DNA from: Balamuthia mandrillaris
Lineage: Eukaryota
Length of the DNA: 64,000 bases
Reading direction: 5' to 3'
Assembly (NCBI GenBank): GCA_031835245.2
Contig: JAVKOQ020000064.1
Coordinates: 124,001 to 188,000 of the forward strand
The notes under the pieces: model-generated
Told to the model about the DNA's origin: nothing
The model's database searches: none
Seen by the model: the letters and a program-made list of their open reading frames with translations, nothing else
Shown: positions 1-64,000 of the stretch, piece after piece
Layout: every line of letters starts with the position of its first letter
How positions within the stretch are numbered: position 1 is the first letter of the stretch
Made by a program: the position numbers and the translations under genes

Positions 1-419
1 CACTGGCCGTTGTCCTCCAAATGCTGAACAACAAAGCCATAAACCTCAACGTTGCTTCGAATGGTTGCTCCCTGGAAGTCTGGCCGATGGCGACAGCCTG
101 TAGCCCGATGTTGCCGTCCACAGTGAGCACAGAGTCGGGTAGGGCGGTTTTTCTGTTCAGTGGTCTTGCAAGCAAAAAGTTACAAACCGCAGTAGCTAAT
201 TGTCTTGGTGAATCGGTAGGTTGTTATGATTGTTGTTCATCTTGGTGTGGTTCTTCGGATTGTTGTTGTGGTTGTTGTGGTTGTGGTTCCCCGAGTTGTT
301 GTGGTGGTTGTGCTTCTTCAAGTGGTTGTAGTTGCTCCACCTCTGTAAAACTTCCTTCAGTCTTGTTGTTGATGGTGGTAATAATTAGTAAAAAGAATCC
401 AAAGAGAAGGAGAAGAACA

Positions 420-467
<48 letters not shown>

Positions 468-1260
468 TACTTCACGCACCTCATAAGGACATTGTTGTTG
501 TCTCTCATGACTGCATTCACACAGATGACAAAACTCAGGGCAGTCCTCCAAGATGTGGCGGTCTCCACAACTGCAGATCTCTGCACGAAAACAGCGGTCT
601 TGGCGATGATAGCGCTTGCACCTTTGGCACCATGCTTGAGAACATTGACTACCGTGGTGTCTCTCCTTACAAATAGAGCAAGGGCCGAGTGGGCACTGGT
701 CTCGTCTGTGACCACCGCTACATTGTGAGCATGGTCGTTGTGGACAGTGGTCGCGGCGATGGTTGTATTCGCCGCATAGGGAGCAAGGCTGCAAAGGGCA
801 ACGCTCTGAGCGGTGAGGACCTTGACAATGGGAGCAAGGCCGCAAAGGGCAGTGCTGTGAGCGGTGACGGCCCTGACAATGGGAGCAAGGCCGCAAAGGG
901 CAGTGCTGTGAGCGGTGACGGCCCTGACAACGGGAGCAAGGCCGTAGAGGGCAGTCCTCAGAACGGTGGCGTTCTTGGCAGCCATTGAAAAGGTTGAAAG
1001 GTGAGTAAGTAGCTGGAAACGATTTAAAAAATCAAAACCGTACCTTCGCAATGGTTACAGTGCTGTTGCGAAGGGCATCTCTCTGTCCTGTGTGTTTCTT
1101 CACAGTGACTGCAATGGAGGCATCGTAGTTGCGGGCATCGGTCAGGGCGGTGTCCCGCCTGCTGGCAATGAGGGCATGGTCGCTCAGGGCAAGCCGCTTG
1201 CAAATGGCCAGGGTTAAACCGTCGACAGTGCCGACAAATACGCATGGTGTTGGTCGCCAT
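1..1260 (-). CDS. Multi-CCHC zinc-knuckle protein, possibly degenerate or gag-like; runs off the window start
   Basis: ATG at 1260 (MATNTMRICRHC...). A GT-AG intron at ~974-1043 joins CNHCE to ERHRSEDC. More than 10 Cx2Cx3-4Hx4C motifs follow (e.g. CSHCQGRHRSQHC, CSLCGEYNHRRDHC), then a (CT)n intron and a Q/E-rich exon with TAA at 224-226. One more knuckle (CAHCGRQHRATGC) lies downstream at ~95-135. Confidence 0.65.
780..970 (-). repeat. 51-bp coding tandem repeat, one zinc knuckle per unit
   Basis: About 3-4 near-identical copies of gggagcaaggccgcaaagggcagtgctgtgagcggtgacggccctgacaa, encoding PCSHCQGRHRSQHCPLR. Confidence 0.85.
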
Positions 1261-1654
1261 TGCTCAAGATTTTCCACTGTGTTGCGGCGGCGCTTCCTTT
1301 CGACAGCAAAGACGTTAAAAATCGTGACGACACGATTATTGTCGACATAAATAACCCTACGTGTTCGCCATGTTTGCCAGATCAGTGATACATTTTGATT
1401 TAAAAACTGGTGGATGCCAGATCGATGATACTTTTTGGCATTTTGTCTGCAAATAATCCAAAAATAAAAAGAAAGGAAAAACGAGAGAGAACAAGAAGGA
1501 AAGCTGCAAGAATTGTTTCTCATTCTTGCTTGTATTCTCCACCTACTTTTTTTGTCTTTTCTTGCGCTAACCTCACTCATTAACAGTTTTTTTTTTGCGG
1601 GGGCTCTTTTTTATTTTTTTGAAAAAGAGGAGAACAACGAACGATTGAACAAGA

Positions 1655-2782
1655 ATGCTACTTACGGCTACGTCTTCCACTTCTGCAAAAACAAAACTTT
1701 TTTCTACAGTGTCTCTTTCTACTTCTTCTTCTTCTTCTTCGTCCTCAGAGAAAGAAGCGGAGGAAGAGGAAGTCAAGGATGTTGCTGTGGAAGTGGCCGT
1801 CGCCTCGGCTGCCACCGAAGTGCTGAAGAAACCCTTTCGACCGTTCACCAACCGTCTCTTTCGTGCTACCTCCTCTCCTCCCCCTCCTCTTCTTTCGTCT
1901 TCTTCTTCTTCTTCCTCTTCCTCTTATTCAAACGAACCACAACAAGCCCTTGAAACAACAGAAGACAAAGAAGAAGAGACAGAAAAATGCGAACCGAGTA
2001 GTAATAACTCCACAACAAACTATCACGAACGGAGAGAAAGAGCCGACAGTTGGACTCCCTCCTTTGCTCCTCTTCCTCTCTCTCTTGCCTCTGCTTCTTC
2101 TGCCTCTCGTTGGACTCTCCTGCCTTCTTCTTCTGCTCACCCTCAAAAACTTTCAGCACGACCGCAACAACAAACACAAAGCCCAACGACAAGAACAAAG
2201 GCAGAAAGAAAACGAGAGAGAGAACATGAACTCAGGGAACTGTGCAGCCAAATGGACTACACGGACCTGTTGGAGGCCGTTCGTTTCCATCGCTGGCAAG
2301 TGGTTGAGGAGGTGCTGAGACAGGGAGGCAAGAAGCTGGGCAGAGACCCTACTCTCTGGCAGAACGTCTTTCGGGCATACGATGGCGAGAAGAGAAGTTA
2401 CTTTGAAGAGGAGGGAGACGGAGAAGAGAGTGATGAAGGAGAAAGTGATGGCGAAGAACAACAGCAAGCAGAAAAAGTCTTTTCTTTTGAACAGTTTGAA
2501 GAGCAGCTAAGAAAAGAGAAGAGGAGGGAGAGAAGGTATTGGAAGAAAGTGATTAAAGTGTTGATTGGATGGCGACACCCAAATGTGATATATAGATACG
2601 GCATCATGTTGCTGGATCCGGTTTTGTTGGAGTTGTTGTTGGAAAATGGCCTGGATCCTCGTAAGAGGTTGTTCTTGTTCATCAATTGTTTTGTTCTTGT
2701 TTCTGTCATTCTTCCTTCTCTTTTGCTGTTTCTCTCGTTCTCTTTATTTCTGTGTTGTTTCTTTTCCTCTCATTTCTTTCTC

Positions 2783-2824
<42 letters not shown>

Positions 2825-4460
2825 CTAGCTCACATTTTTGTTTGGCACAACAGATACGAGAAACACATGGGATGGACGTTGCTCCATCCACTCTCTCTGC
2901 TCTCTCAGAACAACCGCTTCACCGAAGTCGAACTCAGGTTCATGTTGTTGCTGTTAGAACATGGCCTCAATATAAACGCATGCGACCACCAAGGCAAAAC
3001 GTTGTTCCTACTTTTGGCGGAGAGCATCGACTCTCCCTCTCAACTGCCAAAACTCGAGACAGCTCTAAAACTTGGAAGTTTTATTAACGCTCGTGACTTT
3101 AACGGTTTGTTGTAGTTTTTCTAATCGCTTTGCTTCTTCGCTTTCAGTTTATCTCCTCTGACAATCAACCAAACAGGAAACACAGCGTTACATCTTTTAG
3201 ACGATCGGCAAGTGTTTTTGGCGGAATGGCTCATCAAACATGGCGCCAACAGAAACATTCTCAACGATGACGGACGTTCGCCAGAACGACAAGCTCTTCA
3301 TTCTCAAAACATGCGATTAGCAACGTGGTTTCATTCCACTTCTTCTCATTCTTCTCCTCAACAAAATGGAAACGAAGGAAAGAAGAATAGTAAGAAAAAC
3401 AAGAAGGCAGAGAAAAGCATAAAGCGAAAAGGAAGTGCAGAGGATTATATAATGCGGCGGCAACGCGAAGAAGAAGAACTGGAAGAAGAGAAGAAGAGGA
3501 TGAGAAAAGAAAAAGGAGAGGAGGGAGAGGAAGAAGAAATGGAACAGGAAAGACAAAGAAGACAACAGATGACTTATCAACGACAGGCACAGTTGAAGAT
3601 GGCCAACAGTGCCCTTAAATACGGTAAACGTCTCTTTTCTCTTTTCTTACTTGTCGTTCTGTTAGTTTGTTTTTACTGAACCAACATCGAAAACAGGCTT
3701 TACTCCAGAATGGGTGATAGATGAGGACTTTGAGGAATGTTGGAACTGCAGATCAGCGTTTAAATTTGTTACTCGTCGAGTAAGTTTTTTCTAGAGAATG
3801 TTTTAATTATTTTGTGGATTGCTCAACCAACCTTACCTCTTCTCTCTTTTCGTTCTTTTATTAATAGCACCATTGTCGCTTATGTGGTACGTTGAAAAGA
3901 GATGTTTGAAAGAAATGAAAGCAAAGTAAGAAGAGCGCCTCAGAGAAGCAAAGAATACTAACAGCCTTCAAATCCATGCAGGATATGTTTTCTGTCACAG
4001 CTGCACTTCCAACCAAGTCTTGGTGAAAGGGATAGCAGGCCTCTCCTCCAGCCCTTCTCGCGTTTGCGACACCTGCTTCGCTCTCTTAACTTTTTGGAAC
4101 AAGGACAAGAAGAGCGAAGCAAAGAAAGCGGAAGAAGCGGGAGAAGAGAAACCAGCAAGAAGAAACAGAACAAGAAGAAAGAGATCGCTTTCCGAGGTGG
4201 AAAAAGAGCTGAGCAGCTTCTTGGTGGAGGAAAGGGAGAGAAGAAAGGAGGAGGAGGAGAGGAGCACGAGGGAGAGGAGGGAGTGGCGGGAGCTGTTTGG
4301 CTGCGATCGCGTGGAGGAGGTGCCCTTTCGCGAGAAGCCGTTGGAGAAGTACGGCTTCTTTGCAAACTTTGCGTCGCAAGAAGACGAAGAAGAAGAAGAT
4401 GATGAAGAAGCCGACGAAGAAAAGGAACACCCAGAGAGAAGCCAAGAAGAATGCGTTTAA
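1655..4460 (+). CDS. Ankyrin-repeat and FYVE-domain protein (multi-exon)
   Basis: Ankyrin motifs: GWTLLH, LLEHGLNINACDHQGKT, INARDFNGNTALH, LIKHGANRNILNDDGRSP. The FYVE domain is split over exons at ~3697-4075: WVIDEDFEECWNC...RR|HHCRLCG|YVFCHSC...RVCDTC. Stop TAA at 4458-4460. Confidence 0.85.
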
Positions 4461-4705
4461 ACTTTTTCGTTATTTGTTGTTATTTATTGTTTATTTATCG
4501 CAACGATTGGAAATAAATCCCAAAACATTCGTATATTTCTAGAATTATCGGAGGAATAACAAAAAAGCAACGATTTATCGGCAATAATGAAGGAATGTTT
4601 GATTTTTAATTGGTCCTTTGAAACGGTTTATCGGCAATCACCAAATTTTTTTGTTCCTGTCGACCTCGAAAATCGTGTTTATCGTTAAACCAATTTTCCG
4701 CTGTG

Positions 4706-6531
4706 ATGGGTTGTTTTTGTTCGAGAGGATTGTTGCCCCCAGCAATGGCCAAAGGGGTCTCCCCTTGCATGTCCTTTCGACCCTATTCTTACGTTCTCCT
4801 CTCATCATCCAAACGTATGGTGTGTTTCTTTGTTTTTTTTTTTTTAAAAAACAAAACTCCTATTCTTCATTAATCACTTTCCTTGGACTAAAACTAACCG
4901 AAAAACAAACACAGAAAATAAACATACAAGACTGCTGGGGGGGGCGAAACAATACTTGAAGGATGATAACAGCTCAGGCATTGGTTCCCAACCACAACGA
5001 CAACAACAACAACGACCGCAAGGACTCGCACCCAAGGTCCCTTTCGGCTTTGTTTCTGGAGCAGGAAGAAGAGCTGGACTGGAGCGATGCCACAACCACC
5101 ACCAACTCGGAGGAACAGGGCCTGAGCTTCGTCTTTCACCACCTACACAAGCAAAAGCTGAAAGAGAGCGTCCTGCTCTCTGAGGTGGGGGAGAGGAGGG
5201 AAGAAAGGGGCGCAGGAGGAGGAAGAACAAGCGCTCTGCTGAAAACGATTTACGACACCGAAGAGGACCGGAAAAGCGCGACGGTGGCCACGAAGACCAA
5301 GAGGGAGAAGGGCGGGGGCTACCACCAGTGCAGCATCAGCCTGCTGGGCGCGCCCGTCAGACCCCGGCAGCTGGTTCCCGTCAAAGGTTCGCCCCGTTAT
5401 GTTTTTTCATCCGTTTTTCTTCTTCTTCTTTGCGAAAATTCCACATTCAAATAATTTTCTAATTCGAAAAAAATCTCTTCGACCCAAAAAAACAAAACAA
5501 CCTAAACACTAAAACTTTAAAAAAAATCTACAAACTAAAACCAACAAAAAAAACGAAAAAAAAAAACGAAAAAAAACACAAAACACAAAACCAAAAAATA
5601 CAATATAGTGGAGATAAGTGGGCGATCCAAGAAAGGCATCTCTCATGTAGATTTCTGGATTCGAACTACGGAAATGCCAAACTCGCCGGCTTCCTCACCA
5701 ACCTCTTCGCCACGCCTTTCATCTGCGTTGTCTTCTCCAACACGAAGAAAGAGAAGAATAGGACTGCATCACCACCACCATCACCATCGAATTGTTCGCA
5801 CCCCGGAACAACGACTGCTTTGCTCAGGCGCTAGCTCTCCCTCGTCTTCTCCCTTCCCATTAGCTCCTTACACCGACTACAGCGGCGTTGTGCTGTTCCA
5901 GATGCCCGCTTTCATTCCTGTGTCTGTAACTTCACGTCGTCATTCGAAGAATGTTCGGATTGTCAGGCATGATCAGAATTCTGACGATGTGAAAAATTTG
6001 GAGAATGCAAAGCATTACAAGAATGGAAGCGACGAATCAGAACTGCGAATCTACCATGAATTGGTGGCGACGTTTCATGTGGCGGCCGTGTCTGAGGGGA
6101 GCGCTTGGTGGCGCAGACTGTTGAAGCCGGCTGCTATCTCGCCCACCATCCGCGTGGCTCTCCCTCTGGAGGTCATAGAAGCAGCTGACGAAGAAGAAGC
6201 AACACAGCTGAAGGATGAGACAGAGGCAGAAACAGAAGTTCAAGAAATGGAAGAAAAGGAAGAGGAAGTGGAGGAGGAAGAGACAGAGGAAGAGAAAGAA
6301 GAAGACGACTGCAAAGATGATAGCATAAGAGAAGAGGAACAAAGAGACGCAGATTTGGGGGCAAATAGAAACGAAGGAAAAGATGAGGAGGCTAACAGGA
6401 ATGAAAGAGTTGCCCAAACGGAAGGAGATGGAGCAAACCAAGACCCACCAGGTGGATCAAACAGCAGGCATCATGAAGCAAACAATGCAGAAGAGGAAGA
6501 AACAGAAACGAAGCGCATAGACGATAAGTGA
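4706..6531 (+). CDS. Arrestin-C-like domain protein with acidic tail; 5' end uncertain
   Basis: Exons ~4963-5386 and ~5608-6531 give ISLLGAPVRPRQLVPVK|VEISGRSKKGISHVDFWI...FQMPAFIPVS...YHELVATFHV...IRVALPLEVI, an arrestin_C-like pattern. A possible first exon MGCFCS... starts at 4706. Confidence 0.45.
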
Positions 6532-6634
6532 AAGGGCAACTTCTTTAATCATCTCAAAGGGAATCTTTCGAGCTGCCTAACATATTCTGTTGTAATCGCT
6601 ATTTCTCTCTCATTCAGAGCTTTGGACGGCGTGT

Positions 6635-7367
<733 letters not shown>

Positions 7368-7594
7368 CTTTGTTTTAAGTTTTGTGGCTTTTTGTTTTCT
7401 TCTTCTTCGCAACAAAATAAAAAAATGAAAAAAAGTGAAAAGAAAATAAAAAGTAAAACTGACTGACGTCAACATTTATCCGTGTTTTCATCCTCTTTTC
7501 CCCGAAATTTTACATCAATTTTCGATTTTCCATTGGTCGATCAAAACAAGAGATCTAGATTCAATTTTCGTGTCGTCATGATATACTCTGCCAT

Positions 7595-7824
7595 TCAGTT
7601 TTCATCGTCGCTGCTCTCTGCTGTTTCGCTGTCGCTTTCTTCTTCTCTTTCTCCTTCTTCTTCTTCTTCTCCTACTTGAGCCAAGGGAAGGGAACGCAAC
7701 CCGTTTTTCTCCGGCGATAAGCTCTTTCTGGGTTTGTCGCTTTGCTTGAAACTGGAAGGAGATGGCCTGTTTTTTATTTGTGTGTATAATCGTTTTTGTT
7801 TCAGTTTCAAACGAGAGGAAGAGA

Positions 7825-7864
<40 letters not shown>

Positions 7865-8007
7865 TCAAAGAAAGAAGGAACAAAAACATACCGTAAACTA
7901 CCAAAGGCAGCTTTGGAGGAACCGGCTGATCCAACCAAGTTTTCCAAAATAGCTCTATCACGATCCATTCTCTCTCTTTCCTAAAGTTTAAACATGAAAC
8001 AATGAGC

Positions 8008-8052
<45 letters not shown>

Positions 8053-10273
8053 AAGAAGAAATACAAACCTTTTGCATGTGATGCTTGACCGCCTCTTTGA
8101 GCTGCTCGATCTCCTTATCCTTCTCCTCCATTCTCAACCGTAACTCCAAATTTTGTCGCTTCAGGCTCTGTTGTCTTCTCTCCTCCTCTTCTCTTTCCGC
8201 TTTCGTCTTTTTCTCCTTTTCTCCAAGTTGGTTTTGGAGGGTCGCTCGCTCCTGTTTGAGAGCTGAGAGTTTACGGCGGAGACGATCGCACTCGTTTTGC
8301 AAAGTTCTGGAATGAGATTTGGCTCTTCTGCTCTCCAGTTTGTAATGACTGGAACTCTGTTTTATTCGGTTTGTGAGCGAAAAACGAAAGAAAAAGAGAA
8401 GCAGAACAGAGCGGACGAGAGAAGAGGAATTATACTTCGATCAGTTCTTGAATGAGTTGACCACGTCGTTCGAATTGAATGAGCAGCTCTTGAACGGTCT
8501 GAAACAGAAACCTTTCGTTGAACGGGTTCTGGAGCACTAAGCGAATACAACGACTAAAGTTAGCAAGGAGAGAGAGAGAGACTGAGAGAGAGAATTTAAA
8601 AGCAAGATAAAAAGAAGAAACGAACATAGTCCAGTAGAGCCCAAAGAGGAAGAGAGCGGAAGCGTCGGAAAGGCGTTCGCCTGCAGCCGAAGATTCAGTG
8701 CAGACCAATCCATCATTCCACGAAATGGAACGTCGACAGGTTTCATAGCTTCCTGTTGATGCTTTAGCCATTTGTTGATGCTCTCTCGCTTATAGTCTTC
8801 TTCATCGTCTTCTGTTTCACTGCTTTCTTCGGTTGAAGATGAAGACAAAGTTTCTAATCTTAATTTTTGCTTTGATGGTGAGTTTTTCTTACGTTGTTGT
8901 TTCTCTTTCTTTTTCTTTCTTTCTCGTAGTTCTTTCTTTGTCTTGCTTGATTTTTCGTTGGAGAGAATAAAGTCATCCTCTTCGTCTTCCTCTGCTGTAA
9001 GGTCAAACGGTTCGTTCCATTGTTTCTTTCTTGCTTCAAACGATGTCGTCCTCTTCTTTTTCTCCTTTTTCTTCTCTGTCTTCTTGTTCTGATCCTTTTC
9101 ATCGGTCACTTTTGTTGAGCCATTTTTGAGTGGTAAAGTGGACTCGAAATAGTTCTTTGCTTCCTTCTTCTGTTTTGCCTCGCTTTTGCGCAGTGATCCA
9201 TTTTGTTCGCTTGTTGTTTTCGGAGAGACGGCAGTTCCGTTTGTTGCTGCGAAGCGATGAAGATCGTTTCTTCTCTCACTTTGAGGGATTGCCGCTTTCG
9301 CTTTCTCCTTCTCTTTCTCTTTTTCTTTCTCTGTTTCTTTGTTTACGGAGTGAAGCGAAGGGAGATAGGAAGGAACATAAGAAGAGAGCGGGGTGGATGA
9401 AGAAGACGCAGCAGTGGAATAAAGTGGATGCGCAAAAGAAGAAGAAGAAGACAGAGGTGGCGCATAAGAAGGAGAATAAGTGGACGATGATGAAGAAAGA
9501 GAAGTCGAAGAATAAGGCGGTTGAGAAGAAGGAGATGGAACGTACGAAGAAGGATAGGGAGTTGCTGAAGAAGGATATGGTGGTGGTTGAGAAGATGATG
9601 GACCATAAGAAGCAGAGGATGGAGCATATGCAAAAGAAGAAGAAGAAGTAGAAGGAGAGGATGGGGAAGCGATAGGATACAAAACGGTGGCATCCGTTCC
9701 ATTCGACAACGGCGACACAAAAGAGGAAGAGGGAGCAGGAGGAGAGAAAAGAGTGGAAGGAGTCGGAAAGGTTGGCTCGTACACTCGTGGAAGGGGCGTC
9801 GAGTACGGCGTTGCATATGGTCTTGAGGAGATCGAGGAAGAGGAAGGATAAGGGGAAGGAGAAGCAGAAGAAGAAGAAGGAGAGAACGGATTAGAGGGAG
9901 AGCGCGAAGGCTTCGCTGTGTTTTCGTTGGTTGGCGGTACTTGCGAGGGAGGCGAGTAGAGACTCGGTTGGGCAAGTGGTTGGAGACTTTCATTCACTTC
10001 TTTCTCTTTTTCTTCTTCTTCTTCCTCGTCTTCGGAGGAAGAAGAAAGTTGCAGAGAAAGGTTGTGAAAGTCATCTCGAAGCAAATCCTTAAACTCAGTC
10101 GCCGCTTTTGGTGACTTTTTTTTAAAATAAAAAGTGTTACTAACCGAAAACACAGATTGATTAACAAAGCCAAGCGCGTAAGAAGAACGAGAGCGACAAA
10201 GTACCGTTTTTAACCAGTTCTCGATGGCGGCGTCATATCCCTCCGCAGGCCACTCCACATTGGCTTGGCTCAT
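7595..10273 (-). CDS. Uncharacterised S/P-rich and coiled-coil protein (multi-exon)
   Basis: Long first exon from MSQANVEWPAEGYDAAIENWL, an S/P/Y-rich low-complexity region, a coiled-coil exon (ECDRLRRKLSALKQER...) and GT-AG introns with CT repeats. Confidence 0.55.
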
Positions 10274-10689
10274 CTCAGTCTCCTCTCGCAAGTCGGCCGC
10301 TCCTTTCTTTTTTTGCTTTGTTGTTGTGTGTTTGGCGATTTTGGCGGGAAAGTCGACAAGAACCAATTGTTCAGCTGGAGAAGAGGAGCGAGGACGTGAG
10401 ATATGTGCCTGACGTCAACAAGAGATTGAAAAATTCCCGAATGGGACATTATAAATTCACCTATTGGCTAATCTAATACGAATGTCGAAAGTTCCTATTG
10501 GATGGGCAGGCCAAAGCAAGAACAACGAGAGAGAATTGGCGAAAGAAGGGCATCTTCTTACAAATTACTCGTGGTTGGACACACCGAAGAAGAAGCGCTC
10601 TCTTTTTTATATGCGCCTTTTCCTTGGCTCCTGCAATAAAGAGTTTACACACACGCTTGTCCATCCCTCCATCCAACCAACCAACAACC

Positions 10690-11744
10690 ATGACCACCAG
10701 CGTCTTTGTCACGGGAACCACGGGCTTCATTGGAGGGGGCGTCGCCAGGGCCTTCCGCAAGGAGGGCTACCGAGTGTACGGCCTCATCCGCGGCAGCGAG
10801 CGCGTGGGCCAATTGCTCAAGGATGAGATCATCCCTGTCATTGGGTTTCGTTTTTCTCTCTCTTCTCTCTTTTTCTTTCATTTTTTTTCTAATCGATGAT
10901 TTGCTTTTTGTTTGCAGCGAGATGAGTGACGTAGAAAGCTACAAAGAGATTGTTCAAAAGTGTTCCATCATCGTGGACTGCGTGGGCGGCGTGGAGCTCA
11001 ACAAGCAGCTCTTCGAGGTCGTTGTGGCCGCCTCCCAGCCGCCCGCCTACCCCAAGACCTACCTCTACACCTCCGGCATCTTGGTCTATGGGGACTATGA
11101 CGGCGTCCTGTTGGACGAGACGAGCGAGTGCAAGGCCGAGGCCTTCGCCCCGAGGGCTGCCTTTGATCAGAGAGTGATCGGTGAAGAGAGAGTATGTTTG
11201 TTTGTGTTCTTTGTTGTTTTTGTTTTTTTTTTCCATCTTCCTAACCATGAACACGAACACGCACACGCAAAAGGTGAGAGGGATAGTGATGCGCCCAGGC
11301 TTCCTCTACGGCCATGGCGGCAGCTACACCAGCATGTTCGTCCCTCCCCAGCAGGAGGGCCACAAGCTGGTCATCAAGGGCAACCGGCACAAGCGCTGGG
11401 CCTGGGTCCACCTGGACGACCTCTGCCGGGCCTACGTCCTGGCCGCGGTGCACAGCTACAAGGCCAAGGGCCAGATCTTCAACGTGGGGGACCACAGCGC
11501 CCCCACCTTTGAGGAGCTCTACCTGGCCTTCGCCAAGGCCTACGGCTGGAAGGGCGAGGTGGAGTACCAGGCCGAGCCCGGGGACGACTTCATCGGCCGG
11601 CACTGCGAGGTCAGCTGCGTGGCGAACCCCAAGAAGCTGCAGGACTTTTTCGGATGGGCGCCCAAGCACCTGGGCTTGCTCGCCGAGGTGGACCTCTACG
11701 TGGCCGCGTTGAGGGCGCACGCTTCTTCCTCCTCGCAGAGCTGA
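10690..11744 (+). CDS. NAD-dependent epimerase/dehydratase (atypical SDR), 3 exons
   Basis: MTTSVFVTGTTGFIGGGVA Rossmann motif, YTSGILVYG, RPGFLYG, WVHLDDL, GQIFNV. Confidence 0.9.
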
Positions 11745-12368
11745 ATGAAGATCAAGCGCTCGATTTGATTTTTTATTGGGTGTTTGAATTTTGTAGATCA
11801 TAGAGAGCACAAAAGCTTCACAAAATGAGGTCCATAGCCACCTTAAAAATGAAAACGATTTAAAAATAAAATTAAAAAAAGAAAAAGAAAACAAAAAACG
11901 TAGTGAAGTGTTCTTCTCTCGCAACAACAAGATTTTTTGGATTCCAAAGAAGAAACGCCCCCACTTGAAGTCCCGCAGTTTTTTTTTTTTTTGAAAAAAC
12001 ACGCTTTGGGGGGTTTTTTTTTAAAACTGCTTCTCTATCTCTCGTTGTGTTTTCAAATCAAAAAAAAGGTGATCGATCGATTTTGTGTTTTTCCCCTTTC
12101 TCTCCTTCCCTTTTCGCTCTCTCTCTCTTTCTTCATCCGTCACACTTTGGTACTTCCCCTTTTTTTTTTTGGGTTCCATCTTTCTTACGTTGTTGTTGAA
12201 AACTTTTTTTATTTTTCATCGTCATCTCTCCTCGGCTTGTTTTCTTCTTTGCCTTTCAACCACCTTCTGACTTGCAAAACATAAACTAATGTTTTCTCTC
12301 TTCGACTTTTTTTTTCCTCCTTTTCTTTCTTTTCTTTTTGTTTTTTGGATTTTCATAAAAGAAGCAAA

Positions 12369-15300
12369 ATGACAACAAAACCGATTCCACGAAATGCAAA
12401 TCGAGGAAATTATAATAGTAGCAAACAACAACAACAACCCGGAAGCTCCAACAAACGACAGCAAAACAAAGATTTCTCGCAACACCTGGCCTCCGTGCTG
12501 AACAAGGCCGGTCTCGACAGCTCCATCTATGCCGACTACATCCTGGGCATCATGCAAGGCGGACAGGTCCTCTCCTCTGTTGCTGCTTCTTCGGCAGGAG
12601 GGGCAAAGCAAAAACAGAACGACGTCGACGCCAACGAGTTGAGCGAGCTCAAGGGCATCATTGCAGATATTCTCAGGGGTGCCTCCCATCAGGTATTTGT
12701 CTACTCTTTCTTTTGTTTGTTACCTTTTTCTTGTTTAGTTTGCTTTTCCCTTTGTTTTTTCGTTTTCGTTCTTTCCTTTTCGTTTATCTCAATGTTGTTT
12801 TGCCTCTTGCTAATGCTGCTTCACTACTAGGCCAACGAAGACGCCATCACCCGCTTTGTGGACGAGATATTCAACTTTGGAGATGAGACCATCAATCGCA
12901 AAGAACAAGCAACCTTTACCAACAGCAAAAGCGACAAAGCAAAAGAACAACAACCTCAATCCTCCTCCTCCAATTATTCTTCTCCCTCTCCTTCTGCCGC
13001 TAATAATAACGAAGAAAAAGGAGCAACGCAACCAGGCGACGAATGGATCACCGTTGGAGCGAAGAACAAGAACAAGAGACGCGGAAGAAGAAAGAAGGGC
13101 AGACAATTGGGAGAAAACAACTCTTTTGGACTCCAGTGCCGAGGCTGGTGGCCAATAACAGACGAAGTGATGCGCAAAAGCAGCAGCAACAACGATTCAT
13201 CAATGCTGGAGAATGAGAGGCTCAAGTTCTACGAGTTGACGGAAATGGTAAATCAACGACGAAGAGAGAGAAGAGAAGCAATTCTTCGACAACAACAATT
13301 GCAACAACAGCAACAACCAACCAACCACGCTTCCATTCTGCACCATCCTCTTCATCACTTTCAGTTCAGACATTACAACAACACCAGCAATGTGGAAGCA
13401 GCACCGATCATGTTCCAACAACAAGGACCTTTTACTTCGTTCGGCGCTTCTGAACAGGATCAACAAGTTGTTGGTAGTGGTTCTTCGATGATGAAGATGG
13501 CGCTAACGCCTACACCTGCAGTGCAAAGAATTGGAGTTGAAAGAAGCAGAGGGGAGATGTGGTTCGCTCAAGGCTTGTTGGAAAACGGCGACGCCGTCAA
13601 TAACAACGATAACTACAGCTACCTCAACAACGACGCTAGCAACAATTCTGTACTTCCGCCTTTATCTCCAACTCAACAACCATTCAATAGCATCCCCAAC
13701 ATTAACGACGATAGTAGCATTAATCACCCAGAAACGATGGAAAGTAGTTTGGACATGCTCGCTTCAATGTTTTCAGAATATGGATACGACTTGTTGAAGA
13801 ATCTCTACGAAAGTCATGGTCGCGATATGGAGAGAACAGTTGCCGTTCTGTTGAGTTTAGACGATGATAAAACCAACAACAATAACACTAACGGCGATAC
13901 CAACAACAACAAGACGGCGACAACAGCTTCTGCATCATCATCGCCATCTTCAAAATTCGATTCATGGGACACTATTGCAGACATTCCTTCTTCGCAACAA
14001 GACTATAATAACGGGAGAAGCGGCTCTTTCCACTCCTCTCCATCATCTTCTTCATCCTACGACCACCCAAAGGAAGAAAGTTGGGAAGAATCTTCTTCAA
14101 CTTTAGAAAGTTATTACGAAGACCCCAAAAATATCGTCTGTAAATACTTTCTCAAAGGCAAGTGCTACCGAAAGGATTGTTGGTATTCTCATGAGTTGGG
14201 ACAGGTGACGTGTAAGTTTTGGTTGAGCGGACAATGTCTCAAAGGAGAGACTTGTCCTTTCCGTCATTCCTACGATCCTTCTCATCCCTACTTTCGTGAA
14301 AAACTTCAACGTCAACAGCAGCAACAAAATCAAGAGCTAAACTCTTCCTCTTCTGCTTCATTGCCAGCAAGTTTCTCGTCATCTTCTCAACCGATTGCTG
14401 TCGCAAGGACAGCAACCACAACTATGTCTTCCTCTCCTTCTTCTGTTCCTTTCTCGCCTCCAGCCACTTCTCATTATCAAAACGCTTTTTCTTCTCCGTC
14501 TGCGTCTTCTTCATCCTCTCCTTCTCAAGTTGATTCTTTCTTTGCCGCCTTTTCTCCTGGCTACTTCTACTCTCCTGCTTCCTCTCCTCCGACTTCTTCC
14601 CCTTTTCCTTCTCTTTCTTCCTCTTCTACTTCCTCTGCTTCCTCTTCTACTTCTGGGGAATTGTTGACTCTTGCCGCCAAGTTAAAGTTGGAAAAATTGG
14701 AGAAGGAGTACGAACATTCCGGACTGGAGAGAAAAGTGGTTCAGGATATTTACCTGTCGACAGGAGGTTCCTACGATAAGACCACTCGCATCATCTCGGA
14801 GCTCTATCCTTCCGTTCAACGCAAACAACTTCCGGTGGAACGAGCACCGCAACTCTCCATTCGAAAGCCGTCTGCTTCGCCCTCAGCGGAGGGAAGTGGA
14901 GCGGTACCGCAAGATTTGAAGTGGGTCTCCACTGGAGATACTGTCAAGAAACGCTATCTTCTTCTAAGGTATTATTTTCAAGCTTCTTTGTTATATTTGT
15001 TTGTTTGCTTGTTTGTTATTTCCTATTTCTCACTTTTTTTTCTTCCCTTTTTGTTCTTTCTTTCTTCCTTTTTTCTTTTTACAGGGAGGAAGCGATTCAA
15101 CACGCCAAAGCAAGGAACAGGTTCTTTCACGAGGCCACACAAGCCTACTTGAAAGGCGATAAACTTGCCGCAAAAAATCTATCACGAAAAGGTTTGTTTT
15201 CTTTCTTCCTTTCTTTCTCTTGTTCTCCGCTTCTCATTCTCTCTTTTCTGTCTTCACTTTCTGCTCTTCTCCTCATTTATCTTCATTTTTTTGTTAAACA

Positions 15301-15725
15301 AAGGACGAGAACACCACGAACAAATGAAACAACTCAACATGGAAGCCGCCGAGCAGATCTTCCAAGAACGCAACAAGCTCAACGGACCCGGCCGCGAGAA
15401 CATGGTCGACCTTCACGGCCTTCACGTCGAAGAGGCTCTGTACATACTCGAACGTTTCCTGGACCAAAGCTACCTCTACCCCTCTTCCTCTGCTTCCTCC
15501 TCCTCCCCTTCCTTTGAAAACGGAGCCTTTGCTCTCCCGCATGCGCAACAAAGCTTGAGGCCCAAGTTCAGGCACGTGTTCGTGGTGACGGGCACGGGCC
15601 ACCACTCGATGCACCAAAAGGCCAAGATCCTGCCGGCCGTCAAGAACTACCTGCAGGAGAACGGCTACGAGTTTGTGGAAACCTCCAAGGATGGTCGTGG
15701 CGGCTTGTTGAGAGTCACCCTTTAG
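12369..15725 (+). CDS. CUE + tandem CCCH zinc finger + DUF1771/Smr endonuclease protein
   Basis: CUE-like LASMFSEYGYDLLKNLYESHGRDMERTVAVLL. Two CCCH fingers: CKYFLKGKCYRKDCWYSH and CKFWLSGQCLKGETCPFRH. DUF1771-like ARNRFFHEATQAYLKGDKLAAKNLSRKG. Smr motif VDLHGLHVEEAL...VVTGTGHHS. Confidence 0.88.
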
Positions 15726-15996
15726 ACAAAAATAAAAAGCTAAAATAAAATAAAACGAATAAAAATAAGATTTTTTATTATTTTAATGTTGATCATATTT
15801 TGATCAAATGATCATTTTGATTTTTGATTGGTGCTTTAAAAACTAATGTCGTCACGACGGTAGGAATGATCGAGGGGCCGTAAATTTTGCCTTTATATGG
15901 AGATACCCGATCGTGATGATGACAATGAAGGATTCCCAATCGAATAAAACTTTCAGTTTATGCACGCAGACAGAAAGAAGCAAGCACACACCGAGC

Positions 15997-17587
15997 ATGC
16001 CGAGACCAAAACGCGTTCAACGCCCCGGCTCCCTGCAGCTAGGGTTGGTGTTGATGTTGGTTTTTTTGGGTTTGGTGGAGGGAGGAGAGCCAGCACCGCT
16101 TCCGCGGCAGTCGATGGCCAGTGGTTACCCTTCCTCGTTTTCGGTCATCGTTCCGGCTCATAACACTGGACCTTACGTTACAAGAACACTGAAGAGCGTC
16201 GAGGACAGCATCAGCTACTTTTTTAACAGTATCAGTGAGGAAAAACAAGTGGATAATACCCTTTCATCCTCCTATTGTTTGCTTTTTTGACCTTTCTCGT
16301 TGATGTATCTTTTGCAGGTGAAAGCAGAGGTAATAGTAGTCGATGACGCTTCCTATGACAACACCCTTAGCAAGGTCATGAGCTTTGTGCAGAAGAGGAG
16401 ATCTCAGTCCCATAGGCACGGTAACGTCACATGGAAAGTCCTGTCTTTGCCGCAACAGGTCCTAGCAGGGGCTGCACGCAACCTCGGTGTGCTGCACTCT
16501 CAAGGAGAAGTTTTATTATTCCTTGATTCGGATGATTTGTATCATCCGGAACACATTGGGCTTTGCTTCACGTCGCTGGCAAAGAACTGGAGAACACATT
16601 CTATGGTACGCCAGCTCGATTGAACTCTTTTGTTATGTTGGTAGCGTTTGTTGCTGATGGTATTCCTAACTCCTCTCTCTGGTTGGCAACGTCGTCGTAG
16701 GTGTCAACGGGAGTTCATTTTGAACTCGAGGGGATTCCTGCGGAAAGGCAGCAACAGATAATGGCGTGCCTCCCCCAAAACAAGTGCCTGTTTCGCAATT
16801 ATCATGACTTTGTGGAAGGCTTTCCAGAGCAAATGGTTTTCTATAAGTACAACGACATTGGATACGTAAAAGCGCTTGGTGCCCTCCATCCGCTCACAAG
16901 GAGTGTACGTAGAGAACAAAGAAGAGAGAAGAGTGAGAGAGAGAGAGAAGCGTGTACTGACATATGTTGCTGGAGAAAAGCATTCAGCGGAGACTGTGAC
17001 CTACAAACTCTATCCGGGCAACTCTTTGGACAAACACCGCGACCGGTTTACCGCGCCTCTCGGCACAGTACAGAAGCATGAGGATGCTCACTCACCAGAA
17101 GGGCTTCTGCGGGACATCCTGGCGGCGACACACGTGCAACACCTTCAGGAGAAGGCAGATGCTCTCCGCCAAGGTTTGTGTAAAAGGCTTTGTGTTCATT
17201 CCTTCAGCATCCTTCCGTTAAACAAAGGATTCTGTTAAACAGGGCGAGAAGGGCAAGAGAACCCGTTCTGGGCAACACATTCGTATCGTTTCAAACAGGC
17301 GGTTAAGGACTGCAGTTGCCAGTACCACGGGAGAAGCATCGTGGATGTGAAGTAAATCATTCGCCGTCCTTCGTATATGTTGCATTGTTAGCACTTGTAA
17401 CGTTCCTTTCTTATTCGCAAACAGTCGGCAACGGATAATGGAGTTTGCAGAGGAAGAACGGAGGCGCGGCCGACACCAACCGCTGGAGTGGGTACAACAA
17501 GTCTTGGCCTCAGCTGATGCATATGGCAGGCGGCACCAATGGAACAACGGCTTTTCTCTGTGTCCTGGCTTGTTTTTGTTCTCATAG
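15997..17587 (+). CDS. Glycosyltransferase family 2 (GT-A) with N-terminal signal/TM segment; 3' end approximate
   Basis: FSVIVPAHN, EVIVVDDASYD, GAARNLG, LLFLDSDD (DxD motif). Confidence 0.85.
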
Positions 17588-17646
17588 GGAGAAATACAAG
17601 CCATCCTCCTTTTATTGAACGGTGAGCAAAGTTTCGAAAAGAGAGC

Positions 17647-19198
17647 TCAGAGGGTTTGGATGTTGTAGGTCATGCGGCAACAATTGTTGCCAGAAGAGCC
17701 TAAACCACAACCATTGCACAAGAAACCTTCCGTCCTGTTTTCTTCTGTTGTTTTGTCACCACATTTAGCGCAGAACAACTGTTGATGAAGAAAATCGGTT
17801 AGCAAAGAAACTTAAATAGAACATGAAAGAGAAAGAGAAAGAGAAAGAGAAAGAGAAAGAGAAAGAGAAAGAGAAAGAGAAAGAGAAAGAGAAAGAGAAA
17901 GAGAAAGAGAAAGAGAAAGTGAGAGTGAGAATGAGAGTGAGAGTGAGAGTGAGAGAAAGACCTTTTTGATACCGCACATCTTGCACAGTTTTCCAGGGTG
18001 TTTGGTCCCACCAAAAGCAGCAGCACAAACCATACAACCCGGCGAAGCACAAGACGAGCAAAGAACAGGGCGAGGGGCGGTGCCAATGCCACCCACAAAC
18101 TTATTGCAGCGAGTGTATCCTCTGCTCAAACGTTCGATGCGCTCCTCTCTTAAACCGACGGTGCGACGAAACATTGCTGCAAATAAAACCTAAGAATTGA
18201 GATGTAAGAGGAAGAATAATGCCTGAAGGATGAAACAACAACAAGATGAAGAAGAAAAAGAAGCAGAAGCAGAAGAAGAAGAAGAAGAAGAAGAAGAAGA
18301 AGAACAAGAAGAACAAGAACAAGAAGAACAAGAAGAAGAAGAAGAAGAAGAAGAAGAAGAAGAAGAAGAAGAAGAAGAAGCAGCAGCAGCAGCAGCAGCG
18401 GTAAAAGAAGATGGAATGAGTACGTACCACAGGAAGAGGAAAGTCTCCTTGCTTTTCAAAACGTGAATCTAGACCTTCTTTCGAGTCTTGTCCAGAACCC
18501 TCCTCTACACTCATCCTATTTTCGAAACAGAAGAAGAAAAACATATGGACGTTAAGAAGAAGAACAAGCACACGCACAAAAACAAGCTAAATGCGGATGT
18601 GACAAGACGCTAACTAAAACAGAAAAACTTACACGCCACTTCCATTGTCTTTGTTCTCACTCCAGGTCCAGTGGACAGGGGACCTCCACCGGATCGAGTC
18701 GTTTTGGAAGCGTTGCCTCTCCTTCTGCCAGGTCATCCTCCAAAAGGGGGTGGAGGGGTCCTCGGGGAAGAACCACTCGGCCGTTCCGCTGCCACCATTC
18801 CAAACGCCTTTGCCATAGGCACCTCCACCCCCTTCAGAGGAGGAGGAAGAACAGATCAATTCGTGTCCATTCCATTGGAACTCGACGTTGGAGGCCTTGA
18901 AGCCTGACACGCAGGTCACCACGCCGTTGCGGTACGTCCATTGCTCTCCAGCCGAAGAGAGGTTGCCACGAAAGTAGTCATCCAGCCATTCATTCTTTGT
19001 CTGTTTTTGTTTTTAGAGAGAGTTACGATTAAAGTTCTTGAGAAGAAGGAAAACAAACATTTTTTTTTTAAAAAAAGAGCGTACAGTGGAAGAAGAAGAA
19101 CTGGTTGAAGAAGAAGCGCCAGCAGAGAGAGCTGTTCCACACTCAGTACAGAAACGTGCGGAGGCAGCCACTTGCACCCCACAGTTTGGACAATACAT
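17647..19198 (-). CDS. Zinc-ribbon + Trp-rich domain + PHF5/Rds3-like Cys-rich domain protein
   Basis: N-terminal MYCPNCG...FCTECG zinc ribbon. The spliced C-terminus reads CNKF...LCSSCASPGCMVC...LCKMCGIKK|LFCAKC...LCNGC...NCC. Confidence 0.7.
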
Positions 19199-19424
19199 CG
19201 CGAGCCCAACCTCTTTTTCTTTTCTTTCGCAAAATGAAATTCATTCTATGAAAAAAAATTGCAAAAATATACAATATCCAACATTTCTCGTTCACATTGA
19301 ATATATTCGGAGTTTATCCAAAAATATCAACATTATGGAAAATAACGATCTTGCTCCTGATCGGCTTGAGGAGTCCCTGAAAACGACTTGAAAAATTTTT
19401 CTCACGCACGCCGGAAAATGCAGT

Positions 19425-22065
19425 TTAATCAATGCTATTCAGGCCGTCAGCCTCTTCATCCTCCACGTCCTCCACCACTTCAATTCTGCTCCTCACCCCT
19501 TCCAAGTTCTCTCGTTCCTTTTCGCCTTCTTCTTCTTCCTTTTCTTTCCCTTTGCCTTCTTTCATAGCAGAAGCAGAAGAAGAAGGACAGGAAACGGTGA
19601 AAGGAAGCGGAGTAGGAGGCTTTGGCCGATTCTTTAACCGTTCTGCTATTCCGCCGTCGCCAGCTGGGCTCACGTTGGGCTTCTTTCCGCAAACGAGCTT
19701 GTGGCCGCCATCCTTCCAATCGATGGCCTGACACTCTCTCGAGCAGTAAGGTACGATGCGACCGATCTTTCTGCAGAAGGAACAGACCTGAAACTTTCGT
19801 CCTCCGGTACGCTCAAACTCCTCGCATTGCTCGCGAGAACATTTTCTGGCATCGGTCGTTTCCAGTTGGAAGAGATAAGGGTTGTTCTTTTTGGAGGGTG
19901 GGATGGAAGAAGAGGAGGAGGACGGTTGAGGAGTAGGTGGAGTTTGGCTGGTTTCACTGTATTGAGAGGATGAAATGAGAAAAAAGAATAGAAGCAGAGA
20001 AGCAGAGAACGAAAACAGGAGTAAGATAAGCAAATAGCAAGAGGATTAGGGAAATATGTGCGTACTTCAAACCATCCTTCAGCAAGGAGGTAGCTGGTGC
20101 CAAGTCATCAAAAGGAGTGCCCATGACATTAGACACCACTTTCGACACAAACGTCAACAACACAAATCTCCGACTGACTGTTATCAACTCCTCCATGCTC
20201 ACTTCCAACGGCGATTTCTTCTTCTGCTCTTGTCCTTCTTCTGCTCCCTCTTCCTTTCGTCGCCGAGAAAGAATAAACTGTTCCACAAAAGGATCCACTT
20301 TGACTTGTTGCGGATCGTTGTTCAGAACGAAGCTCAACAGTTGCACAAAGGAAACGCCGTGATTGCTCGCCAGTTCCTTCGGGCTTAGCTCAGGGCAATA
20401 TAGCACAGCACTTGCATACTATCCATTCGCCATCGAAATGAGGAACTGTCGGCTCTCTTTCAATATCAATTCTCTGTCCTCTTCCATCAGCGCTTCTTCA
20501 TCTTCGTCATCTTCATCAGCTTCGTTTTCAGCGCCTTCTTTTATCTCTTCTATTTTCGCTTTTTGGTCGTTTTCGTTTCCGTTTGCACCTTCTTTCTTCT
20601 TTTGCTTTAGGCCAGTCCAAATGCGAAGAAACCGTTCTCTGTGGAGCGAGCAATATTCCAAGAGAAGTTGACGACCTCTTTCGGCTGATTTCTCCAAGTA
20701 ATGAAGTTCGTTTTTCGCTCCAGCTTGCTTTTGGATGTTCTTTTCGAGATTTTGTCTTCGTTGTTGCTGTTGACTTTGTTTTTGTTTGTTGAAGAGAGAA
20801 ATGCCAGAAAGCAGAGACTCTACTTGCTCTTCGTCTATTTCATAGTCGTCTTTTTTGTTTGTTGTTTGTTGTTCAATTTCTTCTTTGTCGTTTTCTTCTG
20901 GTTTTGGCGTTTGTTCTGTTTTCTCAACTGTAGATGCTTCCGGTTTTGGAGCGTTGTTGTTGGCGTCGGGAGTTGCTGTCTTGTTTTTGACGTTCTCCCA
21001 TACATTCTTGATGGTTCGTTCATCTCTAAGCCTCTCTTCCTTTATGTTGAAAATAAGAACGAACATTAGTTCTTAAAAAGGACGATAGAGGAAAGAATGC
21101 AGAAGAACAACAAACGTTTTGTCTTCGTTTAAGATCGGCGAGATAGTCGTTAGCGGGCATGCCTTGCAACGCTCCGTCATACACGTCCAAATAGCGCAGA
21201 AAGAAAAAGGCAAGCTGGGGCATGAAACAATTCCAGCACTTCTCCTCATCAAAGCTTTCTCCCAAACAGAACTTTTGTTGGTGTCTTTTCGTGAGAATAG
21301 AAATGAGAGAGAGAGAGAGAGAGAGAAAAGAGAGAAGCAGAAAACGAGAGAAACAGAGAACGAGAGAATCAGAGAACAAGAGAAGCAGAGAACGAGAGAA
21401 GAGAGAGCACAAGAGAACGAGAGGACGAGAGAAGCAGAGAACGGGAGAACGAGAGAAGAGAGAGAGAGAGAAGCAGAGAACGAGAGAAGCAGAGAAGCAA
21501 CAAACCTCAGCAAAGTATCTCATCTTCTCTTTGGCCGACTGCTGCTTGAACGCCCTTTGCAAGGCGACAATGGTCCCCACCGTCTCCTCGCCGATCTCTC
21601 CGCCCAGCTCCTCGTCCGCCTCCTCCTCCAGCACCTGCATCATGGCGCTCAGGGCCTGGAAGAAGGTCTCCTTGTTCAGCCGCTTCTCCACCGCGTCCTC
21701 GTAGGCCCTCAGGACGGTGCTCTGGTTGTAGTCCGGCGGGATGAGGGGCTGCATCTTGGGCTGGTGGTTGTAGCGGAGGGAGAGAGAGGTGGCGTTGGCG
21801 GTGAGCTTGGCGAAGGTGGGGTCGTCCAGCATGTGGAAGAGCATCTCGTGAAAGTTGTCGCGGTGCTCGTCCCAGTAGGCCACCGCGTATTGGTAGTTCT
21901 TGAGAAAGCCCTCTGTTGTTGGTTTCGAATGAGCGAGTGAGTGTTGAAAAAAAAAGTAAATCGAATCGATGAGAAGAAACGGATTTGTTCTTCTAGCAAA
22001 AAAAAATAAAAACAGAAGAGATGGATGAGTTTACCACAGTCGAGACGAGAGAAGAGGGAGTTCAT
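19425..22065 (-). CDS. MYND zinc-finger protein (multi-exon)
   Basis: CSREQC...CSFC...YCSRECQAIDWKDGGHKLVC. The first exon MNSLFSRLDC splices to GFLKNYQYAVAYWDEH. Confidence 0.8.
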
Positions 22066-22400
22066 GATGAAGCAGTGGTTTTTTTCGTTTAAAAAAAAAA
22101 AGAGAAGAGAAGCGAAAAGGGCGAATCCGATGATCAGCAGCAGGCAGCAAACGATCGTTTCTGGCTCGTTTTGTGCGTCAAAAAAGTGGGCAGAGATGGA
22201 CAACGAGAGAGGACATGATCCTTCAAAAAATTCACGTCGACATGGAGTAATCACCACGTCGACGTGACATACGGACATGAGAGATGTCCACTAGTCGCGA
22301 GCCAGGAGAGGAGCGAGGACAGGAGAGCGCAATAAATGAATGAAATAATTTTTGGTTTTCGCAAAAGAAGAAAAAAATTGAGAGAAAAGAAAAGAAAAAA

Positions 22401-23303
22401 ATGGAATATGACGAGCTTGACTCCATCTTGGCCTCCTTTCAGGAGGCGGACGGCTGCTACGACGGCAAGAAGGCCACCCCTAAGGCTACAGCCGTTCCAG
22501 AAGGTTTCTTTCTTTCTTTGTTCTGATTTCGCCATTCTCTCTAAACCGTGGATTGGATGATTTATTTTTTTTTTCATCAGTGGACTATTTGGATAGTTTT
22601 CTGAGCGAATTGGAAAACGGCCTCACGTCCAACAGCACCGGTGCTTCCTCCTCCTCCCCCTCGGCTCCTTCTCCTTCCTCACGTTCTGCTAGCACCGCCG
22701 CCGCCACCGCCAAAAGGCAACAACCCGATGACCCCAAATTCCTCAACAAGATCGACTCGATCCTCGCCGCCCCTTCTCGTCCCGCTCCTCCTCCCCCTTC
22801 TTCCTCTTCTTCTTCCTCCTCTTCTCCTTCTGGTGCTGCTGCTGCTGTTGCTGCCCGGCCCTCAAAATCCAAAACCAAGTCCAAAAGCGGAAGCAAAAGG
22901 CAATCTCGTTCTAGAAAAAATTCCTCTGCTTCTTCCTCCTCCTCCTCCTCTTCCTCTTCCTCCTCTTCTTCTTCTGCTTCCACCTCCTCCTCTACCTCCG
23001 ACTGGAAGACGGTCAGGAACATCAAGGCCGTTGGGGCGGGGGGAAGAGCAGGCCCCGTCAGCCTGGACACGGAGGAGGAGCTGCAGGCGCTGGCCCAGGA
23101 GGTCAGCTGGGAGGAGCAAGGCTTTGTGGAGGTGCAGCCCTCCCCGCCCGGCTCGTTTGGTGCGGGAGGAGCGCCGGCTGGAGCGGCGGCCATATCCTTG
23201 GACTCAGCGGAGGAGTTGGAGGCCCTGGAGAGGGAACTCATGGGCGGTAAACGTTTTCAGGTTTGTCTTGTCAACTGTTTTTTTTCTGAGATGTTGTTCT
23301 GTG

Positions 23304-23349
<46 letters not shown>

Positions 23350-26300
23350 TCTCTTTATCTTATCTTCTTCGCTCTTTTCTCGTTGCCTCTTTCAGTAACC
23401 AACATCTTTTTTTTGTCACGTTTAGCCCGCACCCTCTCCTGTACCATCTACTCCCTCTGCAGCTAAACCGCAACCACTGCCTCCAGTGCAAACCATGCCA
23501 ACTCCCCAACCCCTCACTGCCTCCTACTCTTCCGATAATCTCGTGCCTCCCGGCAGGTCCTCTTCTGCTTCTCCCAATCTTAACCGCAAAACTTTGGGGG
23601 ATGATGACATTGACAGCCTTCTCGCTGAAATATCTCCTGCCACCATTCGTTACATTGGCAACTCTAACGTTAACGAAAGGAGGCCGTCTGCTTCTTCTAT
23701 CTTTGAGACTCGAGATGAGGAGGTGAAGCAACAGCCGCACCAACGAAAGGCGAGTTTGACAGGAAGTAATGCGCCGACACTTCGCAGCGAGATGGCTAAC
23801 TTTGAGAACCTTTTGAAAGAATTGGAGGGAAGCGTTTCTTCGGAACCTCCTTCTCCTGCTTTTGTCTCTCAACAACAACAGCGACCTCCACTGCAACAAC
23901 AACAAAGACCACAGCAACCATATCAACCTCAACCACAACAACGAACCAGTCCTTCACCAAGTCCACCAGGATCCTCTTCTGCTCCTGCTGTCGCTTTGTC
24001 CTCATTGGAAGATTTAGAGGCAATAGAAAGAGCTCTGTATGGTGGAGGAGGAGCAAACAAAAGTGGCGCGTCTTCCTCAGCTAAAGGAGGTTCCGTCGGT
24101 GCTGTATTCTCTTCGTTGGATTCTGTCGTCTCTCGTTCTTCTCAACAATACGCCCAAATGCAAGCGCAAGCAACTACTTCGCCTGCGTCTCCTGCTCCTC
24201 CTCCTTCTCCTCCTTCTGCTGTTTCTTCTTCAACTTCCGCTTCTTCAATTCCTTCGTCGCTTGCTGCTGCTGTTTCTTCGAAGGAAAGTGCTCTTTCTCC
24301 AGTAACAAAAGAGAAGATGAGAAAACTTGGGTTTATTGATAGAGAGGCAGCTCCCAACTTTAATTATGTCAGCGGAGTTGTGGATGGCAAAGGAAGTATG
24401 TATTCTCGTGTTATCTCGAGCTCTTGCTGTTCATTTTAACTCATTCTTTTAATAATTTTCCATGATAGGCACATTGGCAGATGATCATGCCAAAGAGAAA
24501 CAAAAAGCCAATTTGGATGTACTTTTAGAGTCGTTGGACGGTCGCGAAGCCTCTAGAAAGAGAGAAGAGGAGTTGGCAGCACAGCGCAAGAAAGAGGAGG
24601 AGCAAAAAGAAGTCAACTCATTGCTGGAAGGTTTGGACAGCGAATACGAGAACAAGTTGAGGGAAGAGAAGGAACGCGAAAAGGCAGAGAAAGAAAAAGC
24701 GTTACGAGCAGAAGAAGAGAAAAAGAGAGCGGAGAGCAAGAAGGTCAACTTGGAGGCTTTGGAGAGCATGGTTGAGAACTTGTCGCCCTACGGATTTTGG
24801 GATGAAAGCAAAGGAGGTATAATTTTGTTATAGTCTCCCTTTCACTTCATTGTCCCTTCTCTTTCTCATTCAATATCCAGCGACTAATTACATTTTTTTC
24901 GAACAGCACCAACTCGCCCTGCAGGCTATCAACATCCAGCACAACAGCAACAACAACAAGCTGCTCAAACTCAACTCCAAATATCTCAACGTTTGTACCT
25001 CTTTGCTCTTCTCTCTCTGTTTTGCTTTTTTGCTTAACAAAAAAAATTCAATACCAAAACACAAAAGGAGAGGAAGAGTACAACAAGATTCAACGTCTGT
25101 ACAAAGACTTGGCCAACATGACCGCTCAAAACTTGTGGACTGGCGTTGGTTCCGCTCAAGTGGACGTGCAAGCCATGACTAACTTCATCAAACAGTGCGT
25201 GGCACAGGCGCGTGCCACTGCTGCACAAATTACAGACAATCCTCAAAAGGTTTCTTCACTGCTTCTTCTTTCTTCTTTCTTCTTTCTTTTCTGGTATACT
25301 TTCCCTTTTTCCTTTTGCTGTGTTAACTTTCCAAAACAACAAAATCAAAACGTATAGAAAGATGCTATCATCAACAACGCCAAAGAATGTGTGGCTGCCA
25401 TCCCGCCCTTCATCTCTGCCCTGAAGAACTTGAACATGGAAATCGCACATCAACGACAACAACGATCCGGAGATCCCGTTGAGAAACAGCTTCTTGAATC
25501 CCTGTTCAAAGCGACTCAGGTGGCTAGAATCAAAGTTCTCACAAGGTTTCTTTCTTCTCTCTTCCCTCTTCCCACGTTCTTGCAGCTCTCTTCTCTTTTT
25601 CCCTCCATGTCTTCTTTTCTTCTCTTTTCCGTAACTCCTTTTCTTATTCTCTTCGATTTTCTTTCAGCTACAACACCCTGTTGGAATCGTACATTTACAC
25701 AACAGAAGCGCCCGCCGATAAAATCGGTGATGCCGGAACCATGAACCCCTACGCACGACCGGTCGCCCCAGGAGCTTCATTCCCCGATCAGAATCCTCCT
25801 GCCTTCACTCATGGACAGCCCACCAAGCAACACGTTAACGATCCAGAGGACGCCAAGAATGCGATTCTCTATTCCGTATGACCCCTTCCTGCTTTGCTCC
25901 TTCTCCTTTTTTTTTATTCTCTTTTTTTTAACTTCTTGCTTTTTCTTGTTGCCAACTAACACATAATGCGACATTATAGTTTAGAGACTTTTATTTGGGA
26001 ACAACGCCACCGAAGGCAAATACTTTGGAGGCGCTGAACTATGTGCCTTGGCGGCCGACTCTGACTATGAGAGACTATTGCGCGGAGAGCATCCAGCAGT
26101 TCAAGACCATTGTGGAGGTGGTAAACTTGCCCATGAAGAGCTATAATTTTAAAAATTTTAGCGATACCATCACCAAGGTTTGTTTTTCGTTTTTCATTTT
26201 GCTGTTGTCGTATGTTGTTCTTGTTGTTCTTGTTCTTTTTGTTCTTGTTCTTTTTCTTCTTGTTCTTCTTCTTGTTCTTGTTCTTGTTCTTGTTCTTGTT

Positions 26301-27193
26301 CTTGTTCTTGTTCTTGTTCTTCTTCTTCTTGTTCTTCTTCTTGTTCTTCTTGTTCTTCTTCTTGTTCTTCTTCTTCTTCTTGTTCTTCTTCTTGTTCTTG
26401 TTCTTCTTGTTCTTCTTCTTCTTCTTCTTCTTCTTCTTCTTCTTGTTCTTCTTCTTGTTCTTCTTCTTCTTCTTCTTGTTCTTGTTCTTCTTGTTCTTCT
26501 TCTTCTTGTTCTTCTTGTTCTTCTTCTTGTTCTTCTTCTTCTTCTTCTTCTTCTTCTTCTTCTTTTTCTTCTTGTTCTTGTTCTTGTTCTTCTTGTTCTT
26601 CTTCTTCTTGTTCTTCTTGTTCTTCTTCTTGTTCTTCTTCTTCTTCTTCTTCTTCTTCTTCTTCTTCTTTTTCTTCTTGTTCTTGTTCTTGTTCTTCTTC
26701 TTCTTCTTCTTCTTCTCTATCTTCTTATGTTGTTTGTTTTCCACACGCCATATTAACGCCCCTTTCTTTCTTTCATGCTTCTTCTTCCTCTTCTTTTTCT
26801 TCTCGTTCTTCTTCAGGAAATGTCGTTATTAGTTCCGGTGGTGAAGATGATTCAGCTGGAGAGCGAAAAGTATCGCCAGTTCCTCCGTTTCCCGGAGCTC
26901 GTCAAAATCTTCGTGAACGTTTGCAACCAGTTCATCGACGCCGTCTCCGTCTACAAACAAAAAGGCAGCCCCAGCCCCTCCGACATGCTCAGCGGCCTTG
27001 CCGTCGTTTTGGATAAGGTTTCCGTTCCTTCCTTCTCGTTTCTTTCTTTCTTTCTTGTTAACAGCACAATAACAAACAGGATCCTGATTACATTCGCGCG
27101 TTGGACAAACGCACGGAGCTCATCAACCGGTTGAAGGACCTGTTGGGCGTGCTTCGCAAGATCCTCATCACCGAAAAGGGTCCTATCCTCTGA
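22401..27193 (+). CDS. LD-motif-rich scaffold with C-terminal helical bundles (multi-exon)
   Basis: MEYDELDSILASF, LDSFLSELE, IDSLLAEI, FENLLKELE, LDVLLESLD and VNSLLEGLD. The amphipathic helical C-terminus ends LRKILITEKGPIL* (TGA 27191-27193). Confidence 0.65.
26213..26720. repeat. Intronic (TTC/TTG)n compound microsatellite
   Basis: About 500 bp of ttc/ttg triplets inside GT-AG intron 26178-26816. Confidence 0.95.
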
Positions 27194-27277
27194 ACAAAAA
27201 AAAAGTTTTCTTCCTTTTCTTTCTTTTCTGAGTGCTGCTTGCCGCCAAAAGGGTTCTCCCCCATGAACCTCTTTTTT

Positions 27278-27805
27278 TGAATTCTTGGCAGAAGCTGAAC
27301 CACAGTGCAAGGCAGTGCTGCCAAGGGATTGTTATACACGATGCAGCGGGTGAGAGCGGTGAGCTGGGCGAACTCCCTCGGCAAGGAAGTCAGCTGGTTG
27401 TAGGAGAGGTCGCAGGTGGTAAGAGCGGAGAGCTGTCCAAACTCCCTTGGCAAGGAGCTCAGCTTGTTTACGGAGAGGTCGCAGTAGGTGAGAGCGGAGA
27501 GCTGGCCAAACTCCCTCGGCAAGCAGCTCAGCTGGTTGAAGGAGAGCTTGCAGTCAGTGAGAGCGGTGAGTTGGCCAAACTCTCTTGGCAAGGAGCTGAG
27601 CTGGTTGATGTAGAGGTTGCAGGTGGTAACAGCGGAGAGCTGGCCAAACTCCCTCGGCAAGGAGCTCAGCTTATTGTTGGAGAGGCTGCAGTGGGTGAGA
27701 GCGGAGAGCTGGGCAAACTCCCTCGGCAAGGAGCTCAGCTTATTCATGTAGAGCTTGCAGTCAGTGAGAGCGGAGAGCTGGCCGAAGGCGCTGGGCAAAT
27801 AGGTC
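27278..27805 (-). pseudogene. Inverted LRR-family fragment (6 internal repeats plus the start of the C-cap)
   Basis: YLPSAFGQ, six LSALTxCxLxxNxLSSLPREFGQ repeats, then NNPLAALPCTVVQLLPRIQ. It lacks the N-terminal leader and the BC-box/Zn tail. Confidence 0.85.
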
Positions 27806-27874
27806 TCCCACAATGAGCTGAGCTCCCTGCCGGGGGAGTTTGGCCAGCTCTCCGCTCTCTCCCGCTGCGACCTT
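27804..27874 (+). pseudogene. Single orphan LRR module fused back-to-back with the inverted fragment
   Basis: tctcccacaatgagctgagctccctgccgggggagtttggccagctctccgctctctcccgctgcgacc encodes SHNELSSLPGEFGQLSALSRCDL on the + strand. Confidence 0.85.
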
Positions 27875-28016
27875 AACATTCCTTTTTAAAAGCTACATGG
27901 TGTTGGTTGAAAAAAAAGTGGAAGAGCTCCTCACACGCTTTTCTGAGAGGGGAGGAGCAAAACGATAAAGAAAAGGAGACTGGTGGAGAAGTGATCCTTC
28001 AAAATAAAAAGGAGTA

Positions 28017-29889
28017 ATGGAGCCGCAACGAGCAGACAAGAGAGAGGAGGAGGAGGGAAGCAAAACCCTTCCCTCCCTGCTCCAACCCTTTGCACACTCC
28101 ACCGCCTGTGACCTCCGCTTCAAACGTTTGAGCGCCTTGCCCAGTGCCTTCGACCAGCTCACCGCTCTCACTTGCTGCGACCTCTCCTACAACAAGCTGA
28201 GCTCCTTGTCGAGGGAGTTTGGCCTGCTCTCCGCTCTCTCCCGCTGCGACCTCTCCCACAACAAGCTGAGCTCCTTGCCGGGGGAGTTTGGCCTGCTCAC
28301 CGCTCTCACTGATTGCAACCTCTCCAACAACTGCCTGACTTCCTTGCCACAAGAGTTTGGTCAGCTCTCCGCTCTCACCTCTTTCAACCTCTCCGACAAC
28401 AAGCTGAGCTCCTTGCCAAACAAGTTTGGCCAGCTCTCCGCTCTCACCCACTGCGACCTCGGCAACAACAAGCAGCTGACATCCTTGCCAAGGGAGTTTG
28501 GCCTGCTCTCCGCTCTTAGGGAGTGCTATCTCAACCACAACCACAAGCTGAACTCCTTGTCGAGGGAGTTTGGCCAGCTCTCCGCTCTCACCCACTGCGA
28601 CCTCTCCAGCCACTGGCTGACCGCCTTGCCAAGCGAGTTTGGCCAGCTCTCCGCTCTCACCCGCTGCGACCTGTCCTACGGCACTGGTCTAACATCCTTG
28701 CCAAGCGAGTTTGGCCAGCTCACCGCTCTCACCTCTCTCAACCTCTCCCACAACAAGCTGACCTCCTTGCCGAGAGAGTTTGGCCAGCTCTCCGCTCTCC
28801 CACTGCTACCTCGCCTTCAACTATCTACAATCCTTGCCAAGAGAGTTTGGCCAGCTCTCCACTCTTACCCACTGCGACTTCTGCCTCAACAAGCTTACTT
28901 CTTTGCCAAGAGAGTTTGGCCAGCTCTCCGCTCTTACCCACTGCGACCTCTCCTCCAACAAGCTGACTTCCTTGCCGAGGGAATTTGGCCTGCTCACCGC
29001 TCTCTCCCGCTGCTACCTCTCCCATAACAAGCTGACGTCCTTGCCGAGGGAGTTTGGCCAGCTCTCCGCTCTTACCACCTGCCACCTCTACAACAACAAG
29101 CTGACCTGCTTGCCAAGAGAGTTTGGCCAACTCTCCACTCTCACCCTCTGCCACCTCTCCTGGAACAAGCTGAGCTCCTTGCCGAGAGAGTTTGCCCGGC
29201 TGAGCATGCTCACCCGCTGCGACCTGGATGACAATCCCTTGGCAGCACTGCCTTGCACTGTGGTTCAGCTTCTGCCAAGAATTCAAACGCACTCCCCTCA
29301 ACCCTTTCAGCAGCAAGCAGCACTTCTCGCACAACCGCAAGGGAACAACAATAATGAGCAAGAGGAGCAAGCGAAGGAGGAGAAGGAGAAGAACAGAGCG
29401 ACGCCCTCCCAATCACCGTTCATGAGGAAGAACCAGGTCACAGTGAAGAGTTTGTGGCAGTTGAGCGGAGAGACAGTGCTGAGGAACCAGCTTTTGCCCA
29501 CTGGCCTGTTGACCCCTGTTCCAGCCTCTCCCTTCACTTGGCTTTCTTCTTCTTCTTCTTCTTCCCTGCCGGCGGAGAGGAGCACAAACCAGCTGCACGG
29601 AACAAAAGAACGCAATGAAGAAGGAGACAGAAGTGTGGAGAGTGCAGAAGTGGTGCTGCCAGAAGACGTGAGGGAAAGACTGGAAAGGCTTCAGCAAAGG
29701 TGTGATGTTTGTGAACAGCTGTTTTTGGAGGCAGAGGAGGAGGCAGAAGAGGAGGAGGAAGGAAGGGAAGGAAGGGAAGTGGTGAAAAGGTATTGGGATG
29801 AGGAAAGAAGAGTGTGGTGGGAGTTGTTGTGTTGCAGCCAGAACTGCCTCCTCCGACCCCTTCCTGCCTCTTCCCTTGCCATCAAGTAG
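28017..29889 (+). pseudogene. Variable LRR gene copy 1 (~15 internal repeats, BC-box-like + Zn tail), frameshifted at ~28798
   Basis: Overlapping ORFs 28017-29027 and 28780-29889. The sequence is gctctcccactgc where the usual form is gctctctcccactgc (2-nt loss), which may be an assembly error. Confidence 0.85.
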
Positions 29890-29911
29890 ACCTTTTTTTG
29901 CAAACAGGTTT

Positions 29912-29956
<45 letters not shown>

Positions 29957-30001
29957 CATTACATTCGCCATAAACCGACGGCATTCTCCTTACAAGAAGG
30001 G

Positions 30002-30172
30002 ATGGAGACCGTAGCCTCTGTGCCTTCAGACAGGAAGAAGGAGAAGGAAGAGGCGCTTGGCTTTCCTCCTCCGCCTCTTCTTCCACCGCCTGCGACCTCT
30101 CCTCCAATGGCTTGACCGCCTTGCCGAGGGAGTTTAGCCAGCTCACCGCTCTCAATGACTGCAAGCTCGCCT
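30002..30172 (+). pseudogene. 5' remnant of an LRR gene carrying a 25-bp micro-inversion
   Basis: METVASVPSDRKKEKEEA, then the inverted segment, then STACDLSSNGLTALPREFSQLTALNDCKLA. It closely matches the start of copy 3 (32733). Confidence 0.85.
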
Positions 30173-30244
30173 TTCTTTCTTTCATACTTCTTGTTCTTCT
30201 TCTTCTTCTTCTTCTTTCTTCTTTTCCTCCGCTTTCTTCTCCAT

Positions 30245-30643
30245 CTTCTTCAGGAAATGTCATTGTTAGTTCCGGTGGTGAAGATGATTCAGCTGGAGAG
30301 CGAAAAGTATCGCCAGTTCCTCCGTTTCCCGGAGCTCGTCACGATCTTCGTGAACGTTTGCAACCAGTTCATCGACGCCGTCTCCGTCTACAAACAAAAA
30401 GGCAGCCCCAGCCCCTCGGCCTTGCCGTCGTTTTGGATAAGGTATCCATCCTTCGTTTATTTCTTGTCGTTTCTTTCTTGTCGTTTCTTTCTTTCTTTCT
30501 TTCTTGTTAACAGCACAATAACAAATAGGATCCTGACTACATTCGTGCGTTGGGCAAACGCACGGAGCTCATCAACCAGGTTGAAGGACCTGTTGTGCGT
30601 GCTTCGCAAGATCCTCATCACCGAGAAGGGTCCTATCCTCTAA
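30245..30643 (+). pseudogene. Duplicated last two exons of the upstream LD-motif gene
   Basis: Near-identical to ~26807-27195, intron included, but with a 13-nt deletion (cgacatgctcagc). Confidence 0.9.
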
Positions 30644-30727
30644 ACAAAAATCAAAATAAAAAACCCTTTGTTTTGTGTGTTTGTGTTAATTGCTTACAGT
30701 CAAGCTCTCTCTTATTTCGAAGGAGAA

Positions 30728-32596
30728 ATGGCATCGCAACCGGCAGACAAGAAGGAGGAGGAGGAAGAGGAGGAAAGCCAAGCCCTGCCCGCCCTGCTCC
30801 AACCCTTTGCACACTCCACCGCCTGCGACCTCCACAACAACGAGCTGCGCTCCTTGCCGAGGGAGCTTGGCCAACTCTCCGCTCTCACTGCGTGCGACCT
30901 CTCCGACAACGAGCTGACCTCCTTGCCAGGGGAGTTGGGCCAGCTCTCCGCTCTCACTTATTGCGACCTCAGCAACAACAAGCTGACGCTCTTGCCGAGG
31001 GAGTTTGGCCAGCTCTCCGCTCTTACCTCCTGCGTTCTCTGCCATAATCAGCTAAGCTCCTTGCCGGGGGAGTTTGGCCAACTCTCCGCTCTCACTGATT
31101 GCGACCTCTCCAACAACAAGCTTATCTCCCTGCCGAGGGAGTTTGGCCAACTCTCCGCTCTCACCTACTGCGACCTCGCCTACAACCATCTAAAATCCTT
31201 GCCAAGAGAGTTTGGGCAGCTCACTGCTCTCACCCACTGCTACCTCTCCAAAAACGAGCTGTTCTACTTGCCGAGGGAGTTTGGCCTGCTCTCCGCTCTC
31301 ACGGAGTGCGACCTCTCCAAAAACTTGCTGAACTCCTTGCCGGGGGAGTTTGGCCAGCTCTCCGCTCTCACTGATAGCAACCTTTCCAAAAACTGGCTGT
31401 GCTCCTTGCCGAGGGAGTTTGGCCTGCTCTCCGCTCTCTCCCGCTGCGACCTCTCCCGCAACGGTCTGTTGTCCTTGCCGAGAGAATTTGGCCAGCTCAC
31501 CGCTCTCTCCCACTGCGACCTCTCCCACAACCAGCTTCCTTCTTTGCCACAAGGGTTTGGTCAGCTCTCCGCTCTTGCCTCTCTCAACCTGGCTTGCAAC
31601 AAGCTGACTTCCTTGCCAAGAGAATTTGGCCGGCTCTCCGCACTTACCACCTGTAGTCTCCACGATAATCAGTTGAGCTCCTTGCCGAGGGAGTTTGGCC
31701 AGCTCTCCGCTCTCTCCCGCTGCGACCTCTACTACAACAGGCTGAGCTCCTTGCCGAGGGAGTTTGGCCGGCTCTCCGCTCTCACTTACTGCAACCTCTC
31801 CATAAACAAGCTGTGCACCTTGCCGAGAGAGTTTGGACAGCTCTCCGCCCTCACTTACTGCAACCTCTACAACAACCAGCTGGCCTCCTTGCCGAGGGAA
31901 TTCGCCCGGCTGAGCATGCTCACCCTTTGCGACCTGGATGACAATCCCTTGGCAGCCCTGCCTTGCACTGTGGTTCAGCTTCTGCCAAGAATTCAAACGC
32001 ACTCCCCTCAACCCTTTCAGCAGCAAGCAGCACTTCTTGCACAACCACAAGGGAACGGTGATGAGCAAGAGGAGCAAGCGAAGGAGGAGAACAGAGTGAC
32101 GTTCTCCCGATCACCGTCCATGAGGAAGAACCAGGTCACAGTGAAGAGTTTGTGGCAGTTGAGCGGAGAGACAGTGCTGAGGAACCAGCTTTTGCCCACT
32201 GGTCTCTTGACCCCTGTTCCAGCCTCTCCCTTCATTTGGCTTTCTTCTTCTTCTTCCCTGCCGACGGAGGGGAGCACAAACCTGCAACACGGAACAAAAG
32301 AAGAACGTAAAGAAGAAACAGAGAAAGAACAAGAAGGGAGTATGGAGGTCATCATGGTGGTGCTGCCAGAAGACGTGAGGGAAAGCCTGGAAAGGCGTCA
32401 GCGAAGGTGTGATGTTTGTGAACACCTGTTTTTGGAGGCTGAAGCGGCGGAGGAGGAGGAAGCAGGAGGAGAAGGAAGGGAAAGGGCGGTGAGAAGGTGT
32501 TGGGACGAGGAAAGAAGAGTGTGGTGGGAGTTGTTGTGTTGCAGTCAGAGCTGCCTCCTCCGACCCCTTCCTGCCCCTTCCCTTGCCCCCAAGTAG
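30728..32596 (+). CDS. Variable LRR gene copy 2 (15 internal repeats, BC-box-like + Zn tail), intronless
   Basis: MASQPADKKEEE...FAHSTACDL, (LSALTxCxLxxNxLxSLPREFGQ)x15, DDNPLAALPC, VKSLWQLSGETVLRN, LPEDVRESL...CDVC...WWELLCCSQSC. Confidence 0.93.
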   Translation: MASQPADKKEEEEEEESQALPALLQPFAHSTACDLHNNELRSLPRELGQLSALTACDLSDNELTSLPGELGQLSALTYCDLSNNKLTLLPREFGQLSALTSCVLCHNQLSSLPGEFGQLSALTDCDLSNNKLISLPREFGQLSALTYCDLAYNHLKSLPREFGQLTALTHCYLSKNELFYLPREFGLLSALTECDLSKNLLNSLPGEFGQLSALTDSNLSKNWLCSLPREFGLLSALSRCDLSRNGLLSLPREFGQLTALSHCDLSHNQLPSLPQGFGQLSALASLNLACNKLTSLPREFGRLSALTTCSLHDNQLSSLPREFGQLSALSRCDLYYNRLSSLPREFGRLSALTYCNLSINKLCTLPREFGQLSALTYCNLYNNQLASLPREFARLSMLTLCDLDDNPLAALPCTVVQLLPRIQTHSPQPFQQQAALLAQPQGNGDEQEEQAKEENRVTFSRSPSMRKNQVTVKSLWQLSGETVLRNQLLPTGLLTPVPASPFIWLSSSSSLPTEGSTNLQHGTKEERKEETEKEQEGSMEVIMVVLPEDVRESLERRQRRCDVCEHLFLEAEAAEEEEAGGEGRERAVRRCWDEERRVWWELLCCSQSCLLRPLPAPSLAPK

Positions 32597-32732
32597 ACCA
32601 ATAGATCCTATTTTTCCGCCTTTTGATTTTTGGTTGGTGGTTTGAAAGTTTTTTCAAAGATCGCTGTTTGCCTTCTCTTGTAAGGTCGACACGATGCATT
32701 TTTTTTCTTTTGTTCCACAGGCCAAGAAGGGA

Positions 32733-34406
32733 ATGGAGACCGCAGCCTCTGTGCCTTCGGACAAGAAGAAGGAGGAGGAGGAAGAGGCGGAGGAGGAAAG
32801 CCAAGCCCTGCCCTCCCTGCTTCAACCCTTTGCACACTCCACCGCCTGCGACCTCTCCTCCAATGGTTTGAGCTCCTTGCCGAGAGAATTTGGTCGGCTC
32901 ACCGCTCTCACCCGCTGCGACCTCAACGGCAACGAGCTGAGCTGCTTGCCGAGGGAGTTTGGCCAGCTCACCGCTCTCACCGAGTGCTTCCTCCACAACA
33001 ACAAGCTGGCCTCCTTGCCGAGTGAGTTTGGCCTGCTCTCCGCTCTCACAAAGTGCTACCTCGCCAGCAATGATCTAAAATCCTTGCCTTCCGAGTTTGG
33101 CCAGCTCGTCACTCTCAAATATTGCAACCTCCCAAACAACAAGCTGAGGTCCTTGCCACAAGAGTTTGGTCAGCTCTCCGCTCTCGCCTCCCTCAACCTC
33201 TGCAGCAACCAGCTGAGGTCCTTGCCGAGGGAGTTTGGCCGGCTCTCCGCTCTCTCCCACTGCTACCTCTCCAGCAACGAGCTGTTATCCTTGCCGAGAG
33301 AGTTTGGCCAGCTCTCCGCTCTCTCCCACTGCGACCTCTCCAACAACCAGCTTCCTTCTTTGCCACAAGAGTTTGGCCAGCTCTCCGCTCTTATCTCTCT
33401 CAACCTGGCCGGCAACAAGCTGAGCTCCTTGCCAAGAGAATTTGGCCAGCTCTCCGCACTTACCTCCTGCAGTCTCCGCAATAACCAGTTGACTTCCTTG
33501 CCAAGAGAATTTGGCCAGCTCTCCGCTCTCTCCCACTGCAACCTCTCCCATAACGAGCTGAGGTCCTTGCCGCGGGAGTTTGGCCAGCTCTCCGCTCTCA
33601 CTTACTGCTACCTCTCCCACAATAAGCTGAGCTCCTTGCCGCGGGAGTTTGGTCAGCTCTCCGCTCTCACCTCCTGCGACCTCTCCAACAACAAGCTGAG
33701 CTACTTGCCGAGGGAGTTCGCCCAGCTGAGCATGCTCACCCTTTGCGACCTGGATGACAATCCCTTGGCAGCACTGCCTTGCACTGTGGTTCGGTTACTT
33801 CCAGGTATTCAAACGCACTCCCCTCAACCCTTTCAGCAGCAAGCAGCACTTCTCGCACAACCGCAAGGGAACAACGACGATGAGCAAGAGGAGCAAGCAA
33901 AGGAGAAGAACAGAGTGCAATCACCATCCATGAGGAAGAACCAGGTCACAATGAAGAGTTTGTGGCAGTTGAGCGGAGAGGCGGTGCTGAGGAACCAGCT
34001 TTTGCCCACAGGTCTCTTGACCCCTGTTCCAGCCTCGCCCTTCACTTGGCTTTCTTCTTCTTCTCTGCCAGCGGAGGGGAGCACAAACCTGCAGCACGGA
34101 ACAAAAGAAGAACGTAAAGAAGAAAAAGAGAAAGAACACGCAGAAGCAGAAGAAGGGAATATGGAGGTCATCATGGTGGTGCCAGAAGAAGTGAAGGAAA
34201 GACTGGAAAGGTTGCAGAGAAGATGTGACCTTTGTGAACAGCTGTTTTTAGCAGCAGAAGAGGAGGAAGAAGGAGAAGGAAGGGAAGGAATGGCAGTAAT
34301 GCGAAGGTATTGGGATGAGGAAAGAGGAGTGTGGTGGGAGTTGTTGTGTTGCAGTCAGAGCTGCTTCCTCCGGCCCCTTCCTGCCTCTTCCCTTGCCACC
34401 AACTAG
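32733..34406 (+). CDS. Variable LRR gene copy 3 (12 internal repeats, BC-box-like + Zn tail), intronless
   Basis: Same leader, repeat consensus and tail (MKSLWQLSGEAVLRN...CDLC...CCSQSC) as copy 2. Confidence 0.93.
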   Translation: METAASVPSDKKKEEEEEAEEESQALPSLLQPFAHSTACDLSSNGLSSLPREFGRLTALTRCDLNGNELSCLPREFGQLTALTECFLHNNKLASLPSEFGLLSALTKCYLASNDLKSLPSEFGQLVTLKYCNLPNNKLRSLPQEFGQLSALASLNLCSNQLRSLPREFGRLSALSHCYLSSNELLSLPREFGQLSALSHCDLSNNQLPSLPQEFGQLSALISLNLAGNKLSSLPREFGQLSALTSCSLRNNQLTSLPREFGQLSALSHCNLSHNELRSLPREFGQLSALTYCYLSHNKLSSLPREFGQLSALTSCDLSNNKLSYLPREFAQLSMLTLCDLDDNPLAALPCTVVRLLPGIQTHSPQPFQQQAALLAQPQGNNDDEQEEQAKEKNRVQSPSMRKNQVTMKSLWQLSGEAVLRNQLLPTGLLTPVPASPFTWLSSSSLPAEGSTNLQHGTKEERKEEKEKEHAEAEEGNMEVIMVVPEEVKERLERLQRRCDLCEQLFLAAEEEEEGEGREGMAVMRRYWDEERGVWWELLCCSQSCFLRPLPASSLATN

Positions 34407-34910
34407 TTCTCGCAAATAGGTTTCCTAGTATCGCTCTCTTCCTCTCTAGTTCTCGCAAACACAACACAAAAGAAGAACCAGACACGAAAGAAACGACAAG
34501 AACTGAAACAGACCAGAACTCAATTGCTCTCAGAGTGGAATACTTTATTGTGCAAAACACAAACATATAATACAAAAAAAAAAATAACAAACAAGCATTA
34601 CACCAAAGAACCAACTCTGGTTTCCGGCTCGAACGTTCCAGTGTTTTGCTCTTTAGCGCCAGTATGCGAAGAGTGGTCCGAGACGACGAGGATCGGTCAC
34701 TCTTCCGTGGATCTCACCTCACAATTGCGATGCTGCCCTCTGTCGACGCGTCGGTTACGTCAATTAGGCGAACCATTTCTCCGTTATAGGTGGGGTGACC
34801 TCCCCATCAACAATACGTACCACACCTTCCAATCTTTCTGCTTTCTTGGTCTCCGTTCGTGTCTTTATTTTCTCCCTGTTTGCTGTTACTTACTCTCCTA
34901 CAAACCGAAC

Positions 34911-36412
34911 ATGCAAGACACCAACGCCACTATCGTTGCCCCGGCTTCCTCGATGGACTATCTTAGTCTGGGCGAGTGGAGCTGGGAGTTGGACTTCGCG
35001 CGGACGGACTGGACGCTCCTGTGGGAGCCGGACCGTTGGCGGTGGGAGGTCAATGTGACGCCTTTGTCGCAGCCAGCACTGCCGTTTTATGCGGTGTTGC
35101 TATACTTGCTTTCTCTTGTTGCTCTCAAGGTAGTTTTTTCTTTGCTTTCTCACTTTGTCGCTTCTATCTTTCTTCTTGTCGTTTCTTTCTTTCTTTCTTT
35201 CGTTCTTTCTTGTTGTTGCCTTCTTTTTGGAACGGCACTAACAACCAACAACAAAGAGTTTCATGGCCAACCGCAAAGCGTATGACTTGAAGTACGTCTC
35301 TGCCTTTCACAACCTCTTTCTGTGCGCCTGGTCTTTGGTCATGGCCTTGGGAACCATATACTATGCCGCCATTCGTGCTTGGGTATTTTGTTTTCTCTCT
35401 TTGTCTCTGCGTCCATGAACTCGTCGATGCTCCTGCTTCCATTCTTTCTCTCTTTGCTCTCGCTATCATTAAGCAAAATATCTTGTCGTTTAAACAGAGC
35501 AACAGAGAGACCAATCCATGGCAACTAGTCTGTGAGACGGAGCCGAACAGTTTTCAAGGCCCGATCTATTACTTTGGCTACCTCTACTACATCTCCAAAT
35601 ACTACGAGCTCCTCGACTCCGTCATCATCCTTTTGAAAAAGGTTTGTCATGAGAGGTTCTGTCTTCTGTGTTCAGTCTCTTTCTTAGCTCACGGTTTTCC
35701 TGTAAACACAAAACAGAAACCGCTTATTTTCTTGCACGTGTATCACCATGCTGGGATGGTCGTCTTGTGTCGACTGTGGATGCAATCCGGGCACCCCATT
35801 GGATTGTGAGTTCTCATCCTCTTCAATCTTTCCTTCTTTATAACGGAGAAGAAGCGAAGCAGCTGCTTCTTTACTCCCTTTCTCTCTTTTCTCACCTTCC
35901 TCGTCGTATGACAGCTGGACAGTTATCGCCAACAGCTTGATTCACGTGTGGATGTATTACTTCTACTTTCTTGCTGCCTTGGGGCAAAACGTGTGGTGGA
36001 AGGTATCGCCGTCTTCCTTCAGCTTCTCTTATTGCCTCTCTGATCCTCTGTTTCCGCTTCTATCTTACGTCCCGCTCTGCCATTCTCTTTTCAATGCAAA
36101 ACCAAACAGAAATACTTAACAATAGGACAAATGATTCAATTCGCAGGGCTCTTCTGTGTTTGCCTCTTACACTTCACCAAGAGCTTCGGTCAGAACTTTG
36201 CCCTCCAACCGGCAGCCGACAACGCGTTCTTGCCTTTTGCTTTCACCTACGAAAAAGGATGCGTCGGGGATGAGTTCGCCATGTTCATATGCGTCTTCTT
36301 TGACGCCTCGCTCTTCCTTTTGTTCAACCAGTTTTTCCAAAGAAGCTACACCCACCGAGAGGCCGACACGAATCCCTCGTCACCCACCGCAGAGTGTAAA
36401 AAGAACCGCTAA
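34911..36412 (+). CDS. ELO: Fatty acid elongase (GNS1/SUR4/ELOVL), multi-exon
   Basis: HNLFL, YYISKYYELLDSVIILLKK, FLHVYHH histidine box, NSLIHVWMYYFY, WWKKYLT..QMIQF. Confidence 0.95.
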
Positions 36413-37114
36413 TGAACAAAGCGGTGACGAATGAGCGCGTAGGCGAATTGCTTTTTATGTTTTCAAAAGGAATAACATGAGGAGAGTGAAGAAAGTAGAA
36501 GGTTCATTCGAAGAGCATAGCGCGACCAGGTGTGCTCCCTTGGAGCGTCGACTACCGAACATACCGAGGTTGCGTTTTTCCTTTCGCCGGTTTGACGGCT
36601 TCAAACCTCTTCGATCGCAAGGCTAATTTCATGCGGACAACCCTTAAAAAGGGCACGCGAGACGCGTAAAGGTGACGGAAGATACGGCGAATAGGACCGT
36701 TTCGATATGGTCAAATGGTAATTTGTGATATGATCTGTGCAACACGTTCAATCTCCGTCGTAGAGATCGTTTTGCTGCACTCCAATTGGATGAGAAAGGG
36801 AGAATGCATCGGGTGATTGGTGGAGATGCATCATTCGAATTCGCTTTTTAAAGAAAAGTTGGTGACTCCGGCGCAACGTGCAATGCCTTTGAGTTTGTTT
36901 CCATGTTAGGTCCGCTGGGGAGCAAGGCTATTCCGCCCTTTTCAACTCCCCGGTCGGCATCATGTTTTCCGCTTCTCCTGCAAGCAAACATTCCAGATCG
37001 TTCACTCGCTTTTAGCTTTGTGTTTTCATTCGCAGCTGCGGCAGAGTGTTTGTTGGTTTTTTTTTTTTTGAGTTTAGTTGCAAGAGTCTAAAACAAAACA
37101 CAGCATGCAAGGAA

Positions 37115-38429
37115 ATGACAGTGTTGACGGAGGTGCTCCTTTCAGTTCGCTATGGCAACCAGTTACCCTCTTTCTTATCAATTGTTCTATATCATTCATC
37201 TTTCTCTTTCCATTATTCTCTCTGTCTCTCTCTCCTCTCCTCTCCTCTTTTCTCCTCTCCTCTCCTCTCCTCTCCTCTCCTCTCCTCTCCTCTCCTCTCC
37301 TCTCCTCTCCTCTCTCTCCTCTCTCTCCTCTCTCTCCTCTCTCTCCTCTCCTCTCCTCTCCTCTCCTCTCCTCTCCTCTCCTCCTCCTCTCCTCTCCTCT
37401 CCTCTCCTCTCCTCTCCTCTCCTCTCCTCTCCTCTCCTCTCCTCTCCTCTCCTCTCCCTCTCCTCTCCTCTCCCTCTCCTCTCCTCTCCTCTCCTCTCCT
37501 CTCCTCTCCTCTCCTCTCCTCTCCTCTCCTCTCTTTCCCGTTCTGATTCACCGTCCCCCTTTATTAAAGGTCATCAACAGTTGTGACTATTTGAGAACAG
37601 TAGCCCACAAAGCTTCCACGTCCGGTCTGCCGCTGGACCGGGAGGACATGGTGCAGGCCCAGATGGCCGCTCTCTACCTTCGTCATGCTCTCCTGCAACT
37701 TGCTTCTTCTCATAACAATCCCCAAGCTTCAGCAATGTCTTATCTAAGGGGTAGTTATTCTCGTCCCCCTTCTTCTTCATCCTCCTCTTGTGTTTTATCT
37801 TCTTCTCCTGCGCGTGCTACGGCTACCCAATCTACAGGAGGGTCAACACAAAAAATGGTTGCAGAAAGCCCATCAACCGAAGAAGAAAAAGAGGAGGGAG
37901 AAGACACCGAAGTTATTGAGGCAGAAAACATAAGCCCCTGGAATTGTTTCCACAAAAAGGACCATGAGAACATACAAACAGCAAAACAAACAAAAGCAAG
38001 CAATGCAAACGATAAAACTTCAAAGGCGCTTTCAGTGATGACAACCTTTCGACCGTACCAATGTGCTTGGTGTCACGAGGTATCGACCCCTGAATGGCGG
38101 AAAGGACCAAAGAAAGAAAGGTATTTGTTGTTCATTTGTCTGGTAACGTTGGTTTTTGACTCTCTCCATTTTTTGCCGCTGTTTTTTTGTCTTTGCAAAA
38201 AAGGTTGTGCAACAGATGCGGACTGAAATGGAGGCGAGTGGTGAAACGACAACAGAGAAAGCAACGATGCAGACTGAGAGAAAGCACAATAAAACAAACA
38301 AGAACAGCCCCTCCATCACGGCTGAAGGAACAAGAGGAGGGACAGAAACAAGAAGTGGAAGAAGAAGGCAAGGAGCGAGAATGGGCCGCCATTCGAAGCA
38401 AAAGCAGCATCCGAGCCATTTTGAATTGA
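37115..38429 (+). CDS. GATA zinc-finger transcription factor, 3 exons
   Basis: CAWCHEVSTPEWRKGPKKER|LCNRCGLKW (Cx2Cx17Cx2C). Confidence 0.88.
37225..37535. repeat. Intronic (CTCTC)n microsatellite
   Basis: About 300 bp of pure pyrimidine pentamer repeat in the first GATA intron. Confidence 0.95.
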
Positions 38430-38815
38430 TGCAAAAAAAAAAAAAATAGAATGTTCAATTTTTGTTACAAAATATTTCAAAAGTTCGAAAATAGTTCAAA
38501 ATTATTGATTTTTCCCACTTCCATTGCAATTTTTCTGGCCTCAAGGGCTTGGAAGCGGGAAAAATCAATAATTTTGAATTATTTTCGAAGCCTGTTAATC
38601 GACAGAACGCTTGCCTCACTACCCACATAACGAGGAAACGAACACAACAACACGAAACCACGAAACCACCGCAAGGACCAACAACAACAACAACCTTTTA
38701 TACCAGTATTATCTTTTAAAAGTTTCAGACTACAACGCACACTTTTCCCATATACCTCTTTTACTCTGCCAACAAAGCTTTGAGGTTTTTTCGACCCATA
38801 TTTTTTTCGTTTGGA

Positions 38816-40975
38816 ATGGAGCCACTGGCAGGCAAGGAAGAGGAGGCGGAGGAGGAAAGCCAAGCCCTGCCCGCCCTGCTCCAACCCTTTGCACACTCCA
38901 CCGCCTGCGACCTCTCCTGCAAGGGTTTGACCTTTTTGCCGAGGGAGTTTGGCCAGCTCAAAGCTCTCACCCATTGCGACCTCGTCTGCAACGAGCTGAC
39001 CTCCTTGCCGAGGGAGTTTGGCCAGCTCTCCGCCCTCACCGAGTGCGACCTCTGCAGCAACCACCTTACGTCCTTGCCGAGGGAGTTTGGCCAGCTCAAA
39101 GCTCTCACTAAGTGCATCCTCACCGGGAACAAGCTGAGCCCTTTGCCGAAGGAGTTTGGCCAGCTCTCCGCTCTCGCTGAGTGCCACCTCTCCAGCAACA
39201 AGCTGAGCTCCTTGCCGAGGGAGTTTGGCCAGCTCTCCGCTCTCACTGACTGCGACCTCCACAACAATAAGCTGAGCTGCTTGCCGAGGGAGTTTGGACA
39301 ACTCTCCGCTCTCATCCGCTGCGACCTCTCCCACAACAAGCTGAGGTCCTTGCCGAGGGAGTTTGGCCAACTCTCCGCTCTCTCCAGCTGCAGCCTCTCC
39401 GACAACAAGCTGAGCTCCTTGCCGAGGGAGTTTGGCCTGCTCTCTGCTCTCACCCACTGCGACCTCTACGACAACGAGCTGAGGTCCTTGCCGAGGGAGT
39501 TTGGCCGACTCACCGCTCTCGCCCACTGCGATCTCTACAGCAACAAGCTGAGGTCCTTGCCGCAAGAGTTTGGCCATCTCTCCGCTCTCACTAAGTGCAT
39601 CCTCTACGACAACAAGCTGAGCTGCTTGCCGAGGGAGTTTGGCCAGCTCACCGCTCTCACAAACTGCAACCTCTCCCACAACAAGCTGAGGTCCTTGCCG
39701 AGGGAGTTTGGCCAGCTCTCCGCTCTCACTCAGTGCAACTTCTACAACAACAAGCTGAGGTCCTTGCCGAGGAAGTTTGGCCAGCTCTCTGCTCTCTCCC
39801 GCTGCGACCTCGCAATCAACGAGCTGAGGTCCTTGCCGAGGGAGTTTGGCCTGCTCACCGCTCTCACCCAGTGCGACCTCTCCCACAACAAGCTGGGCTC
39901 CTTGCCGAGGGAGTTTGGCCGACTCACCGCTCTCACCTACTGCGATCTCTACAGCAACCAGCTGACCACCTTGCCGAGGGAGTTTGGCCAGCTCTCCGCT
40001 CTCACCCAGTGCGACCTCTCCCACAACAAGCTGACGTCCTTGCCGAGGGAGTTTGGCCAGCTCTCCGCTCTCACCTACTGCAAGCTCTCCTACAACCAGC
40101 TGAGGTACTTGCCGAGGGAGTTTGGCCTGCTCTCCGCTCTCACCTACTGCTACCTCTCCAACAACGAGCTGAGGTCCTTGCCGAGGGAGTTTGGCCAGCT
40201 CTCCGCTCTTACCCACTGCTACCTCTCCAACAACGAGCTGACCTGCTTGCCGGGGGAGTTTGGTCAGCTCAAAGCTCTCATCCACTACAGCCTGGAGGAG
40301 AACCCCTTGGCAGCACTGCCTTGCTCCATGGTTCGTCTTCTTCCAAAAATGTGCACGCACCGTCCTCCACCGTTTCTCCAGCAAGAAGCACTTCTCGAAC
40401 AAACGGAAGAGAATTACAAAGAGCAAGAGGAAGAGAAGAAGGAGAAGCAAAAGAAAAGAGCGAAGCCCAACCAGTCACCGTCCATGAGGAACAGGCACGC
40501 CACTGTGAAAAGCTTGTGGCACTTGAGCGGGGAGGTGGCGCTGAGGAACAGGTTGTCTGCTGGTCTGTTGAGTTCTGTTCCGGACCTTCCCTTCACTTGG
40601 CTTGTTTCTTCTGGTTTTTCTCTTCCTTCTCCTGCTTCTTCGTTTGCTTCTCTACGGAATGCAGACCAAGAAACGAGAGGAACAAAGGAAGAACAACTAA
40701 AAGAGGAAGAAATCGTGGAAGGTGCAGAAGTGGTGCTGCCAGAAGAAGTGAAGGACAAATTGGAAAGGTTGCAGAGAAGGTGTGATGTTTGTGAGTGTCT
40801 TTTCTTAGAAGCAGAAGCGGAGGAGGAGGAAGAAGAAGGAGACGGAGGAGGGGAAGGAAGGGAAGTGGTGAGAAGGTATTGGGACGAGGAAAGAGGAGTG
40901 TGGTGGGAGTTGTTGTGTTGCAGCCAGCGCTGCTTCCTCCGGCCCCTTGCTGGACGTTCTATTGCCATAAAGTAG
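38816..40975 (+). CDS. Variable LRR gene copy 4 (19 internal repeats, BC-box-like + Zn tail), intronless
   Basis: MEPLAGKEEE...HSTACDL, 19 repeats, EENPLAALPC, VKSLWHLSGEVALRN, LPEEVKDKL...CDVC...CCSQRC. Confidence 0.93.
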   Translation: MEPLAGKEEEAEEESQALPALLQPFAHSTACDLSCKGLTFLPREFGQLKALTHCDLVCNELTSLPREFGQLSALTECDLCSNHLTSLPREFGQLKALTKCILTGNKLSPLPKEFGQLSALAECHLSSNKLSSLPREFGQLSALTDCDLHNNKLSCLPREFGQLSALIRCDLSHNKLRSLPREFGQLSALSSCSLSDNKLSSLPREFGLLSALTHCDLYDNELRSLPREFGRLTALAHCDLYSNKLRSLPQEFGHLSALTKCILYDNKLSCLPREFGQLTALTNCNLSHNKLRSLPREFGQLSALTQCNFYNNKLRSLPRKFGQLSALSRCDLAINELRSLPREFGLLTALTQCDLSHNKLGSLPREFGRLTALTYCDLYSNQLTTLPREFGQLSALTQCDLSHNKLTSLPREFGQLSALTYCKLSYNQLRYLPREFGLLSALTYCYLSNNELRSLPREFGQLSALTHCYLSNNELTCLPGEFGQLKALIHYSLEENPLAALPCSMVRLLPKMCTHRPPPFLQQEALLEQTEENYKEQEEEKKEKQKKRAKPNQSPSMRNRHATVKSLWHLSGEVALRNRLSAGLLSSVPDLPFTWLVSSGFSLPSPASSFASLRNADQETRGTKEEQLKEEEIVEGAEVVLPEEVKDKLERLQRRCDVCECLFLEAEAEEEEEEGDGGGEGREVVRRYWDEERGVWWELLCCSQRCFLRPLAGRSIAIK

Positions 40976-41346
40976 TTCTTTTTCATTTCGTGTTTCTTTT
41001 TTCATTGTTTTAGGGTAAAATGAAGGCAGCAATACTAATGCTGAAGTTCTACTAATTGCTTAGCTGAGGTAAGAGAGAAACGACGCAAGAGAACAAGAAA
41101 CAAGGAGAAAGGAAATGTTAAATATAAGTATTTGCAAATAAGAGTGACATGCTATGGCGACCCAGTCTAGAACTGAGGACCTAGTTGATATCGCTATTTG
41201 CGGTGTAGGGCAAGTATTGGATCTAAAAGTATTTGTAAGAGTGAATAGTTAGAAAAACTCGTTTCTTTGCTCTTCTTTTCTCTCTCTTGCTCTTCTGTTT
41301 GATTTTAAAAGACAGAGCGAGAGAGAGAGACAGAGAGAGAGCGAGA

Positions 41347-41378
<32 letters not shown>

Positions 41379-41496
41379 AAGAGAGACAGAGAGACAGAGA
41401 TGGAGAGACGGAGAGACAGTGACAGAGACAGAGATGGAGACGAAGATGAAGAGAGGTGGTACCATTAATAGATCTGTCCGTGGAGCATCAAATTAT

Positions 41497-42438
41497 TTAG
41501 TTTGAAGATGTCAACTTGAGGAGGTTGTCCGCTTCAAAGCATTCGTCTTCTACTAATCTGCCTTTTGGTCCTTCCTGCAATATTTTATAAGATGTTAAAG
41601 CAAGAAGAACAAGGAGAAGAAGAAAAAGAAGAAGAAAAAAGAAGAAGAAGAACAAGAACAAGAAGAAGAAGAAGAAGAAGAAGAAGAAGAAGAAGAAGAA
41701 GAAGAAGAACAAGAAGAAGAAGAAGAAGAACAAGAACAAGAACAAGAAGAAGAAGAAGAAGAACAAGAACAAGAACAAGAACAAGAACAAGAACAAGAAC
41801 AAGAACAAGAACAAGAACAAGAACAAGAACAAGAAGCACATAAGACGACAACAACAAAAAAAAAACAAGTAGAGGAATAACAAGAAGAACAAGAAGAACG
41901 AAGGCAATGACGATGATGACAAAGAAAAGAAAAAAAAAAACAGAAGCAGAAAAAGAGAAGGGATGGGTGCCTTTGTCCATTTGATAACAGTAGGGACGGC
42001 TTTCAGTTGAATGAGCGGGTGTGTTCGATACACATGATCCGCTGCTCTATACCTAAGCAGAGAAAAAAATAAAGAGAAAAATATATGCACAGAACACAGA
42101 GAAAAAAAAATAAAGCTGGAAATAACATACACAGCACGTTCACCAGACGGACATTCCAACAGAACAGCTTCCGGGTCGTGCTCGCTCAGAGTCTTTCTTA
42201 TGATCGGATCGCCTTGTACACAATCAGGGCACCACTGCACGAACACCAAAAAAAAAAACGATTGTGTAAAACAATGATAGTAATGGCATCAACAACAGTC
42301 ACACGGTACGCTTTTGCCGGTGTCTGCTTGCAAGTTTCCAAAGAAGTAGGCGTAGACGGTGTTCACCCCGTCGGTGGCCAACAGCCGCTCCACCGTCTCT
42401 TCGAAGCGCTCAAACTCTCGCACTGCTTCCGCTCTCAT
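41497..42438 (-). CDS. TXNDC17: Thioredoxin domain-containing protein 17 (TRP14/DUF953)
   Basis: GKS|WCPDCV active site, YRTHPLIQLKAVPTVIKW, RLVEDEC. Confidence 0.9.
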
Positions 42439-43028
42439 CTCTCTCTGCTACTTCGTTTTTTCTTTGTTTATCCTTTTGAATTCCATTGGAAGATTGAAAA
42501 ATGTTGTCGACGATCGTCCATAACGATCTTTCCATCCCATAATCCTAGTCTCGCTTTGTCCTCCTTATAAATAACCAGAAAAAAATTCTTTGAACTCAAT
42601 AGGAAGCCTTTTCTCCGCATGGGACTGACCAACGGCCAAAAAACCGTGGGTCAGGGTGCACCACGGATCGCTCAAAATAAATGGCGGTGCATTGGGATGT
42701 CGATCAGAGAAAAGCAGAACAAACGCAAAGACAACAGCGCATGGTGGGTGTGCGGTGGGATGCCTTACTCTGAACAACCCCACAATTCCATACGCGACAA
42801 ACACTCTCTTACCCAACCAAAAAAAAAAAACAATTCACTCAACTTGGTTTACAGCATAAAGCGGTGATGTTCTCCTCTTTCTGCTTGAACAGCATTACTG
42901 CCATTGTGATCACATTATTGTTGGGAGGGAGAAGCCAAAAACAAGGAACGGAAGTTAGTTTTTGAAAGATGTTGTGTGTAGAATAATTATTACAGCTATG
43001 ATGAGAGAACTCGCTATGTACAGCACGA

Positions 43029-44709
43029 TCAATCGTCATTGTTGGCCAGGTACTCTTGCTCGTAGCAAACGGAACGTCTCTTCTTCATGTAGGCCCTGTG
43101 GTGCGCCTTCTTCTTGTTGGCCGCGCTGGCACCTTCTCTGTGAAGATCCGCCAAGGCTGATTCCGCCTGGGCCAGCAATTTTGAGACGTTGGACTTGCCG
43201 CCCTCGTCCTTCTCCACCACCGACTTGAGTATGGCCTGCAGTGACACGTCAATGATGTGTGAGATGAAAATGACCACTCAGTAATGAAGCGTGCAGGAAA
43301 GGTACAATTTCTTTCTCAGTCTCGGCGATAGCTTCCTTGGTCTTGCCATGCTGGATGAGGTCGATGACGTTAGAGTCGATCTCTCCAGTCTGCTTTACGG
43401 CCACCTCTACCAGGACATGGTTGTTCTGGTGCTTGTCCACGTCCTCTTCATTATCGGTGAACTGCAAGCTCAGCGCTCCCCGAATTACCACCGTGTTGGC
43501 TGTACCACGAGACCAGCCATGTCAGACAGAAGAATTCACTTCGCATGAATGTAATCAGTAGGATAAGCGTACAAGAGAGGGTCTCACTGGCGTTGGAGGC
43601 GGGTCGATATTCGAGCTCCCACTTGAGAACCTCACCGCTTGGCTGCGCTGATGGAGTGACCTGGAGCTCGCACACCACAGCACGGCGGTCCTCCTGCTTG
43701 AGGTCGTCGAACTTGAACGGCTTGATGAGATCGTCGTGCGAGTATATCTTGGTCACCGTGGAGCCGTTGAGCCCACGAATGCGGAGCAGACCGTCCGTAC
43801 CGACCAGCTTGAACAGACCCTTGAGCGCAAAGTCGACAAAGCGAGGGATGGCGTCGCTGCCCTCGATGAAGAAGTACGCGCCGCTTCCGTGCTCGGCGAT
43901 GTTCTTCATCAGATCCTCGTCGAAGTCCGAGCCCAGACCGAATGCGCTTACCTTGATATCCATCTCGGTATAGATATTCTGTAGATGACCACAGCATCGA
44001 TTGATATCAGCCATCCAGTCATGCGCTGCACCAACCTCTGCACAGGAGTGAAGAACCCCAGACACCAAACACAACGATACTCACCTTGGAGATGAAGGTG
44101 TAGATCTCTCGCTTATCGGTGATGCCTTCGTTGACGAGCCCGTCCGAGAAGAGGAAGATGCGGTTGGTGTAGCCAGACTTGGAGAACTCCTTTACCACGC
44201 TAGCGCCCTGGCTCAGGCCGGCGTGCATGTTGGTGCAGCCCTCGGTTCTCACGCCGTCGACCTTCTTGAGGAGGACCTCCCGCTGCTGGTAGTCCCCAAC
44301 GCTGGCGTTGGAGAAGAGGGTCTCCACCTGGGAGCCGTAGAGCACCAGGTGCAGGATGTCCTCAGCGCCCAGGGCCTCGATCACCTTCTTGATGGCCTTT
44401 TTCGCGTTCTCGAGCTTGTGCAGGCTGTCCATCGACCCGCTGCGGTCGAGCACGACGCACAAGTTGATGGGCGGACGCTTCGTCTCCTCCTTCTCCTCGA
44501 CTCTGCCTGCACATTCAGTCAGCTACAGACTCCCCACCCAGCCCCAAGAAGCGGAACCAAAAGAGTGAAAGGAGGGTTTACGTGCCCGTGTTGACGCTGA
44601 AGAGAACCTGAACGTTGTTGACCACGCCACGCAGGGCATGCGTGCTGGACGGCTCTACCACCACCTGGCAGAGCTCGTTCGGCGTGCTGGCTGTGCGCGT
44701 AGCTTCCAT
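43029..44709 (-). CDS. von Willebrand factor A domain protein (multi-exon)
   Basis: MIDAS VLDRSGSM, GCTNMHAGL, IFLFSDGLVN, FGLGSDFDEDLMKNIAEHGSGAYFFI. Confidence 0.9.
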
Positions 44710-45064
44710 TTATATATATTTATCTGATCTTTAACTGCTGTGGAGGTGCGTGTGTGTTGCTTGGAAGAAAAAAAGTAGAAGAACAAGGGACAAGTGGGGG
44801 GGGTAAGCAAGCCGAGAATGGAAGAAGAAGAAGATAAGCGAAGCAGCAACCACAGTTCGCTTTTTTTTTTTTTAGAGCTTCGCTGAAGGGATGCGAATTC
44901 CGAACATGCCAATCTGCATTCCTAACCTGACGGCGAGGCATCGTAACGCCTGGCGACGAAGCGTCCTCTCTCCTCTCCTTCTCTCTCTCTCTTGTCTCGT
45001 TTCGTCGCGGCGATATGTCTACAGCAATAGAGTAGTACAAGCGGCCGAAAAAAAGGAGAGGGGG

Positions 45065-46588
45065 ATGGAAGGGTCCTCTCCTCTTCCTTCGTCCACAGCG
45101 GTCACGCCCAGCGCTGCCACCGCCCAGCAAAGCAGCGGCCATGGGGAGGATGAGAAGAACTCTTGCGGTTGGCCGGTGGAAGAGCTCCTGCCTGCAGAAA
45201 TGCTGTGCCATATCTTGCGCGCACTCCCGAAGGAGAGTGTGGCCCCGGCCTCGAGGACCTGCCGCCGGTGGTATGCTTGCAGCCCTCCAGGCATCAGACA
45301 TAAGCTGTGCATGCGGTGGGCCTGCTCCTCCTTGGCTGCCTTGCAGTGGGTCCGCCTTGATCAGGACTGCCCTCTATCGGCCAACACTTGCGCCTTGGCT
45401 GCTGCGCAGGGCCAGCTGCAAGTGTTGCAATGGGCAAGGGAGCACGGATTCCCTTGGGACGAGAGCACTTGCCACGCGGCCGCAGAGAACGGCCAGCTGG
45501 AAGTGCTGCAATGGGCAAGAGAGAATGGAGCCCCGTGGGACGAAACGACTTGCACCAACGCTGCTGCGGGTGGCCATTTGGAGGTGCTTCAGTGGGCAAG
45601 AGCGAACGGCTGCCGTTGGGACGAAGATACCTGCACACTAGCTGCCTTCAACGGACATCTGAAGGTGCTGAAATGGGCAAGAAAGAACAGGTGTCCCTGG
45701 GACGCACTCACCTGCGCCTACGCTGCCGAGGGAGGCCACTTGGAAGTGTTGCAATGGGCGAGAGCAAATGGCTGCCCTTGGAATGCGGACACTTGTGCTC
45801 AGGCCGCTTGGGGCGGACACGTGGGGGTATTGCTATGGGCCAGGGCAAACGGCTGTCCTTGGGGCGAGTGGACCTGCGCCTTCGCTGCTGAACGTGGCCA
45901 TTTGTGGTTGCTGAAATGGGCGAGGGAGCAAGGCTGCCCTTGGGGCGAGCAATATTCTGACCGGCAGAAAGAGGCGTTCGCCAGGGGAATGGAAAACGGA
46001 TGTCTTTGGAGCGAGCGCTTCCTCGACGTCGACATAGACCTTGACCTCTTGCACCGGTACCCGCTGAAGGTTCTCCAAACGTACTGCACGGATGAGGAGC
46101 TTGCGGTGCGAGGCCAATTCAAAAAAAGGCACTTCATCAGGGCCATTTTGAAGTACAACGGCATCTCTGATGCATCGGAGGAGGAAGAACCAGGAGAAGA
46201 AGAAGAAGAAGAAAGGGACGAAGAAGGAGGTGAGGATGAATATGAATACGAATATGAAGATACAGATGAAGATGAAGATGAGGATGAGAAGGAAGATGCA
46301 GATGATGAAGCTGAAGATGAAGATGAAATGAGAAGGAAGATGAGGAAGCTGGAGATGGAGATGATGAAGCTGAAGCTGAAGATGAAAATGAGAAGGAAGA
46401 TGAGGATGAATATGAAGAGGCGGAAGAGGAAGTAGACTTTTATAATGTCCCCTGGTTGGAAGCTGGTACCAGTGAAGTTGTTACGAGAATACTGCCTCAC
46501 GGAACGACTCTCGGTGCCCACAAACGCCACAAGAGCTGACTTGATCCAAGCCATCCGAGGCAGCCGGAGACAGCAAAGACAGCAATGA
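45065..46588 (+). CDS. F-box + giant-virus-type ankyrin repeats + acidic tract and SAP/HeH-like motifs; intronless; ORF stop at 46435 with a disrupted 3' end
   Basis: F-box LPAEMLCHILRAL...SRTCRRW. About 6-7 repeats of WDExTCxxAAxxGHLEVLQWARxNGCP. The D/E tract shifts frame at ~46326. Confidence 0.8.
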
Positions 46589-46722
46589 AGAATATTGAAA
46601 CAAAGTTTCTTCTTTCTCTCTCTCTCTCTCTCTCTCATGAGCCATGATTGATGAAAAGCGTGTGTATTACTAAAAGAAGAGAGCACATGGGCAGAAACGT
46701 ACCAACTTTTTTTTGCCCTGCT

Positions 46723-47686
46723 TCATTCCTTGTAGTACATCTCAATGGTGACCTTGCTGAACTCCCCAAAGGTCATGCCTCCTTCTCTGAACCTCTCCAC
46801 AGCACACTGCTTCACCTCCACTCCCTCCGGTGGGGCCATGTGCTGGTCAAAATTGGGCTGCATGAACACCGCGAGCGTCTCCCTGGTGATGCCTCTGCTC
46901 TCCGGCCACTTGATGGCCTGCACGGCGTGAGGGGTGGCGCGCAGCACGCCACCGCTCAGTATTTGGGCCGTCTCTCCGATTTGGTAGGCAATGTAGTTGC
47001 TCGGCATGCGCACTTTGAACTCCTCTCCGTCCCTTCTCCTCACCCAAAGACCGGCCTCACCATCTGGACAAGGCACCGAAACGTAGTCTCCTTCTCCTTT
47101 CTCAGAGGAGGTGAAATAGGCAGCAGGACAGAGAGCAGTGAGAGCACCGTGGTCGTTGTGCCAGCCGCACCAAGAGTCGCGAGTGCGAGGGGTTTGGTCC
47201 TCGTCCACGGCAAAGTAGTGCAGCAGGCGGGCCTTGCAGGTGCGAGATTCCTTGATGATATCCTGGAGAACGTTGTCCCCGTAAGTAGGACTTTGGGCCT
47301 TTACTGCTCGTATTACGATGATAAGAAAAGAAGAAACAAATGGTAAGAAGAGAGGAGAGAATAAAAAGGCAAGGCCGAAGAGAGAAGAAAGGAGAAAGGC
47401 GAAGGAGAAAAGAGGAAGGAAAGAGAGGCATACAGAGAATACAAACCGTGCCTATCGCACTGCTCCGCAACGAGCTCTCCTACCTGAACCATGAGACGGC
47501 CCAACCGCTTGAAACTGGGTTCCAGCTGAGGAAAGTCCTCGCGCGGCCACACGTTGGGAAGGCAGACCTCTGGGAAGTTCTTGATCATCTCAGGGTCCTC
47601 CGTGGGCACGTCGTACTGCGGGTTAGCATAGAAGGAGCCTTTGAACGTGTCAAACTGACCTGTTTGTTTGTGTGTTAGTTTCCGTT

Positions 47687-47729
<43 letters not shown>

Positions 47730-47787
47730 CGAGAGACGGCGGGACACAAAGAGAGGGAGAGAGAGGGAGAGAGAGAGAGAAGAGATC

Positions 47788-47832
<45 letters not shown>

Positions 47833-48275
47833 AGGAATCAGTTCAGTAATTTCTTTGTTTGTTTACCTGGTTTGAGGATCTCTTTGCCGTGACTCCAACC
47901 GAAGCTGTAGCCAGACTCGGGGCTTTCCAGCTTTTTCTTGGCCTCCTCGGGGAGGTGCGCAAACTCCACGGCCAGCCGCATAAACTCCTCCCGGTACTCG
48001 GCAAACTGCGGCACGTTCTTCACGACCAGCAGGCCGATGCCGTGGTAGCCAAAGGCCTCCTCGATGGAGGCCGAGAGGTCGGCGTGGCTCTCCAGGCCGG
48101 CATAATCCAGGACAACTACGCCGTGTTCTGTTTTCTCCACAGGAAGCTTTATTTTATTGTTCAGTGTGATTGGTGAACGAAGCAAAAAAACAAAAAAAAA
48201 AAGAGCGAAGCGAGGAGGAAAGAAACGAAGCAGACGAGAAAGAAAACAGCGTACAGAGGACGTGGCGGACTGCAT
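46723..48275 (-). CDS. 2-oxoglutarate/Fe(II) dioxygenase (isopenicillin N synthase-like), multi-exon
   Basis: YSFGWSHGKE, KGSFYANP, NVWP, RLLHYF, WCGWHNDHGALT (HxD), ATPHAV, RETLAVF. Confidence 0.9.
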
Positions 48276-48473
48276 CTTCTTAGCGAAGCGGCGTGTTCCT
48301 TTCTTTTACTTCTTTTTCGTTGTTTTATTTTTTTTTTTGATTGCGAATAATGGGAGGAGGTGCCATGTGGCACCTTTGCCAAAAATTGAATAGAGTAAAA
48401 CACATTAGCGAACTCAAAACACGCCGATCTTTAGTAAAAGGCGAAAAATCGATACGTTCTGTTCTGAGTTCTG

Positions 48474-51400
48474 TGGAACGTCCCACCCCACAACGCTGCA
48501 AAGTCCCACCACCCTCGGTAAACGTCCCCACCCTCAGGTAATTTACCCACCCTAATATGTATTTACAATAACCCATTATTTTGTGCTATTTGCCACCAAA
48601 GCGTGTACAATATTATTTAGAGAGGCGGAGAAAAGGATCAGAAAAACCCGGCACTATTTCTTTTGTGCTTTTTTTTCGTTTTGTTCTTTTGGCCAGTCTT
48701 TTCTTTGTCACGCTGGGCACCTTTTCTTCGTTCTGTTCTTTTTTTGAGGAGAGAGGAGCTTCACGACCTGTGTTTTCTGGTACCGTGGGTTGGGCTTCAG
48801 TTGTCGTTTTGGAGAGAGAGGCTTCCTTTTGTCCACTCGGGGATCCTGGTAGTTCACCACGGGTGCGACGCCATAGATCTCTTCCGTTTTACAGTTCTTT
48901 TGCCATTGAGAGGTACGCTTTGCTTTGCACTCTTCAAAAATGACAAACATCAACTTCAGAAAAAGAATCTGCTTGATACAAAAAGTGACAAACATACCAC
49001 TTTGCGTTTTTGTTTTTTGATTTTGTTGTTTTTTTGGTGCAGCCGCCGCCACCGCCGCTGCCTTTTTCTTTGTTGTTTCAGGTTTTGTTAATTTTGATTG
49101 AAAGGTACGTTCGGTTTCTGGTGTTTGTGTGAGGTGTTAGCTAAAAGTAGGAAAGGAGGGAGAGATTTTGTTTAAAAAAAAGAGATACTAACTTAATTCA
49201 AGCAAACATTCTTCTGTGAGTCGCAGGTTGGTTGCTACTTTCGGCCGCTTTGTTGTATTGCGCGGCCTCCCAGGTGATGACTTCCCTGTAGCATATGCGA
49301 TTGCTTGTTCTGCTTCTTCCTTGCTAGAGTACTCGATTTTTGGCTCCACTGGATGTTGATGCTTTGTTCCTTGATTTTTGTTTGCATTCAGTTTGTCTTT
49401 CTCCTTTTCCTTCTCCTCCTCCTTCTCCTCCTTCTCCTCCTTCTCTTCTTTCTTATTGTTGTGTTCTTCTCCTTCAGAAGTTTCTTCCTCAAGATCTCCG
49501 CCGTCGTCCTCACCAAGTTCATCCATCGATGGCTCCTCCAACAGTAGCAGCGCCTGCTGTTCCTCGGCCTGTTCATCTCCCTCCTCTCCTTCCACATCTT
49601 CATCATCAAGGGTAACAGGCGCTACACGTTGCTCCAGGGAGTCAGTATCATCTGCTTCAACGATGTCATCTTCAACTATTCTTGCCACTTGTGAGGTGCT
49701 GCTGTTGGTGCGTCTTGTTTGTCTTTTCAGCCCAAGCTCTAAAAGGTTCTGATCTGAAAATGTTTTCTGTAGATGAGCAGCAAGTCCAAAAACGTGTTTG
49801 CACCTCCTACCATAATACCGAAAGTAAGGACAGGGGCATGAAGGCAATTCTATAGTCACGTCGTACTCATTCCATTTGAAAACGCCGTCAGCAAGCTCTA
49901 CAAAATGTGCGTTCAATCCTTCTTCTACCTCTTTTTCCTCTCTGTCGTTGTTGTTGTCATCGTTTTTGCTGCCATTCTCTATTTCTTCTTTTTCTTTCTG
50001 TTTCTCACTCTGTTGGTGCTGTGCCAGCCGCAATCCCTCTTGATATCTCCTCCAAAGCCGGCAAACACCAAGGCTTGGGCGTTGCGGTAGTACATCGATG
50101 CGGTTGAGCTCCACATTGTAGCGGCGAAACACATTGTCTGCTAGCGTTAAGACCAAGTTGTGATCCCCTTTGGTGCCTTTGCAGTGGAAATCACGAAGAA
50201 TGCTACGAAAGATCGTCTCTGTTGCATTGTTGGTATTCCACAAGCCCTCTCGGTACCCAGGACGATCAATGCTTTTCCACGTTGATGCCCATGGAGGAGA
50301 AAGCCAGTTCTTGTCAAAGTACTGCCAAAAACGGGTAATCCTCTTTTTTTGGCAATAGTTCTTCAACACTTTTGTTGCTTCTTCCTCTGCATCTTCTGTC
50401 ATGGCATGTTGCAGTCTTTTTAACAAACCCAATACACTTCCATCATCCTTCCCTTGTTGTTTGGTATTATTGTTAGTTTCTACTTGTATGAGCAACAACG
50501 AGAGGGAGAGAGCAGATGCATGAAAGAGAGAGAACAAACCATACTGCGCAACTTTTTTTCTCCACAGTTGTTGTGCATGAAAGTCACACAACCCCACCTG
50601 AAAGCCAGCACTTGTCGCCCCGTTACGCTCCACCTTGTCTTTGTCGATCATTACGAAGGGTTGCCACGTAGGTTTTGGGGAGTAGATCGTTGTCGTCTGT
50701 GTCTCAAAAAAGTGACGAACAGACGAAAGGAAAAAGCGCACAACTGCTGCTCGTTCCTTGCTAGCAACAGCGAAGGCAACAGGCCAGCTCCGTCCCAAGT
50801 CATCTTGCACCACCAGTGCCCAAACGGGGGGATGTGACTTGGATAGCTTGTAGATGCTGTCCAGGCCGACTACATCCTTACCCCATCGCTGAAGCACAGT
50901 GACTGCATAAGGCGCGATCAGAAAAATCATCCATGGCCGACGGGCCGCCGTGCGATCAAGGATGTACGTTTCACGGCTCTCCAAAGGTGGGAAAAGGATA
51001 GTAGAAGCCAGTTCTGGCCGATTCAAGGCCTCTTGGAGGGCTTCTGCTCTGGTTTGCCCTTTCTTGCCGATTCGCAGTTTTTTCCTTCCGTTGTGGATTA
51101 CAGTGGCAATCTCCTGCACAGTGGGTACATCCCGAGCATCCTTGCCCAGCTCACAAGCGCCCCCCAGCAACATTCGTTGCAGCTCGTGCGCCGTCATTGC
51201 TCCTCCTCTCCCATTCATTCCGTCTTCTTTTGTTCCTTGCCCATCCATCTGGCGGAGCCACTGCCGAAGCGCAGGTGTCATAGGCAAAGCGGAAGGCGCG
51301 CAAACCCCAGGTCCGTGGCTTTGGGCTTCCTTCTGGATGTAGATGTAGGCAGTGTTTAGCTCATCTCTAAACACCACCCAACGGCTTTGTACTTCACAGT

Positions 51401-52158
51401 CCTTTAGTTTTTTGTTCTTCTTTCCTCTTGCAGGAGGAGCACAGGCAAAGCCGCCAGAGCAGTGAAGATTCTCGCTGAGTGCAACCTCAAGGACCCCATT
51501 CTTCACCTTCTTGACTTTAGGCGCCACCAACACTTTCACTCCTTCAAGGGTGGGCCGCGGATTACTAAGCACCTTCACTCCTGTTCGCTTTGTAAGCCCA
51601 CGAGTTGATCTCCATTGGACTCGATAAAAGGTCGGAGCATCCTCTCCACCATTGTACAACCGTGAAAGCTGCTGCAATGGAACCTTTCGTTCAAAAATCC
51701 ACCCGTAAATCTCGGCAAATCTTTTTTTCTTCGCTTCCATAATGAGAAAAAAAAAAAGGAAAAAACAAAAAGCCAAACAAACAAAAAAGGTGTGGGATGG
51801 TTGTGTGTAGCTGTTTCTAGTTGAAAGAAAAAAGTTAAAGAAGAAGACCTTGTTACAACCCAAGAAAAAGTAACGGTAACGTTATTGAAAAAAAAAGGCG
51901 GGAACAAAAAGAAAAGTATGGCGGGCAAGAATGGTGAGAGGAATACCCGTTGACCAAGGATACAGCATGCTTTCAATTCCTGACAGTTTCTTTTACAACG
52001 GTTATTCCTCTCGCCAAGCAAAGAGAAACACAGTAGCAATGTAACGATAGAGTTACTCATAATTCATGTCACCCTAATAGGTTGGGACTTTTACCTGAGG
52101 GGTGGAATTTTTATCGGTGGGGTGGGAAGTTTATGGTCGTGGGGTGGGATATCTACCA
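48474..52158 (-). mobile_element. Mutator-like (MULE) DNA transposon with imperfect ~85-bp TIRs
   Basis: The left end tcccaccccac...tcccacc...ccctcaggtaa matches the reverse complement of the right end ttacctgagggg...ggtggga...gtggggtggga. It encloses a MULE transposase. No clean TSD was found. Confidence 0.8.
49188..51740 (-). CDS. MULE DDE transposase with SWIM zinc finger
   Basis: D1 VGLDSIYK...DDLGRSWPVAF, D2 VMIDKD, CDFH (CxxH), E in TNNATE, SWIM CPCPYFRYYGRRCKH. A probable in-frame intron lies at ~50455-50540. The C-terminus has an AT-hook-like PGRPR. Confidence 0.88.
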   Translation of the reverse strand: MEAKKKRFAEIYGWIFERKVPLQQLSRLYNGGEDAPTFYRVQWRSTRGLTKRTGVKVLSNPRPTLEGVKVLVAPKVKKVKNGVLEVALSENLHCSGGFACAPPARGKKNKKLKDCEVQSRWVVFRDELNTAYIYIQKEAQSHGPGVCAPSALPMTPALRQWLRQMDGQGTKEDGMNGRGGAMTAHELQRMLLGGACELGKDARDVPTVQEIATVIHNGRKKLRIGKKGQTRAEALQEALNRPELASTILFPPLESRETYILDRTAARRPWMIFLIAPYAVTVLQRWGKDVVGLDSIYKLSKSHPPVWALVVQDDLGRSWPVAFAVASKERAAVVRFFLSSVRHFFETQTTTIYSPKPTWQPFVMIDKDKVERNGATSAGFQVGLCDFHAQQLWRKKVAQYGLFSLFHASALSLSLLLIQVETNNNTKQQGKDDGSVLGLLKRLQHAMTEDAEEEATKVLKNYCQKKRITRFWQYFDKNWLSPPWASTWKSIDRPGYREGLWNTNNATETIFRSILRDFHCKGTKGDHNLVLTLADNVFRRYNVELNRIDVLPQRPSLGVCRLWRRYQEGLRLAQHQQSEKQKEKEEIENGSKNDDNNNDREEKEVEEGLNAHFVELADGVFKWNEYDVTIELPSCPCPYFRYYGRRCKHVFGLAAHLQKTFSDQNLLELGLKRQTRRTNSSTSQVARIVEDDIVEADDTDSLEQRVAPVTLDDEDVEGEEGDEQAEEQQALLLLEEPSMDELGEDDGGDLEEETSEGEEHNNKKEEKEEKEEKEEEKEKEKDKLNANKNQGTKHQHPVEPKIEYSSKEEAEQAIAYATGKSSPGRPRNTTKRPKVATNLRLTEECLLELS

Positions 52159-52317
52159 TTTTGCGTTCTGTGTTAATTTTTCTGAATTGGCCAGGTTTGC
52201 AATTTATAGTTGAGTTCGTAGCTCAGGATTATGGGATTTCGGATATGAGAGTAGACAAATTGTCACTGCGCTTTTTAGCTGCAATGGACAGGAGAGCGAT
52301 TGAAAGCAAAAAAAAAA

Positions 52318-52659
52318 ATGGAAGGGACGCAAAGAGGAGGACCCATCCAGCAACGGATCGAAGAGAAGCTGCGAACCCACCTCCACCCGCTCGCCCACTG
52401 CGAGGTGGTCAACGAGAGCGACCGCCACTGCGTGCCCAAGAACTCGGAAACGCATTTCAAGGTGTTGCTCGTGAGCGAGCGCTTCGAGGGGCTCTCCCTC
52501 TTGGAGCGGCATCGCCTGGTGAATCAGGCCTTGGTGGAGGAGCTGCAGGGCGGCGTGCACGCCCTCTCCATCAACGCCAAAACGCCGACGCAGTGGGAGA
52601 AGCTGCAGGAGAAGAAGATCCATGACACTCCGGCTTGTTTAGGTGGCATCCGCAAATAA
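52318..52659 (+). CDS. bolA: BolA family protein (BOLA1-like)
   Basis: EVVNESDRH...ETHFKVLLVSERFEGLSLLERHRLVNQAL...GVHALSINAKTP. Confidence 0.93.
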   Translation: MEGTQRGGPIQQRIEEKLRTHLHPLAHCEVVNESDRHCVPKNSETHFKVLLVSERFEGLSLLERHRLVNQALVEELQGGVHALSINAKTPTQWEKLQEKKIHDTPACLGGIRK

Positions 52660-52805
52660 TATTGTTTTAAAAAAAGAGAGCAAGATTTTGTTTATAGCAG
52701 ATTAGATTCGTTGTTTTGGATTTGTTTTTTTACATCGTTATTGTTTTCTTCTTTCGTTCTTCCGTTTCTTCTTGTTCTTCTTCTTGTTCTTCTTGTTCTT
52801 CTTGT

Positions 52806-55028
52806 TTAAGAAGTCTCTTCTTTCTTTTCTGCTTCTTCTGTCGTTGTTGATGATGAAGATGAACCCTTCAAACCAACTGTTGAGGTGGAAGCTCCGTCTT
52901 TTGAAGAAGAAGAAGCAGTTCCTTTATCGACATCAGTAGGAGAAGAAGAAGATTTGTTGTTGTTTGCTTGTTGTTTCTCTGCCCCGCTTCCGCTTCGCAG
53001 TTCCATCTGCTTTAACCGTTGATCCAATGCATGTAATGCTAATGCTCTGTTTTTTGTTATATATAAAGGTAAGATAGAGAGAGAGAGAGAAGAAGAGAGA
53101 GAGAGAGAGAAAAGCTCTGAAAGAGAAAGAAAGTGAAAAAAAAATGAAGCAAGAAATACCTTCTGCGTTCAACATCAGCAGCAGAGGAAGCAGCGGAGGA
53201 GGAAGCAGCGGAAGAGGAAGACGCAAATGGAGACTCGATATCGGAGGAAGACTCTGTGTGATGCCCCTTCAACGGACACAAACGACATAGCCTTAACAGG
53301 TTGTAGAAGATGTCTCCAATGGTGCTCATTGTTGGTCTGGATGAAGCAGAGAGAAGAAAGTGGATAAGGAAGAAGGAGAGGAGAAGGCAGCAAAAGAATG
53401 ACTTACTGCATGTTTTCCGGGAAGAAGCTGCTAAAGGAGAATCCAGGAGTAAGATCGCCAACAACGGACTTGTTTCCGGGTTGTCGTTGGAAGAAACGAA
53501 GATACACCCAAGAAACGACCAAACCCCAAAACATGAATGGTTGTGGAGCTCTGAACAAGATTGCCATCAATACAGACAAACAAAAAACAATCATTGGAAG
53601 TTGCTAACAGAAAGAGAAAGGTTAGAAAGAAAAAGAAGAACAAGAAGAAGAACAAGAAGAAGGAGGAGGAGGAGGAGGAGAAGAAGAAGAAGAAACAAGG
53701 AGGAGGAAGAAGAAGAACAACAACAAGAAGAACAAACAAGCAGAAGAAAGAAGAAAGAAGAAGAAGAAGAAGAAGAAGAAGAGAGTGTGAGAGAACAAGA
53801 GGAACAAGAAGAAGAAGAAAACCTTGACTCGTAGCTTGACAAAGAAGAACGTAATTTCTCGTTCGGGGTGAGCTTGCTTCATGGTGACCACCAAACCAGC
53901 AAACAAGGCGCCACTTCCATACACCGAGTATTCAAATCTGTTTATGTTTGTTTATGTTGCTTTAGTCTCAACACGAGAAAGAGAAAGAGAAAGAGAGAGA
54001 GAGAGAGAGATAAAGAGAGGAGAGAACAAAGAAAAAAATATGAAAGAAGAGAGACAGAAAAGAAGAGCAAAGAAAGAATACATACAGAAGGTCAGTGCTG
54101 TAGGTGCAAAGGTAGACGATGAAGATGCAACAAAAAGTGATAATGCTGGAAAGAATAGTGACCACCAGCACAAAGCGAAGGAACTCGATAGTGCCCCACA
54201 TCAGTTCCAGTTGCCTTCCGGTTTGCAGAAGGATGAGCACCGTTACAAGCACCTTTGCAACAAAGTTAGTACACAAAGTAGAGAAAATGGAACAGAGCAG
54301 AATAGCAGACGAGAGAGAAGGAAAGAGTACGCCAAGGAAGTTAGTTTCGACGAAAGCAGAAGTAATAAGGTTCCACACCCAAAAGTGGGCCAAGAACGTA
54401 CTGTTGAACACAAAGAGAGAAAAAAACATTAGGCAAAGAGAGAAAGAGAAGAGAGAACGAAAGGAGCAGCGAGAGCAGCGAGGGTAGTAAGAGAGCGAGA
54501 GCAGCAAGAGAGCGAGAGCAGCAAGAGAGCGCGAGAAGAAAGAGGAAAGAGAGCAGAGAGAGCAGAGAGGACGGAGAAGAAAGAGGAGAGCAGAGATGCA
54601 GAGAGAAAGCGAAGAGAGAGAGAGAGAACAACGAGAGAAAGGACCAGAACTTGAGAAGAGTGAACAAAAGGACACGAGAAGGAAAGAACATCGAACGAGA
54701 GAGAAACGAGACAAAGAGAGGAAGCGTAGAAGCAGAGAAGAGAGTAGACGAGCATACTTTGCAGGGATCAAGGCGAGGACATTGAACAAGGGCGGGTAGA
54801 GGAGCGTGAGAACGAAAAACAGAGGGACGGTCACCACCAACGCTTTGGTGAGAGGCGGCGTCTCCTTCCAAAACTCTGCTGGGTTGGCCAGCGCCGTCTA
54901 GAACAGCAAGCGTTGCGTACCCATCATTAGGCAACAAAGATTAGATCTATCCATCCAGTGAGAGAAAGAGAGAGAGAGAGAGAGAAGAGAACCTGAATGG
55001 AGTGTTCACCCGTTCCTTGCGCTACCAT
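52806..55028 (-). CDS. TMEM115: TMEM115/DUF1751 rhomboid-like Golgi membrane protein (multi-exon)
   Basis: FWVWNLITSAFVE, GRQLELMWGTIEFLRF, KQAHPE, SWVYLRFFQR...GDLTPGFSFSSFFPE, DVERRR|RALALHALDQRL. Confidence 0.85.
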
Positions 55029-55565
55029 GATGAAACTAACTGCTGAGGCCTCTCGTTCTTCGTCTCTTCTCTTTGTTGTGTGTTGTTTGTTTATTAAAAC
55101 AAAAAACTAAGATAGCACGGCTGTGGAGAGGGGTTGTGGCCAAGAGGAGGAGGAGGAGGAGCACCGCTGCGGAAGGCGCCTTTTTCGTCTTTTCTTTCTT
55201 CCTTTTTTTTTGTGGCTTTGGCAAATTCGTGGTTTTTTGGTAGTCCACCGGGATCGTTTCGCCCGGTGGTGGAATGACATCAGCATCCCCGCTATGTGCA
55301 ATGGCAGGACTGCCGCACACGTCAGCGGGAAGAGCGCTTGGATAGCGAGCGAGTTGTGTCCAAAGGAAGCGGTGCAGCTCACAAGACCAAAGTGTGCAAC
55401 ATTGCTGCACTTTTTGTTGCCATAAAATTAATAATATCGAAACAAACGATAATAATTTGAACGCATGAAAAACATTTAAATTATTACGATAATCAATAAC
55501 CTTAGCACAAAAAAAGGAAATTTTTGAAGAAAATTCAATAAATTATTTCGAATTGAGTAACAAAA

Positions 55566-58519
55566 ATGAAGAGAAGCAACAAACGACGCAAAGATCTGCT
55601 GCTCACGCTCGACGCGCTTCCCTACGACGTCCTCCTCCTCATCTTCTCCCACTTGGAGGACCCCTGGGACCTCCTCCTCAACGTCTCCCTCGTGTCCCGC
55701 CACTTTCACGCCGTCGTTTCCCAATCCGATTTTTTGTGGAAACGGATTTACGTTCACTCTCTCACCGCTTCGAAAGAAGATGAAGCAGCAGCGACGAAAG
55801 GAGATGAGGAGAGGGTCATCGTTGGAGGCAGGAGGCGTGTGCGCCTACGCAACGAACGCTTCCGAAAGTTTAGGCAAGGGGCCTTGGAGTGGCTGCTGGC
55901 GGAGAGAAAGATTCTGGCCGCTCGATTGAAGCAAGCAGCAAAAGAAGAGGTAGATGATGATGATGATGGAGATGAAGAAGAAAGAGAAGGAGCGAAAGAG
56001 GAACAACGTGGGTGGTTGCATCGTTGTCGGCTTTATGCTACGCGACGGCAAAGACTGCATCAAAGCTTACTGTGGCGAGAGGAGGAAGAAAGAGAGGCAG
56101 ACAGAGAAGAAAAAGAAGATGAAAGAGAGGACGAAGGAGGAGAGGGAGGAGGTCAGAAACAGCGACACTTTTACTTTATGTTTCATGAGGCTCTGCTCTA
56201 TGCGACAAGAGCGACGGGCGTGAGAGGAGGAGAAGAGGAAGTCGCAAAGGTGGACGACCACGACGACGACGACAGGCGAGACCGAGGAAGCGAAGAGGAG
56301 AGGAACTTTGGAGAGGTGTTGTTGCTGTTCTTTCCGGATTTGTGGCGAGTGTATCGCTTGGCCATTCGCTCCTTTCCATCCCTGCAACATAGAAGAAGAC
56401 AGTCTCTCTTTTCTTCTTCTATCATGAAGCAAAGAGAGAAAGAGAAAGAGAAGGAAGTAGAACAAGGGAGAGAAGAAGAAGAAGAACAAAAAGAAGAAGA
56501 ACGAGAAGAACGGGGAAGAGAAGGATGGGAGGAAGAGCTGTTAATGATGTTGGCGGTTAGATTGAAAGCACCGCCAAACGCAAGCAAGTATCCTACGCAG
56601 CAGTCGCACATGAAGTTTCGATCCAGCATTACAAATAGGTTCATTTCTTTTCTTGTTTTTTCGTCTTTCTAGTTGTTTGTTGTTGCTGTTGCTGCTGCTG
56701 CTGCTGTTGTTGCTGTTGCTGTTGCTGCTGTTGTTGTTTTTCTTGTTCTTCTTCTTCTTGTTCTTCTTCTTGTTGCTGCTGTTGTTGTTGTTGCTGTTGC
56801 TGCTGTTGTTGTTCTTCTTGTTGTTGTTGCTGCTGTTGTTGGTGTTGCTGTTGCTGCTGTTGCTGCTGTTGCTGCTGTTGCTGCTGCTGTTGCTGCTGCT
56901 GTTGTTGCTGTTGCTGTTGCTGCTGTTGTTGTTCTTCTTGTTGTTATTGCTGCTGTTGTTGTTCTTCTTGTTGCTGTTGCTGCTGTTCTTGTTCTTCTTA
57001 TTCTTGTTCTTCTTGTTCTTCTTCTTGTTCTTGTTCTTGTTCTTGTTCTTGTTCTTCTTCTTCTTCTTCTTCTTCTTCTTCTTCTTTCTAAGGATTCAAC
57101 AACAAAATAGAGTTCTGGACTTGTTAGAAGCTTTTGTAGAAAGAGAATGGGAACTGAGTTTTTCACAACCGCACAACGAAGAAGAAACGAGACTTTGGTT
57201 CTTAACTTGGTTGGAGAAGAACTTGATGAGACTGACAAGGGAAGAAGGAAAGTTGGATCAAAAGACCAGCAATCGAGTGATCACGTTTTATCAAAACGTG
57301 GAGAAGAAAATGAAGACGAAGACCAAAGACACAACGAAAGCGAAAGAAAAGGAAGAAGAGAAGGCGACGAATAACATCACCAATAAGAAGCTTTGGGCTT
57401 ATTCTCCTGCGGAGATTGCAAAACAACTCACGTTAGAAGATGCCACGATGTTCAGAACATTTGACGTAATGATTCTCTCCCATTTCTTTCTTGTCTTTCT
57501 CTATCTCTTGGTTTCGCTGTCGTTCTTCGCTTACTTCTTCCTCGGTATTCTTTATACTGAAAACCTTTTTCTTACATTTTATTTTAATAACAGAGACGAG
57601 ATTTTCTATTTGAAGGATGGTTAAAAGATCCAGACGCAACGGGAAGTCTTCGCCAGTACATTTGTCGATTCAATGCATTGAGTCACGCCCTTATTTATTC
57701 CTTGTTCACGATCGAGGACTCCAAAACAAGAGCGCAACACTACGAGAAGCTCGTTTCCATTGCCATCGTTCGTAGTTTTTTAAATCTTCTCTCTCTGTAG
57801 TTTTCTGCTTCTCTCTTTTAATCCACTCTATAACTTCTAAACAGCACTTAAAGAAGCTGAGGAATTTCAACTCCTTGACCTGCATCGTTGTTACACTACA
57901 GCAATTACAATTAGAACGAACGATAGAGCGTGTTGGCAAAAAGTACAAAAGAAAGCTTGCTAAGTACTACGAACAGACCAAAACCGGTGCTTATGCCTTG
58001 TCGAACTACCAAAGCAAAATGCAAACGACTTCCCCTGTCATTCCTTACATGTATGTTATCCACTCTCTTCTGCTCATTCCTAGCTTTTGTTCTCTTTCTC
58101 ATCTTTTTCTTACGAACGTGTCTCTAACAATAAAGGGGAACTATTCTCTACGAATTAATCTTTGCTGACTCCAGTAAGCCTTGCTTTCTCGTTCTCTCGT
58201 TCTCTCGTTTCTTCATGCTTGCGCTCTTCTCCCTATTCTCTTTTTCGTTCGTTCTCTTTTTGACTTAGAAACACAACAAACAGTATCGCCGGACAGATTC
58301 TCAAAAAGAGGATTAGAATGGCGTGGCATGGAGAACACGTGCGCCATCGTAATGCACGTGGCCGACACCCAGCTCCAGGTACAACATTTCCTGGACTCGA
58401 TCCCCTGCAACGCTCGCCTCAGCCAAGCCATTCAAGAGGCCTTGAAAGAATCCGAGCGCATCGATGCCAAGGCCTTGCACTCCCTTGGAAGACAGCTGCG
58501 TGCTGAAAGCAGGGATTAA
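55566..58519 (+). CDS. F-box + REM/CDC25 RasGEF-like protein (multi-exon)
   Basis: F-box LPYDVLLLIFSHL...VSLVSRHF...LWKRIY. RasGEF motifs SPAEIAKQLTL, RFNALS, LRNFNSL, PVIPYMG. Confidence 0.8.
56670..57085. repeat. Intronic (GTT/GCT/CTT)n compound microsatellite
   Basis: About 400 bp triplet array inside a RasGEF intron. Confidence 0.93.
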
Positions 58520-58729
58520 AGCGAATAACCTTTACTTTTAACGAACAAACAAAAGAGAGAAGAGAGAAAAGAGGAGGGTGTGTTTTAACAGTCCGAATCC
58601 CAATCAGAAGATTCTGTGTCAGAGTCGTAATCCATTCCCATATCTGTTTGTATAAAATAAATAATAATTAAATAAATAATATTTTAAAATAAAGAATAAA
58701 CAAAAATATAAAAATAAAGAAAAAGTGTT

Positions 58730-60550
58730 TTAAAAAAACGAACCAGTTCTTCGGCTGGTGATAACGTCATTCACTCGTTTCGACAGCGAAGTGCGCAGCG
58801 TCAGCTGTTCCGGTTGTGGCGCCTCCTTTGGAGGCCTCTTGCTGGTGCTTGAGGCGGATGGAGAGGAAGCCGTAACTTTGGACTTGGGCAGGTACGCTTT
58901 GGCCGGATTGTGGATGAGCAAGGGCGCTGGCGGCGGTGGAGGAGGTGGAGTAGCAGAAGAGGCAGACGGAGAAGCAACAGGAGGAGGAGCAGGAGGAGAA
59001 GAAGAAGAAGCAACAGAATAAGAAGATGGATGAGCAGAGGTTATAAAGTAAGAAGATGGATGAGCAGAAGCAATTGCATAAGAGGATGGATGCGCAGAGG
59101 CAACGAAATAAGAAGAAGGGTGAGCAGGGGCCATAAAGTAAGAAGAAGGGTGAGCAGAAGCAATTGCATAAGAAGATGGATGCGCAGAAGCAACAGAAGG
59201 AACAGGAAGAGAAGGAGGAGATGAAGGAGACGGGAAGGCCGAGGGAACGGCGGGAGGAGGTCGTTTGGGCGGATCGCGAGGAGGCAGAGGAGGTGCTGGA
59301 TTGTATTCGTCCGACTCTTCTTCGTTGTAATTGTAATAATAGTCATAGCCATAGCTTTGTTCCTCTGTGTTTTGTATTGTTGAAGAAGGTGAGGAAGAAG
59401 GAATGGACGGTCGTTGATGACTAGGATGATGGTGTATGGCAGAAGCGGTGCTGTCGTTCTCCAAGCCTTCAGCCAGTTTGACGAGACTTTCCAGAACGTC
59501 TTCATCCTTTTTGTGGAACGAAGTTAACGTGGTCGGAATTGGCATCAAACGGTCAGCAGTATTGTTGGAGAGAAGAGGAGGAGTGGAGGAGCTTCTCTGT
59601 TTGTCCTGTCGTCGTTTGTTCTCTTTCTGCTCCTTCTTCCCCGCTTTCTCCTTCTCCTTCTGTAGTCGCTTCTGTTCTTTGGCGGATGGACTTTCCGCTT
59701 TGGGAGAAGATGGCATAGACTTTGAAGCTTTCGGATCATGAGATGCTGGAGGAGTAAGAGAAGAAGGAGAGGAAGCATTCGAAGAAGCAATGGAGGAAGA
59801 CATGGGAAGTGGTTCAGATGGAGTTCTCGGCCTTCTTGAAGAAGTCCTTGGCGGAATAATAGCTGTTTGTTGCTGCTGCTGCTGTGGAATCCAATCCTTT
59901 GGAGGCAATGGAGGAGGAGCATCTTCATCTTCTTCCTCTTTGTTGTTATTTGTTCGTGTCATCATCAACATGTCGTCTGTTGTTTTAGCCATTGAGGTTG
60001 GTCTAGAAACAACGATTGTGTGTGGGTTTAATGGACTCGATGATGACGAGGGATGATACGAGTGACGCAGTTGGTCTCTTGCCATCTGAGAATGAGAAGA
60101 TGGAGAAGCAGAGGATAACAACCCACCAGTAGAACTATGGGGCTGATATTGTTGCTGTTGTTGTTGCTGTGGTGGCAGTGGTTGTTGTTGGGCAGTGGAA
60201 AGAGAAAAAGGAGGAGACGGAAAGTGGACTGATTGAGCATTCAGATACATGGAAGAAGAGTTGGAAGGAGGAGGGGCATACGGAGAAGAAGGAGAGGAAC
60301 TTAGAGGAGGGGCAGAGGGAGAAGGAAATTGAGGAGGAGAATCGAACGGATTAGATGGAGGTGGGGCAGGAGAAGAAGAGGGAGAAGCTGTAGGAGAGGA
60401 AAAGGATTGTTGAAAGGAAACAGAACTGGCTGATGGGAATGTTGTTTCGTGCTTGTTCATTCCTTCACTTCCTTCTAATTGTGGATCTCTTGATGCCTAT
60501 AAACCAATATGTTAACAAGAAGTGAAAAATGTAAAAGAACAAGAAGGAAG

Positions 60551-60588
<38 letters not shown>

Positions 60589-63468
60589 AGTAACAAGGAA
60601 GTAACAAGAGAGAGAGAAAGAGAGAAGTTACAGCTTGTAAGCTAGCCATCCATTCATCCATTTCTTGCTTGTCTTTGGCGGAGAGGAACTCTGTTCTTTG
60701 GGCGGTGTGAATCTCAAAGCAAAAGGGGCGAGTGACGGCTTGTGCTGTCATCGTTACGACCTTTGAGCCGCGAATGGGGATCTTTCCTTGTGGCTTTTTG
60801 CCCTATACATGTGTTTGCATGTATATATAAATAAGAGTCAGAAGGAAGGAAAAGAGAAGGACAAGTACCTCAGTAAAGTGAACTTGTTCTTTCCAGTAGA
60901 CCAAATCGCCATCTTTAAGTACACAATAACGAGGCGTCCATTTCTTTCTGACGTGAGCTTGCTTCATGAGAAGACCGCTTTTGTTGAGGTCCACTATTGG
61001 CCCTGCGTTGGTCATGCCAGCACTTGCCTCAGCCCCAAACACCGATCCATCGCCCTTCAGCTTCTCTTCTTTCACTCTTCTCGCAAACTCCTGTAGCTCC
61101 GTCGGCACATCCACCAACGGCCTCACCTCTGTCGGCGCCATATCCGTCCTCGCCGGATAACAATCCGCGCTCTCTCCTCCATCCTCTTCCTCTTCGTTGC
61201 CCTCGATGGCTTGCAAGACGGGGAACCATCCTCTCACAGCAACGCAGTTTGACTCGACGGTGCGTTGGATGTCCAACAGCGTCTTGCTCAGCTTCTTCCG
61301 CTTTCTCTCGCCCTTCTCGCTGGAGGCGAGAGCGGACATGCACTTGTTGTAGTCGCGCCACGGATAGGCGAAAGAAAGAAGGGAGTGGTTGTAGATAAAC
61401 GCGGAGAGGAGGGACTGCCATCCGGTCAGAGTGATGCCATTGCGGTCGCACCAGAGGGCACGGAGGGAGCCCTGGTTGGCGCGCAGCATCTCGGAGAGAG
61501 CCAAAGCCCCAGCATCGCCCAGCTTGTTGAAGGAGATGTTTAACTCGTGAAGAGGAGAAGCGGGGTCCAGCCCTGTTATATTGTTGTTTTAAAGGTCCTT
61601 CTGTTAAAGAAGAAAGAAGCAAGAAGAAGAAGAAGAAGAAGAAGAAGAAGAAGAAGAAGAAGAAGAACAAGAAGAAGAACAAGAAGAAGAACAAGAAGAA
61701 GAAGAAAGTATGAAAAAGAAAGGAGAGAGAAGCTAAGAGAAAGAAAGAGAAATGAAAATACCTTGAAGAAAAGGAATGATAACTTTGTCAAAGCCACCAC
61801 ATAGGTTGAGGCGACGAAGCGAAGTATAAGCGGGATTGGCCAAAGACAACAACGCTCTTGCAATGTTCAGTCCTTTAGAACAGAAAAGAAAGGTCAGAAA
61901 TAGAAAATAGAAGAGACCTAAAAAGAACTATACCTTGCACCGGCTTCTTTGCTTCAACAGCATTACTAAGCAGCAGATTCTCCACGGTGTTAGCTGTTGT
62001 AGGATCGGCCAAAGCGTGAATGATAGCCACGAAGCCTTTCTCCTTGAACTTGGCTCGACCCAAGTTTAACGTCTGTAGGTTGCAGTTCCTTCGAAGAGCG
62101 ACCATGAAGAGCTCCGCATCCGCCTCGGTGATGTTATTATCCGACAAGTCCATCTGTTGTTATTTTGGTTGAGAGGAAGAGAAAGAAAAGAAGAGAAGAG
62201 AAGAGAGAGAGGGAGAGGGAGAAAGAGAAAGAGAGATAAAGCATGTAACCTTTGTCTGCACTAAATTCTTGTTCGTACAAAGTGCAGTCAGCAGGACAGC
62301 CGCATTGCTTCCACTCAAGCCACACGCCCTCACATTGATGCTCCTCAACGTTTTGGTATCCTCCAAGGCCGTTCTGAGCAGCTGCGTCGTGCCATCGTCG
62401 ATCGTCTTGTTGAAGGAGAGGTCCAGCTCCTGCAGGTGAACAAGGTTGCGCAGCGGTTTGGCAATGTAGGTCAGGTCGATGCCGGCGCATTGGGAGAGGA
62501 AGAGCTTGCGAAGGAGGGAGTGGGTCCCTATCTTTTCTAACCAGGTTTCCAATACCCTTGTTTGTTCGTCGGGTAAGTCTTAAGGAACAACTACAAACCA
62601 ACGACGTACGTACTTGGAAGCACCATCATCCAACCTATTCCTAGACAGGTCCAACACCTCGATGCCCAACGACATTCCCAGATGGATGCACAGCGCCAAG
62701 AGGATCTCTCTCATACCCTTTCCGTTAACCCCGCACTCGCTGATGTAGAGCGAGTGCAGGGCATGTCGCATGCTCTCTAATGCCGTGGCGAGGTGCTCCG
62801 CCGCTTTGGAGGAGGCTATGGTGGTGCCGCGAAAGTCCAGGATCTGGAGGCGGTGCTCGTTGTTGTTGATGATGGCGTTGCGAAAGAGGAGGCAGTGGGC
62901 GACGGTCAGCCCCTCGCCGGAGGGCAGGTGAGAGAGCGTCACCTTGGAGAGCGTCTTGTTGTGGAGGAGGGCCTTGAGCACCTGCTTGACGGCCTCCTTG
63001 CGGGGCACGTCGTCCAGGCGCACGCTGCGAAAGTAGGTGTTGTGGTAGAGAGCGCCGATGATGGGCTCCAAGTGGAAGCTTACGTCGGACTTGGGGTCAA
63101 AGCCTGCGTTTGTGTTTGAGTTGTTGTTGGTAGGTTTGAATAAGAAAAAAGAACGAACAAATGCAGGAGGAAAGATGCAGCAAGAGACAAGATGAAGAAG
63201 AAGAAGAAGAAGAAAAAGAAGAAGAAGATCAAGGAAGAAGAGATGTAGTTGAACCAGGGCAAAGGTCGAGGTTAAGGTCGGTAATGCCTCGGGCGTCGAT
63301 ATCACAAATGAACTGGATGAGGTCGTGACTAAAGCTAACGCCCAACAGGTTGCATTGAGCCAAGTAGGTGTCCAAGAATCCATGTGCTGGGCCAATGTCT
63401 AAACATGACCGACAAAGGATGATAAAAGAGAGAGAAATAAGCATGTTATACTTAAAAAAAAGATAATA

Positions 63469-63499
<31 letters not shown>

Positions 63500-64000
63500 A
63501 GAAACAAAAAGTCTTCAAACGAACGTGAGAATACATAGGAAGGATCAACTGGCAATAGACTTTTATGTTTTGAAAGAAATAAAGAGATGAGAAAATATAT
63601 AGGAGAGGAGAACATCCAGAAGAAAGAAAGCAAAAAAAAAAGAAAGAGAAGAGAGAAGAGAGAATGAGGATAAAGAAATGGAGAATAAGAGAACAAAGAC
63701 AAAAAAGAAGAATGCCGAAACAGCAAAGCACACAACAACTTGTGGATAACAACAAGACGTACAAGTGTGGAGGGGCATGCAGCTGAAAGCCGTATTCGCT
63801 GGGAAAGCCGCAGGTGATGCGGAGGTAGGCTAAGCGGATGGCGAGGATCAGTTGCGGCACGCGGCTGCCCTGCACGGTGAAGCCCACCAGCCTCATCTTC
63901 TTGTCCTTGTGCACTTGGAAGGTGAGGTTGGCCTTCCATTGGTGCTTTTGGGTAATGTCCACCAGCTCATAGAGGTGAAAGTTTCTTGTGATCTGTTTTT
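58730..64000 (-). CDS. CARMIL-like protein: N-terminal PH-like region, RNI-type LRRs, a PH domain and a Pro/Ser-rich tail; 5' end outside the window
   Basis: GFLDTYLAQCN, ALYHNTYFRSV, LDLSRNRL, LDLSFN, LNISFNKLGDAG. PH domain SGLLMKQ...WTPRYCVLK...FCFEIHT...EMDEW. Tail has PPLPPK/PPLPPR motifs. Confidence 0.78.
59015..59195 (-). repeat. 30-bp coding tandem repeat (xxSAHPSSYx)
   Basis: About 6 copies of ASAHPSSY-like decapeptides in the tail of the CARMIL-like protein. Confidence 0.85.

Follow-up and report, generated by a model that had tools for sequence, protein, structure and literature searches.

A cluster of LRR genes in the window analysed here, a stretch of 64,000 nucleotides from Balamuthia mandrillaris, raises the question of how its repeats diversify and what the encoded proteins do once they have bound a ligand. 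A first-pass annotation had proposed a repertoire of cytosolic receptors diversified by module shuffling, plausibly for defence. The best reading of the sequence is that these genes encode lineage-specific, positively selected Elongin BC-cullin substrate receptors. Stated in full, and with slightly better than even confidence, the intronless paralogs carry LRR arrays, positively selected at six surface codons, and a conserved tail predicted to dock Elongin BC and a cullin, and each would pick a different ubiquitylation target, likely among foreign or fast-changing proteins.

The cluster contains three intact LRR genes, all intronless and encoding 557-719 aa, together with one frameshifted paralog, one inverted fragment, and two stubs. 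Four full-length paralogs had been counted previously, but only three are intact, as gene A (28017..29889, forward strand), which retains the leader, the full tail, and 15 anchored modules, three of them 72 bp long, is frameshifted by a 67-bp module near 28800. No bridging contig was present among those listed for this frameshift, and no insertion was seen at that site. Several gene A modules lacked cover in X8 and X9 at 97%, an observation not counted as evidence. Genes B (30728..32596, 622 aa, 15 anchored modules), C (32733..34406, 557 aa, 12 anchored modules), and D (38816..40975, 719 aa, 20 anchored modules) are single open frames on the forward strand, in agreement with their earlier description as intronless, and the ELO neighbour is readable via five GT-AG introns. 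The shared leader and C-terminal tail reported for the paralogs are indeed present, with 69-bp module arrays between them amounting to 15.1 copies at 28154-29201, 15.6 at 30823-31899, 12.4 at 32869-33727, and 19.6 at 38936-40286 in the four forward arrays. An inverted array of 6.4 copies (27342-27783) lies in fragment R (27276..27800, reverse strand), which comprises 7 modules and a cap, lacks a start and leader, and has a tail ending after LLPRIQ. Back to back with R is a forward-strand stub with one module (27824..27885), and the R junction at 27742-27857 is spanned by an X2 DNA contig with zero differences. A 5' stub (30002..30170, forward), 83% identical to the start of gene C, is broken after one module. 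It is followed by a forward-strand copy (30212..30650) of the final exon pair of the upstream gene (source 26772-27200), the exons being 98% and 95% identical, with indels, which indicates segmental duplication at the DNA level.

Module diversity was assessed in 62 regular modules out of the 69 anchored ones in the five arrays of the cluster. Left out were four modules of A (three of 72 bp and one of 67 bp), the capping module of each of D and R, and the opening module of R, through which the region edge runs. No two of the 62 agree in DNA, in protein, or in x-site combination. Per-codon entropy is highest at codons 14, 16, 18, 19, 21, and 23 of 23 (2.1-3.3 bits, compared with 1.27 for the seventh), bearing out the previous estimate of about six variable codons, and these correspond to five LRR binding-face positions and one flanking position. 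Individual x positions keep a dominant residue (S in 36/62, K in 31/62, and D in 28/62 modules), only the combination being unique, and the Asn ladder is intact (N20 in 61/62). Internal identity among modules is 79% at the nucleotide level and 61-69% at the amino acid level. The framework had been described as almost invariant even at synonymous sites, a view that does not hold: framework pS is 0.24, and the 37-mer quoted for it occurs exactly in only 4 of the 62 modules, the mode being 2 mismatches.

Counting methods, which ignore recombination and pair non-independence, give pN/pS ranges of 1.3-2.8 for x sites and 0.3-0.5 for the framework. The all-pairs values are 1.34 and 0.32, respectively, and a minimum spanning tree count over 61 edges yields 1.70 for x sites (235 nonsynonymous and 29 synonymous changes; binomial p=0.003) and 0.37 for the framework. 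The x-site spanning-tree ratio stays at 1.65-2.77 across ts/tv weights of 1-4 and holds in D and in the other genes separately, while synonymous change on the tree edges is similar in x sites (0.152) and framework (0.136). By these methods, the excess of amino acid change at the x sites reflects positive selection at six surface codons, and the earlier suggestion of diversification at the ligand face is supported by pN/pS above 1. Near-neutral repeat turnover, wherein amplification homogenises the framework, unconstrained x sites drift, and the family decays, would fit the within-gene all-pairs ratios of only 1.05-1.15 in A, B, and C, the frameshift in one of four genes alongside three additional fragments, and the comparable internal identity (0.70-0.75) of bacterial LRR proteins. 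However, x-site pN amounts to 1.9-2.5 times framework pS, reaching 3.3-4.1 times in D, and three frames of 557-719 codons have stayed open with their Asn ladder, so that such turnover is a very unlikely explanation.

The modules evolve in concert, both within and between genes. The D tail differs from the A, B, and C tails at pS 0.37-0.43, compared with 0.21-0.27 between D module frameworks and theirs and 0.15 among D modules. Repeat colinearity is lost between close paralogs: the tails of A and B are the most similar (pS 0.14), but no significant colinear block links the two genes (122/2000 permutations), and B10-12 matches C7-9 (0/2000 permutations). Four-gamete frequency is near flat with distance inside the 69-bp unit (0.50-0.74) and is uninformative. 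Unequal crossing-over and conversion of short tracts, both acting on the inherited genome, may generate the diversity. In lamprey and hagfish, VLRs are secreted or GPI-anchored, are assembled somatically from cassettes, and vary at concave LRR x positions. The Balamuthia proteins resemble them in the placement of variation but have no hydrophobic segment, and their genes are complete in the genomic sequence. Programmed somatic diversification within clones, through VLR-like cassette assembly or DGR-like mutagenesis, could draw on promoterless fragments such as R as possible donors and on the frequent NAC/NAG x codons. Nevertheless, it appears extremely improbable, as x-site change shows no adenine bias (A 0.30, C 0.29, G 0.35) and hence no diversity-generating retroelement pattern, and second-sample contigs give exact matches of 167 and 176 nt to modules of B and C, these contigs being short with none spanning an array. 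Moreover, identical modules are absent among the 62, and exact common tracts reach 48 nt at most, which favours turnover in the germline over somatic shuffling. The module shuffling envisaged in the first-pass annotation therefore survives in the form of slow germline exchange, evident in the common block of B and C and the homogenisation within D, but not as a VLR-like process.

A maximum 19-residue hydropathy of 0.92-1.14 indicates that the proteins lack a TM segment, as expected of cytosolic proteins. The earlier receptor reading was correct in recognizing a cytosolic LRR binder but missed the likely output, since the tail is laid out like that of a cullin-RING ligase adaptor. The accessible part of PMC4878042 gives the consensus sequences as (S,T,P)LxxxC/S/AxxxPhi for the BC box and PhiPxxPhixxxPhi for the Cul2 box. 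A strict BC box is found in three of the four cluster genes (A, SLWQLSGETV at 29449..29478; B, 32147-32176; C, 33957-33986), whereas the BC-box-like motif of D (40511-40540) has Ala at the last position. Downstream of it, all four genes possess a Cul2 box (B, 32363-32389; C, 34179-34205; D, 40736-40762), so that A, B, and C fit both consensus boxes. A four-cysteine site follows, in the same order as in LRRC58, formed by CxxC (B, 32408-32419; C, 34224-34235; D, from 40781) and CCSQSC (B, 32537-32554; C, 34347-34364) or CCSQRC (D, 40916-40933). In A, the Cul2-box motif, CxxC, a predicted hairpin, and CCSQxC occupy 29656..29847. All these tail elements are on the forward strand. The tail would bind Elongin BC and a cullin, and the four cysteines may coordinate zinc.

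Box spacing is unusual: the conserved Cul2 match in A-C lies 59-64 residues after the BC box, outside the canonical 8-23 residues (PMC3355856), and another, less conserved match is located 5 residues downstream of the BC box. Among shuffled tails, 12-15% contain a BC box by itself, 0.4-0.6% have both boxes in order, and 0 of 20000 show the complete four-cysteine layout, the pattern having been drawn up after the tail was seen. Diverged relatives keep the frame and the canonical cysteine (RLFWLCADVV in P0129/P0053, tail E=2e-14; SLVWQCASKL in P0124), with P0001, P0053, and P0129 breaking the first-residue rule of the BC box. An alternative, corresponding to the earlier receptor reading, is that these proteins are diversified cytosolic binders in which the ligase handle has decayed and the tail serves as a zinc module for structure or signalling, ligands being sensed or sequestered without ubiquitylation. 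The long low-complexity insert between the boxes, the Cys-to-Ser change in the BC box of the cluster genes, and the absence of an HMM match between the tail and LRRC58, or of a fold link in searches that covered the LRRs, would be compatible with such decay. However, the BC-box consensus allows Ser, both boxes and the cysteines are kept down to 29% tail identity, the tails are under purifying selection (pN/pS 0.37-0.61), and no NOD, NACHT, NB-ARC, kinase, or TIR domain was found with Pfam, which leaves loss of the ligase function unlikely.

The nearest relatives of the cluster genes are B. mandrillaris proteins, and a profile of nine tails searched against 1.84 billion proteins returned 12 matches, of which 9 carry the name B. 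mandrillaris; LRRC58, LRRC28, and LRRC69 are absent from the 12. Pfam matches above cut-off on the cluster proteins are restricted to LRR families, and the tail gave nothing significant against PDB sequences or Pfam. An embedding search (Atlas) with residues 400-622 of B retrieved LRRC28 (0.91/0.90), LRRC69 (0.88), and LRRC58 (0.87), although this query took in the last LRR and cap and the scores are near a level reached by shuffled proteins 4-10 times in 100. The P0053 tail alone gave no usable Atlas match. A single-sequence fold of C reached a low pLDDT of 51.6, and an alignment-based fold of P0129 resolved only the LRRs, the tail being modelled with very low to low confidence (pLDDT 26-57). 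In both models, the Cul2-box region is helical and the stretch separating the two cysteine pairs forms strands, and that of P0129 has a helix at the BC box too. Foldseek/VIA matched LRR solenoids over residues 19-319, covering the LRRs alone, and LRRC58 was not among the matches listed. A viral origin was considered and set aside, as no relative was present in viral or metagenome contigs, in scans that need close words and address only recent ancestry. No description of the family was found in the open-access literature, and 'LRR' and 'cullin' are absent from the main text of the Balamuthia genome and transcriptome papers PMC10471605 and PMC8569187.

The closest known layout is that of LRRC58, with its look-alikes LRRC28 and LRRC69: N-terminal LRRs precede a BC box, a Cul2 box, and a cysteine cluster, and a two-stranded hairpin is predicted close to the C-terminus. 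The accessible part of PMC13156300 describes LRRC58 as having LRRs, a BC box, a CUL2 box, a zinc loop, and a two-stranded sheet. Human LRRC58 is a CRL2/CRL5 substrate receptor for CDO1 (PDB 9T7V; PMC13156300, PMC12589099, 10.1101/2025.09.23.678073), and the same sources give it nine LRRs and a conserved host metabolic substrate. In contrast, the Balamuthia genes form a positively selected, multi-copy family of 12-20 homogenised repeats each, with the 59-64 residue box spacing, and the searches gave no sequence-level link (no HMM match) of the tail to LRRC58. The cysteine-sensing C-terminus of LRRC58 (DFC 317-319, terminal VLLG) is absent from the cluster tails.

The mode of diversification has its own precedents. 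Podospora HNWD/het-d/het-e and other fungal NLRs of high internal conservation carry WD40/ANK/TPR repeats on NACHT/NB-ARC cell-death receptors (PMC1805685, PMC4986451, both in part), and there, too, repeats evolve in concert within and between genes, with a few interface codons under diversifying selection. Unlike these, the present genes have LRR repeats and no NOD domain, and their internal identity falls below the fungal threshold of 85%. The ROCO LRR genes of Ectocarpus likewise encode cytosolic LRR arrays, undergo birth and death, show diversifying selection and module turnover, and have a proposed role in defence, but there each repeat has an exon of its own and a Roc-COR domain lies downstream, whereas the Balamuthia genes are intronless and without a GTPase (PMC3341825, in part). 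Nematode and plant F-box and MATH-BTB families represent a comparable lineage-specific expansion of ligase adaptors with proposed foreign targets, although they are of the SCF/CUL3 rather than the Elongin BC type, and the accessible part of PMC4063957 yielded no report of diversity from homogenised tandem repeats in them. The LRR family is thus a new combination of two known kinds.

About 3% of run X15 yielded 182 RNA reads for the family and X17 yielded 24, with none for the ELO neighbour. The B and C arrays are covered at a depth of about 0-1 per strand. Most of the reads fall on an A-like tail with fixed differences, so another allele or paralog may be their source. For the family, neither ligand nor infection data were found, and a defence role of the cluster genes can only be inferred. 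It is possible, and proposed tentatively, that the family constitutes an amoebal cell-autonomous immune repertoire on an LRRC58-type scaffold, in which tens of Elongin BC-cullin adaptors, their LRR faces re-dealt by repeat exchange and selection, would mark proteins of intracellular bacteria or giant viruses with ubiquitin for destruction. Alternatively, the adaptors might serve endogenous conflict or regulation, such as selfish elements, amoebal self/non-self, or host-protein turnover. LRRC58, the only characterised relative by layout, has a host substrate, and fungal repeats under a like evolutionary regime control allorecognition (PMC1805685, in part). Nevertheless, lineage-restricted expansion, pseudogenes, and positive selection fit host-parasite conflict, an explanation also put forward for nematode F-box adaptors, a cul-6 SCF working against microsporidia and virus (PMC4063957, in part); a purely endogenous role is judged quite unlikely, while nothing in the data tells it from the antimicrobial one.

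Many intracellular bacteria and giant viruses have amoebae as their natural hosts, and how amoebae recognize such intruders within the cell is largely open. As positively selected substrate receptors of the Elongin BC-cullin type, the Balamuthia proteins would join a fungal-NLR-like mode of diversity to a likely degradation output, on a scaffold with a single characterised member, a conserved regulator of metabolism. Their near-identical 23-residue LRR modules on a likely ligase handle also represent a natural library that may be of use for binder and degrader design.

The cluster region holds five tandem arrays of a 69-bp module (23 codons), distributed among leucine-rich repeat (LRR) genes and a fragment, of which the first-pass annotation had counted four full-length paralogs. 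Genes B (30728-32596, 622 aa), C (32733-34406, 557 aa), and D (38816-40975, 719 aa) are indeed intact, each a single uninterrupted frame on the forward strand, but gene A (28017-29889, +), which has a leader and tail as in the other three, is frame-shifted as assembled at a 67-bp module near 28800, and the contigs compared are compatible with either a genuine frameshift or an assembly error. Three 72-bp modules of A (28422-28780) diversify in another way, by one extra codon beside the Asn ladder. An inverted LRR fragment, R (27276-27800, -), has its junction spanned by one DNA contig with zero differences. After a stub resembling the start of C (30002-30170, +) comes a copy, 95-98% identical, of the upstream gene's final exons, so segmental duplication at the DNA level accounts for at least part of the cluster's growth. 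Between C and D, an ELO fatty-acid elongase gene (34911-36412, +) and a GATA-finger-like gene (37078-38226, +) are found; the ELO frame reads open through five GT-AG introns, whereas the LRR genes are intronless. An inverted repeat of ~105 bp with 78% identity (38484-38589) lies ~230 bp upstream of D, and a long ORF at 49188-51881 (-), with weak matches to MULE transposase and SWIM, could be a DNA transposon close to the cluster.

In Pfam searches of the cluster proteins, only LRR families exceeded the cut-off, and the hydrophobicity of every segment is too low for a membrane span, in agreement with the earlier proposal that transmembrane segments are lacking. The diverged relative P0129 is modelled as a regular LRR solenoid, with Leptospira LRR proteins and SHOC2 as the closest structures (4u06: Z 29.7, rmsd 2.3, 279 aligned). 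Protein searches returned 11 named records with this tail (the part following the LRR cap), 11 of 11 from B. mandrillaris, together with a more distant relative in an ENA fragment (P0124); the weak matches P0125 and P0127 look spurious. The window therefore probably derives from Balamuthia or something closely related. As regards a possible viral origin, no relatives of the intronless LRR genes were found in the viral contigs scanned for close sequence matches. Summed contig depth over the leader reached 850 and 1818, versus 22-38 and 35-66 for the majority of the individual contigs listed, a figure that is not itself a copy number and hints at tens of family copies.

Variation was analysed in 62 of 69 anchored modules, omitting three 72-bp modules and one 67-bp module of A, the capping modules of D and R, and the first module of R. 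All 62 are unique, and the suggestion of about six hypervariable codons holds, with the highest variability of the 23 at codons 14, 16, 18, 19, 21, and 23 (x sites). These are positions 3, 5, 7, 8, 10, and 12 of the LxxLxLxxNxL register, of which the first five belong to the concave face and the ascending loop of LRRs, while position 12 is on the flank. Over all pairs, pN/pS is 1.34 at x sites versus 0.32 elsewhere, as expected from the original reading; on a spanning tree it is 1.70 versus 0.37 (p=0.003), and the x-site value spans 1.65-2.77 over ts/tv weights of 1-4, all by counting methods that ignore recombination. When A, B, and C are each taken alone, all pairs give a ratio of only 1.05-1.15. 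Because synonymous change is alike in the x-site and framework classes and no adenine bias was seen at x sites in the 62 modules, selection is a better explanation of the pattern than targeted mutation is. The framework, in contrast to what had been claimed, is not near-invariant at synonymous sites (pS 0.24), and the 37-mer quoted in support is exact in 4 of 62 modules.

The tail of D differs from those of A, B, and C at pS 0.37-0.43, more than its module frameworks do from theirs (0.21-0.27), and frameworks within D differ by 0.15, which points to homogenisation of the D modules. Repeats of the diverged relative P0053 share only 41% identity, versus 61-69% in the window genes, so homogenisation characterises the window-gene subfamily. 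A colinear block occurs in one of six gene pairs (B10-12 with C7-9, 0/2000 permutations); the same test gave no such block for A and B, whose tails are the most similar of any pair. No exactly duplicated modules were found, the longest exact shared tract is 48 nt, and second-sample contigs agree with B and C modules at every site over 167 and 176 nt (a third-sample contig has one difference in 130 from the start of A), these samples not necessarily being strains different from that of the window. These observations fit module shuffling as slow, inherited turnover of germline type rather than as somatic assembly. Concerted evolution of the repeats coexists with diversification at the binding face.

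After the LRR cap, the tail comprises, in order, SLW(Q/H)LSGExx, (L/V)PE(D/E)VxxxL, CxxC, an acidic insert, a tryptophan-rich hairpin, and CCSQxC. Scored against the published consensus (PMC4878042), the tails of A, B, and C fit both BC box and Cul2 box, and that of D has a Cul2 box and a near-BC box; the canonical BC-box cysteine is present in distant relatives. Both boxes occur in order in 0.4-0.6% of shuffled tails and the whole layout in 0/20000, the shuffles using three tails and a pattern written after tail inspection. The boxes are 59-64 residues apart, longer than the canonical 8-23 (PMC3355856). The proven CUL2/CUL5 substrate receptor LRRC58 combines LRRs, BC box, CUL2 box, zinc loop, and two-stranded sheet (PMC13156300, PMC12589099, 10.1101/2025.09.23.678073). 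The cluster family resembles it by layout, though not as an established member, and lacks its cysteine-sensing terminus. In the ESM Atlas, B 400-622 fell nearest to LRRC28, LRRC69, and LRRC58 clusters (0.91-0.87), and the P0053 tail gave a blank result; a tail profile run against 1.84 billion proteins gave no LRRC58-type match, and the predicted tail structure was without confidence.

At least one family member is likely transcribed: in RNA run X15 (~3% sampled), 182 reads mapped to the family, 112 at a level of at least 99%, and run X17 gave 24. The bulk of these reads fall on an A-like tail and the duplicate next to it, where they show fixed differences; the B and C arrays have a depth of ~0-1, and the ELO gene received zero reads in the same mapping. 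Nine X15 reads at 29014 link an A-like 3' portion to upstream sequence that is unrelated, and transcription in X15 apparently comes mainly from a copy that is rearranged or truncated.

The window contains a second intronless repeat-bearing ligase adaptor at 45068-46435 (+), with an F-box and 81-bp ankyrin repeats more diverged than the LRR modules (~68% matches), a type of gene known from giant viruses. Another F-box gene lies at 55557-56672 (+), and a 51-bp repeat at 779-955 (-) sits within an open frame that has many CxxC-like units, for which no Pfam match was found.

The cluster is a real, positively selected LRR family that probably forms a variable set of ubiquitin-ligase adaptors, and of which a literature search found no published description. 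It is fairly probable that the LRR face of each protein would bind a target while the tail would recruit Elongin BC-CUL2/5, leading to ubiquitylation and degradation of the bound target; that the targets may be foreign is a more tentative proposal. The evolutionary regime resembles that of fungal HNWD repeats (PMC1805685, PMC4986451) and brown-algal ROCO LRRs (PMC3341825), and the proposed logic resembles that of the expanded nematode F-box adaptors deployed against intracellular pathogens (PMC4063957). The LRR family of the cluster unites two known kinds.

Follow-up and report, generated by a model that had tools for sequence, protein, structure and literature searches.

A diversified leucine-rich repeat gene family of Balamuthia mandrillaris with a predicted Elongin C-docking tail

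The LRR gene array and its variable face

The window analysed here is a stretch of 64 kb with the character of intron-bearing eukaryotic DNA from Balamuthia mandrillaris, a brain-infecting amoeba. Its interval from 27.2 to 41.0 kb contains four leucine-rich repeat (LRR) genes of the same family, together with two fragments, one of them inverted and the other a decayed 5' part. Copy 2 (30728..32596, + strand) is a 622-aa ORF that codes for about 17 LRRs, each of 23 aa, between an acidic N-terminus and a cap, and for a conserved tail. Copy 3 (32733..34406, +; 557 aa, about 14 LRRs) and copy 4 (38816..40975, +; 719 aa, about 20 LRRs) are in the same orientation, as is copy 1 (28017..29889, +), which follows the same plan and whose frame is broken near 28795, where one LRR unit within a CT run measures 67 nt and not 69 nt. 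Copy 1 is either a pseudogene or the product of an assembly error, and the frames of the other three of the four copies are open over 557 to 719 aa. The inverted fragment (27180..27800, -) belongs to the same LRR family and consists of 7-8 units and a cap, with no tail, and the decayed fragment (29995..30180, +) is the 5' part of another copy. The nucleotide identity among the four copies is 78-84%, which marks them as recent paralogues, and a tail shared by the four was therefore counted as one observation.

Several other features of the window were recorded. A 410-nt piece of unrelated coding sequence is present twice between the LRR copies (26791-27200 and 30233-30650, 88% identity), and the inverted LRR fragment adjoins one of the two; this arrangement suggests that the array has undergone segmental duplication and inversion. 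An open frame with weak matches to a MULE transposase and a SWIM finger (49188-51863, -) lies 8 kb from the array. Two F-box genes are found at 44891-46435 and 55566-56672, one of them with ankyrin-type repeats, and a gene at 12858-15725 has matches to CUE and CCCH zinc-finger domains and a C-terminal part that appears Smr-like by eye.

The LRR solenoid of copy 2 (30824..31957, +) is built of the unit LPREFGQLSALTxCxLxxNxLxx, in which the x positions of the beta-strand face are variable, and this part of the protein was modelled confidently by AF2. Substitution ratios were calculated from pairwise comparisons that are not independent and that ignore relatedness and gene conversion. Read in that way, the LRR framework was nearly fixed among the 53 parsed 23-residue units (pN/pS 0.09), as against a pN/pS of 1.28 at the six x positions of the strand in the same 53 units. 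Five of these six positions gave 1.63 (bootstrap 1.22-2.35) over 50 units, the five-site set having been picked after the entropies were known and three capping units having been left out. Of 46 face 5-mers from the units of copies 2-4, 44 were distinct, and together these values suggest that the LRR face is under diversifying selection. Position 22 of the unit, outside the strand, is likewise hypervariable, and a ladder of cysteines occupies the second strand position in 48 of the 53 units, e.g. between 30992 and 31957.

RNA reads of the family were found in three runs of one study (60, 44 and 5 reads, with about 3-5% of each run read); these low counts include reads in both directions and mix the paralogues. 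The family reads map onto copy 2, span both the LRRs and the tail and end after 32637. No splice joint in the tail was present among the RNA-read alignments.

Motifs of the conserved tail

All motifs that the original prediction had described in the tails of the four copies were found at their positions. The tail of copy 2 contains the sequence SLWQLSGETV (32147..32176, +), which matches the BC-box consensus (S,T,P)LXXX(C,S,A)XXX-phi, with Ser at the C/S/A position, and which is predicted to form an Elongin C-binding helix; it is followed 62 residues further on by LPEDVRESL (32363..32389, +), a match to the Cul2-box consensus phi-PXX-phi-XXX-phi (both consensus sequences as given in the accessible part of PMC4878042). 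The two boxes are located at 29449-29478 and 29656-29682 in copy 1, at 33957-33986 and 34179-34205 in copy 3 and at 40511-40540 and 40736-40762 in copy 4, all on the + strand. The BC-box consensus is exact in three of the four copies, copy 4 having Ala at the last position, and the Cul2-box consensus is present downstream of the BC box in all four, at a box-to-box spacing of 64-70 residues.

The stretch between the boxes of copy 2 (32177..32362, +) consists of a conserved short segment, LRNQLLPTGLLTPVP, and of a Ser/Glu-rich insert of variable length that was modelled with a pLDDT below 50 and is likely disordered. This low-complexity insert, which comprises 59-65 residues in the four copies, and the frameshift of copy 1 are additions to the original prediction. 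The annotated relative P0005 is without most of the insert, which may have been deleted in it or treated as an intron by the gene model.

Beyond the Cul2-type box the tail carries two cysteine pairs. The first Cys follows the box after 7 residues in every copy and belongs to the pair CDVC (32408..32419, +), whose C97 and C100 are invariant in all 11 aligned sequences, as are F104 and L105. A beta-hairpin, VRRCWD-EERR-VWWELL (32489..32536, +), was predicted by AF2 with a pLDDT of about 50, and its residues W128, D129, W135, W136, E137 and L138 are invariant in the 11 aligned tails. It precedes the second pair, CSQSC (32540..32554, +), with C141 and C145 invariant in 11 of 11 sequences; C140, just ahead of this pair, is Val in P0011. 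Both pairs are likely zinc ligands. With AF2 run on 13-sequence alignments, helices were placed at both boxes and the hairpin before the last Cys pair, the tail as a whole having a pLDDT of about 50 or lower. The motif blocks of the tail showed a pN/pS of 0.37-0.44, compared to 0.58 for the insert, and by these pairwise ratios are under purifying selection.

P0011, a divergent relative of 143 aa (34% identity, E 8e-7), has the sequence SLVWQCASKL, a canonical BC box of the Cys type, and retains LPENVEELV, CEVC and CGSHC and thus all four cysteines. Since it carries the textbook Cys form, the Ser-type box of the window copies appears to be a drifted BC box and no accident. A second Cul2-box match lies 16 residues from the BC box of P0011. 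In the window copies, additional matches to phi-PXX-phi-XXX-phi occur once in the LRR cap and once directly after the BC box, and the Cul2-box motif is therefore a cheap one. The latter match, LPTGLLTPV, was considered as the cullin box and rejected: it fits the consensus, but the distal LPEDVRESL is the one used in the complex model described below and the one at a constant distance from the Cys pair, and was preferred for these reasons.

The chance expectation of the motifs was estimated from 20,000 shuffles of the post-LRR region of each of the four copies. A BC box alone was present in a fraction of 0.16-0.22 of the shuffles and a Cul2 box alone in 0.18-0.23, so that either box on its own, occurring in about 0.2 of shuffles, is weak evidence. 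Both boxes in order were found in 0.009-0.016, and the full pattern of BC box, Cul2 box, CxxC and CxxxC, with spacing windows set after the sequence was known, in none of the 20,000. Among the 126 stop-to-stop frames of at least 150 aa in the window, the full pattern was found in copies 1-3 only, and two unrelated frames contained both boxes by chance.

Relatives of the tail, Elongin C and the modelled complex

The closest relatives of the tail were at least ten annotated B. mandrillaris proteins, whole or partial, a number which counts cluster representatives and is hence a lower bound. When all 1.84 billion representatives were searched with HMMER, 11 matches were obtained, namely nine named Balamuthia proteins, P0011 and one repeat artefact, and no LRRC58-like name was among these 11. 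A profile of ten tail sequences found nothing beyond Balamuthia proteins and P0011 among 7990 best-word candidates scored, the tail profiles of 4 and 10 sequences being shallow. P0010 was rejected as a relative, its match being false and driven by repeats. No true relative of the tail was obtained from contigs of viruses, metagenomes or prokaryotes; the sole match in a genome contig, L083, was riddled with stops and was discarded.

With Pfam, no SOCS, VHL or F-box match was obtained in the LRR genes at E values up to 10, and F-box matches were obtained in two other genes of the window in the same search. The Pfam matches of the tail to RHH_5 and MCM3_WHD were below threshold and were not retained, nor were those to proteasome beta and eS8 sequences of the PDB, also below threshold. 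The PDB sequence search gave no credible match of the tail to a BC-box protein, and no LRRC58 chain was among the PDB matches listed. The original prediction had looked to Foldseek for a likeness of the tail to BC-box proteins; against PDB and BFVD the LRRs alone were matched, because AF2 left the tail at low confidence, and the PDB, Pfam and HMMER searches likewise yielded no BC-box protein. When the last LRR was combined with the tail in an ESM feature search, the top clusters were those of LRRC28 (0.91), LRRC69 and LRRC58, with scores of 0.91-0.87 and Mucoromycota included, a ranking that is to be taken as a lead only; the tail of P0001 used alone gave no usable match. No publication on this LRR family or on amoeba BC-box LRR proteins was found in a literature search of open-access papers and preprint texts.

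A scan with a short motif detected, on a metagenome contig filed as giant virus, an Elongin C that matches human Elongin C at 2e-47, and through it homologues from metagenomes and protists were reached. This Elongin C is of animal type, is extended at the N-terminus by a short repeated stretch and is encoded by an intronless, AT-rich gene (L001:139-639); a second contig filed in this way (L002:435-923) codes for a protein that appears Skp1-like by eye. Four sequencing runs with the same species label as the window were aligned at 80% likeness to the protist locus L061. Positions 836-886 of this locus were covered by 15 and 31 RNA reads in two of the runs and by one contig in each of the two others, and Elongin C sequence was thus present in all four same-label runs, from three studies. 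The covered segment encodes EISTPILEKVIQYFYYK, and the same frame is kept in both loose ends, which read as further Elongin C sequence, EQALGEINFR before it and LRYTNSTSEI after it (hand translation). As judged from these 37 residues in all, the same-label runs encode an Elongin C of protist type; the reads are unlike the human sequence and their source is therefore not a mammalian feeder cell. An Elongin C profile search gave no Balamuthia name among the 120 matches listed of 1297. Elongin C was present in all organisms of a 17-genome survey, according to the accessible part of PMC1257465, and words for Elongin B or cullins were absent from one supplement file each of PMC8569187 and PMC10471605, files that are not full annotations.

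The tail of copy 2 (32120-32593) was folded with P0033 and zinc, independently of the alignments of this analysis. P0033 served as stand-in Elongin C and is identical by eye to the sequence of the same-label runs at 34 of the 37 residues. The ipSAE values were 0.82, 0.81 and 0.82, compared to 0.00, 0.00 and 0.00 for the controls, which were of kinds other than Skp1 or a mutated box. In the calibration, 51 of 78 solved complexes attained the mark set for this score, as did 2 of 108 mismatched pairs (39 of 65 and 2 of 126 for eukaryotes); the calibration pairs were ligand-free, unlike the zinc-containing job. Contacts agreed between runs to at least 82%, and the pLDDT of the partner was at least 55. 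Confident contacts were made by tail residues 6-25, which account for most of the interface, and by residues 83, 85, 86, 89 and 143, with a core formed by Leu11, Trp12, Ser15, Gly16, Thr18 and Val19 to which the distant box adds Pro83, Asp85, Val86 and Ser89. In the model, both boxes, about 60 residues apart in the sequence, come together on Elongin C while the insert forms a loop outside, and the Elongin C side of the interface consists of its C-terminal helices, the known BC-box groove. Many complexes of BC boxes with Elongin C have been solved, and the passing score of the model may reflect likeness to them or memory of them. We consider it quite probable that the tail binds Elongin C. Of what the original prediction had proposed, the docking on Elongin C was upheld in the model, where the tail uses its BC helix together with the cullin box (score 0.82, best control 0.00), and the presence of Elongin C in the organism was seen in all four same-label runs.

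Interpretation and comparison with known systems

The products of the LRR genes probably serve as substrate receptors in a ubiquitin ligase built on Elongin C and a cullin. Target selection would fall to the LRR solenoid of the receptor, and its conserved tail would plug into Elongin C, with the BC helix predicted to lie in the Elongin C groove, Leu11 being central, and the cullin-box helix predicted to fold back beside it while the insert is looped out. As in LRRC58, a single zinc bound by the four cysteines may fasten the hairpin onto the cullin box, and the tail would most likely consist of a VHL-type box split in two and a hairpin clamped by zinc. A cullin and a RING subunit would then join, the cullin being most likely an amoebozoan paralogue of the Cul1 clade rather than a true Cul2 or Cul5, and the proteins bound by the LRRs would be ubiquitinated and subsequently degraded. 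The original prediction had called the proteins Cul2/Cul5 substrate receptors, of which the Elongin C docking stands as predicted by the model; the naming of the cullins was too specific, as Cul2 and Cul5 are called animal-specific in the accessible parts of PMC2785787 and PMC12816148, and a true Cul2 or Cul5 as the partner is unlikely.

It is also conceivable that the tail binds Elongin C without an active ligase, the split box recruiting no cullin and the interaction being that of a folding or stabilising partner, a decoy or a competitor. The insert of 59-65 residues that splits the boxes would fit, the complex model covers Elongin C alone, and a Cul2/Cul5 orthologue is not expected outside animals: cullin-evolution reviews, in the parts accessible, describe the Cul2/Cul5-Elongin ligases as an animal invention with a possible parallel in yeast (PMC2785787, PMC12816148). 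However, the Cul2-type box is kept in all four window copies and in P0011, is separated from the first Cys by 7 residues in every copy and comes to lie on the surface of Elongin C in the model. Moreover, a yeast Elc1-Cul3 ligase is reported in the accessible part of PMC2785787, and that of PMC9108976 lists the Dictyostelium cullins CulA, CulB and CulE, all closest to CUL1, CulB and CulE being extra Cul1-like cullins; on balance we regard binding without ligase activity as improbable.

That each box is found in about one fifth of the shuffles, that extra Cul2-box matches lie nearby and that the tail has no homology to named proteins would be expected if the tail were a lineage-specific zinc-binding C-terminal cap or interaction domain, with boxes that are chance look-alikes on amphipathic helices. 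The ordered pattern was nevertheless absent from all 20,000 shuffles, the divergent P0011 has the canonical Cys-type box, the model scored 0.82 against 0.00 with boxes 60 residues apart meeting on Elongin C, and the same order of elements is described for LRRC58 in the accessible text of PMC13156300, which makes mere look-alikes quite improbable. The array might finally be a repeat family that amplifies selfishly and is in decay, descended from an adaptor that once worked and with most copies no longer functional, as could be read from the frameshift of copy 1, the inverted and truncated fragments, the several partial relatives among annotated proteins and the low read counts. Three of the four copies are open over 557-719 aa, though, the pN/pS is 0.09 in the LRR framework and about 0.4 in the tail blocks, and transcripts reach the tail; we give this reading very little credence.

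If the LRR genes do encode substrate receptors, the family would have diversified by tandem duplication, changes in repeat number and selection on the binding face, and the copies would be interchangeable target-pickers for a degradation machine described mainly in animals and yeast. Their targets would likely be fast-changing, for example proteins of intracellular bacteria or giant viruses, although this is speculative. Defence adaptors would be expected to pair a constant docking tail with LRRs of a fast-changing face, and this layout would make the family a candidate for cell-autonomous immunity in a phagocytic amoeba. We propose, as a doubtful extension, that an LRRC58-type adaptor has been turned into a dispersed, positively selected intracellular repertoire that feeds foreign (endosymbiont or giant-virus) proteins to a non-animal Elongin C-cullin ligase. 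Were it true, VHL-type-box Elongin C-cullin ligases would be older than animal Cul2/Cul5, in conflict with what has been published, and their role in amoebae would be in cell-autonomous immunity. With a VHL-type-box family in an amoeba, the cullin used by Elongin C outside animals becomes testable, and a box split by about 60 inserted residues would broaden the motif definition behind BC-box scans.

The known system closest in plan is LRRC58, described in the accessible parts of PMC13156300 and bioRxiv 10.1101/2025.09.23.678073 as a CRL2/CRL5 substrate receptor for CDO1 (PDB 9T7V). LRRC58 has the same order of elements as the amoeba family: its LRRs are followed by a BC box, a CUL2-type box and a two-stranded sheet that binds zinc at one end (PMC13156300), to which the predicted hairpin and putative zinc ligands of the amoeba tail would correspond. 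A small residue, A267, replaces Cys in its BC box where the amoeba copies have Ser. It differs in having nine LRRs, compared to 14-20, and in a spacing of the boxes of 15 residues (A267 to L282; bioRxiv 10.1101/2025.09.23.678073), compared to 64-70 in the amoeba copies, a fourfold difference. The amoeba hairpin sits where LRRC58 has the two-stranded sheet and the C-cap (PMC13156300), and a comparison by position, without alignment, shows nothing in the WDEERR loop that corresponds to the C-cap residues F318, C319 and Y322, which take part in the binding of CDO1 and in cysteine control. LRRC58 is, moreover, a single conserved metabolic receptor, whereas the amoeba genes form a multi-copy family with variable faces. 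The original prediction of an LRRC58-like E3 adaptor therefore holds for the order of the elements and fails for a profile or structure match, none being detected to any named BC-box protein, LRRC58 included: the tail appears LRRC58-like in plan and is not assigned to the LRRC58 family here.

LRRC28 and LRRC69, whose tails carry CxxC ... CSxxC, head the ESM clusters for LRR plus tail, a signal that is gone with the tail alone. The VHL-box receptors of CRL2 (VHL, LRR-1, FEM-1 and PRAME) have both consensus motifs in the same order as the amoeba genes, according to the accessible part of PMC4878042. Compared to them, the amoeba tail has a long insert between the boxes and an added, putative zinc module, and its host is an amoebozoan. 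SOCS-box (Cul5) receptors have a Cul5 box of the LPxP type, whereas the amoeba box reads LPE(D/E)V and has no Pfam SOCS match, and the amoeba LRR genes differ from F-box/LRR receptors in lacking an F-box match. Nematodes and plants have fast-evolving families of F-box and BTB adaptors, in which a constant docking module goes together with a variable substrate face and with tandem birth and death. The amoeba family shares these traits with them, but its Elongin C box is C-terminal whereas their F-box or BTB domain is N-terminal. Overall, we regard the feature as real, a diversified family of amoebozoan LRR genes whose shared tail is predicted to dock on Elongin C.
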